Source: a virus (lineage: Duplodnaviria > Heunggongvirae > Uroviricota > Caudoviricetes). Taken from it: 64,000 nucleotides of DNA. The position numbers and the translations under genes were made by a program. The stretch lies in the IMG/VR virus record IMGVR_UViG_2687453424_000001; one strand, given 5' to 3'. Below are positions 1-64,000 of the stretch, piece after piece. Below the pieces are notes generated by a model, which worked only from the letters and a program-made list of their open reading frames with translations, made no database searches and had not been told where the DNA came from. Numbering within the stretch: the stretch's first letter is position 1; every line of letters starts with the position of its first letter.

Positions 1-95
1 AGTTGCCATCATGGACCTAATTAAGAACATCAAAACAAGTTAGTCGTAAGATGAACAGCCGCACCATAATCGGATGGCTGGCATGAAATTCTCAC

Positions 96-550
96 CTGAG
101 CCCTTCGCCACAAGCTACAAGCAGCTTAGCATCCTTGTCAGGAACAGCAGCTTCTACCTCCCGGATGAAATTAGGATTAATCATGGTAAAGTTTTGGCCA
201 GTCCACAGGCCAATGTAGCCAAAATGAACCCACTTCTTCAAAAGAGTAATGGGACTATTGTCCATGTCCTTGACGAAGAGGGGCACGTGAACTGACCCTT
301 TGACGTGCGCTTTTTCTCGCTCCCACTCGGGTCTGATGTCAAGTAACCTGAACCCCTCGGAATTCATGGCCGTAGCTGCGTCCTTCGGCGGTATAGGCTT
401 CACCTCCCCCGACTGAATTAGCTGCAGGGCGTTGCTTGACGCGGCAGCCACCCTAAAGGTTCGGGTTTTTGAGGAAGTGAAGAAAGGCGGCTGCGGTTGC
501 TTCTCTTGCTTCAGCGTTGATGCCCGGAAGTGGTTCAGTTGAATCGCCAT
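96..550 (-). CDS. Rhodanese-like (sulfurtransferase) domain protein, first coding exon only; gene continues beyond the left edge of the window
   Basis: Minus-strand ORF 92..625 reads MAIQLNHFRAS...LLDIRPEWEREKAHVKGSVHVPLF...LLVACGEGLR: Ser/Thr-rich N-terminus typical of a plastid transit peptide, then a rhodanese fold with the CxxGxR active-site loop. The ORF's terminal AGG|TGA doubles as an AG|GTGAGA splice donor at 96/95, so the stop is not real. Start taken at the MAIQ Met (550); the frame stays open upstream to 625. Confidence 0.75.
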
Positions 551-1221
551 CTTTTTTTCTCTTATCCTGAAAATAGTTTGTCTTTCTTCACTTCTAAAGC
601 TTTGTTGGAGCTTGGAGGAGCCCACGACGGTTTTTTGTCAATGGTTTTGTTTTTTCAACATTCGCCCCTTGAGTTTTGTATTATTCTGAAATTGACCCAC
701 CAAAGTTTTGTTTTTCTGAGGCAACCCACCAAAGTTATTTGAGGCTCAATTTTATGTCAGCAATGATATCTATGTCCCTTCAGGATAAACGCATTAATTT
801 ATTATAAGAGAATAAATTGTCTGAATTGAAGTACACATTATTTGGCATAAATTTTGTAAAAATCTTTATATTATACTTATTTATTTAAGTAAACCCTTAA
901 CATTTTATTACATTCAATTAATTCATTTATTTTTATTTTAAATCAAATAAAAATTTTAATTTAATAAAAATGCATTCACAATTAGATTTAATACCAATTG
1001 TTTTTTTAATCACATGACATATAATTTAATTATTTGTAATTACGTCGTAGAATTAGAATTAAGAAAATGATTGATGGATGTAACTTTTTTTTTCATTTTA
1101 ATTTGTGATAAAAATATATAATTCTAAACTTCACTTGTTGATATCATAAACTTCAAATTACACACAAATTTTATTTTAAGACTATCTTTTTTTCTATGTT
1201 TTTCTTAATTCTATAAAATTT

Positions 1222-4200
1222 NNNNNNNNNNNNNNNNNNNNNNNNNNNNNNNNNNNNNNNNNNNNNNNNNNNNNNNNNNNNNNNNNNNNNNNNNNNNNNN
1301 NNNNNNNNNNNNNNNNNNNNNNNNNNNNNNNNNNNNNNNNNNNNNNNNNNNNNNNNNNNNNNNNNNNNNNNNNNNNNNNNNNNNNNNNNNNNNNNNNNNN
1401 NNNNNNNNNNNNNNNNNNNNNNNNNNNNNNNNNNNNNNNNNNNNNNNNNNNNNNNNNNNNNNNNNNNNNNNNNNNNNNNNNNNNNNNNNNNNNNNNNNNN
1501 NNNNNNNNNNNNNNNNNNNNNNNNNNNNNNNNNNNNNNNNNNNNNNNNNNNNNNNNNNNNNNNNNNNNNNNNNNNNNNNNNNNNNNNNNNNNNNNNNNNN
1601 NNNNNNNNNNNNNNNNNNNNNNNNNNNNNNNNNNNNNNNNNNNNNNNNNNNNNNNNNNNNNNNNNNNNNNNNNNNNNNNNNNNNNNNNNNNNNNNNNNNN
1701 NNNNNNNNNNNNNNNNNNNNNNNNNNNNNNNNNNNNNNNNNNNNNNNNNNNNNNNNNNNNNNNNNNNNNNNNNNNNNNNNNNNNNNNNNNNNNNNNNNNN
1801 NNNNNNNNNNNNNNNNNNNNNNNNNNNNNNNNNNNNNNNNNNNNNNNNNNNNNNNNNNNNNNNNNNNNNNNNNNNNNNNNNNNNNNNNNNNNNNNNNNNN
1901 NNNNNNNNNNNNNNNNNNNNNNNNNNNNNNNNNNNNNNNNNNNNNNNNNNNNNNNNNNNNNNNNNNNNNNNNNNNNNNNNNNNNNNNNNNNNNNNNNNNN
2001 NNNNNNNNNNNNNNNNNNNNNNNNNNNNNNNNNNNNNNNNNNNNNNNNNNNNNNNNNNNNNNNNNNNNNNNNNNNNNNNNNNNNNNNNNNNNNNNNNNNN
2101 NNNNNNNNNNNNNNNNNNNNNNNNNNNNNNNNNNNNNNNNNNNNNNNNNNNNNNNNNNNNNNNNNNNNNNNNNNNNNNNNNNNNNNNNNNNNNNNNNNNN
2201 NNNNNNNNNNNNNNNNNNNNNNNNNNNNNNNNNNNNNNNNNNNNNNNNNNNNNNNNNNNNNNNNNNNNNNNNNNNNNNNNNNNNNNNNNNNNNNNNNNNN
2301 NNNNNNNNNNNNNNNNNNNNNNNNNNNNNNNNNNNNNNNNNNNNNNNNNNNNNNNNNNNNNNNNNNNNNNNNNNNNNNNNNNNNNNNNNNNNNNNNNNNN
2401 NNNNNNNNNNNNNNNNNNNNNNNNNNNNNNNNNNNNNNNNNNNNNNNNNNNNNNNNNNNNNNNNNNNNNNNNNNNNNNNNNNNNNNNNNNNNNNNNNNNN
2501 NNNNNNNNNNNNNNNNNNNNNNNNNNNNNNNNNNNNNNNNNNNNNNNNNNNNNNNNNNNNNNNNNNNNNNNNNNNNNNNNNNNNNNNNNNNNNNNNNNNN
2601 NNNNNNNNNNNNNNNNNNNNNNNNNNNNNNNNNNNNNNNNNNNNNNNNNNNNNNNNNNNNNNNNNNNNNNNNNNNNNNNNNNNNNNNNNNNNNNNNNNNN
2701 NNNNNNNNNNNNNNNNNNNNNNNNNNNNNNNNNNNNNNNNNNNNNNNNNNNNNNNNNNNNNNNNNNNNNNNNNNNNNNNNNNNNNNNNNNNNNNNNNNNN
2801 NNNNNNNNNNNNNNNNNNNNNNNNNNNNNNNNNNNNNNNNNNNNNNNNNNNNNNNNNNNNNNNNNNNNNNNNNNNNNNNNNNNNNNNNNNNNNNNNNNNN
2901 NNNNNNNNNNNNNNNNNNNNNNNNNNNNNNNNNNNNNNNNNNNNNNNNNNNNNNNNNNNNNNNNNNNNNNNNNNNNNNNNNNNNNNNNNNNNNNNNNNNN
3001 NNNNNNNNNNNNNNNNNNNNNNNNNNNNNNNNNNNNNNNNNNNNNNNNNNNNNNNNNNNNNNNNNNNNNNNNNNNNNNNNNNNNNNNNNNNNNNNNNNNN
3101 NNNNNNNNNNNNNNNNNNNNNNNNNNNNNNNNNNNNNNNNNNNNNNNNNNNNNNNNNNNNNNNNNNNNNNNNNNNNNNNNNNNNNNNNNNNNNNNNNNNN
3201 NNNNNNNNNNNNNNNNNNNNNNNNNNNNNNNNNNNNNNNNNNNNNNNNNNNNNNNNNNNNNNNNNNNNNNNNNNNNNNNNNNNNNNNNNNNNNNNNNNNN
3301 NNNNNNNNNNNNNNNNNNNNNNNNNNNNNNNNNNNNNNNNNNNNNNNNNNNNNNNNNNNNNNNNNNNNNNNNNNNNNNNNNNNNNNNNNNNNNNNNNNNN
3401 NNNNNNNNNNNNNNNNNNNNNNNNNNNNNNNNNNNNNNNNNNNNNNNNNNNNNNNNNNNNNNNNNNNNNNNNNNNNNNNNNNNNNNNNNNNNNNNNNNNN
3501 NNNNNNNNNNNNNNNNNNNNNNNNNNNNNNNNNNNNNNNNNNNNNNNNNNNNNNNNNNNNNNNNNNNNNNNNNNNNNNNNNNNNNNNNNNNNNNNNNNNN
3601 NNNNNNNNNNNNNNNNNNNNNNNNNNNNNNNNNNNNNNNNNNNNNNNNNNNNNNNNNNNNNNNNNNNNNNNNNNNNNNNNNNNNNNNNNNNNNNNNNNNN
3701 NNNNNNNNNNNNNNNNNNNNNNNNNNNNNNNNNNNNNNNNNNNNNNNNNNNNNNNNNNNNNNNNNNNNNNNNNNNNNNNNNNNNNNNNNNNNNNNNNNNN
3801 NNNNNNNNNNNNNNNNNNNNNNNNNNNNNNNNNNNNNNNNNNNNNNNNNNNNNNNNNNNNNNNNNNNNNNNNNNNNNNNNNNNNNNNNNNNNNNNNNNNN
3901 NNNNNNNNNNNNNNNNNNNNNNNNNNNNNNNNNNNNNNNNNNNNNNNNNNNNNNNNNNNNNNNNNNNNNNNNNNNNNNNNNNNNNNNNNNNNNNNNNNNN
4001 NNNNNNNNNNNNNNNNNNNNNNNNNNNNNNNNNNNNNNNNNNNNNNNNNNNNNNNNNNNNNNNNNNNNNNNNNNNNNNNNNNNNNNNNNNNNNNNNNNNN
4101 NNNNNNNNNNNNNNNNNNNNNNNNNNNNNNNNNNNNNNNNNNNNNNNNNNNNNNNNNNNNNNNNNNNNNNNNNNNNNNNNNNNNNNNNNNNNNNNNNNNN

Positions 4201-5506
4201 NNNNNNNNNNNNNNNNNNNNNNNNNNNNNNNNNNNNNNNNNNNNNNNNNNNNNNNNNNNNNNNNNNNNNNNNNNNNNNNNNNNNNNNNNNNNNNNNNNNN
4301 NNNNNNNNNNNNNNNNNNNNNNNNNNNNNNNNNNNNNNNNNNNNNNNNNNNNNNNNNNNNNNNNNNNNNNNNNNNNNNNNNNNNNNNNNNNNNNNNNNNN
4401 NNNNNNNNNNNNNNNNNNNNNNNNNNNNNNNNNNNNNNNNNNNNNNNNNNNNNNNNNNNNNNNNNNNNNNNNNNNNNNNNNNNNNNNNNNNNNNNNNNNN
4501 NNNNNNNNNNNNNNNNNNNNNNNNNNNNNNNNNNNNNNNNNNNNNNNNNNNNNNNNNNNNNNNNNNNNNNNNNNNNNNNNNNNNNNNNNNNNNNNNNNNN
4601 NNNNNNNNNNNNNNNNNNNNNNNNNNNNNNNNNNNNNNNNNNNNNNNNNNNNNNNNNNNNNNNNNNNNNNNNNNNNNNNNNNNNNNNNNNNNNNNNNNNN
4701 NNNNNNNNNNNNNNNNNNNNNNNNNNNNNNNNNNNNNNNNNNNNNNNNNNNNNNNNNNNNNNNNNNNNNNNNNNNNNNNNNNNNNNNNNNNNNNNNNNNN
4801 NNNNNNNNNNNNNNNNNNNNNNNNNNNNNNNNNNNNNNNNNNNNNNNNNNNNNNNNNNNNNNNNNNNNNNNNNNNNNNNNNNNNNNNNNNNNNNNNNNNN
4901 NNNNNNNNNNNNNNNNNNNNNNNNNNNNNNNNNNNNNNNNNNNNNNNNNNNNNNNNNNNNNNNNNNNNNNNNNNNNNNNNNNNNNNNNNNNNNNNNNNNN
5001 NNNNNNNNNNNNNNNNNNNNNNNNNNNNNNNNNNNNNNNNNNNNNNNNNNNNNNNNNNNNNNNNNNNNNNNNNNNNNNNNNNNNNNNNNNNNNNNNNNNN
5101 NNNNNNNNNNNNNNNNNNNNNNNNNNNNNNNNNNNNNNNNNNNNNNNNNNNNNNNNNNNNNNNNNNNNNNNNNNNNNNNNNNNNNNNNNNNNNNNNNNNN
5201 NNNNNNNNNNNNNNNNNNNNNNNNNNNNNNNNNNNNNNNNNNNNNNNNNNNNNNNNNNNNNNNNNNNNNNNNNNNNNNNNNNNNNNNNNNNNNNNNNNNN
5301 NNNNNNNNNNNNNNNNNNNNNNNNNNNNNNNNNNNNNNNNNNNNNNNNNNNNNNNNNNNNNNNNNNNNNNNNNNNNNNNNNNNNNNNNNNNNNNNNNNNN
5401 NNNNNNNNNNNNNNNNNNNNNNNNNNNNNNNNNNNNNNNNNNNNNNNNNNNNNNNNNNNNNNNNNNNNNNNNNNNNNNNNNNNNNNNNNNNNNNNNNNNN
5501 NNNNNN
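1222..5506. other. N-run (undetermined or masked sequence), 4285 bp
   Basis: Continuous n; boundaries confirmed by where X residues start and stop in three overlapping ORF-track entries. Confidence 0.99.
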
Positions 5507-5621
5507 CCAATCGCTTCCTCCAATTGAAATCAACAACTAAAACAAACAAACAAACAAAAAATAGCCTTCATGAAATAAAACGGTGAATTGTTACGGTTTC
5601 TTTTTTCTAGTTTTCTTTGTA

Positions 5622-8600
5622 ATGGTGGGGATCATGAATCCAGTTTCGAGAGAAAAGCTCGCGAGTTTGTTCAACTCAGTGAAGCTAGCTGTAGACTTAG
5701 CTTCGAAGCTGGATCTTTCTCATCAATTGAAGCAAACTTTGTTGGAGGAAGACGCCGCTGCCCTCTCCGAGTTCCTTCCTCGCCTCTTCGACCTTTACTC
5801 TGACCCGTCCGGTCCGGTTCGCAAGCTCGCCACCGAGTAGGCTCCTCTGAAATCCCTAGCTCAATCCGCGTTATCTTAGCTGTTTTATTACTTATAAATT
5901 GAAGTATATTTCGTTCTTTTTTTAAAATTAAATGTAGGATTATTGGTGAAATTGGAGTGAAAAACCTCGATTTTGTACCTGAAATTGCACCGTTTCTGAT
6001 AACTGTTTTGGAAGATGCTACACCTGCTGTTGCTCGACAATCTATTGCTTGCAGCATTGATTTGTTTCGTCTTACACTCGAAAAAATTGCAATTCAGGTG
6101 TGTTTACATTCTAACTCATAATTTGAATTGTCTTAGTTCATATCTTAATTTGCTTTTATAGAATATTAATCTGTGAATACTAGCTTTTCAGGGATAGAAT
6201 TTTTCTTATAAGCGAAAACTATTATAGTTATGTCTTTGCTTGCTGTTACATTGTGTTAATTTGAGTTCATCGAGTTTCCATGAGGTGATAATTTGGCATT
6301 ATTTTAAGCTCTGTATTGACCTGTCATTGGGCAGTAGGCTATTCGAAGCCTGCTAACTTTCTGATGTACCCTTTACAAGTTCACATGCTTATTATCTTTG
6401 TTTCAGGGTCTATACTCTAGTGAATTGGACAGTGATCTTGAAGCATCATGGTCATGGATGTTAAAGCTAAAGGAGAAGATATACTCTATAGCTTTTCAGG
6501 TAGGAATTGATTTTTTTAGTTTCATGAAAACTGAAATTTGTTCATTGCCTGATTAATTGTAAAATTTGATCAGCCAGGAAGTGGTGGGATAAGATTGGTG
6601 GCACTGAAGTTTGTTGAAGCAGTTATTCTGCTTTATACTCCAGATCCTACTGGCTCTCCAGAGGCCCCTCCTGATGAAGGTAATTAATTTAGATTTTCTC
6701 TTCAGTGTTGGCAGGCTTGAAGATTGTCATTTATATGTTATTATACTAGCACTAAGTGTTTTTTATATCTTCTATTCAATTGATTTTGTAGGAACTCCTG
6801 TAGAATTTAATGCAACTTGGCTTTGTGGGGGCCATCCTTTACTCAATGTTGGGGATTTGTCGATTGAAGCTAGCCAACAGTTGGGTTTGTTGCTTGATCA
6901 GCTTAGATTTCCAATAGTAAAATCTCTCACCAACTCGGTGATTGTTGTGCTTATTAACAGGTATGCTGTCTACTCTCTTGTTTGTCAACTGCAACTTATT
7001 TCCTGGCATTTAGTACATCAGGATATATGGAATCTCTATCTCTAATCCTGACGTGAATAAGTAGGAAATGCACATCTCTGTAGAATTGTTATAATTTCCA
7101 ATACTTGTGTAATGAAGAGAATTGAAAATTTTATATGTAAAATAGTTTCATCACAAGTCATGTGTGGGAAAAGTATTATGGTGTACTTTTATCTGTTAAT
7201 ATAAATCTTTAAAAGTGCACCTTTGTTACTGTACTTAATTTAAGACATCAACCTCACTTCAAATTGTGCTTCACACTTTTGGTTTTATTGCTGCGTTTAC
7301 TTTCTAGTTTTTCAATTTGTTTTCATCTTGTCTTGTCTTTGATGTCAGTCTTTCAGGTATTGCAAAGAAACGGCCTGCATATTATGGACGTATTCTATCA
7401 GTTTTGCTTGGTTTGGATTCCCCAAGTGTTGTTATCAAAGGGGTTCATGTCTATGGAGCACATCATGCTTTAAAAAATGCCTTACTCTCCTGCTTGAAAT
7501 GTACACACCCAAGTGCTGCGCCGGTATTTATTTTATACTAAACATGCTCTTTTAGTGAGGTTGCATCTCCCTTCCATACTTTGGTGTTTCTTTTACATTT
7601 TACTTAATCAATGATGATGTATATTATACTTGCTTTTCATGTACCTTAAAAGTATGGGAATTTGTGAGTTGAATAGGTAGTGGATTTTATTTCGGAAATG
7701 GTGAATGGGTCCATTAAACTGTTTGACATGTGCCTTTTTCTTTTCTAATCAATGATTTGAAAGATGTCTAATGAGTTTAGTACACTGAGCGTGTTTCTTA
7801 ATAAGGTACCCATTACTTATTCTGTACTTGTTTACTTAGCATTATCTACAGTGAATAAGCACTCTTTTTACTTAGCATCCACTGCACACAAAAGTTGAGT
7901 GCCTTACCCACTTTTGATATGTACTTTGTTTTTGGTTTATACAGTGGAGGGATCGTGTACTTGGTGCCTTGAGAGAGATGAAAGCTGGAGGACTAGCAGA
8001 GCCAGCTCTAAACCAAGTTCTTAAAACTAATGGAAGTGTGGAAGAGGGAAAAGATGATTCTTCGGTTATTAAGGTATCAACACTGTTGTTGCCTGTATTC
8101 TATGATTTTTGGCATCTGTATGTGCTGCCTTGTGCAATCTTATGTTAGCACATGGACGTATATGCATATGTATGGGACTTTTAATAATAGGTTTCAGAAC
8201 TTACAGGAAGAAAAACCCTTGGTTAGAGCACGTGATGCTGCTGGTAGCAATATGGGGAGGAAAAGATCTGTAACTGAGGACAGTAGTGATTTGGCTGAAA
8301 ATGATGATGTGTCTGGCAAACGTGTCAGGTCAACACCTAGTGTCTCAGAAGAGTCAACAAAAGAGTTAAACAGGAATACTACTACGTCTCAGGGTGACAT
8401 TTGTTCAACTCAACCAACCATTAATAAAGGAGATGTTGATACTGGACCGGTCCAGCAACTTGTTGCCATGTTTGGTGCCTTGGTTGCTCAAGGAGAAAAA
8501 GCTGTGGGATCTTTGGGGATTCTTATTTCAAGCATATCTGCTGACTTGCTGGCTGAGGTAGTGATGGCTAACATGCGTAACCTTCCTCCCGATCATCCTC

Positions 8601-11600
8601 ACACTGATGGGGATGATGAATTGCTGGAGAACATGAGCATAGTTGGAAGTGACACTCAAGCCAAGTATCCACCATCATTCTTAGCTGACGTTGTTTCGTT
8701 GTCGAGTACTTTCCCCCCAATAGCCTCACTGCTAAACTCCCAGCTGTCTGTTTCCAATAAAATAGTGGTATGATTTTTTCCATCAGGAGATGTTATACAC
8801 ATGATAAAGACCACAATTAATGCATACAACTCATGTCTATAAAGTTGCAATTAGGTTTTTAGTGGATGCCTAATTATTTTTGATGGATTTGGAGGGCTTA
8901 AATTTGTTTTTGACTGTACCAAAGATGGGCCTATAAACAAATGCATAAATTTGTTGTAGGGTCAGTTGTCTTGACATCAACACCTTTCTTGTCTTTAATT
9001 TTGCCTGTATCATTTGTGCATTCCTGTTTGTTCTTGGTCCAACTTCTTTGTGGTTTATACTTTTCAATGCTTTTGTGATCTGTGGTGCTTATTTGCTTTG
9101 TTAACATGTCTATTTTGTTGAAGATACAGAAAACAGAAGGGGAGGAAGAAGTTGATGTTGTGGCTGGCCCTAATAATGCTGTTGCATATGCTGGCATGGC
9201 TCACGAAGCCGAACATGCTCTTTTGGCTACTGATTTACCAGTTTCTTCTGACATTGTTTTGCCTGGAAAGGTGAAGATTGATCTACCTCCTCCATCTGAT
9301 ATCCATGATGTGGGGTATCTTGAAAGTGAGATACCTGGCTTGGATTCTTCTGTTCGTACTGATGGATTGTCAGACACCCAAACTGCTTCTTCATTGGTCT
9401 CTACTGATCTAGAAGATGCTAGTCAAGAGCAAGTTACTAGTTTTGGTGGAAGGTCACCACTGCATGTGCTTCCATCAATTTCAACAGATAGGTCTGAGGA
9501 GCTTAGTCCAAAAGCAGCTGTTATGGATTCCAACAGCCTGATTTCCTCAACAGCAACTTCTGTTGTTTCGTCTTATATTGCCTTGCCCAAGATGTCAGCA
9601 CCTGTTGTCAATCTTTCTGATGATCAGAAGGATGATTTGCAAAAGTTGGCTTTTATACGTATCATTGAGGCATATAAGCAAATAGCTCTATCTGGAAGTT
9701 TGCAAGTTCACTTTTCTCTGCTTGCTTATCTAGGAGTCGAGGTTGTAGTTCTGACTTTTCAATGATGTTTATATCTTTCTACTGATAGCATCTAGTTGGG
9801 ATATATTTGTTATTATAATGTCCTGCTAGTTTTGACATTCTGTATTAAATATGTTTATGCCTTTCTTTTATCAGTTGCCGTCGGAGTTAGACCTACAGAA
9901 ACTGCTACGAGAACACGTTTTGTCAGATTATATAAATCACCAGGTAACTGGATATGCCAACCTCTATTCATGTTTGGATGTGCCTCAATTGTTGACTAGA
10001 CATGACTTTAATTACGACTTTATAGCTGAAACATGATGGAAGGAAATCAAATCCTATTGACATCATCTCTCTCTCTTTTCAATCTATCTTTCTATCTATC
10101 ACATGTATGATTTAGCATTTTTCAACATATGGTCTAATACACTGTTGGAGCAAACACTTCCTGACAGCGGAGACCATCATTATCTTTTAGTATCACCTCA
10201 ACCTTTCAAATCTGCTCATTTTTACTTGTTTTTGTTGTCAATTGATTTTTCAAAGGAATGCTTTGTTGTTCATTAAATTCATCCAAAATCCATGCTAGCT
10301 GACAATAGTTGTTGGATGGCTCAGGGACACGAGTTGACATTGCGTGTCCTCTACAGGTTATTTGGCGAGGCAGAAGAGGAAAGCGATTTCTTCTCATGTA
10401 CAACTGCTGCTTCTGCATATGAAACATTCCTTCTGGCTGTTGTATGTATTAGTTTTACTATGCCTATCTGGTTCTTCCCCTGAGAAGCCCATCTTTCTGA
10501 GGAAATTTCTGTAAATGCAGGCCGAAACTCTTAGGGACTCTTTTCCACCTTCAGACAAATCTTTAAGTAAACTTCTTGGTGAAGCTCCTCGCCTGCCAAA
10601 GTCAGTTTTGAATTTATTAGAGTGTTTGTGTTCTCCTGGAATCTCAGAGAAAGCTGAGAATGAGTCACAAAGCGGAGATAGAGTTACTCAAGGCCTCAGC
10701 ACTGTATGGAGCCTAATTCTACTGAGACCTCCCATTCGTGATGTGTGCTTGAAAATTGCTTTGAAGGTTTGTGATTTTTCTTGGATAATGGAGCTTAATT
10801 GAAGTTTCATTTCCTTATCTTCTGTTTGACTTTTATTTTCTCTTTACCTCTTAAAGAGTGCAGTTCATCACTTGGAGGAAGTCCGAATGAAAGCAATACG
10901 TCTGGTAATTGTTCACAACTTGCCATTTAAGTAATTAGTGGCTGCTTTCTGTGATCGATTTTATGATTGAGGATGTCTTTCATTTTATAGGTAGCAAATA
11001 AGCTTTATCCTTTATCATCCATTGCTCAACAAATAGAAGATTTTGCAAGGGAAATGCTGCTCTCTGTAGTAAATGGCGATGGTATAGAAAGAACAGATGC
11101 TGAAGGATCCATTACTGAACCACAAAAGGTAACCATATCAGACCTTTGTGATTTAAAATGCTTTTGTCTCCAACTTGATTATGTACGGTTTGTTTTGCAT
11201 AATTCAGAAAATTTTTTATATCTGGTTGAAATTGGAATACTGTGATGTTGTTTTTGAACACTATCTGGTTGTGAGAACATTGAAGGAGTATATGTTCACA
11301 CAAATATATGGATGTATAGTTATGTATGTGTGTTTTCCTATATATGGAGTTAATTACATGAAACTATTACCAGGTGCAAAAAAATGTCAGGAGCTACTAG
11401 TTGTCTTAGAATTTCCTGTGTTGTATATGCATTTTCCTTTTTTATCTTTTCTCTTCTTTTTTGGAGGGCTGGGGGTGTTGGGTGTGGGGAAGGGAAAGGA
11501 AGGAAGAGGTAAATTGTCTTTGCTGTCCGGTGCGTGATTAAATTTTAGCTATTTTCTTTGCTGGTTAGTAGTCAAGCCTGGACATTATCTATCATTGGAC

Positions 11601-14600
11601 ATGTCACCATGCCAGTGATCCTTAAAAGTATCCTCAGGCTAAATCAGAAATGCGTGTACTCCATCTTTTAAGAATTGGAATGTTACATTCAGGTCATGCT
11701 CTTCTAACAACTTTGAGTTTTCGTTAGGCAATGATGTGTATTGACCATTTTCTTTTCTTAAAAAAAAAGGATTTATGTCAACCCAGGAATATAAATTATT
11801 TTATTTCCTCAGCTTCCTTGGTTAAGAAAAATGCTTAAATACTTGACAGGCTGGCAGGGTAGTGATTCAAAATTGACTAGAAACTGTGTCATTTAAGTAA
11901 AGCTTTTTAGTTACCTCTTGAGAGTTATGTAATGACTTCAGTTGTATGTCTTGTTGATTTTCTTAGTTGAGTTCTATTTGCAACTTTTAACAGGAATCTG
12001 ATTCAGAAAAGCCATCAAATGAGCATCAGTCAATGAGTTCCATTGGTAAAGACATCTCTGCTGATGTTCATCAGTCAGAAACATCTCAGAGTGTGTCATC
12101 CCTTTCTGTTCCTGAGGCTCAACAGAGCATGTCACTTTATTTTGCTCTGTGTACAAAGGTGTTACCCCTTCTTTTTTATTTTGAGTGCTTGATTCTTGAG
12201 ATTACTATTTTTGAGTGCCTGTTTCTTCATAATCCTCTCAAGGAATTAATATTTTGCTGTTATTATTCAACAGAAGCACTCTCTCTTTCGCCAAATATTT
12301 GTTATCTACAAGAGTGCATCAAAGGCAGTTAAGCAGGTTTGGTTAATGCATTTTGGAATCTTATTTTAGGAATTTATTAAAATCCTTGGTATTATTGCTT
12401 TGTTTTTCTTCTTATTAGTTGGGCAATGCAGGCAATCCATCGTCATATTCCCATACTAGTTCGTACCATGGGCTCGTCATCTGACCTCCTTGAAATTATT
12501 TCAGATCCTCCTAGTGGAAGTGAGAGTCTTCTTATGCAGGTTGTGAAAGTTAAGTAACCTATATAGTTTTCTGAGAACCAATCAGAAGTTCAAAAGTTCT
12601 CTAACTGTTTGCCTTTTCTGTTATCCACCTTCCCTCCCGTCATGCCAGGTTTTGCATACACTGACAGATGGGACAGTTCCTTCTGCAGAATTAATGTTCA
12701 CCATTAAGAAGTTATTTGATTCAAAACTAAAGGTACGAGTAAATTGTCTTTTGTTAAGAACCGGAATGCAGTGAGGATATTGGCTAATGCGCGGTTGATT
12801 CGGATTGGTGACAGGATGTTGAAATTCTAATTCCAGTATTGCCATTCCTACCAAGAGATGAGGTTTTTCTCCATTCTCTGATAATTTCCTTTCTCATTGT
12901 CTACGAGCATGGTTGTTTTGCAGAAGAATGTTGAGTTGTTCAACTGTCTCGTGTAAATGGATTATATCTGTGAGGAATGCGACTCTTGTCTGGACAAGAC
13001 AACATATTGCAATATAAGTTTCAAGTCCATGCTAAAAGGAGATCCTTGGTCCATTCATTTCTTATTTTGTGGGTAAATTAGTTATATTTTGAGTTAGAAA
13101 TGAAAAATAAAAAATGAAAAGTATGTGGATATTCAAGAAAAAAGGGATTTATAATGCTGACAGCACAATTCTTTTTTACTAGAATGTAAGGCTAAGCCAT
13201 ATTAAATACAGATGAAAGTTTGGGCTCAGGGATGCCCTCACTACAAAAGATTTCATGTCAAGACGATACATCACAGCTTATTGCTTTGATATCATAAACG
13301 AGTCTTAACCTTTGCTAGATTCCCTGTCCTTTACCCTCCTTTCATTAATTTAGAATCAACACAAAAATGCGATATTAGAGTTTAAAACATATGTTATTTA
13401 TGAGAAAGTGCATGGTAGTATAATATTGTCAGTATGGCAACTAGAAGTTGTTAATGGCATTAGCAGCAGTGGTTCCATTGTGTCTCTTCCATATATTTGA
13501 TTAAAAAATTTGGATAATATTGTTGTATATGTTGACTTTTGGTGAAGACAATTGTTTAAGGAAGAAAGCAAATTCTTGTTCATGCTCTTTCTTCATGCTT
13601 TTGAGAATTTCATTCTCAACAAATTTATTCTGTTCACTTTCTGCTTGATTATGCCTAGTTTAAATTTTTAATAAATAGCTTCCCCAACTTTCTCTTGTTT
13701 AAGAGGTGCTCTTTGAATGCATTGTATTGGTTTTCATTGGTGTTACCTTAACTTTCTCTGCTGCATTTGTTTTAATAGTTTGTGTTTTTAGGTTTTGCTG
13801 CTCTTTCCACATCTTGTAAATCTTCCGCTGGATAAGTTCCAAGCTGCACTTACCCGGTTGCTACAGGTATCTTTTTTGCCCCATGGCCTCTTACCCAAAA
13901 GTTAAATTCCTCTATTATAGCATTGTTTCTTCTAGCTGTCATTTCTAGGAATCTTAATGTATGGTTGCTTGCATTCTACAGCTGCATCTCTTTTTCATTT
14001 TGTAGCTTTCTAAATTCACTTATAAGGAAATATTTCACTAGGAATATTTTCAGTAGCATATGTAATAATATCATGCTGTATTGGCATTGTCCGTGTTATA
14101 TTTTGATCAGGAAAACACAACCTGCTCGTTTTTCAGCTGCATGTTCTGTTTCATTGCTAATTGGACTCTTTGTACCTAGGGATCTTCTCATTCTGCTCCA
14201 GCGCTCTCTCCAGCCGAAGTGTTAATCGCTATCCATGGTATTGATCCTGAAAGAGATGGAATTCCCTTAAAGAAGGTGTGTTTCCTCCTCAATCTAGACT
14301 CCCCACCCCCGCCTCCCCCTCTCCCCCTTTTTTTAAACTTCTTAATGTTTAGAAATTCACATCTCAGTAACATTTTTAAGCTGCAATCAGGTCACAGATG
14401 CATGTAATGCTTGTTTTGAGCAACGGCAGATATTCACCCAGCAAGTTCTTGCGAAGGTCTTAAATCAATTGGTATGTATTATACCACTTCTTTATGTTTT
14501 TATCACCAAAATTTACTAGTCTCTGGCTGAATTCACAGTTGATGATTGTTGTTTCCTATAGGTTGAGCAAATTCCTCTTCCTTTGTTGTTTATGCGTACA

Positions 14601-15669
14601 GTATTGCAAGCCATTGGTGCTTTTCCTGCACTGGTAAGGAAACACCATTTATCTTTGCTTACTTGAAGGGTACTATAGATAATTGTAGTTATTTATTGCA
14701 GAATTTAAAAAGCTTTCTAGGTAATTTATATTGTCTGCCAGGTAGCTTAGCAATGGCCAAAATGGTTTCATGTCCAATAATTATAGATTTATAGTTCAAT
14801 TTTTTTTTATTTAAAAAAAGGATACTCCACTGTCTTCTCTCTCATTTCATCTGAGGAAGAGGGTAAAACCTGTTTAAAGAATTTAACATGATTAGAAAAA
14901 ATATCCATGAGTCATTGATGACCGGATCACTCAAAATGTTGTAGGTGGACTTTATAATGGAGATCCTTTCTCGTCTTGTAAGCAAGCAGGTGACTACTTT
15001 TATCACAACAAGCTGAACCTTCTTTTCTTTAGGTTTCATGTTTATATGTCATTAAATTAATTGCTTATTGCAGATATGGAAGTATCCAAAGTTGTGGGTA
15101 GGATTTTTGAAATGTGCATTATTGACAAAGCCTCAATCTTTCAGCGTGTTGCTTCAGGTGCATGTTTCTTTTATTAACTATTTTAAAATGCATTTTTGAT
15201 CTCCGAATGTGAAGTTTGCATTTTAGAAGCAAAGCCTGTTCTTTCTGTTTGTAATTGTATGATTCTTGTCTTTCAGCTACCTCCACCGCAGCTGGAAAAT
15301 GCACTGAATAGAACTGCAGCACTCAAAGCTCCTTTGGTTGCTCATGCTAGCCAACAGAATATCCGAACTTCACTTCCAAGGTTCATATGAAGAATGATTT
15401 TTTTTCTCTGATTGGATATAAAAGTCTTCAATATCTACACTCTATGAATAGCTCCTTGTCTATTTCTGATCACCATCTCCCACTCCTCTTTCTTTATACT
15501 TTCGGCATTTGCCATTTCCAGGTCTATACTGGCAGTTTTGGGACTTTCTCTGGACTCTCAGAACTCTAGTCAGGCACAAACAAGTCAGGCTCACACCGGA
15601 GATACTAGTAACTCAGACAAGGATGCAGTGGCAGTGGAGAAATCTAAAGAATCATCTAGTGCTAGCTGA
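5622..15669 (+). CDS. Symplekin-like scaffold protein of the mRNA 3'-end processing machinery (gene span, 27 coding exons, about 1330 aa)
   Basis: Exons (phase-consistent throughout): 5622-5836, 5938-6097, 6407-6499, 6574-6679, 6792-6960, 7349-7523, 7945-8073, 8198-8767, 9130-9741, 9875-9943, 10325-10441, 10521-10766, 10857-10904, 10991-11128, 11994-12158, 12274-12336, 12432-12539, 12649-12732, 12815-12862, 13792-13866, 14180-14275, 14391-14471, 14562-14633, 14945-14989, 15074-15157, 15277-15380, 15522-15669 (stop TGA 15667-15669). C-terminal exons match the conserved symplekin block as I recall it from human symplekin ([12 protein letters not shown]; [10 protein letters not shown]; [20 protein letters not shown]; [47 protein letters not shown]). 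Acceptor choice at exon 8 (8198 vs 8207), exon 9 (9124 vs 9130) and the donor after exon 9 are uncertain. Confidence 0.9.
11462..11510 (+). other. G-rich tract with five or more G3-5 runs (potential G-quadruplex) inside a symplekin intron
   Basis: Reads ggagggctgggggtgttgggtgtggggaagggaaaggaaggaagagg in an otherwise AT-rich intron; coordinates approximate. Confidence 0.5.
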
Positions 15670-16090
15670 GGATCCAAAAACTCAATTTTGGAAAAGCATA
15701 ATCTGACATTGCTCTATAGCTGCCTGCCATGCATTGGATTCACAAGCTCCCAAGTCTGGACTTCCATGCAATAATGTATGCAAGAGGAATGGGAGTGTGG
15801 AAGGCGTAGAAGGCAGACAGTATTCTGTATCATAGCCTTTGATATCTGACACATTCTTATAAATGCCATTGGTAGAGAAGTGCTGGCTGCCTATGCTTAA
15901 AGTATTGATTCGGCAAGAATTTCAGAGATTTTTAGTGAACATGTACAACAGGTTTGATTGCAATTTTGATCAGTTGAAGTAATGCACATAAGGATTTGTA
16001 ACATTGCAAGGAGCTACATCTCAATGTATATACTTTGGTTCACTCCAATTTTTTTAGCATTTCTCATATCATCCTTTGGTGAATTAGCAT

Positions 16091-16110
16091 TCTCTCTCTC
16101 TCTCTCTCTC
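16091..16110. repeat. (TC)n dinucleotide microsatellite
   Basis: About 10 uninterrupted TC units between the symplekin 3' end and the DnaJ promoter; coordinates approximate. Confidence 0.85.
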
Positions 16111-17363
16111 TTAACGCTTATTAATTTAAAGTTGTACTTGTAATTACATTAACCATGACTGACCTCAAGCTGGTTTACAGCCTCTGATTAAGTGGAAAGT
16201 AATGCAGGCATATGCCTACCCCTTGCCTTTCACTCTGGTCGCGAAAGCTTACTCCATCTTTTCCTGGTGAGCGGATCAGTGACGCAATTTGTAGCCATCA
16301 GTGCAAAACCCAATCTGGTATGCTAACACCAGCCAACATTCTACTTCTCCAGGATCGAAAGGGGAGTGGAATCCGCTCTCAGCGGAACCCAGATGATAAT
16401 TATTGTCAAGTAAGAAACTCTCTATTGGTATTGCATCTATAGTTTAACTGATTGTTAATTAAAAAACAGGGTCTTGCATAACATTTCAGAATCCAATGAC
16501 AGCATGTATTCGTAGAATCTTACACAGGAATCAGATTGGCCTCAATTCTAGGAAAACTACCCCATCAAAACTAGTTTTTTTATCACCAGAAGTAACTAAA
16601 ATTCAACAGCCATGAGTGAGTATGACAGCCTACCTGATTATCATGTGGCTGTCTGGTGTGTCTACTAGATAATGGAAAAACATGGTATTCCCTTTTGGTC
16701 CAAGCAAAGAAACTGTTGTAAGTGTCGAGGGATTGTAATAAAAAAAGAAACCGACAAAGATAGATAGATAGATCCTTCACATGTTCCTAGCATTCCCTGT
16801 CGTTTCACATGGTGTCACTTAACCAAAAACTAGATTTAGCTTTGAACCGTATCCTAACATGTCCAAAGCGAATTCCAACCCACTGTTTGCTATCGAAAGA
16901 CATAACTTTTTAATCTGCAAAGACATGTTTCTGGAAAATTTGTACATTTCAATATTTGGCTTTTGAAAAAATTAAGAAATTTATTTGAAATGAATTTTTT
17001 TGGTATTAAAAAGTATTGAATAGTCATATCATAAAAAGAAAATTTTAAATTTTAATGTAAAATATATCAAAATAAAATTTGTTTGTCTTAATTTTTTGGG
17101 CCAACAACCTCGAAAATTAGTTTGGGCTAGAGAGAATAGAAATAAGCTTCTGACAAATTTGATAATGGGCCTAAGCCTAACCTTCTTTGCCTCTTAAGTT
17201 ACCACCTTACTCTCCCCCATCAATGGCTTTCCATATAATAAACTCAGGCGATTTATCTTGGTGGAGGAAAGAGTTGAAGTAGTGACAGAAAGAAAAGGAA
17301 AGAAAATTCAAAGAGAGAAAAGAAAAATCTTCCAGCAGCGGAAAGAGGAAAGGAATTGGAAGA

Positions 17364-19953
17364 ATGGGCGTTGATTATTACAAGATTCTTCAGGTCGACC
17401 GGAATGCAAAAGATGAAGATTTGAAGAAAGCTTATCGGAAACTGGCCATGAAGTGGCATCCCGATAAAAACCCTAAGAACAAGAAAGATGCCGAAGCCAA
17501 ATTTAAGCAAATCTCCGAGGCTTACGATGTAAATTTTATTTTATTTGATTTTTTTGGTTATTTATTTATTTTTTTAATGGAATTTTCAATTAATTGTAGG
17601 TTTTGAGTGATCCCCAAAAGCGTGCGGTTTATGATCAATACGGAGAAGAAGGATTAAAGGGCCACATGCCACCCCCGGGGGCGGGCGGGTTTCCCGGAGG
17701 GGCGGACGGGGGTCCGACGATGTTCCGGTTCAATACTCGGAGCCCCGATGATATTTTCTCGGAAATTTTCGGGTTTTCGAGTCCGTTTGGGGGGATGGGT
17801 GATATGGGCGGGTCACGTGCTGGGGCGTCGGGTTTCCCCAGGGGCATGTTTGGGGAAGATATTTTCGCCTCGTTGAGGGGCGGAGCTGGAGAGGGTTCTA
17901 CGACTATGCCCCGAAAAGGACCCGCTATTGAACGAACATTGCCTTGCAGCTTGGAGGATTTGTATAAAGGGACTACCAAGAAGATGAAGATTTCTAGAGA
18001 TGTTTCTGATGGTATCGGGTAATCTTTTATTTCTATTTTTTTCTTTTTAAAGTTAATTTAGTTGGGTAATGCTTAGTTTTGCTATTTTGATTTTACTAGT
18101 ATGTGGATAAGTGATTTTCAGCTGGATTTATCTGTAGATCTAAGTTCAATTTATTAGCTTTGAGCATAACTTATAATTTAATGTAGAACATCAATAATTG
18201 AATCCTGAAAGGTTTTTTAGGCATAAGACAAGGAATAATTAACATTTTCAAGCAGCGGATATCTTAGCTTGAGTCGCAAAAGATGTTTACAGAGGTTGCC
18301 GAGTTTGACTTTTTGCGAAAAATGGTACTTGTTAGGATAATATGATTCTATTATTTAAAATGATTGGTTGTTTCCCCAAGTGATGACAAAGTTGCATGAC
18401 AGTTAGATTTGATCCAAAAAGTTGTGATTGTTGAGATCTTATGAGCATTATTTTACATTGTTATTCAATTGAGTCTTTTCTGATCTGCGGTCTTAATGTT
18501 CGAGACAGATTTAGATTGGTCAGCATATTTCAGCAAACAAGCAACGCTATTAGAATAATAAACCAGAAATAAACCGGTCGTGTAAGTGTATATTTTGGAG
18601 AATCATAGCTAGGGGCATTTAACTCTGTTAGGCAAACATAATTTAAATTTTATTAGATTTTCTTATCTGGAAAGGAATCTTATGGGGATTTCTTTGCATG
18701 AAGGTATACTCTTTCTCTGTGTTTGATCCTTCTTCCTTATATAGCAAAAAGACTTTCTTTTTCATTCCTCTTTCTCTTTTTGTTTTTCGGTTTTGGTTCA
18801 CTGTCTTTTTAACTTATGGTCAGTTTTTTAATTTCCTGAGTAATAGAGATACTTCTATGGTATTATATAATCTGTTTTGATTATATGATTATTTCCTATT
18901 ATCCTCAACAAAGCTTCTTTCACAATTTGTTCTTTTTCCATAAAGATTAGATTGATCATGGAGATTATTTGTCCATCTATGTGTTTGTGACCAACTTTGG
19001 GAATTTCTTGATGCTTACTCAAGATTCATTTTTTAAGTTCTCTTTTTTTGTATTTTGCTTTATGCCAAATTTGTAAATTTGGCTTCAGCTGATGATAATT
19101 GCTGCATGTTGAAAATAATAGTGGCTTTGTGACGGTATGTCCCTGTCATCAGTTAGCCTTGCTGTTTTGCTTCAGTTTAACCAGATTATCCACAAGCTGG
19201 TAGTTTTTAGATCAGCACACTAGTTGGAATTTCCTAGAACACAACTTTATATCAGCTTAATTTACCATGTGAATTCAACTTGTCGAGTCCGAAATTTGCA
19301 TTCTACTGAATGCTTATATGCTTAAAACTGTGAGTGCTTACAATTTTGCACTTTGTATATTTATTAAGACTTACGTAGTTAAATTATGGCGAGAGAAGTT
19401 CCTAGTTCTAGCAATAATATGTAGTTTTGGGAAATCTTAAAACCGTGATCTTTTACAGTTAACTTTTTTATTCCTTTATTTTCAAGAAAATACTTTTTTA
19501 TCCCTTTACAGGAGACCTACTACAGTGGAGGAAATTCTTACTATTGAGATTAAGCCAGGGTGGAAAAAAGGTACAAAAATCACTTTTCCAGAGAAGGGAA
19601 ACGAGCAACGAGGGGTTATTCCTTCTGACCTTGTCTTCATCATTGACGAGAAGCCTCACGGTGTGTTCAAGAGGGATGGCAATGATCTTGTTGTTACTCA
19701 GAAGATATCTCTAGTGGAAGCTCTTACTGGTTATACAGCACAGCTGACAACGCTTGATGGACGGAATCTGACGGTCCCTATTAACAACGTCATTAGTCCA
19801 ACCTATGAAGAGGTTGTTAAAGGTGAGGGAATGCCCATTCCCAAGGAACCTTCTAAGAAAGGAAATTTGAGAATTAAATTCAGCATCAAGTTCCCTACCA
19901 AGCTTACGACAGAGCAGAAAACTGGCCTGAAGCGGTTAATGTCATCTCCCTAG
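17364..19953 (+). CDS. DnaJ/Hsp40 co-chaperone, class B (type II, DNAJB1-like), 3 exons, about 342 aa
   Basis: Exons 17364-17528, 17600-18018, 19512-19953, all anchored to ORF-track frames. J domain with [17 protein letters not shown] (HPD motif), GC-rich Gly/Phe-rich linker ([12 protein letters not shown]...FGGMGDMGG), no Cys-rich zinc-finger region, conserved C-terminal substrate-binding domain ([24 protein letters not shown]...). Confidence 0.93.
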
Positions 19954-21407
19954 GAAACGGTGGTAGCCCTCGCTACCATCAAGCCAACTTGTGTAAGTTA
20001 GCATTTTGTTTTTATTATTTTTTTTGGAAAGGAAATTTATGCGTTGCTGAACTGGGATTGCACAACAGTTATTTAGGAGTTCATAAATTATTTTCCATAT
20101 TTCCGTTTTCTCTGCCTGTTAAGACTTCTCTTAACCTTGTGGTAATTGGCCAGAGCTTATAGTCAAGGCCTGTTCTTAATTTGGCTCAACAATCTCCATC
20201 ATTTCCTTATACACAAGGCAGCATGCTTAAGGCATGCAAGTTGGACCAGAAATGGTATTTCCAGTGGCTCCTTGCTCTCACTGCACAGTAACACAGCATA
20301 TACTATGAATACAGTCGATTGGTTCGGTCTGCTCTCCATGCACAGTACACGGCTTTATCTGTCAGGTGCAGCATGCATCCTAGCAATAGAAACATTTGTT
20401 AGAACGGAATGCAGAAGGTCTAGATCAGAGCCGGCCATGCCCATGTGACTGACTCGAGAGAGCTTAACCCCCCCTTCCCACTTCTCCTTCAGTCATTATT
20501 TTAACACCATTTTCAAAGAGGTCGTCAGCTATGATCAAAGACTCCAACCCCATCTGACTTTTTTTGGGAACGCCATGACCGTTAGTTAACCAGCAGCAAC
20601 CAGTTTTGAGGGAGTTGTCAAAGAGTGGTTTTGAAAAAGAATGCTGCGTTTTGATACTGCCAGCATTAACCTACTAAGCAAGTTTAGTTCTACTCCTACA
20701 ACTATGATTGTTTTTACTAATCTAAAATAAAAAACTAATTGGAGGTTTTTTTAAATTAGTTTTCAACTTTTACAAATAAATTCTATAAAAAGGGCTTTTA
20801 CAAATAAATATATTATCTATTTTCTAAGATTATATTAAATTAAAAAAAAGAAGAAGCAGATTTCACTATACTTCTAATATATTTCAATTTTATTCATACC
20901 ATACGCTGTGAATTTTTATAATTTGTATTTTGTGAATATTTTTTTAATTATTACTCATAGGTTAATTTTTATTTAGTAAAATTATTAAAATATTTAATTT
21001 ATTTGTTTGAAAAATTTATGTGAAAAGGATTATAATAAAAGATAAAAAGATAAAAGATAAAAGTGAAATTTATCCAAAATAATAAAAATAGAAAAAGATA
21101 CTATTGTAGTTACGGTTTTACTATCTACAGTTCAAAGTGGCACGCTTCCAGTTATGCGGGACCCGATAAACAACCAGTGGGGAAGCGGCAAAGCATTAAA
21201 AAGAGCGGAGTGGCACTAGCAAAACTCTAGTCTCAAACTCTCCAATCCCATTCCCCCGTAAAGTAGTAGCGTTAAACTGAATTTGCTCTTCGCTGGCTCC
21301 CCTTTTGTACACGTTTACTCCAATACGTTCGTGTTGGATCCGTCCTCTGTCTGCCTTTGAATTCTTTCTACAAATCTCTTCGATTTCCATTTTCTTTGTA
21401 ATTGGCC

Positions 21408-23583
21408 ATGGAAATGGCTTCCGCTGCTCGAACCGTCGAGGAGATCTTCAAAGATTACTCTGCTAGAAGAACGGCCATCGTTCGTGCTTTAACATACGGT
21501 GAAATTTTATTTCCATTCTTTTTTCTCCTCTTTTTGGTTTTTTTCTGTTTCGATTTTTACGTCTTTGTAGCTGTTTAACGGTGCCGTTTTCTTTGTCTTT
21601 CTCTCAGATGTGGATGAATTTTATGGACTCTGCGATCCAGGTATTCTCTGATTGGAGATCCGAAAACCTCTTCTTTCTTTTTTTTTTTAAATTTTATTTT
21701 CAATTTTATTTCTATTTTTGCATGTAAATCCGAATTTCATAGTTTTATTTTATTTCATTTTTACATGCAATCAGATTTCGGTTCTTAATTGAATTTAGAA
21801 ATTATCGTTCCTCGTTTAATAATGAAGTTACTGAATTCCAGAATTGCAATTCCTTAGGAAATTCAAGTTGTCTGCTTTTATGCAGAAGAAGCTTTCCCTC
21901 TTAGTTTGGCAGAGATCAAACAGAGGTTTATATATAAAAAAAGGTTTTGTTCTTTGCTTTTTGTTTGGTCTCAGAAAAAGAGAATTTATGCCTGTATGGA
22001 CATCCGAATGAAAGCTGGGAAGTGACTCTGCCAGCAGAGGAAGTTCCACCAGAGCTTCCTGAGCCGGCACTTGGCATTAACTTTGCAAGAGATGGAATGA
22101 ATCGAAAAGATTGGTTGTCCTTGGTCGCGGTGCATAGTGATTCGTGGTTGATTTCTGTGGCTTTCTATCTCGGTGCGCGTCTTAACCGCAATGAAAGGTA
22201 CTGTCTTTTTCCTTCTGTTTTTGCTTCATGTGTAGAAGGATCATGTTGAAGCAGTTTTAAGTTCATTGAAAATCGGGTTGATTCATCAAGTTTCGTTTAG
22301 TTTCTTTTGTAAATTTTGGTATCAACTTTGATTATTATCAGGGAATGCTTCCCTTTGTTTTTCCCGGCGCAATATATTTGTTGGTCTAGTGGTGGTTCAG
22401 ACTTGAACTGTTTTTCTTCAGTTGGATGTTAGAAATGACTATGCAAGATTACCAATGCAAATACAGAAGTAGTGAATGCATCAGGCTTTTTCTTGTGGTG
22501 CTTGGCAGAGTAAAAACTTGATATATGCATATGCATAGGTCTCATGATATTGTGTTCGTATTTTGCTCGTTTATGGAATACATTTATAATTGTTTATTAT
22601 CATGTTTCATTCCAGGAAACGCCTATATAGCATGATGAATGATCTGCCCACTGTCTTTGAGGTTGTAACTGAAAGGAAGCCAGTTAAAGACAAACCAAGC
22701 ATGGATAGTGGGAGCAAATCCCGGGGCAGCACAAAGGTTAGACAGATCAAATCTATTGTGATTTTTATTATTATTTGAGCTTGGACAATTTAATCATAAA
22801 CTTTTACGCTTAGATTCTCTTCTATCACTGAGAAAGGGAGAAGGGGGGTGGTATGACTGAGGGAAACCTTTTTTTTTTTTGGAAAGTTAAGCATTTCATT
22901 ACTGAAACAGGGAATAAAAAGTTCTGTGGAACATTACAAAGGCAGCACCTAATTTTGGATTTTGTTATGGACATAACATAACAACCAGAAATCAAGGCCT
23001 CAGATACAGAAAAGCAGAACAGCAGCATCATCAACCCACAGACTCATCCTAATTTTTGTTCACAAAATCTATACACAAAAACGTATCAATATCATCATCA
23101 AACCCTGTACAACTATTGAAATATACTTGCTATCATAATGCTCAAGCCACCCCATCCATTAATCATGTAAAGTGCCCAGTTGTATCGTAATGAATGCACA
23201 GTTTGATATGATTAAGCCTGCAGAGCAGGCCTAATATTTCCTACACGAAAGAATGAATTTCTTGTACTTAACCTGTTCAGGTATTTTTTTTTTTTTTGTG
23301 TTAGTCACTGACTTGATTCTTTGCTTTATAGAGATCAATTGAAGGACAAGCCAAAAGCAATCCTAAGGTTGCGGATGAGATTTTTGAGGAAGATGAAGAT
23401 GAACACAGTGAAACACTCTGCGGCAGCTGCGGTGGAAATTACAATGCAGATGAGTTTTGGATTGGCTGTGATGTTTGTGAGAGGTGGTTCCATGGGAAGT
23501 GTGTGAAGATAACACCTGCTAAAGCTGAGAGCATTAAGCAATACAAATGCCCATCTTGCAGCTTGAAGAGGGGCAGGCAGTGA
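21408..23583 (+). CDS. Alfin-like PHD-finger protein, 5 exons, about 240 aa
   Basis: Exons 21408-21498, 21608-21640, 21975-22197, 22616-22736, 23332-23583. N-terminal Alfin/PAL domain ([10 protein letters not shown]...[53 protein letters not shown]...[13 protein letters not shown]) and C-terminal PHD finger ([47 protein letters not shown]). First two exon boundaries come from sequence counting; the rest are ORF-anchored. Confidence 0.92.
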
Positions 23584-24897
23584 CAGTCACTAAAATGACA
23601 AGAAGAGAACAGAGACACTTCAATGGCTGACAAAGTAGTATAGCAATATTCCTGCCTTTGGTAATGTAATGAAATTTTTCATCATGTCTGTTCATAATAG
23701 ATGCTTCGGAACAGATGGAAGTTCTACTTCTCCCAGATACCTTTGTTTAAATGTCAACTCATATGTTAGGATTTGTTTAACGTCTGAAAAATTTGTCAAT
23801 AACATTTGCCCATGTATGCTAGTCTTTGTCTTTTCTTCCTCCCACAAGGTGAAGGGTAAAATTCACTCAATACGGGACATTCTCAAATGATACCAGGTAG
23901 TGAAAAGATTAGATGACGCAAGGATGGATGGAAATCCTCTGCCCCGGTAATGTGACCTGTGTCACGGATTATGTTCTTTCGTCTAAGTATGCGATAGTCT
24001 GTGCGACACATGAGTGGAGGCTTCTACGTAAGTCAGTTAATACTCGGTTATATCTGTTTCAACAATAATAATAACAATAAATCAGACTAAGAAAATTTAC
24101 ATCAAAATTAAAAGGCATATCGAATGTCATATATGCAATCACTTAGTCATAATAAGAAAAAATATTTCGTTAATATGAAATTAATTACAAAGAGATCGAG
24201 ACATGCCATTGTCGGGTCACGAGGGCAGTCTGAGATGGATTGCTCATACTTTTACCAGTGAGGCAACCCAACAATCTGTCGATTGCTCACCTCTTATAAA
24301 GAGTTTACGAGATTTTACAAGTATTCTACCAATAACCATTACAATGTTTGAAATAAACATTCCTTTTTTAAAAGGTCTTTTTCTTTAAAAATTTAACAAG
24401 GATTTGTATCACCACGAGACATTACATTGTTTGAAAAAGGGATATTTTTCTTACATATACAAAAAGCTCAATCTAATAGACAACTCTACCCTGTTATAGT
24501 CTAGTACAAAGTTAGCTCGTGACACCCTGCCTCTTTGCCCCGTGAACAAGGGGATCGAACCAAGGTCATGTTCATGGTAAAATAGTTATTTTTTCTTTCT
24601 GTCTTTGGACCTTGGAGATCCTCGCCAAAAGAGTTTGAACAAGGAACAGAACCCTTTGAATGTGAATCAATTTGGACACTAGGAAACCTCAGCCAAATTC
24701 CGACAATTAGAAGACACAATAAGGACAGCTTAAGGCATCCATTAATCCTATCAATCAATTCTTAGTGCTTATCGCCACCTTAAAAATGTTTTCCTTCGTT
24801 TTCATCTGTTTTTGTCTCTCCGTCCCCCACCTCTCTATATTTCCCCTCCTACGACGGGGCGAATGCTTGTGCTACAATCGAGCCATTTCTCTCCACA

Positions 24898-26150
24898 ATG
24901 CGTCGTCCCAGTCGATCTGATGGCTTGGCCAAAGAACGCCTGAGATGGACTCAAGAGCTGCATGATCGATTTGAAGATGCTGTTAATCAGCTTGGAGGTC
25001 CAGATAGTAAGTTTCTGATAGCTCGGAAACAATTTTTCCATTCATGCTTGTTCTTTGGTTTAATGTTTGTGTAAATTTTGGTTTGCCAGGGGCGACGCCA
25101 AAGGGTATCCTGAAGGCTATGGGGGTTGATGGACTGACCATTTACCATGTCAAAAGCCACCTGCAGGTTAGCTCCGTCCCCAACACTTACATATATGTAT
25201 CTTCTTTCCTGTAAATCAAAATGCCTATGGATTCATGTTTTAGTTTTATTTTTGCAGAAATACAGGATCTTAAAGTTTGTTCCAGAAACAAATACAAGTA
25301 AGTTGAAAGAAGTGAACCTTCAGTCTGATCACTCACATTGAAGTTAAGAAAAGAAAGAACTGATTGAAAAGACGGTGACCCTTTGATTCTAACTCTCTAA
25401 CTTTGATAACCATGTTCTTTTAACTGCAGAATGCAAGTTTGAGAGGAGAGATATATCAGAAATACTGCCTAATTTCGGTACAACATCGTGAGTTATCGTT
25501 TCTTTTCTGTTTTGATAGGGAATTATTGTATAGTACGAGTTTATTTTCTTATTGTGTCATTGTTGTGATTGAAAAAATCATTGAAGAGGGGCTCAGCTTA
25601 ATGAAGCCTTGCAAATGCATAAGGAAGCAGAAAGAAAGCAAGGGGATCATCAGCTCGAGGTAAACATACGGAAAATTAGATTCTCTTCGTTTTAGTTTTT
25701 CCACAAAGAAGAAAGGTATAGCCCTTCAGGGATGTAGCTAGTTTTAACAATTTCTAGAGGGGTTTATGTTTGAAGGCTCAAAGGAACTTGAAGATTAAGA
25801 TTGAAGCTCAGGTAATATTCCTTGAGAGACTTGCAGGCCAACATGGAAACCGAGCTACCCCAACAAAAGCTACCAAGCCATTCTCTCCCACATCACTGCC
25901 TTCACTCTGTGAGGAGTCTGAGTCGACTGCAAAAGATGGTTTCGAAACCGACCCCGAGGCTGACAGAAATGAGATAGAATCAGGAGAAAGAGTTCAAGCA
26001 ATGTATGCATTCGAATCATGGGACCAATATGATCATCAAGACATGGTTCTTAACAGGGAAGAAAGGGTTTCTTACCTTGCTAATGATATCAGCTTTCCCT
26101 GGAATGTCCCAGTTTGCTCATCATCCCCCCTGGTGCCTAGTTTTTTGTGA
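24898..26150 (+). CDS. MYB-CC / GARP-type transcription factor (PHR1-like SHLQKYR class), 6 exons, about 243 aa
   Basis: Exons 24898-25006, 25090-25166, 25258-25297, 25430-25487, 25587-25659, 25776-26150. Myb/SANT-like HTH signature split over exons 1-3 (RLRWTQELHDRFEDAVNQLGGPD | RATPKGILKAMGVDGLTIYHVKSHLQ | KYR), then a coiled-coil segment (EALQMHKEAERKQGDHQLE | AQRNLKIKIEAQ). The last exon is read as one long in-frame ORF; the C-terminal half has no recognisable domain. Confidence 0.78.
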
Positions 26151-28304
26151 CTTTTGCCACAACTTCCATGTACAATTGATTTTGTAAAACAAAGCAATAA
26201 AACCATATCATGGACACAAAATTGATTGCTTTCAGGGTTGTCAAATTAAACACTTGGAAGGAGCATCTAACTTAATCTTGTAAATCATGAAAGCAATCAA
26301 GAACTTCCTATCACAAGTATTCATATCTAAATAAATTTGTACCATCCTAGCAATGCTGCTTGTGTAATAAAAAGAGGGTGATCTGATATATTGTTACTGG
26401 CTTTTCATGTAAGCTTGTAAAGCATCAATTCTATTGCAATTTTCTATAAAAAAAACAAAGAAAAATTGTATTGCTAAGAACAAAATAAATTTATTAGATA
26501 TATGACGTAAAATTACAAATTCATTGAATGAGTCTGTTTCAATTTTAAGATTTGTCCTGGGATTCTTTTTGTCCTCCTTGAGCTTGAAACTTCCTTGGTT
26601 TTATTCTCTTCATCGGGTCAAGCAGACACAAACAAACAACAAACATGAGCACAGCCACCAGCCATGCCAATGGCCATCGTGGCATATTGTCCATTGGGCT
26701 TAAATGATAGGTGACCACTGACTTGGGTAAAACTGCAAGCGTGGAATGGGCTGATTTTGGTCCATAGCTGGTGTCGTGACAACACAGTCAAAAGTTTGAG
26801 GCTAAGCAAGCAATGTGTAACACATGCCTGCCGACGGGTAGTTACATTGTATCGGCCTTCTGTTCATAGCCAAACCAAACCACATTAATTCAACATTGTA
26901 GTGCTGTAAGTTAAAAGCAAATTAAGACAAGAAGCTGCCAGTTAGGCATGGTCTTAGATATTATCGGGATAACGGGAGATCAGTGAATGAACCCTAACAT
27001 TTTCCAAATAATGGAAGAGATATATAAGCACGTGCCCTTTTCCATAAACATACTAAAGGAAGCAGTGAATGAATTTGTCTAACAGGGTACTAGCATAGAC
27101 AAGTAAGTCTACAACACTAGGTATAAATTAAAGTATTCTGACTGATCCTCCTCACAACATAGCTAAAGTTTGCCTTTTATGAAATTAATATACCGTCGTG
27201 CTATATATATATATATAGTACCTTATTATAATAAACTTTACTGCAGTACCCATTCCGCAGTGATCAGTGAATGCTTTGACAAATCGATTTATTAATAGCT
27301 ATTTATGTGTATCTCTGCCTACCACAACCACATAAAGAAAAATAAAGAGACAACTTGGGGGAAAGTTTGAAAGCTTTTAAAAAACGTGCCATGGTGGTAC
27401 TTGGAAATGGGGTGTTAAATGTGGAACGAGTCAAAAAGGCCAAAACATAAAGGACTTGTAACGTAATGGACATGACATTAATACAAAGAGGAAAATTTGA
27501 GTAAGGCAAAAGGACTACTGTAAAGGGCAAAAGCGAGAGAGAAGGAACAGCAACGTATATAGTACTTTTCTGTTTATGCTTTGCCCATCCTAGCAAGATC
27601 GAAAGTGGAGACGACCTGGGTGACCTTTTAGATATATGCGGTGTGTTTGCTGACTCATGGAAAATGTTTCAAAGCATAAGAGCCACAATTATTTTTGTAC
27701 CCTCTGCTATAGCACTGGTCAAAGCTGAGACCATCGAAAGAGTTAGGTTTTAATTCGTACGGATTCGAAATTGATTTACGTATGTTTACGTCTAAATTCG
27801 TTATTTTTTAGTATAAATATATTATATATACATATTTATCATGAAATCAAATATCGGTATATATCTCTTGATTGTATTGAATTTTATCCACGTGGAGCTG
27901 TCGTTAACGTTTTAAAATATCCAAGGCAACTAATCTGGATGGTATTTAATTTGTTTAAAAATTGACATCCCCAATTTCGAAGAAAGAGCGATGTTGTCGC
28001 CTGTTGTACTGCCCCAATGGTGGTTCACATTGTCATTATTATATGCTAATGGACATCTTGGGTTGGTTGTTTTCGATATACTACTTTAAGCAAAAGCTGT
28101 ATATAGCCCATGTGATGGAAATTCATATAAAGAAAATTAATAGGTGTGAGGGAAAACATGGAACTCATTGCAGCTTCATTTTCCAACTAAATTCAAACCA
28201 AACCAAACCACAATTATTCAGTCCAAATTATCAAGTGGGGGCAGCATTTTTCTTGGTATCTTCTCGTGGCAATTCATTGTCTGCCTAACTTGAAAAATCT
28301 GAAA

Positions 28305-28327
28305 AAGAAAGAAAGAAAGAAAGAAAG
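28305..28327. repeat. (GAAA)n microsatellite
   Basis: About 5-6 GAAA units; coordinates approximate. Confidence 0.8.
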
Positions 28328-29216
28328 ACGTTTAGCTGTCTTTATTCAATCCAAATCTTAAACCCAGGAAGAAGCAGCTAGCTTACTAGCTTTATGCATG
28401 TGCAAGAGACTGCATGCTTCTTGAGTGTACTCGTATACTAAAGGAATAGAGAGAAAGAATTGTAGGGTGAGAAGTTGGTGAAATGTTCTAATCATATACG
28501 TAATTATCAATTTGTTTCTTAGATTAGTCCAGGCAACTACTCCAATTTTACATGCCAAGGCGATTTTTCTTTAAAAAAGACAATGGGATATTTATCTATA
28601 TTATGATTCTAGAAAGGAAAGAATTTATTACAAGAACTATAAATTAAGGAATAGATCTCATATAAACAAAGATATTATAAAAATGTAAAGAAATTCTTTC
28701 TGTTCATCTGCGATTGAGATTGTCTCTTTAAAAATGTATTTGAGAGATAAGTCAAAAATTCTGTTATTGTAACTTTTAATATGATTAGGGATTTTGCAAA
28801 CATTTTTAATATAAAGAAATAAGAGGTGACAATTATCTCACTAGGTTGGTCATTTGATAGATTCTATTAATTTATAACACAAGTGAGCAAAGGCAGCCAT
28901 CACAGATTGGTTTTCTGCTACCAAAATTGACACAGACAACAAGTTTTATCCACATCCACTTTATCACTTAGGCTCCTTTTGACTCAGGCAACAATTTTGA
29001 ATAAAAGGGCATCAAGAATTTATAATATGATATGACACAAATTAATATTGCTTCTTGAAATGCTTGCATACAGTAATCTTTTCACATGATCATGTAAAGC
29101 TTCAAATTAGCTGATTATAGTACTTTCAGAAGCTCTATATTTAGGTTGGAGAGGCTTGGGAGTATTATTTAAATGTAAGCGATTGGTACACATCACACAA
29201 GTACTATGTATGGAGA

Positions 29217-31128
29217 CTATCTATTGGATTTCAAGGATTCAACTTGCGCTTTGCCACATGGACCCTTGGTCCTGATGTAAAGTCTGTACTCATCAAACGT
29301 CATGGGATTATACAGAGCCGGCCGGTCCTTACTCACTAGCTCCTTGGCTGGTTCGATGAGTAAATCACTCTTTGGGTTGTAGAAGAAAGCTAGGGAGACT
29401 CGATCTTTTGCTGAATTCACGATTACCCTGTGTTCAACACTCTTGTAAATTCCATTGCTCAGCACCTGAACGTGTTTCATGAAACCTATGATCAGCTTTC
29501 TTTTGCTCTTGAAACATGGGGCAATAATAATACAGAAGAAATTGGAGTGACAATCCTAGAGAGAAAGATCAGAAACCTGAAGCTGGTCTCCAACGTTGAC
29601 AATGAAAGCATTAGGAACAGGCTTCACGGTGATCCACTTGCCATTCTTACAAACTTGGAGTCCAGCTACGTCGTGATCAGGCAGGAGAATGGTCATGGCA
29701 CCAGGGTCTGAGTGTGAGGAAAGACCTAGGGTAAGGTCAGGCTGAGGACACTTTGGATAGAAGTTGACCCTTAAACAGGCACCGATGTCTTCTCCACCGA
29801 AGGCTTTCTGCAGGTAATCTTCTGGCAGTCCAAGATTTGTTGACATCGCCTTCAGCAGCCTTCCACACAGTTTTACAACTTCAGCACCATATTCTGCTAC
29901 CAGTTCCCTGCATCCAGATGTGAACAGCTAATGATTAGTAAATTCTGCTACCAGTTCCCTGCATGTTTAAGGTTAAAGCTCTCTCCATTCGTACATGTTA
30001 CATAAAACAGTAGAAAACAAATACCCTTTTCATTTTCAACAAAGTTGGGTCTACTATTTTGGTCGGGGATTAATATTTTAACCTGAATTTCTTTCTTTTT
30101 CCTTCCTTTTTCTGTTGTGAATTGTAAGCAAACTTGAAAACGACCAACACTCCTTTGCATGTGAAGTTGCAACTAATTAACTTTTGGTAAGGTTAGGAAA
30201 GATTCGAGGGTCAAAACCATCTCCATTGGATCGATGCAGGCCGTGCGATTTGGATATGGATTTGCTTTTTAATCATTCCATTTTGACTTCATGAAATCGT
30301 TTCCCTACCCTTAGAATTTTTGTCTTCTTTAATTATTGCCTTCAAAAGAGGAGATCAAAGTTGATCAATTAACCTCAGTCAATATGGGGGTGTTTATATC
30401 GTGAGACATCAGTTGCAACCCGGGCCAAATCTAAGATTATTGGTCAGTTGACCGAATCCCACTGTCCTAGTTTTTGTTCTCTTGGCAGATGTAAGAAAAG
30501 AGAAAGAATCTCTTTTCGTGCAGAGAGACAGGAACAAAAAGAAAACATCAACGTAAATAAAACATCATGGTATCACGTTTTGTAAAAAGATAAAATAAAC
30601 AATGAGGCAGGCAGGGGGTGCAGACCTGCAAGATGACGGTTGTGCAGGCCACTTGCTTTGATTCCTCGACGAAACCGGCATGAAGTGAAGAAAAAAGTAA
30701 TCGCTCCAATCCAGAATCGCTCCTTTCTCTACTCCCAAGCGACTGCCGTACCCTTCATAGGTACTTGGCTCGTTGGCATACCCTTGCTTCACTTCAAGCG
30801 GCAGGCTGAAGAATCGACGCCACACCTCTCGGATGCGCCTCATCAGCTCGTGGCTAACCCCATGGTTCACCGCCTGGAAGAAACCCCAGTCCCGGCACGT
30901 GCTGGAGATGCATCTCAAGGTCTCCTCCCGCAGGGCTAGGTCTTTCCCGAACAGGTTCTGGAGATCAACGACAGGAATGTCAACATGTTCTTCGATTTTG
31001 GAACATGTTTTCAGGCCAGGCCTGTCGGTTAGCGGCTTGATGTATCGCTCTGGAATGGCACGTATCCCACTGTCAGACAGAGACTGAACTCGAACCACCG
31101 GCTCAGGCCAACTCTGGAGACAATTCAT
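29217..31128 (-). CDS. 2-oxoglutarate/Fe(II)-dependent dioxygenase (DOXC class; jasmonate-induced-oxygenase / At5g05600-like), 3 exons, about 360 aa
   Basis: Exons on the minus strand 30626-31128, 29577-29907, 29217-29465, all ORF-anchored. N-terminus MNCLQSWPEPVVRVQSLSDSGIRAIPERYIKP; DIOX_N region (WGFFQAVNHGV); 2OG-FeII_Oxy fold with the HxD...H iron triad and RxS (SSHSDPGAMTILLPDHDVAGLQV...YKSVEHRVIVNSAKDRVSLAFFYNP). Confidence 0.92.
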
Positions 31129-31577
31129 TCTCTTCTTCTGTTTATATAATTTCAGGGTTTTCTTTCTTGAACAACCCAGACCCTAAAAACAAACGAAAAA
31201 CCAGAAAAGGAGAAGGATAGAGAGTGTTAGAAGAAAGCAGAGCTTGTCTGCTTATATAGCTTCGCTGATGGTGAAAAGAAGAGAGGGACTGAAGGGGTTT
31301 ATATAAGGATTGGAGGGAAACAATTTCGGCGCCGTGATGGAGTTGATTAGCTCATTACCGTAAATAAAAAGTAGGAAAGCAAGTACATGTGCTGAATATT
31401 CAGTGAAGAAAAGTGAATGGAAAGAAACAAGATAGCTTAGAATTTGATTTATCTTTCAAGAAAATCATTAAGCAGCAGGCACAAGGCTAGTGGCTGATAC
31501 AGAGATGGAATGTGTTGGAAAGATGGAGAAGTAGGCTTATAGATTAATAGAGCAGTGGACTTGTGCTGGAACAAAAC

Positions 31578-31601
31578 AGAGAGAGAGAGAGAGAGAGAGA
31601 G
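31578..31601. repeat. (GA)n microsatellite about 450 bp upstream of the dioxygenase start codon
   Basis: About 12 GA units; a second shorter (GA)7 lies near 31814-31827. Coordinates approximate. Confidence 0.85.
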
Positions 31602-32255
31602 CGAATGATTTTTGCTTTTTTGACTCTGCCGAGTGGGCAGCAAACAAAATTAGGGCAGGTTCCTATTTTATTTCTTGCACGTGTGTTTTATGAGAAAGAC
31701 AGCAACTCTCTCTCATGTCTTTGGCCAACTGTAATTGTCAAATGTGTACGTGGCAATCCTAGATAGTGCGGCAATGGTCCATGTACTTTGTAGGCAAAAA
31801 AACAAAAAAAGAAGAGAGAGAGAGAGAAAAATACTTTTCCTGGTGGAGTTTGGGGGATTTGGAACTTGGATTTTGGAATTTCTTTTCCTTTTATTGGAAG
31901 GAAATCAAGGACTTGAGATGGAAAAAGAAATCCACTCACCAACTTGGTATTTGAGGCACAATTTCATTAAGTAATGTAATTACCTAATGAGCTCTACACA
32001 ACAAGTCCATTATTGATTTTGGTTTCTTTGTGATTCACATTTATGGTTGATAGAATAAACATGATAAAAAGGTTAAAATTCGTCATTATTTTTTGATAAA
32101 ATTAAAAATGTAATAATCATTACAGGAAAATATCATATTAAATAAATCGAGTTTAATTTTTAAAAAAGTCATATACATATTTATTATTGAACCAAATATC
32201 TTAATTTGGACATAACATTTACTGTACGTATGCAATGAAGTCAATTAAGTTTACT

Positions 32256-32276
32256 TCAATCAATCAATCAATCAAT
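32256..32276. repeat. (TCAA)n microsatellite
   Basis: tcaatcaatcaatcaatcaatt; coordinates approximate. Confidence 0.8.
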
Positions 32277-33539
32277 TGAAAAGAAAAAGAGAGAACCAAG
32301 AGTTTATATAAGAAAGTACTGGAAATCTCAATTATAAAAATAGGTTTCTCTTGCATTTTTCATATGATACATCATATGGTCCCAATGTTCATCCTTAACA
32401 TTATTGATTAGTGATTAAAACCGAAAGCAAAGCAAGTTCAAATCAATGCCAGAAAAGACAATCAAATCAATTGGAAAATGGCTGGCAAGCTTTCCTTTCA
32501 TTGAATTATTTTTATTTCCCTTAAGATTTCAATGACATAAAACGTGGGTTTTGGCCATGCCGCAGCTTTGATCACGATTTGGCAGAACATGAATCTTGCG
32601 TGATGGTTCTGTGAAAACTAATCAATAATGAGTTTCAAAAAGTCTGCGCCCCAAAAAATCCAAAGCCTTTGGATAACTATGCCGACATGCAAAGGAAACC
32701 AATAAAAAAAAAAAAGAAACATCATGATTAATTAATTCTCTCTTAACTTACTTTACATATGCACATGAAGTTCATAAGAGAAACATACATATCCTTGTCA
32801 GACCACTGCTGGCCAAACCGACATTATGTATATCCTAAATTCATTGTTTGGTCGACTTGTTCTTGGCCACAGAATTCATCTGATATCCTCTTCAACCTGT
32901 CTAGTCTAGTTCTTTTTTCTGTCCTTTTCTTCTTCGTAGAGTGAAAAATCAATCGACATTGGAATCTTCATCAATAGAGAATTCCTAATAAAAAATATCT
33001 CGGGATATATAGTGTTATTCATTACTGATGTATAATTTAATAAAAAAAATTTATTAATAAAAATATAACGTCAAATCAAATGAGTCGGTGTTAAAATTTT
33101 TAGACAAAAATTTCCTTCAAAAATATGTAAGCGAAGGGGAATCCTCTATAAATGTTGGAAGGTGGCATGAAGAATTAGTTCGGATGCTTTCCTTCTTCTA
33201 AATCTTATCCAATTGTTGAAAGGAATAATAATTACAATAATAATAAGAAGAAAAATAAAGTCTAATGGGTTTTGAAAGATGGGAATACATTATACATGTA
33301 CCTTTCCCTCTCCTGGTCCTTTAACCTAAGGCAAAGTGGGCAAGGCTGTAGATTCCATATTCCTCCCTCCTTCCTTCACTTCAAAAGTAAACTTATAACA
33401 CCTAAAAGAAACCTTGTTGGCTTATTGGTATTCTCTTTTGCATTTGCTTGATCAATTTGAATTTTGCTATTAAAAGGTAAATTACATTCAATGAACAAGT
33501 ATTACCTTTTAGAAATACCCGAAAATGAAATCGTTTTTT

Positions 33540-36500
33540 NNNNNNNNNNNNNNNNNNNNNNNNNNNNNNNNNNNNNNNNNNNNNNNNNNNNNNNNNNNNN
33601 NNNNNNNNNNNNNNNNNNNNNNNNNNNNNNNNNNNNNNNNNNNNNNNNNNNNNNNNNNNNNNNNNNNNNNNNNNNNNNNNNNNNNNNNNNNNNNNNNNNN
33701 NNNNNNNNNNNNNNNNNNNNNNNNNNNNNNNNNNNNNNNNNNNNNNNNNNNNNNNNNNNNNNNNNNNNNNNNNNNNNNNNNNNNNNNNNNNNNNNNNNNN
33801 NNNNNNNNNNNNNNNNNNNNNNNNNNNNNNNNNNNNNNNNNNNNNNNNNNNNNNNNNNNNNNNNNNNNNNNNNNNNNNNNNNNNNNNNNNNNNNNNNNNN
33901 NNNNNNNNNNNNNNNNNNNNNNNNNNNNNNNNNNNNNNNNNNNNNNNNNNNNNNNNNNNNNNNNNNNNNNNNNNNNNNNNNNNNNNNNNNNNNNNNNNNN
34001 NNNNNNNNNNNNNNNNNNNNNNNNNNNNNNNNNNNNNNNNNNNNNNNNNNNNNNNNNNNNNNNNNNNNNNNNNNNNNNNNNNNNNNNNNNNNNNNNNNNN
34101 NNNNNNNNNNNNNNNNNNNNNNNNNNNNNNNNNNNNNNNNNNNNNNNNNNNNNNNNNNNNNNNNNNNNNNNNNNNNNNNNNNNNNNNNNNNNNNNNNNNN
34201 NNNNNNNNNNNNNNNNNNNNNNNNNNNNNNNNNNNNNNNNNNNNNNNNNNNNNNNNNNNNNNNNNNNNNNNNNNNNNNNNNNNNNNNNNNNNNNNNNNNN
34301 NNNNNNNNNNNNNNNNNNNNNNNNNNNNNNNNNNNNNNNNNNNNNNNNNNNNNNNNNNNNNNNNNNNNNNNNNNNNNNNNNNNNNNNNNNNNNNNNNNNN
34401 NNNNNNNNNNNNNNNNNNNNNNNNNNNNNNNNNNNNNNNNNNNNNNNNNNNNNNNNNNNNNNNNNNNNNNNNNNNNNNNNNNNNNNNNNNNNNNNNNNNN
34501 NNNNNNNNNNNNNNNNNNNNNNNNNNNNNNNNNNNNNNNNNNNNNNNNNNNNNNNNNNNNNNNNNNNNNNNNNNNNNNNNNNNNNNNNNNNNNNNNNNNN
34601 NNNNNNNNNNNNNNNNNNNNNNNNNNNNNNNNNNNNNNNNNNNNNNNNNNNNNNNNNNNNNNNNNNNNNNNNNNNNNNNNNNNNNNNNNNNNNNNNNNNN
34701 NNNNNNNNNNNNNNNNNNNNNNNNNNNNNNNNNNNNNNNNNNNNNNNNNNNNNNNNNNNNNNNNNNNNNNNNNNNNNNNNNNNNNNNNNNNNNNNNNNNN
34801 NNNNNNNNNNNNNNNNNNNNNNNNNNNNNNNNNNNNNNNNNNNNNNNNNNNNNNNNNNNNNNNNNNNNNNNNNNNNNNNNNNNNNNNNNNNNNNNNNNNN
34901 NNNNNNNNNNNNNNNNNNNNNNNNNNNNNNNNNNNNNNNNNNNNNNNNNNNNNNNNNNNNNNNNNNNNNNNNNNNNNNNNNNNNNNNNNNNNNNNNNNNN
35001 NNNNNNNNNNNNNNNNNNNNNNNNNNNNNNNNNNNNNNNNNNNNNNNNNNNNNNNNNNNNNNNNNNNNNNNNNNNNNNNNNNNNNNNNNNNNNNNNNNNN
35101 NNNNNNNNNNNNNNNNNNNNNNNNNNNNNNNNNNNNNNNNNNNNNNNNNNNNNNNNNNNNNNNNNNNNNNNNNNNNNNNNNNNNNNNNNNNNNNNNNNNN
35201 NNNNNNNNNNNNNNNNNNNNNNNNNNNNNNNNNNNNNNNNNNNNNNNNNNNNNNNNNNNNNNNNNNNNNNNNNNNNNNNNNNNNNNNNNNNNNNNNNNNN
35301 NNNNNNNNNNNNNNNNNNNNNNNNNNNNNNNNNNNNNNNNNNNNNNNNNNNNNNNNNNNNNNNNNNNNNNNNNNNNNNNNNNNNNNNNNNNNNNNNNNNN
35401 NNNNNNNNNNNNNNNNNNNNNNNNNNNNNNNNNNNNNNNNNNNNNNNNNNNNNNNNNNNNNNNNNNNNNNNNNNNNNNNNNNNNNNNNNNNNNNNNNNNN
35501 NNNNNNNNNNNNNNNNNNNNNNNNNNNNNNNNNNNNNNNNNNNNNNNNNNNNNNNNNNNNNNNNNNNNNNNNNNNNNNNNNNNNNNNNNNNNNNNNNNNN
35601 NNNNNNNNNNNNNNNNNNNNNNNNNNNNNNNNNNNNNNNNNNNNNNNNNNNNNNNNNNNNNNNNNNNNNNNNNNNNNNNNNNNNNNNNNNNNNNNNNNNN
35701 NNNNNNNNNNNNNNNNNNNNNNNNNNNNNNNNNNNNNNNNNNNNNNNNNNNNNNNNNNNNNNNNNNNNNNNNNNNNNNNNNNNNNNNNNNNNNNNNNNNN
35801 NNNNNNNNNNNNNNNNNNNNNNNNNNNNNNNNNNNNNNNNNNNNNNNNNNNNNNNNNNNNNNNNNNNNNNNNNNNNNNNNNNNNNNNNNNNNNNNNNNNN
35901 NNNNNNNNNNNNNNNNNNNNNNNNNNNNNNNNNNNNNNNNNNNNNNNNNNNNNNNNNNNNNNNNNNNNNNNNNNNNNNNNNNNNNNNNNNNNNNNNNNNN
36001 NNNNNNNNNNNNNNNNNNNNNNNNNNNNNNNNNNNNNNNNNNNNNNNNNNNNNNNNNNNNNNNNNNNNNNNNNNNNNNNNNNNNNNNNNNNNNNNNNNNN
36101 NNNNNNNNNNNNNNNNNNNNNNNNNNNNNNNNNNNNNNNNNNNNNNNNNNNNNNNNNNNNNNNNNNNNNNNNNNNNNNNNNNNNNNNNNNNNNNNNNNNN
36201 NNNNNNNNNNNNNNNNNNNNNNNNNNNNNNNNNNNNNNNNNNNNNNNNNNNNNNNNNNNNNNNNNNNNNNNNNNNNNNNNNNNNNNNNNNNNNNNNNNNN
36301 NNNNNNNNNNNNNNNNNNNNNNNNNNNNNNNNNNNNNNNNNNNNNNNNNNNNNNNNNNNNNNNNNNNNNNNNNNNNNNNNNNNNNNNNNNNNNNNNNNNN
36401 NNNNNNNNNNNNNNNNNNNNNNNNNNNNNNNNNNNNNNNNNNNNNNNNNNNNNNNNNNNNNNNNNNNNNNNNNNNNNNNNNNNNNNNNNNNNNNNNNNNN

Positions 36501-37908
36501 NNNNNNNNNNNNNNNNNNNNNNNNNNNNNNNNNNNNNNNNNNNNNNNNNNNNNNNNNNNNNNNNNNNNNNNNNNNNNNNNNNNNNNNNNNNNNNNNNNNN
36601 NNNNNNNNNNNNNNNNNNNNNNNNNNNNNNNNNNNNNNNNNNNNNNNNNNNNNNNNNNNNNNNNNNNNNNNNNNNNNNNNNNNNNNNNNNNNNNNNNNNN
36701 NNNNNNNNNNNNNNNNNNNNNNNNNNNNNNNNNNNNNNNNNNNNNNNNNNNNNNNNNNNNNNNNNNNNNNNNNNNNNNNNNNNNNNNNNNNNNNNNNNNN
36801 NNNNNNNNNNNNNNNNNNNNNNNNNNNNNNNNNNNNNNNNNNNNNNNNNNNNNNNNNNNNNNNNNNNNNNNNNNNNNNNNNNNNNNNNNNNNNNNNNNNN
36901 NNNNNNNNNNNNNNNNNNNNNNNNNNNNNNNNNNNNNNNNNNNNNNNNNNNNNNNNNNNNNNNNNNNNNNNNNNNNNNNNNNNNNNNNNNNNNNNNNNNN
37001 NNNNNNNNNNNNNNNNNNNNNNNNNNNNNNNNNNNNNNNNNNNNNNNNNNNNNNNNNNNNNNNNNNNNNNNNNNNNNNNNNNNNNNNNNNNNNNNNNNNN
37101 NNNNNNNNNNNNNNNNNNNNNNNNNNNNNNNNNNNNNNNNNNNNNNNNNNNNNNNNNNNNNNNNNNNNNNNNNNNNNNNNNNNNNNNNNNNNNNNNNNNN
37201 NNNNNNNNNNNNNNNNNNNNNNNNNNNNNNNNNNNNNNNNNNNNNNNNNNNNNNNNNNNNNNNNNNNNNNNNNNNNNNNNNNNNNNNNNNNNNNNNNNNN
37301 NNNNNNNNNNNNNNNNNNNNNNNNNNNNNNNNNNNNNNNNNNNNNNNNNNNNNNNNNNNNNNNNNNNNNNNNNNNNNNNNNNNNNNNNNNNNNNNNNNNN
37401 NNNNNNNNNNNNNNNNNNNNNNNNNNNNNNNNNNNNNNNNNNNNNNNNNNNNNNNNNNNNNNNNNNNNNNNNNNNNNNNNNNNNNNNNNNNNNNNNNNNN
37501 NNNNNNNNNNNNNNNNNNNNNNNNNNNNNNNNNNNNNNNNNNNNNNNNNNNNNNNNNNNNNNNNNNNNNNNNNNNNNNNNNNNNNNNNNNNNNNNNNNNN
37601 NNNNNNNNNNNNNNNNNNNNNNNNNNNNNNNNNNNNNNNNNNNNNNNNNNNNNNNNNNNNNNNNNNNNNNNNNNNNNNNNNNNNNNNNNNNNNNNNNNNN
37701 NNNNNNNNNNNNNNNNNNNNNNNNNNNNNNNNNNNNNNNNNNNNNNNNNNNNNNNNNNNNNNNNNNNNNNNNNNNNNNNNNNNNNNNNNNNNNNNNNNNN
37801 NNNNNNNNNNNNNNNNNNNNNNNNNNNNNNNNNNNNNNNNNNNNNNNNNNNNNNNNNNNNNNNNNNNNNNNNNNNNNNNNNNNNNNNNNNNNNNNNNNNN
37901 NNNNNNNN
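33540..37908. other. N-run, 4369 bp
   Basis: Continuous n; boundaries confirmed from ORF-track X positions. Confidence 0.99.
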
Positions 37909-38261
37909 TTTTTCATTGACTTTAAAAAAAAAAAACAACCAAATTTTATAGTATCACAAAGGCCAACACATGTCTTCTTCTATAAAGCGGTTGTGGTGGC
38001 CATATACTTATTTATTGCTTAATAGGTCCATGCATCTCATTTGATATGGATGGGTCACCTGACGTGAAAAACATTCATTTTTGGTGTAGCTTTAGGCCGA
38101 CATGATCTGCACCCTTATTTATTAATTCTTTTTAATCACTTAAAAGTTTTGATTCCATGATTTTTCATTTTCCAAATTTCCATTTTTACGTAAAAGATCA
38201 TGAATTAGAAATCATCTTTTGTTACAGAATCAATGTATCCTAACGATTGTTCAAGAAAAAA

Positions 38262-38670
38262 ATTAGGTCAAAATACCTAAAAAGTCCCTATATTCATGTA
38301 TTTTGTTCAATTTAATCCATGTACTCAAAATCGTAACATTTTTATCCTTTAATTTTGAAAATTGTTTCAATTTAGTCCCTCCTTCTAACTACATCTAATT
38401 TTACCTTTTAAATTAAAAGATGACATCAATAATGACATCAACGCTGACGTGACATATTTTGATGACGTGGTACCTTCACGATGACGTGGCATGACACGTG
38501 ATACCGACATGATGACTGGGCAGTGCCATCATTGGAACTAAATTTTGTGCTACGTCATAAGAATTAAATTGAATAAAAATATATAGTATAGAGACTAAAT
38601 TGAACATAAATGAAATGTTGAGGGACTAAATTAAAAAATATTTAAAAAATAGTAAATCTTTAAGTAGATG
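38262..38670. repeat. Left arm of a long inverted repeat running into the N-run
   Basis: Reverse complement of 38262-38670 aligns with 42171-42548 at roughly 85-90% identity (for example agggactaaatt...ttgaataaaaatatatagtatagagactaaattgaac against aatttagtccctcaacatctcaattttatttaatttagtctctatattatatatttttattcaa; also the gatgacgtgg/ccacgtcatc blocks). Outer end approximate. Confidence 0.85.
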
Positions 38671-41600
38671 NNNNNNNNNNNNNNNNNNNNNNNNNNNNNN
38701 NNNNNNNNNNNNNNNNNNNNNNNNNNNNNNNNNNNNNNNNNNNNNNNNNNNNNNNNNNNNNNNNNNNNNNNNNNNNNNNNNNNNNNNNNNNNNNNNNNNN
38801 NNNNNNNNNNNNNNNNNNNNNNNNNNNNNNNNNNNNNNNNNNNNNNNNNNNNNNNNNNNNNNNNNNNNNNNNNNNNNNNNNNNNNNNNNNNNNNNNNNNN
38901 NNNNNNNNNNNNNNNNNNNNNNNNNNNNNNNNNNNNNNNNNNNNNNNNNNNNNNNNNNNNNNNNNNNNNNNNNNNNNNNNNNNNNNNNNNNNNNNNNNNN
39001 NNNNNNNNNNNNNNNNNNNNNNNNNNNNNNNNNNNNNNNNNNNNNNNNNNNNNNNNNNNNNNNNNNNNNNNNNNNNNNNNNNNNNNNNNNNNNNNNNNNN
39101 NNNNNNNNNNNNNNNNNNNNNNNNNNNNNNNNNNNNNNNNNNNNNNNNNNNNNNNNNNNNNNNNNNNNNNNNNNNNNNNNNNNNNNNNNNNNNNNNNNNN
39201 NNNNNNNNNNNNNNNNNNNNNNNNNNNNNNNNNNNNNNNNNNNNNNNNNNNNNNNNNNNNNNNNNNNNNNNNNNNNNNNNNNNNNNNNNNNNNNNNNNNN
39301 NNNNNNNNNNNNNNNNNNNNNNNNNNNNNNNNNNNNNNNNNNNNNNNNNNNNNNNNNNNNNNNNNNNNNNNNNNNNNNNNNNNNNNNNNNNNNNNNNNNN
39401 NNNNNNNNNNNNNNNNNNNNNNNNNNNNNNNNNNNNNNNNNNNNNNNNNNNNNNNNNNNNNNNNNNNNNNNNNNNNNNNNNNNNNNNNNNNNNNNNNNNN
39501 NNNNNNNNNNNNNNNNNNNNNNNNNNNNNNNNNNNNNNNNNNNNNNNNNNNNNNNNNNNNNNNNNNNNNNNNNNNNNNNNNNNNNNNNNNNNNNNNNNNN
39601 NNNNNNNNNNNNNNNNNNNNNNNNNNNNNNNNNNNNNNNNNNNNNNNNNNNNNNNNNNNNNNNNNNNNNNNNNNNNNNNNNNNNNNNNNNNNNNNNNNNN
39701 NNNNNNNNNNNNNNNNNNNNNNNNNNNNNNNNNNNNNNNNNNNNNNNNNNNNNNNNNNNNNNNNNNNNNNNNNNNNNNNNNNNNNNNNNNNNNNNNNNNN
39801 NNNNNNNNNNNNNNNNNNNNNNNNNNNNNNNNNNNNNNNNNNNNNNNNNNNNNNNNNNNNNNNNNNNNNNNNNNNNNNNNNNNNNNNNNNNNNNNNNNNN
39901 NNNNNNNNNNNNNNNNNNNNNNNNNNNNNNNNNNNNNNNNNNNNNNNNNNNNNNNNNNNNNNNNNNNNNNNNNNNNNNNNNNNNNNNNNNNNNNNNNNNN
40001 NNNNNNNNNNNNNNNNNNNNNNNNNNNNNNNNNNNNNNNNNNNNNNNNNNNNNNNNNNNNNNNNNNNNNNNNNNNNNNNNNNNNNNNNNNNNNNNNNNNN
40101 NNNNNNNNNNNNNNNNNNNNNNNNNNNNNNNNNNNNNNNNNNNNNNNNNNNNNNNNNNNNNNNNNNNNNNNNNNNNNNNNNNNNNNNNNNNNNNNNNNNN
40201 NNNNNNNNNNNNNNNNNNNNNNNNNNNNNNNNNNNNNNNNNNNNNNNNNNNNNNNNNNNNNNNNNNNNNNNNNNNNNNNNNNNNNNNNNNNNNNNNNNNN
40301 NNNNNNNNNNNNNNNNNNNNNNNNNNNNNNNNNNNNNNNNNNNNNNNNNNNNNNNNNNNNNNNNNNNNNNNNNNNNNNNNNNNNNNNNNNNNNNNNNNNN
40401 NNNNNNNNNNNNNNNNNNNNNNNNNNNNNNNNNNNNNNNNNNNNNNNNNNNNNNNNNNNNNNNNNNNNNNNNNNNNNNNNNNNNNNNNNNNNNNNNNNNN
40501 NNNNNNNNNNNNNNNNNNNNNNNNNNNNNNNNNNNNNNNNNNNNNNNNNNNNNNNNNNNNNNNNNNNNNNNNNNNNNNNNNNNNNNNNNNNNNNNNNNNN
40601 NNNNNNNNNNNNNNNNNNNNNNNNNNNNNNNNNNNNNNNNNNNNNNNNNNNNNNNNNNNNNNNNNNNNNNNNNNNNNNNNNNNNNNNNNNNNNNNNNNNN
40701 NNNNNNNNNNNNNNNNNNNNNNNNNNNNNNNNNNNNNNNNNNNNNNNNNNNNNNNNNNNNNNNNNNNNNNNNNNNNNNNNNNNNNNNNNNNNNNNNNNNN
40801 NNNNNNNNNNNNNNNNNNNNNNNNNNNNNNNNNNNNNNNNNNNNNNNNNNNNNNNNNNNNNNNNNNNNNNNNNNNNNNNNNNNNNNNNNNNNNNNNNNNN
40901 NNNNNNNNNNNNNNNNNNNNNNNNNNNNNNNNNNNNNNNNNNNNNNNNNNNNNNNNNNNNNNNNNNNNNNNNNNNNNNNNNNNNNNNNNNNNNNNNNNNN
41001 NNNNNNNNNNNNNNNNNNNNNNNNNNNNNNNNNNNNNNNNNNNNNNNNNNNNNNNNNNNNNNNNNNNNNNNNNNNNNNNNNNNNNNNNNNNNNNNNNNNN
41101 NNNNNNNNNNNNNNNNNNNNNNNNNNNNNNNNNNNNNNNNNNNNNNNNNNNNNNNNNNNNNNNNNNNNNNNNNNNNNNNNNNNNNNNNNNNNNNNNNNNN
41201 NNNNNNNNNNNNNNNNNNNNNNNNNNNNNNNNNNNNNNNNNNNNNNNNNNNNNNNNNNNNNNNNNNNNNNNNNNNNNNNNNNNNNNNNNNNNNNNNNNNN
41301 NNNNNNNNNNNNNNNNNNNNNNNNNNNNNNNNNNNNNNNNNNNNNNNNNNNNNNNNNNNNNNNNNNNNNNNNNNNNNNNNNNNNNNNNNNNNNNNNNNNN
41401 NNNNNNNNNNNNNNNNNNNNNNNNNNNNNNNNNNNNNNNNNNNNNNNNNNNNNNNNNNNNNNNNNNNNNNNNNNNNNNNNNNNNNNNNNNNNNNNNNNNN
41501 NNNNNNNNNNNNNNNNNNNNNNNNNNNNNNNNNNNNNNNNNNNNNNNNNNNNNNNNNNNNNNNNNNNNNNNNNNNNNNNNNNNNNNNNNNNNNNNNNNNN

Positions 41601-42170
41601 NNNNNNNNNNNNNNNNNNNNNNNNNNNNNNNNNNNNNNNNNNNNNNNNNNNNNNNNNNNNNNNNNNNNNNNNNNNNNNNNNNNNNNNNNNNNNNNNNNNN
41701 NNNNNNNNNNNNNNNNNNNNNNNNNNNNNNNNNNNNNNNNNNNNNNNNNNNNNNNNNNNNNNNNNNNNNNNNNNNNNNNNNNNNNNNNNNNNNNNNNNNN
41801 NNNNNNNNNNNNNNNNNNNNNNNNNNNNNNNNNNNNNNNNNNNNNNNNNNNNNNNNNNNNNNNNNNNNNNNNNNNNNNNNNNNNNNNNNNNNNNNNNNNN
41901 NNNNNNNNNNNNNNNNNNNNNNNNNNNNNNNNNNNNNNNNNNNNNNNNNNNNNNNNNNNNNNNNNNNNNNNNNNNNNNNNNNNNNNNNNNNNNNNNNNNN
42001 NNNNNNNNNNNNNNNNNNNNNNNNNNNNNNNNNNNNNNNNNNNNNNNNNNNNNNNNNNNNNNNNNNNNNNNNNNNNNNNNNNNNNNNNNNNNNNNNNNNN
42101 NNNNNNNNNNNNNNNNNNNNNNNNNNNNNNNNNNNNNNNNNNNNNNNNNNNNNNNNNNNNNNNNNNNNNN
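38671..42170. other. N-run, 3500 bp, bracketed by the inverted repeat arms
   Basis: Continuous n. Confidence 0.99.
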
Positions 42171-42548
42171 AATTTAGTCCCTCAACATCTCAATTTTATT
42201 TAATTTAGTCTCTATATTATATATTTTTATTCAATCTACTCCTCATAATGTGACACAAAAAATTTTTTTGAAAATTTTTTGATTTGCCACGTTAGCACGT
42301 TGATGTCACGTCATCAAGTCGATGCCACGTGACATACCACGTCATCAAAATATGTCGCATCAATGCTGATGTCACTATTGACATCATCTTTTTAACTGCA
42401 AAATTGGATGTTGTTAGAGAGAAAGACTAAATTGAAGCAATTATTAAAATTAAAGGACTAAAATGTTACAATTTTGAGTATAAAGATTAAATTAAACAAA
42501 ATGTATGGTACAAAGACTTTTCAAGTATTTTGACTAAAAAATTAAGTT
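42171..42548. repeat. Right arm of the long inverted repeat
   Basis: See left arm; similarity stops about 42548. Confidence 0.85.
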
Positions 42549-43394
42549 AAACTGAAATCTAGAGATATTTTTGACCATATTACGATAAAATAAAGTATAT
42601 TAACAAAAGAAAAGTCAATAATGCATAATGGTGTGATTATTTTGGACAATACCTATAATTTAGATTCAATAAAAGCAGCAATAAAGTATTTCACTTTCCA
42701 TAAGAAGAGAAAATTAATTTTTTATAAGAATGTGATCGAACATGCTCGTATATATGTGTTATAAGTGCCATTCATTAGGAGTAAATTATACTGATAGACT
42801 TATATTATTTATAATTTAAAATTTTGGATGAATTACATTTTCATATTGTATGATTTTTTAATATTTTTATCACTTATTCATATAATCATGAATCCTATTA
42901 TACAAAAAAAAAATACTATTGTAAGTGTTTTCTTAATTAATTGGCATCGAACCAAGACTTGTTTAAACATTGTCGTAACGTGCGGGTCCGGGAACCCGAC
43001 CGTCAGACGTGATGTGAAAAACTCTAAATAAAACTAGGAGTCGCCACCAATCTTTTTACTAGGTGCGATTGGTCACTTATTGACTCGATTCTAATCGATG
43101 AAACTTTAAATTAATTTTAAGCCCACCGAAAAAAATCTTAAACTGGTCTACGATTTTCTAGATTTAGGCTCGGGAGTACGGTTACGCTCGGGGAATGACT
43201 AGCACCCCTGGACACCCTTTCCATGAATGGTACTATTCTTAGATTATCCTATTAGGCTTTAATTTTTAAATTCGTTATATTTTCTTAGTTATTATTCACT
43301 TATTTTATTTCCTATTTAACCTAAAATAGAATGCAAATGTGAGGCAAGATGAAATGTATGGTGTGAGATAAAAAATACCGAACGAATAACCTTT

Positions 43395-43720
43395 TATCGA
43401 AGATATTTTCCTGAATCCGCCCATCATACTGGTGAGACTCGAGGTATTCTCTCACCTAGGGAATTATCCAAGAAATCCGCCTTCGCAAATTCAACGAATA
43501 ATTCTCATCATCGGAGTTATCATACGTTTTTCTTTAAAAATAATGTTTTCGTGCACAATAGACCTAATATGAGTCAAAACCATTTATTAAAGATATTTTT
43601 CGAGTCCTCTCATCATACTGGTGGGATCTTGGGACACATCTTCACTTAGGGAACTTTTCGAGGGATACCCGCCTTCGTAAGATCCTAGGAAGATCCCATC
43701 ATCGGGGCTTAAACTCAATA
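43395..43720. repeat. Tandem duplication, two copies of a roughly 190-bp unit, about 75% identical
   Basis: ...tatcgaagatattttcctgaatccgcccatcatactggtgagactcgagg...catcatcggagttatc repeated as ...tattaaagatatttttcgagtcctctcatcatactggtgggatcttggg...catcatcggggcttaa. Confidence 0.7.
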
Positions 43721-43811
43721 TATTTATATGCAATGATATGCATGATGCAACGTATATATGTGCTATACTAATGCAATTATCTTATTTTTTTTATTTATTA
43801 TTATTTAATTA

Positions 43812-44812
43812 TTATTTTCTATTTTATATTACTATTTAAAGTAGGGACCGATAATCTGATCTAATTGATTAATTTGTTCGTACAATTATTCTCTTTTAAG
43901 AGTATGCATTGGAAATTAAAAATTCATCAGACAATATAAATTTGACAATTTATTTTCGTTTTTAAGAATTTTTTGATAAATATCTCATCTTATACCGTAT
44001 GTACCGAGCTCAAGACTCGAAATTCAACTCATTGTATTCTTGCAATTGGATCTTGTAGCAAGCAAAGGAGTGGAACATTTTGCATTGCAAAGGGAAGTCC
44101 GACAGTAAAACAAAGCTCTTGGAGTAAAAGTCCAAAGAAGCTTGCAGACAAACAAAAAAGGAAACTCATGCAACGTACATGTACTACTATTTATAGTGTC
44201 ATATATTCTTTTTTTTTTAAGAATATTTTACGATACAACAGTTAATTAAGAGAGACGAATTGTATCATTCACTTGAAAGATTTATTTGTTATTCTACAAT
44301 GTTTTATTTTTCGGGTTTTTGTTATCTTTATGAATCTTAAGATTTAGACTCGATTTCTCTTGAAGATCATTATATGTTAATTGGTTTTTGAAGTAATAAA
44401 CTCTATTAAATGTAAAGATGTAAACCTTTGACAAATGATAATCTAACTAATTAGGGAAAGAATAGGTATTAAAAGAAAAAGAAAAGCACAACACTGCACT
44501 GCACTGCTAATGTTTACTCTAGCTTCTACATGTTAATCAATTACAAGAACAAGTCCAGACAAGACATATTTCTATATGTTACAAATTCAAAGCTCTCTCT
44601 TGTCAAAAGATAAGAGCATCGATTTTTTCTTTAATTTCTAATTAATATGAACATTAGTGAGTATTTTTGCTATTATTGTTTTACAATTTTTTCAACTCTC
44701 TTTTTTGACCTTTTAACATTCCTATATCAATATGGTGGACTGAAAATTGGATGACCATGTGGTTGTATGATTGATTATTGTTTCGTTTACTTATAAATGT
44801 ATGTGATGAAAA
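43812..44812. repeat. Copy 1 of a ~1 kb direct repeat
   Basis: Aligns colinearly with about 51910-52945 at roughly 90% identity, offset about 8.1 kb. The ORF-track entries 43973..44245 and 52147..52380 are the same sequence in the two copies. Confidence 0.85.
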
Positions 44813-45460
44813 TAGGGTTCACGTGTAATTCATTTTATTTCTAATTTTTAAGATTTTGCATTGATTTTGTGTCATGTCTTGAGTTTGATTTTGATTGCAA
44901 TGTTGATTTTGATTGCAATGATCTCTATGGTTTATATTGGGCTACACTTTGTATAGATATATGCGATCATATCATGAGTCTTATTCAAAAATAAAGTAGG
45001 AAAAGAATAAAAGGGTCTCATTCTTTCCTTGACTTCCTTGCATAGAACACTAAAATGATGCTAAAAACTGTCGATTTCCTTGTCCTTTTAACAAAATTAT
45101 TTCAATGGGATTTCAATATCTCGAAAGCTGTGTGGCACATGAAGTTTCCTAATAGAAATTGGTGGGTTTTGATGCATCATTTTCGGAAGGTGAATGCTAC
45201 GTCCTTTGTGCAAACTTTTTGACACTACAAAAAAATTGAGTTTTAATCACACTTTTTTAGACGATATATTTTTTTGTATAATAAAATTTTAAAAAGTGTA
45301 GCTATTTAAACTTTTAACTTCACTTTTTTTACATTTAGTAGCAATATAAAAAAGTACAACCTTTGCTAATGTATGCAATTCCTATCGTTATATTTTATTC
45401 ATAATGCATCTAAAAATTTATATAATGAGATTAGATATACAAAAATGTTCTAAAAAATAT

Positions 45461-48400
45461 NNNNNNNNNNNNNNNNNNNNNNNNNNNNNNNNNNNNNNNN
45501 NNNNNNNNNNNNNNNNNNNNNNNNNNNNNNNNNNNNNNNNNNNNNNNNNNNNNNNNNNNNNNNNNNNNNNNNNNNNNNNNNNNNNNNNNNNNNNNNNNNN
45601 NNNNNNNNNNNNNNNNNNNNNNNNNNNNNNNNNNNNNNNNNNNNNNNNNNNNNNNNNNNNNNNNNNNNNNNNNNNNNNNNNNNNNNNNNNNNNNNNNNNN
45701 NNNNNNNNNNNNNNNNNNNNNNNNNNNNNNNNNNNNNNNNNNNNNNNNNNNNNNNNNNNNNNNNNNNNNNNNNNNNNNNNNNNNNNNNNNNNNNNNNNNN
45801 NNNNNNNNNNNNNNNNNNNNNNNNNNNNNNNNNNNNNNNNNNNNNNNNNNNNNNNNNNNNNNNNNNNNNNNNNNNNNNNNNNNNNNNNNNNNNNNNNNNN
45901 NNNNNNNNNNNNNNNNNNNNNNNNNNNNNNNNNNNNNNNNNNNNNNNNNNNNNNNNNNNNNNNNNNNNNNNNNNNNNNNNNNNNNNNNNNNNNNNNNNNN
46001 NNNNNNNNNNNNNNNNNNNNNNNNNNNNNNNNNNNNNNNNNNNNNNNNNNNNNNNNNNNNNNNNNNNNNNNNNNNNNNNNNNNNNNNNNNNNNNNNNNNN
46101 NNNNNNNNNNNNNNNNNNNNNNNNNNNNNNNNNNNNNNNNNNNNNNNNNNNNNNNNNNNNNNNNNNNNNNNNNNNNNNNNNNNNNNNNNNNNNNNNNNNN
46201 NNNNNNNNNNNNNNNNNNNNNNNNNNNNNNNNNNNNNNNNNNNNNNNNNNNNNNNNNNNNNNNNNNNNNNNNNNNNNNNNNNNNNNNNNNNNNNNNNNNN
46301 NNNNNNNNNNNNNNNNNNNNNNNNNNNNNNNNNNNNNNNNNNNNNNNNNNNNNNNNNNNNNNNNNNNNNNNNNNNNNNNNNNNNNNNNNNNNNNNNNNNN
46401 NNNNNNNNNNNNNNNNNNNNNNNNNNNNNNNNNNNNNNNNNNNNNNNNNNNNNNNNNNNNNNNNNNNNNNNNNNNNNNNNNNNNNNNNNNNNNNNNNNNN
46501 NNNNNNNNNNNNNNNNNNNNNNNNNNNNNNNNNNNNNNNNNNNNNNNNNNNNNNNNNNNNNNNNNNNNNNNNNNNNNNNNNNNNNNNNNNNNNNNNNNNN
46601 NNNNNNNNNNNNNNNNNNNNNNNNNNNNNNNNNNNNNNNNNNNNNNNNNNNNNNNNNNNNNNNNNNNNNNNNNNNNNNNNNNNNNNNNNNNNNNNNNNNN
46701 NNNNNNNNNNNNNNNNNNNNNNNNNNNNNNNNNNNNNNNNNNNNNNNNNNNNNNNNNNNNNNNNNNNNNNNNNNNNNNNNNNNNNNNNNNNNNNNNNNNN
46801 NNNNNNNNNNNNNNNNNNNNNNNNNNNNNNNNNNNNNNNNNNNNNNNNNNNNNNNNNNNNNNNNNNNNNNNNNNNNNNNNNNNNNNNNNNNNNNNNNNNN
46901 NNNNNNNNNNNNNNNNNNNNNNNNNNNNNNNNNNNNNNNNNNNNNNNNNNNNNNNNNNNNNNNNNNNNNNNNNNNNNNNNNNNNNNNNNNNNNNNNNNNN
47001 NNNNNNNNNNNNNNNNNNNNNNNNNNNNNNNNNNNNNNNNNNNNNNNNNNNNNNNNNNNNNNNNNNNNNNNNNNNNNNNNNNNNNNNNNNNNNNNNNNNN
47101 NNNNNNNNNNNNNNNNNNNNNNNNNNNNNNNNNNNNNNNNNNNNNNNNNNNNNNNNNNNNNNNNNNNNNNNNNNNNNNNNNNNNNNNNNNNNNNNNNNNN
47201 NNNNNNNNNNNNNNNNNNNNNNNNNNNNNNNNNNNNNNNNNNNNNNNNNNNNNNNNNNNNNNNNNNNNNNNNNNNNNNNNNNNNNNNNNNNNNNNNNNNN
47301 NNNNNNNNNNNNNNNNNNNNNNNNNNNNNNNNNNNNNNNNNNNNNNNNNNNNNNNNNNNNNNNNNNNNNNNNNNNNNNNNNNNNNNNNNNNNNNNNNNNN
47401 NNNNNNNNNNNNNNNNNNNNNNNNNNNNNNNNNNNNNNNNNNNNNNNNNNNNNNNNNNNNNNNNNNNNNNNNNNNNNNNNNNNNNNNNNNNNNNNNNNNN
47501 NNNNNNNNNNNNNNNNNNNNNNNNNNNNNNNNNNNNNNNNNNNNNNNNNNNNNNNNNNNNNNNNNNNNNNNNNNNNNNNNNNNNNNNNNNNNNNNNNNNN
47601 NNNNNNNNNNNNNNNNNNNNNNNNNNNNNNNNNNNNNNNNNNNNNNNNNNNNNNNNNNNNNNNNNNNNNNNNNNNNNNNNNNNNNNNNNNNNNNNNNNNN
47701 NNNNNNNNNNNNNNNNNNNNNNNNNNNNNNNNNNNNNNNNNNNNNNNNNNNNNNNNNNNNNNNNNNNNNNNNNNNNNNNNNNNNNNNNNNNNNNNNNNNN
47801 NNNNNNNNNNNNNNNNNNNNNNNNNNNNNNNNNNNNNNNNNNNNNNNNNNNNNNNNNNNNNNNNNNNNNNNNNNNNNNNNNNNNNNNNNNNNNNNNNNNN
47901 NNNNNNNNNNNNNNNNNNNNNNNNNNNNNNNNNNNNNNNNNNNNNNNNNNNNNNNNNNNNNNNNNNNNNNNNNNNNNNNNNNNNNNNNNNNNNNNNNNNN
48001 NNNNNNNNNNNNNNNNNNNNNNNNNNNNNNNNNNNNNNNNNNNNNNNNNNNNNNNNNNNNNNNNNNNNNNNNNNNNNNNNNNNNNNNNNNNNNNNNNNNN
48101 NNNNNNNNNNNNNNNNNNNNNNNNNNNNNNNNNNNNNNNNNNNNNNNNNNNNNNNNNNNNNNNNNNNNNNNNNNNNNNNNNNNNNNNNNNNNNNNNNNNN
48201 NNNNNNNNNNNNNNNNNNNNNNNNNNNNNNNNNNNNNNNNNNNNNNNNNNNNNNNNNNNNNNNNNNNNNNNNNNNNNNNNNNNNNNNNNNNNNNNNNNNN
48301 NNNNNNNNNNNNNNNNNNNNNNNNNNNNNNNNNNNNNNNNNNNNNNNNNNNNNNNNNNNNNNNNNNNNNNNNNNNNNNNNNNNNNNNNNNNNNNNNNNNN

Positions 48401-50264
48401 NNNNNNNNNNNNNNNNNNNNNNNNNNNNNNNNNNNNNNNNNNNNNNNNNNNNNNNNNNNNNNNNNNNNNNNNNNNNNNNNNNNNNNNNNNNNNNNNNNNN
48501 NNNNNNNNNNNNNNNNNNNNNNNNNNNNNNNNNNNNNNNNNNNNNNNNNNNNNNNNNNNNNNNNNNNNNNNNNNNNNNNNNNNNNNNNNNNNNNNNNNNN
48601 NNNNNNNNNNNNNNNNNNNNNNNNNNNNNNNNNNNNNNNNNNNNNNNNNNNNNNNNNNNNNNNNNNNNNNNNNNNNNNNNNNNNNNNNNNNNNNNNNNNN
48701 NNNNNNNNNNNNNNNNNNNNNNNNNNNNNNNNNNNNNNNNNNNNNNNNNNNNNNNNNNNNNNNNNNNNNNNNNNNNNNNNNNNNNNNNNNNNNNNNNNNN
48801 NNNNNNNNNNNNNNNNNNNNNNNNNNNNNNNNNNNNNNNNNNNNNNNNNNNNNNNNNNNNNNNNNNNNNNNNNNNNNNNNNNNNNNNNNNNNNNNNNNNN
48901 NNNNNNNNNNNNNNNNNNNNNNNNNNNNNNNNNNNNNNNNNNNNNNNNNNNNNNNNNNNNNNNNNNNNNNNNNNNNNNNNNNNNNNNNNNNNNNNNNNNN
49001 NNNNNNNNNNNNNNNNNNNNNNNNNNNNNNNNNNNNNNNNNNNNNNNNNNNNNNNNNNNNNNNNNNNNNNNNNNNNNNNNNNNNNNNNNNNNNNNNNNNN
49101 NNNNNNNNNNNNNNNNNNNNNNNNNNNNNNNNNNNNNNNNNNNNNNNNNNNNNNNNNNNNNNNNNNNNNNNNNNNNNNNNNNNNNNNNNNNNNNNNNNNN
49201 NNNNNNNNNNNNNNNNNNNNNNNNNNNNNNNNNNNNNNNNNNNNNNNNNNNNNNNNNNNNNNNNNNNNNNNNNNNNNNNNNNNNNNNNNNNNNNNNNNNN
49301 NNNNNNNNNNNNNNNNNNNNNNNNNNNNNNNNNNNNNNNNNNNNNNNNNNNNNNNNNNNNNNNNNNNNNNNNNNNNNNNNNNNNNNNNNNNNNNNNNNNN
49401 NNNNNNNNNNNNNNNNNNNNNNNNNNNNNNNNNNNNNNNNNNNNNNNNNNNNNNNNNNNNNNNNNNNNNNNNNNNNNNNNNNNNNNNNNNNNNNNNNNNN
49501 NNNNNNNNNNNNNNNNNNNNNNNNNNNNNNNNNNNNNNNNNNNNNNNNNNNNNNNNNNNNNNNNNNNNNNNNNNNNNNNNNNNNNNNNNNNNNNNNNNNN
49601 NNNNNNNNNNNNNNNNNNNNNNNNNNNNNNNNNNNNNNNNNNNNNNNNNNNNNNNNNNNNNNNNNNNNNNNNNNNNNNNNNNNNNNNNNNNNNNNNNNNN
49701 NNNNNNNNNNNNNNNNNNNNNNNNNNNNNNNNNNNNNNNNNNNNNNNNNNNNNNNNNNNNNNNNNNNNNNNNNNNNNNNNNNNNNNNNNNNNNNNNNNNN
49801 NNNNNNNNNNNNNNNNNNNNNNNNNNNNNNNNNNNNNNNNNNNNNNNNNNNNNNNNNNNNNNNNNNNNNNNNNNNNNNNNNNNNNNNNNNNNNNNNNNNN
49901 NNNNNNNNNNNNNNNNNNNNNNNNNNNNNNNNNNNNNNNNNNNNNNNNNNNNNNNNNNNNNNNNNNNNNNNNNNNNNNNNNNNNNNNNNNNNNNNNNNNN
50001 NNNNNNNNNNNNNNNNNNNNNNNNNNNNNNNNNNNNNNNNNNNNNNNNNNNNNNNNNNNNNNNNNNNNNNNNNNNNNNNNNNNNNNNNNNNNNNNNNNNN
50101 NNNNNNNNNNNNNNNNNNNNNNNNNNNNNNNNNNNNNNNNNNNNNNNNNNNNNNNNNNNNNNNNNNNNNNNNNNNNNNNNNNNNNNNNNNNNNNNNNNNN
50201 NNNNNNNNNNNNNNNNNNNNNNNNNNNNNNNNNNNNNNNNNNNNNNNNNNNNNNNNNNNNNNNN
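45461..50264. other. N-run, 4804 bp
   Basis: Continuous n; boundaries confirmed from ORF-track X positions. Confidence 0.99.
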
Positions 50265-50514
50265 GAGTTCTTTTTTTAAATGGATTCCATGCATAAGGTG
50301 TTTTTGACTATAAGCTTTTTTATAATTTGAACTGTTTTTTACCAAGAGAATTAAAATTTGGACAAAATTACCTTTAATGAAATCGACCCATTTATTTGGC
50401 TCCTCACCTTAACCCAAAACCTATTAATGGGTCAAGTATGTTTAAGTTTGCGTCTCAAGCCGACTCATATTCTTTAAGCTTTTCTTGCCAAACTATTCAT
50501 TTCTAGAGTATTCT

Positions 50515-50660
50515 TTACTAAAAAAAAAAGTTTAAGCATTTTGAGCATTTTACAGCAGTTTTTGATACACAAAGAAAATCTGTGAGTGTTTTGAGTATTT
50601 TTAAGCATTTTGGAGTAATTTTTAGTATATGAAGAAAAACTTTTGAACATTTTGAGCATT
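50515..50660. repeat. Tandem repeat of a roughly 65-bp unit (agcattttgagcatttt...)
   Basis: Two to three degenerate units; this is why the minus-strand ORF 50474..50659 reads KMLK...KMLK. Confidence 0.6.
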
Positions 50661-50769
50661 ATTTGTCAAGTAGGCATATTCGTTAATTATGTTATTAAAT
50701 AGAATATGGTGTAACGTTTAAAGTTATTGATCTTATTAAATGGAATGCAGTAGTTTTGATGATTTTTAG

Positions 50770-51090
50770 AATTACGTGATTAGTTTTTAGGTATTGCGTG
50801 ACTAACTTTAGATATTGCATAACTGACTTTGGGTATTGCGTGACTAGTTTTTGATATGACATTGCGTAATTAGTGTTTGACAAAGCATTACGAGACTAGT
50901 TGATAGACATTACGTGACTAGTTAATAAGGCGTTGCATGACTAGTTAGTAAGGCATTGTGTGACTAAGGCATTATTTAAAAATTAGTCACGTAATACCTA
51001 AAACTAATTACGTAATACCTAAAAATCAATCACGCAGTGATTAAATCACATAATGTCTAAAAATCGGTCTCGCAGTACTTAAAAATCAGT
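50770..51090. repeat. Compound array: about 9 direct copies of a 22-bp motif followed by about 5 copies in inverted orientation
   Basis: Direct copies gtattgcgtgactagttttt / gacattacgtgactagtt / ggcgttgcatgactagtt..., then aaaattagtcacgtaataccta / aaactaattacgtaatacc / aatcacgcagtgatt in reverse orientation. Coordinates approximate. Confidence 0.7.
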
Positions 51091-51909
51091 CTAATCAATT
51101 TCAACTCCTTAACTTTGGGCTTTTATGAATAAACTAATAAACTCAATAACCTAAAATACATATTTTTTTTTGCTAAGCCATGAAATTATGCATTTCATAA
51201 AAGATAAGTTACAAAACTCCATAATCCTCCAAAGCAAGACAAAATAAATCCCTATCATGAGGGCCTTGCTCACTCTCCTTATGCAAAAACAAAATATACT
51301 CATTTACAAAATATTTCTTGAACAATTTAAATTCAAAATTTTACAAAAAAAATCAAAATCCCTAGCAAGCATGCTTAACAATCATCTCAATATCAGACAC
51401 AACAAAACTGTAAACCACCATAAAACCCATCAAACATACTTTAGCTATTTCTTTTCCCTGAGCCCATCACCTTAACCAATCTAATCCAACTCATCAACAT
51501 AGGCATCTCCATTGCAGCACACGTTTCGAAGCAAGTCATCACCAGAAAGCATCCAATTACCAAATTCATTATGCTGCCTGCAATCACCATAGAAGAGCAA
51601 AATCGCTGTTCATCGTCATTGAAAACCCCAAGATTCATCATCTAAAAAAATAAAACAAAATAAGAAAGAGCTTGATGTCATCTTTGGATGGCGAGATAGA
51701 CAGTATTTGACCAGAAAGAGAAATCAAAATTTAATTTTAAAATTTTTGTTTGCATGGCGGGATAGAGAAAACTGAAATCATTTTAACTTGTCTAAAATTG
51801 TTTAAAAAGTATTGTTGTCAACTCATGTCAAAAATTGATTAAAAATAATTAAAATTATAAAAAATAATATTTTTGAATTGAGCTTAAAAAGAAAGTTATT
51901 TTTCACAAT

Positions 51910-52945
51910 TTTCTCTCTAAATATAAAATATTACTATTTAAAGTAGAGACTGATAATCCAATCTAATTGATTAATTTGTTTGTTCAATTATTCCCTTTTA
52001 AGAGTATGCATTGGAAATTAATAATTCGTCAGACAATATAAATTGGACAATTTATTTTTATTTTTTAGAATTTTTCGATAAATATCTCATCTTATACCAT
52101 ATGTACTGAGCGCAAGACTCGAAATTCAACTTATTGTATTCTTGCAGTGGGAGCTTGTAGCAAGCAAAGGAGTGAAACATTTTGCATTGCAAAGGGAAGT
52201 CCGATACTAAAACAAAGCTCTTGGAGTAAAAGTCCCATACCCTTCCATAGTCGTCCTTCACGCACCCCATCCCCAATGAATTTTGCAGACAAACAAAAAA
52301 GGAAACTCATACAACGTACGTGTACCACTATTTATAGTGTCATATATACTTTTTTAATTTTGTTAGGATACAACAGCTAATTAAAAGAGATGAATTTTAT
52401 GATTCACTTGAAAGATTTACTTGTCATTCTATAATGTTTTATCTTTTGGGTTTTTGTTATCTTTATGAATCGTAAGACTTAGACTCGATTTCTCTTGAAG
52501 ATCATTATATGTTAATTGGTTTTTGAAGTAATAACTCTATTAAATGTAAAGATGTAAACCTTTGAAAAATGATAATCTAACTAATTAGGGAAAGGATAGG
52601 AATTAAAAGAAAAGGAAAAAGAAAAGCACTGCACTGCTATTGTTTACTCTAGCTTCTACATGTTAATCAATTACAAGAACATGGCCAGACAGGACATATT
52701 TCTACATGTTACAAATTCAAAGCTCTCTCTTGTCAAAAGATGAGAGCATCGATTTTTTCTTTAATTTCTAATTAATATGAACATTAGTGAGTATTTTTGC
52801 TATTATTGTTTTACAATTTTTTCAACTCTCTTTTTTGACCTTTTAACATTTCTATATCAATATGGTGGACTGAAAATTGGATGACCACGTGGTTGTATGA
52901 TTGATTCTTGTTTCGTTTACTTATTAATGTGTATGATGAAAGTTG
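51910..52945. repeat. Copy 2 of the ~1 kb direct repeat (carries a roughly 39-bp insertion relative to copy 1)
   Basis: See copy 1. Confidence 0.85.
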
Positions 52946-55627
52946 AAATGACCCAAGGTTAATCAAATCAAAATGAAGTGATTTGCTTGGAAAACAAATT
53001 GCTAAATTTCTTCATGAATCATGATAGCAACCTAGCATGATTAATGTTGCCATTCAAACCATATATGGAATGGGACGACTTTCTCAGTCCAGAAAAAACG
53101 CAGTTTTCATACTAATTAGCTTTGAGTGTCCATTTGTGGAGCATGTTTTTCTGCAGCTGATCTTAATAGAGCCAAAGCCAAAGACACCAAGAAGGCCCTT
53201 GGTCCCCCAATGAACCAGGGCTCGGGGGAGGTCCAGTGTGGAAATGTGTTGGAATTGTGTGGAAGTGTGAACTCCTGGAAATACTTTTGTTCTTTTTTTT
53301 ATTATATATATATAGCCAATTATTTCGTTTCTGCTGCGACAATGTTTTCCAGGAGAACCATGTGTGCTTGTCACTGGCCCCTGTAAGAGTCTCTTTATGG
53401 CCCTTTGGAAAAGCATTGCCTCGTGATGTTGGACGAAGATAAAGAACTTTTTCTGAAAGGGAAATGGGGTGCAAAAAAGTCGTGAGTGCATGTGAACAAG
53501 TTATACAAGTAACCACTAACACTAATCTAGATCGATGACGATGAGTTAAGAATTATACAAGAGCATTTCAATCTTTTCGCCTTCTTAGTGCTTTTGAGTT
53601 TTGACCCTTTTCTCTCTTTTTTTTTGGTTGCTAAAAGTTGCTGTTGAGTATGCATGTTTATCTGAATTCCGCATTGAAAATCTTGGTATTTTGCTCCAAG
53701 GAATTCGTCTCAAGCCTCTTACAATTGAAGAGTTAAAGCAAACCAACCAAATCCCACTACACCTTATCCAAAATTTTTTACTGTGTAAACAATATGAGTT
53801 GCTTTCAATGATTGACCCGTAAACCATTGACGTATCTCGGGTGTTAGTAGGCAATAGCCCCTGAAACTTGACTGAAGATAAACTAATTATAATTTGTCGT
53901 GGTTGTAATTAAAGCAATGATAAAGAAATTCCAAGATGTGTAAATATTCATCTCATTGATTTTATATGATATTAGAACAGATGTTATCTCTATTCATTAT
54001 TTCTTTTACAAACTCTTTTTATAGTTTATATCATATGATAAATCCGTGTTACAAAATTAATTATGAACGAAGAAGCCTTGTTGGTTTCTATTGATCTCAT
54101 GCAGAATCCCGCTGGTTACTCAAAGTATTTCAAGTAGAAATTGATGCAAAAGGACCTTCATAGCCAGCAGCAAGGTGGCGACTGTGACTAATGGTATTTG
54201 TTTTGAAGAGAGAATTTCGGCAAGTCAGGACAGATTTGGCTCCTTCGATGTTGCTTGCAGTGCATGATAAAGACTTGAGAGGCACAACCTTTATATTCTT
54301 TTTGCGGCCTAACAAAAGACTTTGAAGCATCTATGCAAATTACGAACAAAGCGTGAGGAGGAAAGATCTGCGTTTGTTCTGCTTGTCTCAACAAACTCCC
54401 ATCCCTTTCCGCTTCTTTTGTACATTGGATTGCGCATGCCTCGAGACGACGTAATATCTTGGCTACAGTACAAGGAAGAAGATTCGAAGTGCTATTATTT
54501 TCTGCCCACATAGCTGGGTCAACATGTCAACGGTGAAAGCAGATCAGAAGAGAGAATCAAAGAAAAATGCTGGATGGCTTTGGCTTTTGGGTTTTACTGA
54601 TTTCAGAAGCATCATCTTCATCTAGCGATGCACCAATAATTGTCACATGTACAAAGTCATCAACATTCACAGCAAGGCAATCAAGTTTGAACCGAGAACT
54701 GATTGCAAGTTAGACCTTCCTTATGCCTGCCGTAGGCTAGAAAGATTCGGACAGAATTAACAGTTATATTTAACCTGCCGCTGAATCAACATTGAACCTG
54801 CCTACACACAAGAATCTACCTCTGTCGAAAACTCTATCGACGCTAACGGAACAGTGGGCAAAAATCCACCTTCCAAGCTAATCTTGGGTTAGATAGATAT
54901 GGTCAGAACTCTGAATAACGATCAAGCTTGCCCCAAGACCGACGCAAGAGTTAATCTTGGGCTGCAAAAACAGTCAGAATAATGATCAGCCAGCGCCCAT
55001 CACCAACACAAGAATTAAGCACTGTCGGCTGTCGCTGACTTTTCGAAACCTATGGTCCAGTGGACTACTAAACAGTCTATACTGAAGCTTTATTCGACAA
55101 TGGGCTGCAATCTGCCTTCCGAGCCGATCATGGACTGGAAAGGTGCGGCCAGAGCCTCCCAAGTGTGACGGCTGTAACGCAATTGGCAAGTGCTGAAATG
55201 ACCCTACAAAGTGCCAGACATGTCCAAGCATGCCGATGTAAACTTCTATTTGGAACCCCAAACGCAAGAGGCAAGAGACCATATTTTCTTTAGACAAGAA
55301 TATATTAAGCACTACACAATTCAATCCCATGCTGTCAACCAGAAACAATAATCAAAAAAGGTTGGTAGTGGTAAGAGAGAATCATACACGCCTAACTCTA
55401 TGGCCACAAGGTGTTTTCCACGATTAACATTAGCAGAGACAAACAAGATGAACTTGGCCCCTCCATAATTCCTTGTAAAACCACCAGGCAAAAAAGACCC
55501 CATTCAATGCAAAGAGCCCTCCTCCGCAAATAATCACAAGAGAAAGCAAAGTCCAAAGATATACAAGGAATGATTCGGTACTTTTTCTTGCAAGGATGAA
55601 CAAAACAAAGAACTGGTATGATGATGC

Positions 55628-60275
<4,648 letters not shown>

Positions 60276-63200
60276 NNNNNNNNNNNNNNNNNNNNNNNNN
60301 NNNNNNNNNNNNNNNNNNNNNNNNNNNNNNNNNNNNNNNNNNNNNNNNNNNNNNNNNNNNNNNNNNNNNNNNNNNNNNNNNNNNNNNNNNNNNNNNNNNN
60401 NNNNNNNNNNNNNNNNNNNNNNNNNNNNNNNNNNNNNNNNNNNNNNNNNNNNNNNNNNNNNNNNNNNNNNNNNNNNNNNNNNNNNNNNNNNNNNNNNNNN
60501 NNNNNNNNNNNNNNNNNNNNNNNNNNNNNNNNNNNNNNNNNNNNNNNNNNNNNNNNNNNNNNNNNNNNNNNNNNNNNNNNNNNNNNNNNNNNNNNNNNNN
60601 NNNNNNNNNNNNNNNNNNNNNNNNNNNNNNNNNNNNNNNNNNNNNNNNNNNNNNNNNNNNNNNNNNNNNNNNNNNNNNNNNNNNNNNNNNNNNNNNNNNN
60701 NNNNNNNNNNNNNNNNNNNNNNNNNNNNNNNNNNNNNNNNNNNNNNNNNNNNNNNNNNNNNNNNNNNNNNNNNNNNNNNNNNNNNNNNNNNNNNNNNNNN
60801 NNNNNNNNNNNNNNNNNNNNNNNNNNNNNNNNNNNNNNNNNNNNNNNNNNNNNNNNNNNNNNNNNNNNNNNNNNNNNNNNNNNNNNNNNNNNNNNNNNNN
60901 NNNNNNNNNNNNNNNNNNNNNNNNNNNNNNNNNNNNNNNNNNNNNNNNNNNNNNNNNNNNNNNNNNNNNNNNNNNNNNNNNNNNNNNNNNNNNNNNNNNN
61001 NNNNNNNNNNNNNNNNNNNNNNNNNNNNNNNNNNNNNNNNNNNNNNNNNNNNNNNNNNNNNNNNNNNNNNNNNNNNNNNNNNNNNNNNNNNNNNNNNNNN
61101 NNNNNNNNNNNNNNNNNNNNNNNNNNNNNNNNNNNNNNNNNNNNNNNNNNNNNNNNNNNNNNNNNNNNNNNNNNNNNNNNNNNNNNNNNNNNNNNNNNNN
61201 NNNNNNNNNNNNNNNNNNNNNNNNNNNNNNNNNNNNNNNNNNNNNNNNNNNNNNNNNNNNNNNNNNNNNNNNNNNNNNNNNNNNNNNNNNNNNNNNNNNN
61301 NNNNNNNNNNNNNNNNNNNNNNNNNNNNNNNNNNNNNNNNNNNNNNNNNNNNNNNNNNNNNNNNNNNNNNNNNNNNNNNNNNNNNNNNNNNNNNNNNNNN
61401 NNNNNNNNNNNNNNNNNNNNNNNNNNNNNNNNNNNNNNNNNNNNNNNNNNNNNNNNNNNNNNNNNNNNNNNNNNNNNNNNNNNNNNNNNNNNNNNNNNNN
61501 NNNNNNNNNNNNNNNNNNNNNNNNNNNNNNNNNNNNNNNNNNNNNNNNNNNNNNNNNNNNNNNNNNNNNNNNNNNNNNNNNNNNNNNNNNNNNNNNNNNN
61601 NNNNNNNNNNNNNNNNNNNNNNNNNNNNNNNNNNNNNNNNNNNNNNNNNNNNNNNNNNNNNNNNNNNNNNNNNNNNNNNNNNNNNNNNNNNNNNNNNNNN
61701 NNNNNNNNNNNNNNNNNNNNNNNNNNNNNNNNNNNNNNNNNNNNNNNNNNNNNNNNNNNNNNNNNNNNNNNNNNNNNNNNNNNNNNNNNNNNNNNNNNNN
61801 NNNNNNNNNNNNNNNNNNNNNNNNNNNNNNNNNNNNNNNNNNNNNNNNNNNNNNNNNNNNNNNNNNNNNNNNNNNNNNNNNNNNNNNNNNNNNNNNNNNN
61901 NNNNNNNNNNNNNNNNNNNNNNNNNNNNNNNNNNNNNNNNNNNNNNNNNNNNNNNNNNNNNNNNNNNNNNNNNNNNNNNNNNNNNNNNNNNNNNNNNNNN
62001 NNNNNNNNNNNNNNNNNNNNNNNNNNNNNNNNNNNNNNNNNNNNNNNNNNNNNNNNNNNNNNNNNNNNNNNNNNNNNNNNNNNNNNNNNNNNNNNNNNNN
62101 NNNNNNNNNNNNNNNNNNNNNNNNNNNNNNNNNNNNNNNNNNNNNNNNNNNNNNNNNNNNNNNNNNNNNNNNNNNNNNNNNNNNNNNNNNNNNNNNNNNN
62201 NNNNNNNNNNNNNNNNNNNNNNNNNNNNNNNNNNNNNNNNNNNNNNNNNNNNNNNNNNNNNNNNNNNNNNNNNNNNNNNNNNNNNNNNNNNNNNNNNNNN
62301 NNNNNNNNNNNNNNNNNNNNNNNNNNNNNNNNNNNNNNNNNNNNNNNNNNNNNNNNNNNNNNNNNNNNNNNNNNNNNNNNNNNNNNNNNNNNNNNNNNNN
62401 NNNNNNNNNNNNNNNNNNNNNNNNNNNNNNNNNNNNNNNNNNNNNNNNNNNNNNNNNNNNNNNNNNNNNNNNNNNNNNNNNNNNNNNNNNNNNNNNNNNN
62501 NNNNNNNNNNNNNNNNNNNNNNNNNNNNNNNNNNNNNNNNNNNNNNNNNNNNNNNNNNNNNNNNNNNNNNNNNNNNNNNNNNNNNNNNNNNNNNNNNNNN
62601 NNNNNNNNNNNNNNNNNNNNNNNNNNNNNNNNNNNNNNNNNNNNNNNNNNNNNNNNNNNNNNNNNNNNNNNNNNNNNNNNNNNNNNNNNNNNNNNNNNNN
62701 NNNNNNNNNNNNNNNNNNNNNNNNNNNNNNNNNNNNNNNNNNNNNNNNNNNNNNNNNNNNNNNNNNNNNNNNNNNNNNNNNNNNNNNNNNNNNNNNNNNN
62801 NNNNNNNNNNNNNNNNNNNNNNNNNNNNNNNNNNNNNNNNNNNNNNNNNNNNNNNNNNNNNNNNNNNNNNNNNNNNNNNNNNNNNNNNNNNNNNNNNNNN
62901 NNNNNNNNNNNNNNNNNNNNNNNNNNNNNNNNNNNNNNNNNNNNNNNNNNNNNNNNNNNNNNNNNNNNNNNNNNNNNNNNNNNNNNNNNNNNNNNNNNNN
63001 NNNNNNNNNNNNNNNNNNNNNNNNNNNNNNNNNNNNNNNNNNNNNNNNNNNNNNNNNNNNNNNNNNNNNNNNNNNNNNNNNNNNNNNNNNNNNNNNNNNN
63101 NNNNNNNNNNNNNNNNNNNNNNNNNNNNNNNNNNNNNNNNNNNNNNNNNNNNNNNNNNNNNNNNNNNNNNNNNNNNNNNNNNNNNNNNNNNNNNNNNNNN

Positions 63201-64000
63201 NNNNNNNNNNNNNNNNNNNNNNNNNNNNNNNNNNNNNNNNNNNNNNNNNNNNNNNNNNNNNNNNNNNNNNNNNNNNNNNNNNNNNNNNNNNNNNNNNNNN
63301 NNNNNNNNNNNNNNNNNNNNNNNNNNNNNNNNNNNNNNNNNNNNNNNNNNNNNNNNNNNNNNNNNNNNNNNNNNNNNNNNNNNNNNNNNNNNNNNNNNNN
63401 NNNNNNNNNNNNNNNNNNNNNNNNNNNNNNNNNNNNNNNNNNNNNNNNNNNNNNNNNNNNNNNNNNNNNNNNNNNNNNNNNNNNNNNNNNNNNNNNNNNN
63501 NNNNNNNNNNNNNNNNNNNNNNNNNNNNNNNNNNNNNNNNNNNNNNNNNNNNNNNNNNNNNNNNNNNNNNNNNNNNNNNNNNNNNNNNNNNNNNNNNNNN
63601 NNNNNNNNNNNNNNNNNNNNNNNNNNNNNNNNNNNNNNNNNNNNNNNNNNNNNNNNNNNNNNNNNNNNNNNNNNNNNNNNNNNNNNNNNNNNNNNNNNNN
63701 NNNNNNNNNNNNNNNNNNNNNNNNNNNNNNNNNNNNNNNNNNNNNNNNNNNNNNNNNNNNNNNNNNNNNNNNNNNNNNNNNNNNNNNNNNNNNNNNNNNN
63801 NNNNNNNNNNNNNNNNNNNNNNNNNNNNNNNNNNNNNNNNNNNNNNNNNNNNNNNNNNNNNNNNNNNNNNNNNNNNNNNNNNNNNNNNNNNNNNNNNNNN
63901 NNNNNNNNNNNNNNNNNNNNNNNNNNNNNNNNNNNNNNNNNNNNNNNNNNNNNNNNNNNNNNNNNNNNNNNNNNNNNNNNNNNNNNNNNNNNNNNNNNNN
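60276..64000. other. N-run, at least 3725 bp, reaching the window end
   Basis: Continuous n immediately 5' of CDPK codon 3. Confidence 0.99.

Follow-up and report, generated by a model that had tools for sequence, protein, structure and literature searches.

The locus and its three genes

The window, i.e. the whole stretch of 64,000 nucleotides that was analysed, originates from Theobroma cacao. It contains, in this order, an Alfin-like (AL) gene on the plus strand, a MYB-CC gene on the plus strand and a 2OG dioxygenase gene on the minus strand, the first and the last being placed tail-to-tail. The stop codons of the Alfin-like and dioxygenase genes end at positions 23583 and 29217, respectively, which leaves 5.6 kb between them. 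The public annotation of T. cacao CM001883.1 shows the identical three proteins (dioxygenase, 360 aa; MYB-CC, 243 aa; Alfin-like, 239 aa), arranged and oriented as here. Together with our gene models it bears out the preliminary description of an Alfin-like gene and a dioxygenase gene 5.6 kb apart with a MYB-CC gene between them. The outer flanks of the block are a CDPK and a DnaJ gene. A partial model of the CDPK gene (55798..60164, minus strand) was obtained from Pfam Pkinase and EF-hand matches on open reading frames and from tblastx.

The Alfin-like gene (21408..23583, plus strand) was established from the gene model, Pfam and the public annotation, and has five exons (21408-21498, 21608-21640, 21975-22197, 22616-22736 and 23332-23583) separated by GT-AG introns. 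Its 239 aa product carries an Alfin (DUF3594/PAL) domain at the N-terminus (230 bits in Pfam) and a C-terminal PHD finger (40 bits) in which the Cys4-His-Cys3 ligands (CGSCG...CPSC) are intact, and this combination places it in the Alfin-like family. For the N-terminal domain the closest solved structure is that of AtAL2 (256 bits), and for the PHD finger it is that of AtAL1 (100 bits).

The MYB-CC (PHR1-like) gene (24898..26150, plus strand; gene model and Pfam) has six exons (24898-25006, 25090-25166, 25258-25297, 25430-25487, 25587-25659 and 25776-26150) and encodes 243 aa. The product contains a Pfam Myb domain (40.9 bits) with the motif VKSHLQKYR, and in the coiled-coil it reads GDHQLE, where the Myb_CC_LHEQLE match of 26.2 bits stays under the Pfam cut-off of 29.1. 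Rice PHR2 is the closest solved structure (107 bits), and the alignment to it extends over the MYB region as well as the coiled-coil.

The JOX/JAO-type 2OG/Fe(II) dioxygenase gene (29217..31128, minus strand; gene model, Pfam and PDB search) consists of three exons (31128-30626, 29907-29577 and 29465-29217). The encoded protein of 360 aa matches a deposited T. cacao protein with 100% identity and contains the DIOX_N and 2OG-FeII_Oxy domains (102.7 and 126.9 bits). All ligands for iron and 2-oxoglutarate are present, namely H233, D235 and H290 (HxD...H) and R300 and S302 (RxS). When the protein was searched against the PDB, the best match was 6LSV, which is AtJOX2 (504 bits, E = 2e-150), with ANS as the runner-up at 266 bits.

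Clade placement of the dioxygenase

The preliminary description had assigned the dioxygenase to the jasmonic acid oxidase clade, and two trees agree with this assignment. In a neighbour-joining tree of 334 taxa, with ANS and 98 unnamed 50%-cluster 2OG dioxygenase representatives as outgroups, the cacao protein fell together with AtJOX1 and AtJOX2 in a clade of 234 members with 99% bootstrap, and ANS and all 98 representatives remained outside. A second tree of 48 taxa with 500 bootstraps recovered the eudicot JOX proteins at 98%, and at 99% when the grass sequence was added; this sequence, a Paspalum homologue with 55% identity, branches as the sister of the eudicot JOX clade. The comparison extends to the sequences sampled, the trees having lacked DMR6, S3H/DLO1, F3H, FLS, AtJOX3 and AtJOX4. 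Judged from its sequence, the cacao gene at 31128-29217 is thus intact and belongs to the JOX/JAO clade (DOXC46).

The database names of close homologues are inconsistent and include ANS, LDOX, FLS, SRG1, “CDPK 13-like” and “Alfin-like 1”. The labels “ANS” and “leucoanthocyanidin dioxygenase” on these proteins are legacy mislabels. The names JOX1, JOX2, JOX4 and JRG21 were also considered as a guide to the subgroups described below and were rejected, as they are mixed within each subgroup.

JOX and Alfin-like genes are neighbours in several eudicots

The preliminary description gave an Arabidopsis gene order in which AL1 and AL2 lie beside two jasmonate-related oxygenase genes, and the genome records show it to be correct. 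Chromosome 5 (CP002688.1) carries, in this order, FAD8, PAI, JOX2 (plus strand), AL1 (minus strand, 2.7 kb downstream) and gamma-tubulin, and chromosome 3 (BA000014.8) carries FAD7, JOX1 (plus strand), AL2 (minus strand, 1.7 kb downstream) and a GDSL lipase gene, so that both pairs are tail-to-tail. JOX1 corresponds to At3g11180 and JOX2 to At5g05600 (Caarls et al.). A paper from 2013 had already noted that AtAL1/AtAL2 are flanked by two paralogue pairs, AT5G05600/AT3G11180 and FAD8/FAD7, and a legume-Arabidopsis synteny paper from 2005 reported blocks ending at At5g05600, At3g11180 and At3g55970 and is silent on Alfin-like genes.

The same tail-to-tail arrangement was found in Hibiscus and Tetracentron, and consecutive or near-consecutive locus tags pair the two genes in Populus, Jatropha (two loci), Vitis (where the adjacency is known from the locus tags only), Lonicera and Escallonia. 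Since the adjacency recurs at both Arabidopsis loci, in Hibiscus and Tetracentron and in the tags of five other genera, it is not due to chance. Within 10 kb, an Alfin-like gene was absent from the surroundings of the Durio subgroup-B JOX gene, of a Tasmannia magnoliid homologue (“jasmonate-induced oxygenase 2-like”, 49% identical) and of the Paspalum grass JOX gene.

Two paralogous JOX/Alfin-like pairs

In the combined data the eudicot JOX genes form two subgroups, each with its own adjoining Alfin-like gene. The 48-taxon tree separates subgroup A (76%) from a subgroup B that includes Tetracentron and Ranunculus (70%), which is moderate support in both cases, and rosids and asterids are found in each. 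The early-diverging eudicots Tetracentron and Ranunculus thereby fall with B and not outside A and B. Jatropha possesses both pairs (JCGZ_25005/25007 and JCGZ_01256/01257). Pair A, found in the cacao window and in Jatropha, has the order CDPK, JOX-A, MYB-CC, AL-A, the Jatropha JOX gene likewise being adjoined by a MYB-CC gene but inverted relative to the flanks when compared with cacao. The CDPK gene of the window matches the one adjoining the Jatropha subgroup-A JOX gene (tblastx), and represents a neighbour that is conserved 5' of the subgroup-A dioxygenase gene. Pair B consists of JOX-B and AL-B and comprises Arabidopsis JOX2/AL1 and JOX1/AL2, a Hibiscus locus (L009) and the second Jatropha locus.

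The locus had been described as matching AL1/JOX2 and AL2/JOX1. This holds in the sense that it is a JOX/Alfin-like pair, but not in the sense of orthology, as the cacao pair belongs to A and the Arabidopsis pairs to B, the Alfin-like genes sort likewise and the flanks are not collinear. It could be argued that the cacao pair is nevertheless the direct orthologue and that the A/B split is a rate artefact of neighbour-joining. The adjacency and tail-to-tail orientation common to the cacao and Arabidopsis pairs would agree with this, as would the position of AtAL2 and AtAL1 as the closest among solved Alfin-like domains, the subgroup bootstraps of only 70-76% and Alfin-like identities that differ by only a few percent. 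We consider such an artefact improbable, as Jatropha carries both pairs and the Hibiscus locus represents a second Malvaceae pair, and as rosids and asterids occur in each subgroup. Moreover, AtJOX1 and AtJOX2 share 68-72% identity with the second Malvaceae paralogue but only 61% with the cacao protein. The Alfin-like tree follows the JOX subgroup of the neighbour in 13 of 13 cases, with all six A-JOX-linked genes in one cluster and all seven B-JOX-linked genes in another, at bootstraps of 1-31%. Finally, neither Arabidopsis flank is represented in cacao: FAD7/8, PAI, tubulin and GDSL had no match anywhere in the window, and a FAD7/8 homologue was likewise not found at the Durio, Hibiscus, Tetracentron and Jatropha loci. 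Taking phylogeny and gene order together, the cacao pair is a paralogue, not an orthologue, of Arabidopsis JOX2/AL1 and JOX1/AL2.

Because the cacao pair lies in the paralogous subgroup, linkage is evidence only that the gene belongs somewhere in the JOX clade. The earlier proposal that linkage supports the assignment of the dioxygenase is therefore valid at the level of the clade, though linkage does not extend to orthology with the Arabidopsis pairs, and the direct sequence evidence for the JOX clade is much stronger than the linkage evidence.

Proposed enzyme function

AtJOX1-4 all oxidise jasmonic acid (Caarls et al.; PMC13385383), with reported Km values in the micromolar range for AtJOX2-4, and rice OsJAO1-3 of the monocot sister clade do the same. 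Since both groups are active, subgroup A is bracketed by proven jasmonic acid oxidases. The jasmonate contacts described for AtJOX2 are R225, R350, R354, F157, F317, F346, Y135, L142, L241, P247 and I353 (PMC13385383), and all 11 are identical in the cacao dioxygenase. Here the arginine triad is R214, R339 and R343, the hydrophobic triad is F146, F306 and F335, and the remaining residues are Y124, L131, L230, P236 and I342.

By analogy with AtJOX1-4 and OsJAO1-3, Fe(II) would be held by H233, D235 and H290 and 2-oxoglutarate by R300 and S302, while the arginine triad would hold the carboxylate and keto groups of jasmonic acid in a hydrophobic pocket lined by F146, F306, F335, Y124, L131, L230, P236 and I342. 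The enzyme would then hydroxylate the pentenyl side chain, the JOX product having earlier been reported as 12-OH-JA and, in work from 2025-26, as 11-OH-JA. Such a hydroxylation would divert jasmonic acid from the active hormone JA-Ile and dampen jasmonate signalling. We infer both the activity of the cacao enzyme on jasmonic acid and its jasmonate inducibility. A search for G-box/MYC2 motifs upstream of the gene gave a single G-box (31678, at -555) against about 0.35 expected, which is not above chance and so provides no evidence for jasmonate induction of the cacao gene.

The subgroup-A enzyme might instead have neofunctionalised and accept a different substrate in place of jasmonic acid, e.g. 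a flavonoid or some other oxylipin. Divergence in substrate is frequent among duplicated 2OG dioxygenases, the global identity to AtJOX1/AtJOX2 is only 61%, falling to about 51% in the N-terminal exon, and the inconsistent names of the close homologues (ANS, LDOX, FLS, SRG1) could be read in the same direction. With the 61% set against the 68-72% of the other paralogue, the substrate or kinetics of subgroup A could have shifted. We nevertheless find a new substrate unlikely, as the 11 contacts with the complete arginine triad are those of AtJOX2, whereas the poplar protein judged doubtful in the literature is the one described without the full triad. The ANS score is also only about half of the JOX2 score, and subgroup A has active jasmonic acid oxidases on both sides, in subgroup B and in the monocots.

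Origin and significance of the gene order

The tail-to-tail JOX/Alfin-like neighbourhood most likely is an ancestral eudicot gene order. Its duplication would have involved the entire block and probably came about through a whole-genome event that preceded the split of rosids and asterids, although the grouping of Tetracentron and Ranunculus with B speaks against a firm date. The linkage itself is most likely passively inherited.

An alternative is that the Alfin-like, MYB-CC, JOX and CDPK genes have been kept together by selection as a co-regulated stress-signalling module, e.g. as a chromatin domain read by the AL protein. In its favour one could take the persistence of the pair in both paralogous blocks, in rosids as well as in asterids, and the four-gene order common to cacao and Jatropha. 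Against this, the MYB-CC gene is missing from pair B and, judging by consecutive tags, apparently from the Populus pair A, and between Jatropha and cacao the orientation of the JOX gene with respect to its flanks is reversed. The truncated Tetracentron AL gene and the Hibiscus AL gene lacking the last PHD cysteine argue against tight constraint. Two-gene neighbourhoods that are kept over such a timescale are common in plants. Selection for a module thus seems highly improbable to us, and we give equally little credence to a “jasmonate attenuation” neighbourhood in which, since before the rosid-asterid split, an H3K4me3-reading AL protein and stress genes have been co-regulated with a jasmonic acid-inactivating enzyme. 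Nothing suggests a functional coupling of the Alfin-like and JOX genes, and the pairing in cacao is real but an ordinary inherited gene order. In our opinion the data as a whole are probably best explained by a cacao DOXC46 JOX with jasmonic acid oxidase activity that resides in a passively inherited, duplicated AL/JOX gene order.

The current annotation of the cacao gene reads only “2OG and Fe(II)-dependent oxygenase superfamily protein”, and the sequence comparison allows a confident label, predicted jasmonic acid oxidase of DOXC46 subgroup A, although the practical value of this is modest. As JOX restrains jasmonate defence in Arabidopsis and rice, the cacao gene is a reasonable candidate for growth-defence tuning. 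The existence of two eudicot JOX/Alfin-like pairs also calls for caution when the names JOX1 and JOX2 are transferred, since a conserved neighbourhood is not orthology.

Comparison with known systems

The closest known systems are Arabidopsis JOX2/JAO2 (At5g05600; 6LSV) and JOX1 (At3g11180), which have the DIOX_N and 2OG-FeII_Oxy domains and three coding blocks as in cacao, share the N-terminal motif WPEP(V/I)VRVQSL with the cacao protein and are each tail-to-tail with a neighbouring Alfin-like gene. AtJOX2 furthermore has the same metal, 2-oxoglutarate and 11 jasmonate-contact residues. The cacao locus differs in that a MYB-CC gene lies in the JOX-AL interval, the cacao JOX belongs to subgroup A and not B, and the outer flanks are CDPK and DnaJ genes, where Arabidopsis has FAD7/8 and tubulin or GDSL lipase genes. 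Arabidopsis ALFIN-LIKE 1 and 2 (At5g05610 and At3g11200) resemble the cacao AL in their Alfin and PHD domains, their five exons, an identity of 77-81% and the adjoining JOX gene, but they cluster with the B-linked ALs and the cacao AL with the A-linked ALs, with weak bootstrap. Rice OsJAO1-3 are DOXC46 members like the cacao JOX, with proven jasmonic acid oxidase activity, but form a monocot sister clade and are not in its subgroup. ANS/LDOX (1GP4), the nearest solved non-JOX enzyme, shares its fold and its iron and 2-oxoglutarate motifs with the cacao JOX, but scores 266 bits against 504 bits for JOX2 and falls outside the JOX clade supported at 98-99%.

Gene models and source of the DNA

Judged from sequence comparison, the window is Theobroma cacao DNA. 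Its dioxygenase matches the deposited T. cacao protein P0001 with 100% identity, and the window aligns with the chromosome 5 record CM001883.1 at 0.79 Mb with 99.87% over 14.3 kb; approximately one third of it is N-masked. The gene models comprise an Alfin-like gene at 21408-23583 on the plus strand (5 exons, 239 aa; Pfam Alfin and PHD), a MYB-CC gene at 24898-26150, also on the plus strand (6 exons, 243 aa; Pfam Myb), and a 2-oxoglutarate/Fe(II) dioxygenase gene at 31128-29217 on the minus strand (3 exons, 360 aa; Pfam DIOX_N and 2OG-FeII_Oxy), all with GT-AG introns. The Alfin-like and dioxygenase genes lie tail-to-tail with 5.6 kb from stop to stop. The preliminary description had put them 5.6 kb apart with a MYB-CC gene between them, and this is borne out exactly by the gene models, by Pfam and by the public cacao annotation, which gives the identical three products in identical order. 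The LHEQLE coiled-coil signature of the MYB-CC gene reads GDHQLE and scores under the Pfam cut-off. The public annotation also predicts an 81-aa gene without Pfam match between the MYB-CC gene and the dioxygenase, at approximately 26615-27252 on the minus strand (13877-14514 in L004, the Matina 1-6 cacao record).

Further upstream in the window lies a large multi-exon symplekin gene (5560-16600, plus strand), whose concatenated exons score 124 bits for SYMPK_PTA1_N and 63 bits for Symplekin_C; after it comes a DnaJ/DnaJ_C gene (17364-19953, plus strand). In Arabidopsis, ESP4 (At5g01400) presumably likewise adjoins a DnaJ gene (At5g01390), on the chromosome arm that carries AL1/JOX2.

At the dioxygenase locus the 21-nt sequence GCAGGGAACTGGTAGCAGAAT occurs twice in the intron 1 region on the minus strand, 51 bp apart (29891-29911 and 29942-29962). 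One copy spans the exon-2 acceptor site, and the upstream one contains another AG at which splicing could occur; since use of this acceptor would read into stop codons (…GAATTTACTAATCATTAG), it may be a decoy or an alternative 3' splice site. Upstream of the dioxygenase start codon, at a distance of 2.4-11 kb, are two N-masked runs (33540-37908 and 38671-42170). The first, 4369 bases long, has a counterpart of only about 43 bp in the Matina 1-6 record (L004 7546-7589), and the second, of 3500 bases, one of about 1.2 kb, so the window stems from another cacao assembly or genotype, which has extra repeat insertions upstream of the dioxygenase.

The dioxygenase belongs to the JOX clade

Among all solved structures the top match of the cacao protein was AtJOX2 (At5g05600, PDB 6LSV) with 504 bits, anthocyanidin synthase (ANS) coming second with 266 bits and T6ODM, F6'H1, ACO, H6H, GA oxidases and DAO lower still. 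The jasmonic acid contacts of AtJOX2 are the arginine triad R225/R350/R354, the hydrophobic triad F157/F317/F346, and Y135, L142, L241, P247 and I353 (PMC13385383), and all 11 are identical in the cacao protein, which also has the iron ligands H233, D235 and H290 and the 2OG ligands R300 and S302.

For the phylogeny, 1.84 billion cluster representatives were scanned, giving outgroups of at most 49% identity plus one grass sequence at 55%. In a neighbour-joining tree of 334 taxa (200 bootstraps) the window protein, AtJOX1 (At3g11180), AtJOX2 and all other matches listed in two JOX searches formed a clade with 99% support; outside it fell ANS and 98 sequences representing other clusters of plant 2OG dioxygenases. 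In a 48-taxon tree (500 bootstraps) the eudicot JOX clade received 98%, and 99% with the grass sequence. The dioxygenase falls inside the JOX clade, as had been proposed, together with AtJOX1 and AtJOX2 (98-99%), this being against ANS and the 98 cluster representatives as outgroups and with trees that hold neither DMR6, S3H, F3H and FLS nor AtJOX3 and AtJOX4.

AtJOX1-4 all oxidise jasmonic acid (Caarls et al.; PMC13385383). According to the literature the monocot JAOs are the sister group of the dicot JAOs within DOXC46, and OsJAO1-3 oxidise jasmonic acid as well, so that the cacao enzyme is bracketed by proven jasmonic acid oxidases. The most likely product of the cacao gene is a jasmonic acid hydroxylase dependent on Fe(II) and 2OG, whose activity would leave a smaller pool for JA-Ile synthesis; we infer both this activity and the jasmonate inducibility of the gene. 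A single G-box was found upstream of the dioxygenase, which is not above chance. The regiochemistry of the JOX/JAO family is under revision, two reports from 2025-26 giving 11-OH-JA, not 12-OH-JA, as the product (PMC13385383; bioRxiv 10.1101/2025.10.09.681447), and a product annotation carried over to the cacao gene should allow for this.

Two paralogous JOX/Alfin-like pairs

With AtJOX1 and AtJOX2 the cacao protein shares only 61% identity, while another lineage of Malvaceae (Durio, Gossypium, Corchorus olitorius) reaches 68-72%. The eudicot sequences form subgroup A (bootstrap 76%), with the cacao window protein, rosids, asterids and Vitis, and subgroup B (bootstrap 70%), with AtJOX1/2, the second Malvaceae lineage, rosids, asterids, Tetracentron and Ranunculus.

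An Alfin-like neighbour is present beside JOX in both. For subgroup A it was seen in cacao (window gene models), Jatropha (tags 25004 to 25007, the locus showing MYB-CC, JOX and CDPK), Populus tomentosa (locus tags 025243/025244), Vitis rotundifolia (009765/009768) and Escallonia (003623/003627). For subgroup B it was seen at both Arabidopsis loci (chromosome records), in Hibiscus syriacus (Alfin and PHD, 5 kb downstream, tail-to-tail), Jatropha (locus tags 01256/01257), Lonicera (034838/034839) and Tetracentron (2 kb downstream, a truncated copy with the PHD half only). The flanking sequence covered around the Durio B gene, a Tasmannia homologue and the Paspalum gene, which extended to at most 10 kb, contained no Alfin-like gene. 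In a tree of the Alfin-like proteins, all 6 genes linked to subgroup A JOX fell in one cluster and all 7 linked to subgroup B in another, with low bootstraps and identities only a few percent apart. Block A also holds MYB-CC and CDPK genes in an order common to cacao and Jatropha, but with JOX inverted in Jatropha.

Read most simply, these data point to a block duplication of one ancestral JOX/Alfin-like pair before the rosid/asterid divergence, with the core-eudicot hexaploidy as the obvious candidate event; pair A would then be that of the cacao window, and pair B would have given rise to Arabidopsis AL1/JOX2 and AL2/JOX1.

The Alfin-like gene beside the Hibiscus subgroup B JOX (19846-22224 of locus L009) ends …KCPSIQKKARH, with the last PHD cysteine lost, and the Tetracentron neighbour (14116-14588 of locus L008) keeps the C-terminal PHD half; both may be decaying copies. 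Jatropha has a MYB-CC gene in the same position beside its subgroup A JOX, and Myb, Alfin and PHD domains stand together in one fused gene model from Sesamum (P0438), so the MYB-CC/Alfin-like adjacency seems to extend to asterids. GenBank lists three Hibiscus syriacus proteins (P0010, P0053, P0174) of the JOX clade, with DIOX_N and 2OG-FeII_Oxy, under the names 'calcium-dependent protein kinase 13-like' and 'Alfin-like 1 isoform 1'; these were apparently taken from neighbouring genes and mirror the same neighbourhood.

Comparison with the Arabidopsis loci

The genes called on TAIR chromosome 5 (CP002688.1) are FAD8 (+), PAI (-), a 60-aa ORF, JOX2 (+), AL1 (-; At5g05610) and gamma-tubulin, with AL1 (Alfin and PHD) 2.7 kb downstream of JOX2. 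Chromosome 3 (BA000014.8) has FAD7 (+), JOX1 (+), AL2 (-; At3g11200), 1.7 kb downstream, and a GDSL lipase. The Arabidopsis order AL1/JOX2 and AL2/JOX1 given in the preliminary description is correct, and both loci share the tail-to-tail JOX/Alfin-like orientation with cacao. In a 2013 study of Alfin-like genes AT5G05600/AT3G11180, FAD8/FAD7 and AT5G05550/AT3G11100 are paralogue pairs flanking AtAL1/AtAL2, and a 2005 paper describes four Arabidopsis segments syntenic with one legume region, including blocks ending at At5g05600, At3g11180 and At3g55970 (JOX3). In the window we found no matches to the Arabidopsis flanks other than JOX and Alfin-like.

Inherited gene order best accounts for the linkage between the Alfin-like gene and the dioxygenase, and we saw no pointers to functional coupling of the two genes. 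As an argument for the JOX clade the linkage holds at the level of the clade, where it is largely redundant given the direct sequence evidence, but it does not extend to orthology: the cacao linkage is paralogous, not orthologous, to Arabidopsis AL1/JOX2 and AL2/JOX1. The dioxygenase is an ordinary, already-annotated gene of a known family, in a conserved neighbourhood of known type.

What the first reader, a model, noticed from the sequence alone, without database searches (positions are those of the whole stretch)
29890..29965. Local tandem duplication (spacing about 49 bp) of the intron-1/exon-2 acceptor region of the dioxygenase gene
The string aattctgctaccagttccctgcat occurs twice about 49 bp apart; the first copy spans the 3' splice site and the first 11 nt of exon 2. 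On the coding (minus) strand the second copy supplies a second ...atgcag|ggaactggtagcagaat acceptor upstream of the real one. Using it would insert about 49 nt containing in-frame stop codons, so it is a potential cryptic or regulated unproductive splice site.
Basis: seen in the sequence. Interest (0 to 1): 0.4.

Follow-up and report, generated by a model that had tools for sequence, protein, structure and literature searches.

The report
Duplicated splice acceptor in cacao intron
A 23-base copy of the intron-1/exon-2 boundary of a cacao dioxygenase gene sits 51 bases upstream of the real boundary; it looks like an old DNA-repair scar shared with the sister genus Herrania, and the only assembled mRNA found uses the original splice site, so it is a small and probably silent curiosity.

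Summary
The repeat is real. ATGCAGGGAACTGGTAGCAGAAT (minus strand) occurs twice, exactly, at 29891-29913 and 29942-29964. Spacing is 51 bp, not 49, and the copy holds 6 intron nt plus 17 exon nt, not 11. None of 100 shuffles gave two matches, and it is the only local exact repeat of 16 nt or more in the window.

The window is Theobroma cacao. The gene (minus strand, 3 exons, 360 aa) is a JOX-like 2-oxoglutarate dioxygenase, 100% identical to EOY07187.1.

Both copies are identical in five cacao sources. Herrania has both, with 3 substitutions in the upstream copy. Craigia, Pterospermum, Corchorus, Gossypium and two metagenome-derived Malvaceae contigs have one copy.

It is not a true tandem duplication. 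The 28-nt spacer and the upstream ATGCAG are ancestral intron sequence. Only the 17 exon-derived nt are new, and they replace unrelated intron sequence. This fits a microhomology-primed templated insertion, the scar typical of polymerase-theta end joining.

Using the upstream acceptor would add 51 nt with an in-frame TAG. The one spliced mRNA contig found and all annotations use the downstream acceptor, and a TACTAAT branch-point candidate lies between the two acceptors. Regulated unproductive splicing is untested and unsupported.

Interest is low.

The parts
29891..29913 (-). Downstream (original) copy: the last 6 nt of intron 1 (atgcag, 29913-29908) plus the first 17 nt of exon 2 (GGAACTGGTAGCAGAAT, 29907-29891). 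This is the authentic 3' splice site.
   Evidence: Exact repeat. Exon 2 start at 29907 gives a 360-aa protein 100% identical to EOY07187.1. Spliced mRNA contig L004 uses this junction. Both flanks are conserved in the single-copy outgroups.
29942..29958 (-). The 17-nt inserted copy of the exon-2 start (GGAACTGGTAGCAGAAT) inside intron 1. This is the part that is new in Theobroma and Herrania.
   Evidence: Present only in cacao (5 sources) and in Herrania, where it has 3 substitutions. Craigia, L009 and L011 have unrelated sequence (ccgRcMtgagtaa...) at this position.
29959..29964 (-). Upstream ATGCAG: a pre-existing intronic hexamer that supplies the decoy AG. It is inferred to be the 6-nt microhomology that primed the templated copy.
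   Evidence: Craigia and L009 have ...ccttaa(a/g)cagatacATGCAG and L011 has aaacATGaAG in the homologous context, followed by unrelated sequence.
29914..29941 (-). The 28-nt spacer TTACTAATCATTAGCTGTTCACATCTGG: the ancestral 3' end of intron 1. It contains the branch-point candidate TACTAAT (29940-29934, branch A at 29935) and the in-frame TAG (29930-29928) that would terminate the alternative isoform.
   Evidence: Orthologous to Craigia tcataataaATTAGCTGTTCA-ATCTGG, which directly precedes the single Craigia acceptor. CURAY-type CTAAT lies 28 nt upstream of the downstream acceptor. Stop codon position.
30626..31128 (-). Exon 1 of the JOX-like 2-oxoglutarate/Fe(II) dioxygenase gene (from the ATG to ...TCTTGCAG|gt, ending two bases into a codon).
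29908..30625 (-). Intron 1 (718 nt, GT...AG). It would be 667 nt if the upstream acceptor were used.
   Evidence: spliced contig L004.
29577..29907 (-). Exon 2.
29217..29465 (-). Exon 3, including the stop codon.

Best explanation
The feature is a mutational scar in intron 1, not a functional element.

Origin (inferred). In the common ancestor of Theobroma and Herrania, a break or replication stall occurred just 3' of a pre-existing intronic ATGCAG. That end paired with the identical ATGCAG at the true acceptor further downstream. A polymerase copied the next 17 nt, which are the start of exon 2. The nascent strand then released and rejoined about 28 nt upstream of the true acceptor, and some intervening intron sequence was lost. 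This is a deletion with a templated insertion, the classic signature of polymerase-theta-mediated end joining or an equivalent microhomology-mediated template switch.

Consequence. The result is a second, identical -6 to +17 acceptor context 51 nt upstream of the real one.

Splicing. It is shown that the downstream acceptor is used. It is inferred that this is because the best branch-point candidate (TACTAAT, branch A 28 nt from the real AG) lies between the two AGs, so the upstream AG is 5' of it. The upstream AG is also preceded by a purine-rich, U-poor stretch.

Any use of the upstream AG would add 51 nt with an in-frame TAG more than 50 nt upstream of the exon2-exon3 junction. Such a transcript would be a nonsense-mediated-decay substrate encoding a 177-aa truncated protein. 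The copy is therefore most likely a near-silent decoy that drifts neutrally.
For: - Exact 23-nt repeat, far beyond chance.
- The gene model and junction are confirmed by 100% identity to EOY07187.1 and by spliced mRNA contig L004, which uses the downstream acceptor.
- The duplication is present in Matina, Criollo, two more cacao assemblies and a Logan contig, all identical. It is also present in Herrania.
- There is a single copy in Craigia, Corchorus, Pterospermum, Gossypium, L009 and L011.
- Outgroup alignments show three things: the spacer equals the ancestral intron 3' end; the upstream ATGCAG is ancestral in Craigia and L009 (ATGaAG in L011) and is followed there by unrelated ccgRcMtgagtaa...; and only the 17 nt are new.
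- The only match to the 24-nt search string in the whole window, allowing up to 3 mismatches, is the exon-2 start 28 nt away.
- In Arabidopsis, templated insertions copied from flanking sequence, primed on microhomology and accompanied by deletions, are described as a hallmark of polymerase-theta end joining (PMC10923293, read).
- Branch-point and U-content comparison: the downstream acceptor has CTAAT at -28 and U = 0.37 over -33..-4. The upstream acceptor has only TTAAC at -15 or TTTAT at -45, U = 0.23, and a gaatggagagagc run.
- Identity of the two cacao copies needs no special force. Theobroma-Herrania intron 1 divergence is 4.9%, so fewer than 1 substitution is expected in 17 nt.
Against: - The repair mechanism is inferred from a footprint at least about 18 My old and cannot be observed.
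- The ancestral sequence at the 3' junction is unknown, and the amount deleted is uncertain because the outgroups differ (about 15 to 57 nt).
- Corchorus, Pterospermum and Gossypium lack the whole region between ttaa(acat) and the acceptor-proximal sequence, so the polarity of some indels is ambiguous.
- No read-level RNA data were available, so low-level or condition-specific use of the upstream acceptor is not excluded.
- The branch point is a consensus match, not a mapped one.
- Herrania's 3 clustered substitutions in the 17 nt are somewhat more than expected (P about 0.04). This could hint at an error-prone original copy followed by later homogenisation in Theobroma.
Confidence: 0.6

Rival explanations
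1. Regulated unproductive splicing. The upstream acceptor is a genuine alternative 3' splice site, and its use (adding 51 nt, a premature stop and nonsense-mediated decay) tunes the level of this jasmonate-catabolism enzyme in Theobroma and Herrania.
For: - The -6..+17 acceptor context is identical to the real one.
- The stop lies well over 50 nt upstream of the exon2-exon3 junction.
- The AG, the spacer and the TAG are retained in Herrania after about 18 My.
- A yUnAy motif (TTAAC) lies 15 nt upstream of the upstream AG.
Against: - The only spliced contig and all annotations use the downstream site.
- No alternative-isoform product is among the 7 members of the 90% protein cluster.
- The best branch-point candidate lies downstream of the upstream AG, and the upstream polypyrimidine context is poor.
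- Retention in Herrania is what neutrality predicts at 4.9% intron divergence, and the exon-like part has taken 3 substitutions there.
- The feature is absent from all other Malvaceae orthologues examined.
Confidence: 0.1
2. A true 51-bp tandem duplication of the acceptor region, whose non-identical 28 nt have since diverged beyond recognition.
For: The two copies are in direct orientation only 51 bp apart. The 16 nt preceding the upstream copy share AGCT.T with the spacer (7 of 16 by eye on the sequence).
Against: - Uniform decay cannot give 23 of 23 identity next to about 30% identity.
- The sequence 5' of the upstream copy is orthologous to outgroup intron (gagagcNttaa..aaacat) rather than to the spacer.
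- The spacer is orthologous to the outgroup intron 3' end rather than to exon 2 nt 18-45.
- Tandem Repeats Finder reports no array.
Confidence: 0.07
3. An ancient duplication dating to the base of Malvaceae. The upstream copy has decayed in other lineages (Craigia ATGCAGccgacatgagtaataat) but has been re-homogenised by gene conversion in Theobroma.
For: - Craigia, L009 and L011 keep ATG(C/A)AG at the homologous place, and 7 of the next 17 nt match the exon start (counted by eye).
- Herrania's upstream copy has T at position 10, like the Craigia and Pterospermum exon (GTT), whereas the Theobroma and Herrania exon has A.
Against: - 7 of 17 is about the random expectation for AT-rich sequence.
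- Conversion would need more homology than a hexamer.
- It requires more events than a single templated insertion.
- Corchorus, Pterospermum and Gossypium show no trace of a second copy.
Confidence: 0.05
4. A transposon footprint: the two 23-nt copies are a target-site duplication flanking a 28-nt remnant of an excised or degraded element.
For: Direct repeats flank a short segment that contains a small palindrome, CTAATcATTAG.
Against: The 28-nt segment is ordinary orthologous intron sequence in Craigia and L009, not foreign DNA. To my knowledge, 23 bp is far longer than the target-site duplications of known plant transposon superfamilies.
Confidence: 0.02

Closest known systems
Templated insertions ('filler DNA', deletion-insertions) made by polymerase-theta-mediated end joining or microhomology-mediated template switching
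   Same: A short insert (17 nt) is identical to sequence a few tens of bases away on the same strand. The junction with the template shares a microhomology (ATGCAG, 6 nt). Ancestral sequence was lost alongside. These are the features described for Arabidopsis repair scars in PMC10923293.
   Different: This is a fixed germline variant at least about 18 My old, inferred from phylogeny rather than from an induced break. The 6-nt microhomology is longer than the roughly 3-bp average reported for Arabidopsis. The enzyme involved cannot be determined.
Tandem duplication of splice-site-containing sequence (Rogers-type intron gain by AGGT duplication; intron sliding. Lehmann et al. 2010, PMC2891723; Hellsten et al. 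2011, PMC3265369; Ma et al. 2016, PMC4974935)
   Same: A local duplication that includes splice-signal sequence, so the reading frame of the mature mRNA is preserved because one copy stays within the intron. Premature stops in the unspliced or alternatively spliced version make NMD relevant.
   Different: No new intron and no shift of intron position arise. The existing intron only contains an extra acceptor-like copy. The event is not a head-to-tail duplication.
Alternative 3' splice sites coupled to nonsense-mediated decay (unproductive splicing)
   Same: Two AG acceptors lie 51 nt apart. Use of the upstream one introduces a premature stop upstream of a later exon junction.
   Different: Use of the upstream site has not been observed; only the downstream junction is seen. 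There is no deep conservation.
Jasmonate-induced oxygenases / jasmonic acid oxidases (JOX/JAO, DOXC-class 2-oxoglutarate dioxygenases): the host gene
   Same: DIOX_N and 2OG-FeII_Oxy domains. Many of the closest homologues (about 67-81% identity) are named jasmonate-induced oxygenase by their sources. The H-x-D...H and R-x-S motifs can be read in the protein sequence (HSD, EHRV, RVS).
   Different: The function of the cacao protein has not been tested. Source names vary: 'leucoanthocyanidin dioxygenase', 'ANS', 'SRG1-like'.

Membership tests
True tandem duplication | The whole repeat unit (here 51 bp) is present twice, head to tail | tested here: not met
   Only 23 of 51 nt are repeated. Tandem Repeats Finder finds no array at 29890-29965. 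The sequence before the upstream copy and the spacer each align to single-copy outgroup intron.
Templated insertion (polymerase-theta end-joining type deletion-insertion) | The inserted bases are identical to a nearby flanking sequence | tested here: met
   The 17-nt insert is identical to exon 2 nt 1-17, which start 28 nt downstream of it. These two sites are the only matches in the 64-kb window to the 24-nt search string that contains it, allowing up to 3 mismatches.
Templated insertion (polymerase-theta end-joining type deletion-insertion) | Microhomology between the break end and the position where templated synthesis starts | tested here: met
   ATGCAG precedes both the insert and its template. 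The upstream ATGCAG pre-exists in Craigia and L009 (ATGaAG in L011) in homologous context.
Templated insertion (polymerase-theta end-joining type deletion-insertion) | Accompanying loss of original sequence at the junction | tested here: inconclusive
   Outgroups carry about 15 to 57 nt of unrelated sequence (ccgRcMtgagtaa...) where cacao has the 17 nt. The length in the direct ancestor is unknown, and other outgroups have their own deletions.
Templated insertion (polymerase-theta end-joining type deletion-insertion) | Dependence on polymerase theta | not testable with these tools
   This is a historical germline event. A replication template switch would leave the same footprint.
Alternative 3' splice site with NMD (regulated unproductive splicing) | Both acceptors are used in transcripts | tested here: inconclusive
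   Only the downstream junction is seen, in one spliced Logan contig (L004). The annotated models P0001, P0121 and P0122 also use it. No alternative-isoform product is in the protein cluster. No read-level data were available.
Alternative 3' splice site with NMD (regulated unproductive splicing) | The alternative isoform carries a premature stop more than 50 nt upstream of a downstream exon junction | tested here: met
   The TAG at 29930-29928 is about 350 nt upstream of the exon2-exon3 junction at 29577.
Alternative 3' splice site with NMD (regulated unproductive splicing) | Conservation beyond the neutral expectation | tested here: not met
   The feature is found only in Theobroma and Herrania. 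Retention is compatible with the 4.9% neutral intron divergence, and there are 3 substitutions in the Herrania copy. It is absent in 6 other Malvaceae sequences.
Transposon target-site duplication | The repeats flank foreign (element-derived) DNA | tested here: not met
   The 28-nt spacer is orthologous to the intron 3' end of Craigia and L009.
2-oxoglutarate/Fe(II) dioxygenase, JOX-like (host gene) | DIOX_N and 2OG-FeII_Oxy domains with H-x-D...H iron ligands and R-x-S | tested here: met
   Pfam PF14226 (E = 2.6e-29) and PF03171 (E = 4.4e-37). HSD, EHRV and RVS can be read in the 360-aa translation.
2-oxoglutarate/Fe(II) dioxygenase, JOX-like (host gene) | Jasmonic acid 12-hydroxylase activity | not testable with these tools
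   Only name transfer from homologues is available.

The most novel reading that the evidence does not exclude
The decoy acceptor is functional. Because it offers an identical acceptor upstream of the main branch point, it competes for the spliceosome under particular conditions, for example jasmonate or wound signalling or changed U2AF or SR-protein levels. That would divert part of the pre-mRNA to an NMD-targeted isoform, giving Theobroma and Herrania a lineage-specific post-transcriptional brake on jasmonate catabolism. It would be a splice-regulatory element created in one step by a DNA-repair scar.
Probability: 0.06. Interest if true: 0.45.

Novelty: new member of a known kind. Interest (0 to 1): 0.17.

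Why it matters
The main value is as a clean worked example. A single repair event copied an acceptor-plus-exon fragment into an intron. The outgroups allow the microhomology, the template and the insert to be told apart, and the scar has stayed fixed for roughly 18 million years without disturbing the gene.

It illustrates how templated-insertion repair can create ready-made cryptic splice sites, which are raw material for alternative splicing, in plant genes. It is also a caution for gene prediction and RNA-seq alignment at this locus: short reads that span only the 23 identical bases could be placed at either copy.

It does not bear on any open question unless the upstream site proves to be used in a regulated way.

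Tried and rejected
- Chance repeat: rejected.
- Assembly artefact: rejected. Five independent cacao sources and Herrania carry it.
- True 51-bp tandem duplication: rejected by the outgroup alignments and Tandem Repeats Finder.
- Transposon footprint: rejected, because the spacer is orthologous intron.
- L010 looked at first like an alternatively spliced transcript because its reading frame is broken. It is collinear genomic or unspliced sequence.
- A scan of JGI metagenome contigs for the copy/spacer junction, with degenerate positions to catch relatives, found nothing.
- RNA structure: the 28-nt, 79% inverted repeat and a fold of 29740-30010(-) are no better than shuffles (z = +0.73). Rfam has no match anywhere in the window.
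- A micro-exon or mini-intron reading (GGAACTG|GTAGCA as a donor) was rejected by inspection. It would add 7 nt, causing a frameshift, and would need a 44-nt intron.
- Lou et al. 1993, on position-dependent 3' splice-site choice in dicots, is not held in the library, so the splice-site-choice arguments rest on general knowledge and consensus matching.

Full report
**What is in the sequence**

On the minus strand, the 23-mer ATGCAGGGAACTGGTAGCAGAAT occurs twice without a mismatch, at + strand 29891-29913 and 29942-29964. Start-to-start spacing is 51 bp.

None of 100 dinucleotide-preserving shuffles of the window produced two matches. Among 43.3 kb of non-N sequence, this is the only complex exact direct repeat of 16 nt or more within 300 bp.
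- The spacing is 51 bp, not about 49.
- The exon part is 17 nt, not 11.
- The extra segment would be 51 nt.

**The gene**

The minus strand carries a three-exon gene:
- Exon 1: 31128-30626.
- Intron 1: 718 nt.
- Exon 2: 29907-29577.
- Intron 2: 111 nt.
- Exon 3: 29465-29217.

Its 360-aa product has DIOX_N and 2OG-FeII_Oxy domains. It is 100% identical over its full length to Theobroma cacao EOY07187.1. Many of its closest homologues are named jasmonate-induced oxygenase by their sources. The gene region of the window is identical to the Matina 1-6 assembly, CM001883.1.

Exon 1 ends ...TCT TGC AG, two bases into a codon, and exon 2 starts G GAA CTG GTA. The downstream copy therefore holds the authentic acceptor (atgcag|GGAACTGG...). 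A 1246-nt Logan contig from run ERR4077215 (L004) translates directly to the full protein, and both introns are removed in it. It shows the junction CATCTTGCAG|GGAACTGGTAGCAGAATATGG. Use of the downstream acceptor is thus shown by transcript-derived sequence.

**What the upstream copy would do**

Splicing to the upstream AG (exon start at 29958) adds 51 nt. The reading becomes R-E-L-V-A-E-F-T-N-H-stop, with the TAG at 29930-29928. That stop is about 350 nt upstream of the exon2-exon3 junction. By the usual 50-nt rule (general knowledge), such a transcript would be a nonsense-mediated-decay substrate.

**Distribution**

Both copies are identical in Matina, Criollo, two further cacao assemblies (GCA_036851095.1 and GCA_036851125.1) and an independent genomic or unspliced Logan contig from ERR315659.

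Herrania umbratica, the sister genus, has the same arrangement and the same 28-nt spacer. Its upstream copy reads GGAACTGGCTGCGGAAT, three substitutions from the cacao form. PMC11152179 puts the Theobroma-Herrania split at about 18 Mya.

A single copy is found in these sequences:
- Craigia yunnanensis.
- Pterospermum kingtungense.
- Corchorus capsularis.
- Gossypium aridum.
- L009, a metagenome-derived contig that is 91.6% identical to Craigia and so Tilioideae-like.
- L011, a second metagenome-derived Malvaceae contig.

**Anatomy of the event**

Alignment of the intron 3' ends shows three things.

1. The 28-nt spacer is ancestral. Cacao ttactaatcATTAGCTGTTCAcATCTGG|atgcag corresponds to Craigia tcataataaATTAGCTGTTCA-ATCTGG|atgcag, which directly precedes the single Craigia acceptor. 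The downstream copy therefore sits in the original context on both sides.

2. The sequence 5' of the upstream copy is also ancestral, and it already ended in ATGCAG.
   - Cacao: gagagctttaaccttaaacATGCAG.
   - Craigia: agccttaaacagatacATGCAG.
   - L009: agccttaagcagatacATGCAG.
   - L011: gtgaaacATGaAG.
   - Corchorus: gagagcattaatttgaaacAT.

3. After that hexamer the outgroups continue with ccgRcMtgagtaa..., about 15 to 57 nt of AT-rich intron. This is unrelated to the 17 nt GGAACTGGTAGCAGAAT found in cacao (7 of 17 matches, about random).

So only the 17 exon-derived bases are new. They follow a pre-existing 6-nt microhomology with their template, and they replace other sequence. This is the footprint of a microhomology-primed templated insertion with deletion. 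A study of CRISPR-induced breaks in Arabidopsis (PMC10923293) describes the same combination as a hallmark of polymerase-theta-mediated end joining: 'filler' copied from flanking sequence, microhomology and an accompanying deletion. A replicative template switch would leave the same scar, and the enzyme cannot be established.

A true 51-bp tandem duplication is excluded by these alignments, and Tandem Repeats Finder reports nothing there. A transposon target-site duplication is excluded because the spacer is orthologous intron.

**Is anything maintaining the copy?**

Theobroma and Herrania intron 1 differ at 35 of 709 aligned sites, or 4.9%. Fewer than one change is therefore expected in a 17-nt stretch, and the perfect identity in cacao needs neither selection nor gene conversion.

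Herrania's three changes are clustered (intron positions 676, 677 and 680). They are slightly more than expected (P about 0.04, uncorrected). One of them restores the T seen in the Craigia and Pterospermum exon. An error-prone original copy or later conversion therefore cannot be excluded, but it is less parsimonious than a single event.

**Why the downstream site is probably chosen (inference)**

The spacer contains TACTAAT. This is a CURAY-type branch-point match whose branch A (29935) lies 28 nt upstream of the real exon start, and it is downstream of the decoy AG.

The decoy AG has only TTAAC at -15 or TTTAT at -45. It is preceded by the purine-rich run gaatggagagagc, and U content over -33..-4 is 0.23 against 0.37 for the real site. 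A branch formed at TACTAAT cannot use the upstream AG. This is consensus matching only; the branch point has not been mapped.

**Evidence on use of the decoy**

None was found. The protein cluster around EOY07187.1 has seven members. None is the 177-aa alternative product or the downstream ORF that such a transcript would yield.

This negative evidence is weak, because the collection holds only one spliced contig for the gene.

There is no RNA structure signal (z = +0.73) and no Rfam family in the window.

**Verdict**

The duplication is real, fixed in the cacao sources examined, and shared with Herrania. It is best explained as an old templated-insertion repair scar that happens to recreate the acceptor context 51 nt upstream of the real site.

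The suggestion of regulated unproductive splicing remains possible but has no support.

It is a new instance of known kinds of event: templated insertion and a cryptic duplicated acceptor. Interest is low. It would rise only if RNA-seq showed condition-dependent use of the upstream site.

Noticed in passing
window 29466-29576 (intron 2, minus strand); proteins P0123 (KAK6245072.1) and P0126: One cacao annotation (284 aa) and a Logan ORF end ...GDQLQVSDLSL*. They read through from exon 2 into intron 2, which is an intron-2-retention style model rather than the 360-aa product.
   Followed up: partly
L002 4215-4231 (Herrania upstream copy): Three clustered substitutions (TAGCA to CTGCG) lie within the 17-nt copy, against a 4.6% background divergence (P about 0.04). 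One of them matches the ancestral GTT codon state of the Craigia and Pterospermum exon. This might reflect an error-prone original copy or later conversion in Theobroma.
   Followed up: partly
L009 (ENA ERZ27237391) and L011 (ENA ERZ15610059): Two contigs from metagenome assemblies are clearly Malvaceae plant DNA carrying orthologues or paralogues of this gene. L009 is 91.6% identical to Craigia over 1.1 kb. They served as extra outgroups.
   Followed up: partly
window 59640-60164 (-); homologues P0010 and P0053: A calcium-dependent-protein-kinase-like ORF lies in the window. Two Hibiscus syriacus dioxygenase homologues carry the source name 'calcium-dependent protein kinase 13-like', which suggests merged or mis-named neighbouring gene models in that genome.
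   Followed up: no
window 17603-18022 and 19525-19953 (+): DnaJ-like exons. A DnaJ gene also neighbours the Herrania orthologue (L002 6738-7960), which indicates conserved gene order.
   Followed up: no
window 1222-5506, 33540-37908, 38671-42170, 45461-50264, 60276-64000: Five runs of N, each 3.5-4.8 kb (masked or unsequenced blocks), make up about a third of the window.
   Followed up: no
window about 31578-31600 and 28304-28328: A (CT)n microsatellite lies about 450 bp upstream of the start codon, and an (AAAG)6 repeat lies about 0.9 kb downstream of the stop codon.
   Followed up: no
window 29754-29781 and 29960-29987: A 28-nt, 79% complementary inverted repeat pairs exon 2 with the intron just upstream of the decoy copy. 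The predicted fold of the region is no more stable than shuffles (z = +0.73).
   Followed up: yes

What the first reader, a model, noticed from the sequence alone, without database searches (positions are those of the whole stretch)
38262..42548. Inverted repeat arms of about 400 bp bracketing a 3.5-kb N-run: candidate long-TIR DNA transposon or foldback element
Sequence on the two sides of the N-run 38671-42170 is reverse-complementary over roughly 400 bp, and the similarity stops at both outer ends. That is the geometry of an element with long terminal inverted repeats whose interior is unread. Any transposase or captured gene would be inside the N-run, so the element cannot be classified from here.
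Basis: seen in the sequence. Interest (0 to 1): 0.5.

Follow-up and report, generated by a model that had tools for sequence, protein, structure and literature searches.

The report
Non-coding long-inverted-repeat Mutator-like transposon in cacao
The two reverse-complementary flanks are the visible ends of one ordinary, non-coding "foldback" DNA transposon of the Mutator type in the cacao genome, and a gap-free cacao assembly shows that the unread middle is about 1.2 kb of AT-rich repeat with no transposase.

Summary
Window 38263-38632 and 42171-42537 are reverse complements at 76% identity over 372 columns (E 1e-67; best of 200 shuffles scored 37 against 293).

The outer ends are precise. The termini are GGTCAAAATACC... 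and ...GTATTTTGACT (38266 and 42535). They are flanked by a perfect 9-bp direct repeat, AAAAAATTA, at 38257-38265 and 42536-42544.

The window is Theobroma cacao. The same locus in the gap-free Pound7 assembly (L122, 99-99.8% identical) has the same termini and the same 9-bp duplication. There the element is 1,940 bp: two 738-bp arms at 80% identity around a 463-bp core, 21% GC, with no reading frame above 78 codons and no Pfam match. The 3,500 Ns stand for 1,170 bp in Pound7. The neighbouring 4,369-N run stands for about 43 bp, so N-run lengths here are not reliable.

Legume contigs from metagenomes carry multi-copy palindromic elements with similar termini and 9-bp duplications.

Verdict: one non-autonomous, Mutator-like long-TIR (foldback-type) transposon. 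This is ordinary. The one curiosity is a sub-threshold snoR8a-like snoRNA match in the core.

The parts
38257..38265 (.). Left copy of the 9-bp target-site duplication, AAAAAATTA
   Evidence: Identical 9-mer at 42536-42544. The 9-mer occurs only 3 times in 43,277 readable positions, and two of those are these sites. Chance of a 9/9 match at a given pair of sites is about 3.5e-5. The same duplication is present in Pound7.
38266..38670 (+). Visible part of the left terminal inverted repeat. The terminus is GGTCAAAATACCTAAAAAGTCCC. It carries GGGACTAAATTGAA-type subterminal motifs in both orientations and an ACGT-core cluster at about 38440-38500.
   Evidence: Reverse-complementary to 42171-42535. 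Equals positions 1-405 of the 1,940-bp Pound7 element, whose left arm runs to position 739. There are 4 ACGT cores in 116 nt against 0.18 per 100 nt in the window.
38671..42170 (.). N-run of 3,500 N that hides the inner parts of both arms and the core. The orthologous interval in Pound7 is 1,170 bp at 16% GC: the rest of the left arm, a 463-bp unique core and the rest of the right arm.
   Evidence: Window 37924-38670 matches L122 7520-6775 and window 42171-43836 matches L122 5603-3933.
42171..42535 (-). Visible part of the right terminal inverted repeat. Read on the minus strand the terminus is AGTCAAAATACTTGAAAAGTC. It has an ACGT-core cluster at about 42285-42345.
   Evidence: Equals positions 1576-1940 of the Pound7 element.
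42536..42544 (.). Right copy of the 9-bp target-site duplication, AAAAAATTA

Best explanation
Window 38266-42535 is a single insertion of a non-autonomous DNA transposon of the Mutator (MULE) type with very long, imperfect terminal inverted repeats. It is effectively a foldback element.

Shown:
- Two arms are reverse-complementary, over at least 367 bp in the window and 738 bp in the gap-free cacao allele.
- The termini are defined: GGTCAAAATACC... and ...GTATTTTGACT.
- A perfect 9-bp target-site duplication flanks the whole composite.
- In the readable allele there is no coding capacity.

Inferred:
- The element was inserted as one unit by a MURA-type DDE transposase encoded elsewhere in the genome. 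That enzyme binds the termini and subterminal motifs and makes a 9-bp staggered cut at an A/T-rich target.
- The insertion predates the split of the two cacao genotypes compared, since both carry it with the same duplication.
- The N-run is most likely a scaffold gap with a poor size estimate, caused by the 16%-GC palindromic interior. It is probably not 3.5 kb of real extra sequence.
For: Inverted repeat: 76% over 372 columns, E 1e-67, far above shuffles.

Target-site duplication: the 9/9 repeat AAAAAATTA abuts both termini, and the 9-mer occurs only 3 times in 43,277 positions.

Orthologous allele: the Pound7 locus (L122, GCA_036851155.1, 99-99.8% identical to the window) contains no N. It shows the same termini and duplication around a 1,940-bp element. 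The arms are 2-739 and 1203-1939 at 79.7% over 762 columns, the core is 463 bp, GC is 21%, and the longest stop-to-stop frame is 78 codons. There are no Pfam hits. The 38 left-arm bases that have no visible partner in the window pair at 90% in Pound7, and the hidden arm parts pair at 83%.

Relatives: the arm motif hit at least 120 plant contigs in metagenomes where about 1 was expected. They are legume-like, with 82% identity to Spatholobus. They carry multi-copy palindromic elements of 0.3-1.4 kb with termini GG[C/G/T]TTAA[A/T]TA...GTCCC. Two of them start GGTTAAAATAC, close to GGTCAAAATAC here. In the strict census 7 of 12 elements had at least 8/9 identical 9-bp flanks, against none in mismatched pairings.

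Arm divergence: in that legume family the arms of one copy are 71-76% alike while different copies are 83-90% alike. Imperfect long TIRs are therefore inherited, not a sign of two separate insertions.

Definition: MULEs generally have 9-11 bp duplications and long TIRs (PMC4334395).
Against: No transposase links this element to MURA. The superfamily call rests on duplication length, TIR length and resemblance of termini to other 9-bp-duplication elements.

No second copy was seen in cacao, but only about 65 kb of cacao DNA was available.

Identity to the legume termini is only about 50% over 70 nt, in AT-rich sequence.

Typical TIR-MULE arms are about 95% identical (PMC4334395); these are 76-80%.

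The window's genotype may truly differ from Pound7 inside the N-run. The two assemblies do differ structurally a little further right.
Confidence: 0.85

Rival explanations
1. In the genotype the window comes from, the element really is about 4.27 kb. The N-run would hide about 2.3 kb that Pound7 lacks, either a nested insertion of another transposon or a coding interior (a transposase or a captured gene).
For: The N-run is 3,500 long. The two cacao assemblies do differ structurally just to the right of the element: window 43837-44812 faces an unrelated 2,183 bp in L122. Young insertions are both polymorphic and hard to assemble.
Against: The adjacent N-run of 4,369 N corresponds to only about 43 bp in Pound7, so lengths of N-runs here look unreliable. 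The hidden interval in Pound7 is 16% GC and palindromic, which is a plausible cause of an assembly break by itself. All related elements found were 0.3-1.4 kb and non-coding.
Confidence: 0.2
2. The arms are two independent insertions of a MITE of about 370 bp that happen to lie head to head.
For: Each visible arm folds on itself (DNA folding z -4.6 and -4.7). Each arm carries the GGGACTAAATT motif in both orientations. The sequence after the left arm (AAAAAATAT) matches 7 of 9 bases of the left flank.
Against: One perfect 9-bp duplication flanks the composite, not each arm. No GGTCAAAATAC-type terminus exists at the inner ends. In Pound7 the inverted repeat continues about 370 bp beyond the supposed inner ends, to 738 bp per arm. 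Relatives are single palindromic units.
Confidence: 0.03
3. It is a mobile element of another superfamily, or a one-off inverted duplication made by replication or repair rather than a transposon.
For: There is no transposase and no second cacao copy in the sequence available. A TA dinucleotide also flanks GGTC...GAC, so a 2-bp duplication cannot be formally excluded from this one copy.
Against: The 9/9 flank match is very unlikely by chance. It agrees with the 9-bp duplications of multi-copy elements with the same terminal architecture. Expected alternatives are absent: 8-bp (hAT), 3-bp TWA (PIF), CACTA termini and the Stowaway TIR consensus.
Confidence: 0.08

Closest known systems
Non-autonomous Mutator-like elements (MULEs), for example maize Mu1. 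Its size of about 1.4 kb, TIRs of about 0.2 kb and 9-bp duplication are quoted from my own knowledge. General MULE features are from PMC4334395.
   Same: 9-bp target-site duplication, long terminal inverted repeats, no transposase of its own, kilobase size.
   Different: The arms are much longer (738 bp, 76% of the element) and much less alike (76-80%) than the roughly 95% typical of TIR-MULEs. No MURA-encoding partner was identified.
Mutator-type MITEs (DTM families of the P-MITE database, PMC3964958) and the legume palindromic elements found here (for example L087:1493-2825, L011:5704-6226, L025:3738-4238, L091:11799-12616)
   Same: Terminal architecture GG-Y-Y-AAA-TA...GTCCC, 9-bp duplications in A/T-rich targets, near-complete palindromes, AT-rich non-coding interiors.
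   Different: At 1,940 bp it is above the 800-bp limit used for MITEs. Sequence similarity to the legume elements is limited to a motif block of 45-97 nt. It has a 463-bp non-palindromic core.
Foldback (FB) elements of Drosophila and foldback-type plant elements (from my own knowledge: long inverted repeats, 9-bp duplication for FB)
   Same: Most of the element is one long imperfect inverted repeat. The predicted whole-element hairpin pairs 605 of 739 left-arm bases with the right arm.
   Different: The arms are not built from clear tandem sub-repeat arrays. Tandem Repeats Finder found only 11-21-nt two-copy repeats. No relationship by sequence was tested.
Pack-MULEs (MULEs carrying captured host sequence; my own knowledge)
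   Same: A unique core lies between the long TIRs. It contains a snoR8a-like stretch.
   Different: No protein-coding fragment is present. The snoRNA match is below Rfam's gathering score.

Membership tests
Mutator superfamily (MULE) | Target-site duplication of 9-11 bp | tested here: met
   Perfect 9-bp AAAAAATTA at 38257-38265 and 42536-42544. The bases just outside differ, so the repeat is exactly 9 bp.
Mutator superfamily (MULE) | Terminal inverted repeats, usually long (100 bp or more) | tested here: met
   At least 367 bp in the window and 738 bp in Pound7. Identity of 76-80% is lower than the roughly 95% typical of TIR-MULEs (PMC4334395).
Mutator superfamily (MULE) | MURA-type DDE transposase, either in the element or in a partner sharing its termini | not testable with these tools
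   The Pound7 allele has no frame above 78 codons and no Pfam hit, so the element is non-autonomous. A partner cannot be searched without a cacao genome database. None was found in 1 Mb of legume loci.
Mutator superfamily (MULE) | Multiple copies in the same genome with independent duplications | not testable with these tools
   Only about 65 kb of cacao DNA was available and it holds one copy. Related legume families are multi-copy.
MITE (P-MITE definition, PMC3964958) | Shorter than 800 bp | tested here: not met
   1,940 bp in Pound7 and nominally 4,270 bp in the window.
MITE (P-MITE definition, PMC3964958) | TIRs plus target-site duplication, no transposase | tested here: met
Foldback-type element | Inverted repeats make up most of the element | tested here: met
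   2 x 738 bp of 1,940 bp. Predicted hairpin.
Foldback-type element | Arms built of tandem sub-repeats | tested here: not met
   Only short two-copy repeats were found. Motif copies spaced about 30 nt apart are dispersed and degenerate (family D11).
Pack-MULE | Captured host gene fragment between the TIRs | tested here: inconclusive
   No protein-coding fragment. The snoR8a-like match scores 33.7 bits against a gathering score of 37.
hAT | 8-bp duplication, short TIRs | tested here: not met
   The duplication is 9 bp and the TIRs are hundreds of bp.
PIF/Harbinger (Tourist) | 3-bp TWA duplication | tested here: not met
   The flanks would read TTA and TAA, which is not a direct repeat.
CACTA | CACTA termini, 2-3-bp duplication | tested here: not met
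   The termini are GGTCAAAATAC and AGTCAAAATAC.
Tc1/mariner (Stowaway) | TA duplication and CTCCCTCC-type TIR | tested here: not met
   A TA is present on both sides but lies within the 9-bp repeat. The TIR consensus is absent.

The most novel reading that the evidence does not exclude
The unique 463-bp core, hidden by the N-run in the window, carries a genuine relative of the plant C/D-box snoRNA snoR8a. It lies at L122 6009-6100, element positions 1079-1170, on the strand opposite to the window's plus strand. The long-TIR Mutator-like element would then be a vehicle that captured a snoRNA gene and could copy it, a non-coding-RNA counterpart of a Pack-MULE.
Probability: 0.2. Interest if true: 0.35.

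Novelty: new member of a known kind. Interest (0 to 1): 0.12.

Why it matters
It matters little beyond annotation. It is one more non-autonomous Mutator-like element in a TE-rich intergenic stretch of cacao.

Three practical points follow.
- N-run lengths in this window should not be read as real distances: 3,500 N stands for 1,170 bp and 4,369 N for about 43 bp in a gap-free assembly.
- Long AT-rich palindromic elements like this one are a plausible cause of such scaffold gaps.
- In this kind of element the arms are inherently only 70-80% alike. Arm divergence therefore cannot be used to date the insertion or to argue for two separate elements.

The snoRNA-like core and the ACGT-core (G-box-like) clusters in the arms are leads for anyone studying what such elements carry next to genes.

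Tried and rejected
Exact-protein look-ups with small ORFs in or beside the arms and beside another N-run found nothing. The homologue search with that exon gave no same-species protein.

Literature searches found nothing relevant. I searched for the run accession DRR396126 and for the terminal and motif strings.

A scan of viral contigs and of the fetched loci with a 20-mer conserved between the arms gave no hit.

I looked for an autonomous partner in 1 Mb of legume loci. ORF clustering gave only copia, gypsy, LINE and hAT proteins and host genes. No pair of family-type termini more than 0.9 kb apart had a matching 9-bp flank.

I considered that the N-runs might mask retroelement or other annotated genes. 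This is rejected because the last N-run starts two codons into the CDPK coding sequence, and because the N-runs correspond to much shorter intervals in Pound7.

I considered dating the insertion from 24% arm divergence. This is rejected because related copies share the same arm divergence.

Rfam found no gathering-level match in the window. The legume elements gave only sub-threshold miRNA-precursor matches.
Full report
**Observation.** The window has five N-runs. The one in question is 38671-42170, exactly 3,500 N. A local alignment pairs 38263-38632 with the reverse complement of 42171-42537: 288 matches, 72 mismatches, 17 gap columns, 76%. BLAST gives E 1.6e-67. The alignment score is 293, against a mean of 24 and a maximum of 37 for 200 shuffles. 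There is no other copy of either arm in the readable 43 kb. The outer ends of similarity are sharp. The inner ends are not real ends: the right arm matches from its first readable base, and the last 14 columns are identical.

**Anatomy in the window.** The element starts GGTCAAAATACCTAAAAAGTCCC at 38266. On the other strand it starts AGTCAAAATACTTGAAAAGTC at 42535. Immediately outside lie AAAAAATTA (38257-38265) and AAAAAATTA (42536-42544). This 9-mer occurs three times in 43,277 readable positions, and two of those are these sites. The chance of a 9/9 match at a given pair of sites is about 3.5e-5 for this window's 9-mer spectrum.

Each arm carries GGGACTAAATTGAA-like motifs in both orientations. 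Each also has a cluster of ACGT cores, 4-5 in about 110 nt against 0.18 per 100 nt overall. Each arm folds on itself better than shuffles do (z -4.6 and -4.7). That raised the rival idea of two separate small elements.

**Relatives elsewhere.** A pattern taken from the arms (GAGACTAAATT, 17-23 nt, GGGACTAAATT) hit at least 120 metagenome contigs, where about one was expected by chance. These are plant nuclear DNA, legume-like by a subtilase exon that is 82% identical to Spatholobus. They share only a motif block of 45-97 nt with the arms.

They are full of palindromic elements of 0.3-1.4 kb, with termini of the form GG[C/G/T]TTAA[A/T]TA followed by GTCCC. Two of them begin GGTTAAAATAC, close to GGTCAAAATAC here.

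Their flanks are 9-bp direct repeats. Perfect cases:
- L087: TTTCTTTAA
- L011:5704-6226: ATAAAGATA
- L025:3738-4238: AAAAATAAA
- L025:4402-4779: TATAATATA
- L066: TATAAAAAA
- L116: TAAATTTTA
- L052:10352-11228: TTTTTCTTT

Several others match 8/9. In a strict census 7 of 12 elements had at least 8/9, against none among mismatched pairings.

In the 1.3-1.4-kb family the two arms of one copy are 71-76% alike, while different copies are 83-90% alike. The arm divergence is therefore inherited from the master copy. It says nothing about age or about separate origins.

**The unread interior.** The 2OG-oxygenase exon at 30565-31128 is identical to an ORF on a read-assembly contig, with 2 differences in 1,590 nt including introns. 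It clusters with Theobroma cacao protein KAK6290647.1. The DNA around that gene in the Pound7 assembly was fetched as L122 (GCA_036851155.1, CM072262.1:40551857-40573768). It contains no N and is collinear with the window:
- Window 19226-33539 matches L122 21912-7586 at 99.8%.
- Window 37924-38670 matches L122 7520-6775 at 99.6%.
- Window 42171-43836 matches L122 5603-3933 at 99.0%.

So the window is cacao of another genotype.

In Pound7 the element has the same termini and the same AAAAAATTA on both sides, and it is 1,940 bp long. It aligns to its own reverse complement as arms 2-739 and 1203-1939, 79.7% over 762 columns, around a 463-bp core. Identity is 76% in the part visible in the window, 90% for the 38 left-arm bases that lack a visible partner, and 83% in the hidden arm parts.

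The interval replaced by 3,500 N is 1,170 bp with 16% GC. The longest stop-to-stop frame in the element is 78 codons, and the core frames have no Pfam match. The neighbouring N-run of 4,369 N corresponds to about 43 bp in Pound7.

**Interpretation.** This is one insertion, not two. A single 9-bp duplication brackets the composite, and the inverted repeat continues far beyond the supposed inner ends. A 9-bp duplication with long TIRs is the signature of the Mutator superfamily (PMC4334395). No other plant TIR superfamily fits: hAT makes 8 bp, PIF makes 3 bp, CACTA makes 2-3 bp with CACTA ends, and Stowaway makes TA with a different TIR.

The element has no transposase. It must have been moved in trans by a MURA-type enzyme. 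This step is inferred, because no partner element could be searched. It is too long to be called a MITE under the 800-bp convention (PMC3964958). It is best described as a non-autonomous, foldback-type Mutator-like element. Both cacao genotypes carry it, so it is not a recent insertion.

**The N-run.** Two readings remain. The first is a scaffold gap with a poor size estimate, caused by the very AT-rich palindromic interior. I favour this because the next N-run is also grossly oversized relative to Pound7. The second is a true extra 2.3 kb in the window's genotype. This is possible because the two assemblies do differ structurally just to the right, from 43837. The last N-run begins two codons into a CDPK coding sequence, so the N-runs do not follow gene annotation.

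**A curiosity.** Rfam gives one sub-threshold match in the core. It is snoR8a, a plant C/D-box snoRNA, matched full length at L122 6009-6100 with 33.7 bits against a gathering score of 37, and E 0.0017 for the 2.2-kb search. Two blocks are nearly identical to the consensus, and the terminal stem is kept through G-U pairs. However, the D' box reads CUAA and the guide segments differ. Nine legume loci (60 kb) gave no snoRNA match, only weak matches to MITE-derived miRNA precursor families. It may be a captured, decayed snoRNA copy or a chance match.

**Verdict.** The finding is real and correctly read as a long-TIR or foldback transposon. It is an ordinary member of a known kind.

Noticed in passing
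L122:6009-6100 (hidden under window N-run 38671-42170): The element's unique core gives a full-length but sub-threshold Rfam match to the C/D-box snoRNA snoR8a: 33.7 bits against gathering 37, E 0.0017 in a 2.2-kb search. Two blocks are nearly identical to the consensus, but the D' box is mutated.
   Followed up: partly
window 33540-37908: This 4,369-N run corresponds to only about 43 bp of AT-rich sequence in the gap-free Pound7 cacao assembly (L122 about 7521-7585). N-run lengths in this window are therefore unreliable, or they hide genotype-specific insertions.
   Followed up: partly
window 43826-44811 and 51928-52941: Direct repeats of about 1 kb, 88.7% identical, bracket the N-run 45461-50264, like LTRs. 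No TG...CA ends or 5-bp duplication were seen. Pound7 has an unrelated 2,183 bp where the first copy lies.
   Followed up: partly
window 60276 (start of the last N-run): The N-run begins two codons after the start of a CDPK13-like coding sequence. The readable part starts [13 protein letters not shown] on the minus strand and is 95% identical to Hibiscus CDPK13.
   Followed up: no
window 38440-38500 and 42285-42345: Both arms hold a cluster of ACGT-core motifs such as GACGTGGC and CCACGTCA, which are G-box/ABRE-like. They are about 20 times denser than in the rest of the window. Similar CACGTG clusters sit in the legume relatives.
   Followed up: partly
L002-L121 (metagenome contigs, legume-like host DNA): There are many palindromic Mutator-type elements with 9-bp duplications. 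In the 1.3-1.4-kb family the arms of one copy (71-76%) are less alike than different copies (83-90%). Some small elements give weak matches to Medicago-type miRNA precursor families MIR2646, MIR2655 and MIR2600.
   Followed up: partly
window 50760-50818 and 50969-51028; 43388-43514 and 43578-43705: A 61-bp inverted repeat (85%) and a diverged direct repeat of about 130 bp (74%) lie in the TE-rich intergenic stretch.
   Followed up: no

What the first reader, a model, noticed from the sequence alone, without database searches (positions are those of the whole stretch)
43812..52945. ~1 kb direct repeats about 8.1 kb apart flanking an N-run: LTR-retrotransposon-like unit or local duplication
Two colinear copies at roughly 90% identity lie in the same orientation and enclose about 7 kb, of which 4.8 kb is N. 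Two long direct repeats around a multi-kb interior is the layout of an old LTR retrotransposon. I could not find a primer-binding site, polypurine tract or TG..CA ends, so a dispersed repeat or segmental duplication is equally possible.
Basis: partly seen in the sequence, partly recalled or inferred. Interest (0 to 1): 0.45.

Follow-up and report, generated by a model that had tools for sequence, protein, structure and literature searches.

The report
Cacao tandem duplication, not a retrotransposon
The two 1-kb repeats are real, but they are the ends of an ordinary ~1.9-kb tandem duplication in a cacao intergenic region that small transposons later split, and the "7-kb interior" comes mostly from an oversized assembly gap.

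Summary
The window is Theobroma cacao DNA lying between a CDPK13 gene and a 2OG-oxygenase gene. The direct repeat is real: 43826-44811 versus 51928-52941, 88.7% identity with gaps and 93% at aligned bases.

Five gap-free cacao assemblies cover parts of this region, and one of them is 99.93% identical to the window.
- In the four that span the 4804-base N-run, it corresponds to only 264 bp. The copies are therefore about 3.6 kb apart, with a fully readable 2.58-kb interior.
- That interior has no gag/pol or any other Pfam domain.
- The repeats lack TG..CA ends, a primer-binding site, a polypurine tract and a flanking target-site duplication.

Homology runs beyond the "LTRs". Three blocks that follow copy 1 (x2, x1, g) also precede copy 1 in the other assemblies. 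This gives two head-to-tail units, [x2 x1 g A][x2 x1 g A], at 6.2% divergence.

Copy 2 has a sharp left edge because a 1.65-kb element with a 9-bp target-site duplication (TAAATATAA) inserted there. A 315-bp CACTA-like MITE and a 1.2-kb insert also interrupt the units.

The window also lacks 4.0 kb just left of copy 1, probably through misassembly.

Verdict: the LTR reading is refuted, the local-duplication reading is supported, and the feature is ordinary.

The parts
43777..43825 (.). AT-rich low-complexity tract at the right end of the left flank (U). A 3998-bp segment (E) lies here in Matina, Criollo and SCA-6, and at least its A1-proximal 2.7 kb in two further assemblies, but it is absent from the window (break at 43825/43826).
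   Evidence: TRF finds TTATTTATTA x5.7. Window 42171-43827 = MatRC 16305-17967 and window 43826-45460 = MatRC 21966-23601. Criollo and SCA-6 are colinear with Matina across the break.
43826..44811 (.). Repeat copy 1 (A1), the 3' part of tandem-duplication unit 1.
   Evidence: In gap-free assemblies it is preceded by blocks g', x1' and x2', which are homologous to the DNA that follows it.
44812..44884 (.). Block x2, the start of unit 2. The head-to-tail duplication junction is at 44811|44812 (...GATGAAA|ATAGGGTTCACG).
   Evidence: 97.2% identical to x2' (MatRC 20162-20233), which begins at a unique flank W|TAGGGTTCACG.
44900..45220 (.). Block x1 of unit 2.
   Evidence: 93.8% over 322 columns to x1' (L004 22110-22430 = MatRC 21458-21778), left of copy 1 in the other assemblies.
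45223..45460 (.). Left part of a 315-bp CACTA-like MITE (TIR CACTACAA..., 3-bp TSD TGA), cut off by the gap. It is absent from unit 1.
   Evidence: Ends, TSD and the empty site in unit 1 are shown.
45461..50264 (.). N-run of 4804. In four gap-free assemblies it equals 264 bp: the rest of the MITE, block g (184 bp, 94% to g') and the left copy of the 9-bp TSD.
50265..51917 (.). Insertion Y, about 1.65 kb and non-coding, with internal 21-26-bp tandem repeats and a short inverted repeat. It sits between block g and copy 2 and creates copy 2's sharp left edge.
   Evidence: Uninterrupted g'|A1 junction compared with g|Y and Y|A2 junctions. No significant TIR. Tandem repeats. No Pfam hit.
51918..51926 (.). 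Right copy of the 9-bp target-site duplication TAAATATAA of insertion Y. The left copy lies in the N-run.
   Evidence: Homology between the units resumes at 51918.
51928..52941 (.). Repeat copy 2 (A2), the 3' part of unit 2, with a 39-bp indel relative to A1. It ends at unique DNA (GATGAAA|GTTGAAATG) about 2.7 kb downstream of the CDPK13 stop codon.

Best explanation
The two 1-kb repeats are the right-hand parts of two head-to-tail units of a local tandem duplication. The ancestral unit was about 1.9 kb, in block order x2-x1-g-A. It lies in non-coding DNA downstream of the CDPK13 gene on Theobroma cacao chromosome record CM001883.1. After the duplication, three insertions broke up the units. 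A 1.65-kb non-coding element (Y) with a 9-bp target-site duplication landed between g and A in unit 2. A 315-bp CACTA-like MITE with a 3-bp duplication also landed in unit 2. A 1.2-kb segment entered unit 1. In the window the picture is further distorted. The scaffold gap between the copies is declared as 4804 N but holds 264 bp in gap-free assemblies. The 4.0 kb carrying the rest of unit 1 is missing just left of copy 1. Together these make a plain duplication look like LTR-interior-LTR. No function is implied: it is neutral intergenic structural variation fixed in cacao. Shown directly: species identity, gap sizes, block colinearity, junction sequences, target-site duplications, and absence of protein domains. 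Inferred: the order of events, an age of roughly 2.5-5 My (K2P 0.065 with commonly used plant rates of 1.3e-8 or 7e-9 per site per year), and that the missing 4 kb is a misassembly rather than a real deletion.
For: Species and locus. The spliced CDPK13 and 2OG-oxygenase proteins from the window are exactly T. cacao EOY07185.1 and EOY07187.1. The window is 99.93% identical to Matina 1-6, with 2 mismatches in 10 kb.

Gap size. The N-run equals 264 bp in L004, L005, L006 and L007.

Tandem units. Colinear blocks are x2 97.2%, x1 93.8%, g 94.0%, A 88.7% with gaps. With the MITE and Y removed, unit 2 aligns to unit 1 as one 1536-column HSP at 90% in four cacao genotypes. Overall there are 96 differences in 1550 aligned bases.

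Junctions. W|TAGGGTTCACG is the unique flank and start of unit 1. GATGAAA|ATAGGGTTCACG joins the end of unit 1 to the start of unit 2. GATGAAA|GTTGAAATG is the end of unit 2 and the unique flank.

Insertions. Y is flanked by TAAATATAA on both sides, against an uninterrupted site in unit 1. The MITE has CACTACAA... inverted ends, a TGA duplication, and an empty site in unit 1.

No coding capacity. There are zero Pfam hits at E<=1 for six-frame ORF pieces of the interior, of the extra 4 kb and of the repeat. The only shared ORF differs at about 20% of residues, with most base changes altering the protein.

Misassembly clue. The contig after the gap begins at the first base of Y. The window's U|A1 join lies 1-2 bp from the g'|A1 point. 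Both are the branch points after the duplicated g block.
Against: The source assembly of the window is unknown. A real 4.8-kb insertion, or a real 4-kb deletion, in that particular genotype cannot be strictly excluded. The 1224-bp insert in unit 1 has no clear target-site duplication. Y has no significant terminal inverted repeats, so its class is unresolved. Divergence is somewhat uneven along the unit, 2.8% to 7.1%. Genome-wide copy number of the unit could not be measured because no cacao genome search was available.
Confidence: 0.9

Rival explanations
1. An old LTR retrotransposon, autonomous or non-autonomous (TRIM/LARD-like), whose LTRs are the two 1-kb repeats.
For: Two direct repeats of about 1 kb in the same orientation enclose an interior. 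A short purine run, AAAAAGAAAG, lies about 30-40 bp upstream of copy 2.
Against: The real interior is 2578 bp and has no Pfam domain. The termini are ATATTACT...GATGAAA on one strand and TTTCATC...AGTAATAT on the other, with no TG..CA. No TGG-initiated PBS follows copy 1, and nothing equivalent is present on the other strand. The bases directly before copy 2 are the TSD of another insertion, not a PPT. The flanking 5-mers differ. Homology extends left of 'LTR 1' into g', x1' and x2', matching the 'interior', which an LTR element cannot produce.
Confidence: 0.02
2. Two independent nearby insertions of one dispersed repeat family (solo LTRs or a non-autonomous transposon of 1-1.9 kb).
For: Both visible copies have sharp ends in the window. 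Genome-wide copy number could not be tested.
Against: There are only two copies in about 44 kb of gap-free cacao sequence, and none in the Gossypium or Hibiscus CDPK13 loci. The copies have no terminal inverted repeats and no per-copy target-site duplication. The sharp left end of copy 2 is explained by the Y insertion, and the right end of copy 1 abuts the start of the next unit with no spacer. No translated relative exists among 5.8 billion proteins, and a 38-mer from the repeat gave no hit in metagenome contigs; both are weak evidence.
Confidence: 0.05
3. The window shows a true genotype-specific structure: a real 4.8-kb insertion at the gap and a real 4-kb deletion left of copy 1.
For: Total length from U to Y is similar in both versions: 6439 bp in the window against 5898 bp in Matina. 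This means the declared gap could stand for real missing DNA. The deletion breakpoint lies in AT-rich low-complexity DNA.
Against: The window differs from Matina 1-6 by only 2 mismatches and a few indels per 10 kb. All five gap-free cacao assemblies examined, covering different parts of the region, share one structure. The other two N-runs checked are also oversized, 4369 N for 42 bp and 3500 N for 1171 bp. Contig ends coincide with repeat branch points, a MITE, and the arms of an inverted repeat, as expected for assembly breaks. Even if this rival were true, the repeats would still be tandem-duplication units.
Confidence: 0.12

Closest known systems
Local tandem (segmental) duplication of intergenic DNA with nested transposon insertions
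   Same: Two adjacent head-to-tail units carry the same blocks in the same order and orientation. Each outer end meets a unique flank. Divergence is similar across blocks. The interruptions carry their own target-site duplications, and the paralogous unit shows the empty site.
   Different: Nothing unusual. The unit is non-coding, and one insert (1224 bp) has no recognisable insertion signature.
LTR retrotransposons (Ty1/copia, Ty3/gypsy) and non-autonomous derivatives (TRIM, LARD)
   Same: Two direct repeats of about 1 kb flank an interior, and they diverge by a few percent as aged LTRs do.
   Different: No TG..CA ends, no PBS, no PPT, no 4-6-bp flanking duplication and no gag/pol. The interior is only 2.6 kb, and homology continues outside the repeats.
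Mutator-like elements (9-11-bp target-site duplication), as a comparison for insertion Y
   Same: A perfect 9-bp TSD (TAAATATAA) in an AT-rich target, and a non-coding interior as in non-autonomous copies.
   Different: No significant terminal inverted repeats and no transposase remnant, so membership is not established.
CACTA (En/Spm) derived MITEs, as a comparison for the 315-bp insert
   Same: CACTACAA... inverted termini, a 3-bp TSD, small size and no coding capacity.
   Different: It was not compared with a cacao repeat library, so the family name is unknown.
Scaffold gaps with mis-estimated size, and contig misplacement at collapsed repeats in draft assemblies
   Same: The three internal N-runs checked are far longer than the sequence found in gap-free assemblies. 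Contig ends fall at repeat branch points.
   Different: The source assembly could not be identified, so the artefact is inferred from comparison and not shown from reads.

Membership tests
LTR retrotransposon | Internal region encoding gag and pol (RT, RNase H, integrase, protease) | tested here: not met
   The interior is 2578 bp in gap-free assemblies. Six-frame ORF pieces gave 0 Pfam families at E<=1.
LTR retrotransposon | LTR termini 5'-TG...CA-3' | tested here: not met
   The shared ends are ATATTACT...GATGAAA, and the reverse strand is TTTCATC...AGTAATAT.
LTR retrotransposon | 4-6-bp target-site duplication flanking the whole element | tested here: not met
   The left flank is ATTTT in the window or ATAAA in Matina. 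The right flank is GTTGA.
LTR retrotransposon (incl. TRIM/LARD) | Primer-binding site next to the 5' LTR and polypurine tract next to the 3' LTR | tested here: not met
   Copy 1 is followed by ATAGGGTTCACGTG, with no TGG... motif. Copy 2 is preceded by TCTCTC+TAAATATAAA, which is the end of Y plus its TSD. The other strand is no better.
LTR retrotransposon | Homology confined to the two LTRs | tested here: not met
   Blocks g', x1' and x2' left of copy 1 match g, x1 and x2 right of copy 1.
Tandem duplication | Two adjacent units with colinear homologous blocks in the same orientation | tested here: met
   x2, x1, g and A lie in the same order in both units. There is a single 1536-column HSP at 90% once the inserts are removed.
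Tandem duplication | Head-to-tail junction: the end of unit 1 abuts the start of unit 2, and the outer ends meet unique DNA | tested here: met
   The junction sequences are shown.
Tandem duplication | An unduplicated state in an outgroup | not testable with these tools
   All cacao genotypes sampled carry both units. The Gossypium and Hibiscus loci lack the whole region. No Herrania sequence was available.
Mutator-like element (insertion Y) | 9-11-bp TSD | tested here: met
   TAAATATAA lies on both sides, and unit 1 shows the intact site.
Mutator-like element (insertion Y) | Terminal inverted repeats | tested here: not met
   The best end-to-end inverted alignment scores 35, equal to the maximum of 200 shuffles.
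CACTA-type MITE (315-bp insert) | CACTA... terminal inverted repeats and a 3-bp TSD | tested here: met
   CACTACAAAAAAATT against CACTACAACAAATTT, TGA on both sides, and an empty site in unit 1.

The most novel reading that the evidence does not exclude
The window's source genotype really differs from the other cacao genomes here, with a multi-kb transposon inside the gap and/or a genuine 4-kb deletion removing the left part of unit 1. That would be a recent structural polymorphism next to CDPK13. Alternatively, the better-conserved last 320 bp of the unit (4% against 8% divergence, p = 0.02) could mark a constrained cacao-specific regulatory or non-coding RNA element present in two copies.
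Probability: 0.1. Interest if true: 0.15.

Novelty: already known. Interest (0 to 1): 0.06.

Why it matters
It matters mainly as a caution. A declared gap length and a locally misassembled scaffold turned a plain intergenic tandem duplication into an apparent LTR-interior-LTR layout. N-run lengths in draft scaffolds should not be read as real distances. Paired repeats around a gap should be checked against gap-free assemblies before being called retroelements. Biologically the locus is ordinary: a few-million-year-old non-coding duplication fixed in cacao, with nested small transposons.

Tried and rejected
- Rfam at gathering threshold and a tRNA scan of the whole window found nothing.
I used ORF pieces joined by X instead.
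- Exact look-ups of two ORFs near or in the repeat (135 aa and 90 aa) found no record.
The exact-sequence cluster look-up then identified the species.
- The first protein search, with only CDPK exon 1, returned only short fragments and no species identification.
- The haplotype-overlap artefact (the same locus assembled twice across the gap) was rejected. The flanks of the two copies do not align, and both copies exist in the gap-free assemblies.
- Helitron, SINE/LINE and TIR-element readings of the 1-kb repeat were rejected by eye. There are no TC...CTRR ends, no shared poly-A with variable 5' ends, and no terminal inverted repeats.
- A coding reading of the 90-103-aa ORF shared by both copies was rejected. 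About 20% of residues differ, it has no homologue among 5.8 billion proteins and it has no Pfam hit.
- A metagenome scan for a 38-mer from the repeat returned 0 hits, which is uninformative.
- The idea that the N-runs mask transposons was rejected. The last N-run starts inside codon 3 of CDPK13 exon 1.

Full report
**1. The observation**

The window holds five N-runs; the one in question is 45461-50264, 4804 N. Self-BLAST of the window gives one strong direct repeat. It pairs 43826-44811 with 51928-52941 at 88.7% over 1026 columns, E = 0, and no third copy is present. The repeat finder shows five colinear sub-blocks of 90-97% identity. A global alignment shows sharp ends, starting ATATTACTATTTAAAG and ending GATGAAA, with a 39-bp indel. 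At aligned bases the copies differ at 66 of 975 positions. The repeat is therefore real. The stated geometry is tested in section 3.

**2. Where the window comes from**

ORFs show plant genes: rhodanese, DnaJ, a 2OG-oxygenase and a CDPK.
- I spliced the CDPK exons using a tblastn guide. The product is exactly Theobroma cacao EOY07185.1.
- The spliced 2OG-oxygenase is exactly EOY07187.1.
- The last N-run begins inside codon 3 of CDPK13 exon 1. The N-runs are therefore arbitrary with respect to biology. They are gaps, not masked transposons.

**3. Reading through the gap**

I fetched the same locus from gap-free cacao assemblies:
- Matina 1-6 CM001883.1 (L004, L008)
- GCA_036851155.1 (L005)
- GCA_036851125.1 (L006)
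- SCA-6 GCA_036851095.1 (L007, L011)
- Criollo v2 (L009)

L004 and L008 overlap perfectly and were merged and reverse-complemented to the window's orientation; I call the result MatRC.

The window matches Matina at 99.93%, with 2 mismatches per 10 kb. The map is:

| Window | MatRC | Note |
|---|---|---|
| 19226-33539 | 1-14324 | |
| N-run 33540-37908 | 42 bp | |
| 37909-38670 | 14367-15133 | |
| N-run 38671-42170 | 1171 bp | |
| 42171-43827 | 16305-17967 | left flank U |
| (absent) | 17968-21965 | segment E, 3998 bp |
| 43826-45460 | 21966-23601 | |
| N-run 45461-50264 | 264 bp | |
| 50265-60275 | 23866-33881 | |

L005, L006 and L007 give the same 264 bp. Criollo and SCA-6 give the same 42 bp and about 1171 bp, and both contain E. 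The two copies are therefore really about 3.57 kb apart, with a 2578-bp interior that can be read completely.

**4. What the repeats are**

Self-BLAST of the gap-free sequence shows that homology is not confined to the 1-kb copies.

| Unit | MatRC layout |
|---|---|
| Unit 1 | x2' 20162-20233, a 1224-bp insert, x1' 21458-21778, g' 21782-21965, A1 21966-22952 |
| Unit 2 | x2 22954-23025, x1 23041-23361, a 315-bp insert, g 23682-23865, Y 23866-25520, A2 25531-26544 |

Block identities are 97.2% (x2), 93.8% (x1), 94.0% (g) and 88.7% with gaps (A). With the two inserts removed, unit 2 aligns to unit 1 as one 1536-column HSP at 90% in four cacao genotypes. No match is found in the Gossypium or Hibiscus CDPK13 loci.

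The junction sequences are those of a head-to-tail tandem duplication:
- Unique DNA meets the start of unit 1 at W|TAGGGTTCACG.
- The end of unit 1 meets the start of unit 2 at GATGAAA|ATAGGGTTCACG, which is window 44811|44812.
- The end of unit 2 meets unique DNA at GATGAAA|GTTGAAATG.

Overall divergence is 96/1550 = 6.2%, K2P 0.065. With commonly used plant substitution rates (my own knowledge, not tested here) this suggests roughly 2.5-5 My. All sampled cacao genotypes carry both units.

**5. Why copy 2 has a sharp left end**

In unit 1 the g'-to-A1 sequence is continuous...GGTATAAATATAAAATATTACT.... In unit 2 the same site is split, as ...GGTATAAATATAA|GAGTTC...(Y)...TCTCTC|TAAATATAAAATATTACT.

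Y (window 50265-51917) is therefore an insertion with a perfect 9-bp target-site duplication, TAAATATAA. That length is typical of Mutator-like elements. However, Y has no significant terminal inverted repeats and no coding capacity, so I leave its class open.

The 315-bp insert is a CACTA-like MITE. It has CACTACAA... inverted ends, a TGA duplication, and an empty site in unit 1. Its left part is window 45223-45460.

The 1224-bp insert in unit 1 shows no clear insertion signature.

**6. Tests of the LTR reading**

| Feature | Result |
|---|---|
| Termini | Not TG..CA on either strand |
| PBS | No TGG... motif follows copy 1 |
| PPT | The bases before copy 2 are the end of Y plus its TSD, not a purine tract |
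| Flanking 5-mers | Do not match |
| Coding | Interior, E and the repeat gave zero Pfam families at E<=1 |

The one ORF shared by both copies (90-103 aa) differs at about 20% of residues and has no homologue. In addition, homology extends outside the "LTRs". The LTR interpretation is refuted, including for non-autonomous derivatives.

**7. The window's own oddities**

The contig after the gap starts at the first base of Y. The window's U|A1 join lies within 1-2 bp of the g'|A1 point. Both are the branch points immediately after the duplicated g block.
- The contig before the gap ends inside the MITE.
- The gap at 38671-42170 cuts both arms of a long inverted repeat.
- The U end is an AT-rich microsatellite.

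This pattern fits contig breaks at collapsed repeats and a misplaced or dropped 4-kb contig. I rate misassembly at about 0.65-0.85 against a real variant. This cannot be proven without the source reads. Either way, the repeats are tandem-duplication units.

**8. Verdict**

This is an ordinary intergenic tandem duplication with nested small transposons, made to look like a retroelement by an oversized gap and a missing segment. Interest is low.

Noticed in passing
window 33540-37908 and 38671-42170: These N-runs (4369 and 3500 N) correspond to only 42 bp and about 1171 bp in Matina, Criollo and SCA-6. Declared gap sizes in this scaffold are unreliable.
   Followed up: yes
window 43825/43826: A 3998-bp segment (MatRC 17968-21965) is absent from the window. 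Matina, Criollo and SCA-6 contain all of it, and two further assemblies contain at least its 2.7 kb nearest copy 1. The break lies in an AT-rich microsatellite and within 1-2 bp of a repeat branch point, which suggests misassembly.
   Followed up: partly
window ~38273-42534 (centre hidden in the N-run); MatRC 14731-16668: A 1.94-kb foldback element with about 740-bp inverted arms (79.7% identical), termini GGTCAAAATA.../...TATTTTGACT, and an apparent 9-bp target-site duplication AAAAAATTA. It looks like a long-TIR, Mutator-like non-autonomous element.
   Followed up: partly
window 60276-64000: The terminal N-run begins inside codon 3 of CDPK13 exon 1. The start codon and promoter of a conserved gene are therefore missing from the window.
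   Followed up: yes
window ~51478-52267 (L004 18015-18804): The Matina annotation places an 89-residue gene model with no Pfam hit across the junction of insertion Y and repeat copy 2. It is probably a spurious model.
   Followed up: no
L001 (Gossypium mustelinum A04) vs window 21414-60275: In Gossypium the CDPK13 orthologue and an Alfin-like PHD gene are almost adjacent. In cacao they are about 30 kb apart in the window, with a Myb gene model (annotated in Matina, L008), the 2OG-oxygenase, transposons and this duplication in between.
   Followed up: partly
window 43388-43514 and 43578-43705: Two diverged copies (74%) of a roughly 130-bp unit lie in tandem in the left flank U. Their nature is unknown.
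   Followed up: no
window 44490-44811 / 52620-52941: The last 320 bp of the repeat is less diverged (13/320) than the rest (53/655), Fisher p = 0.02. This could be rate heterogeneity, gene conversion or weak constraint.
   Followed up: partly
window 50786-50966: Insertion Y contains an array of 21-26-bp tandem repeats (consensus about GCATTGCGTGACTAGTT...) and a 60-bp inverted repeat (50760-50818 / 50969-51028).
   Followed up: no
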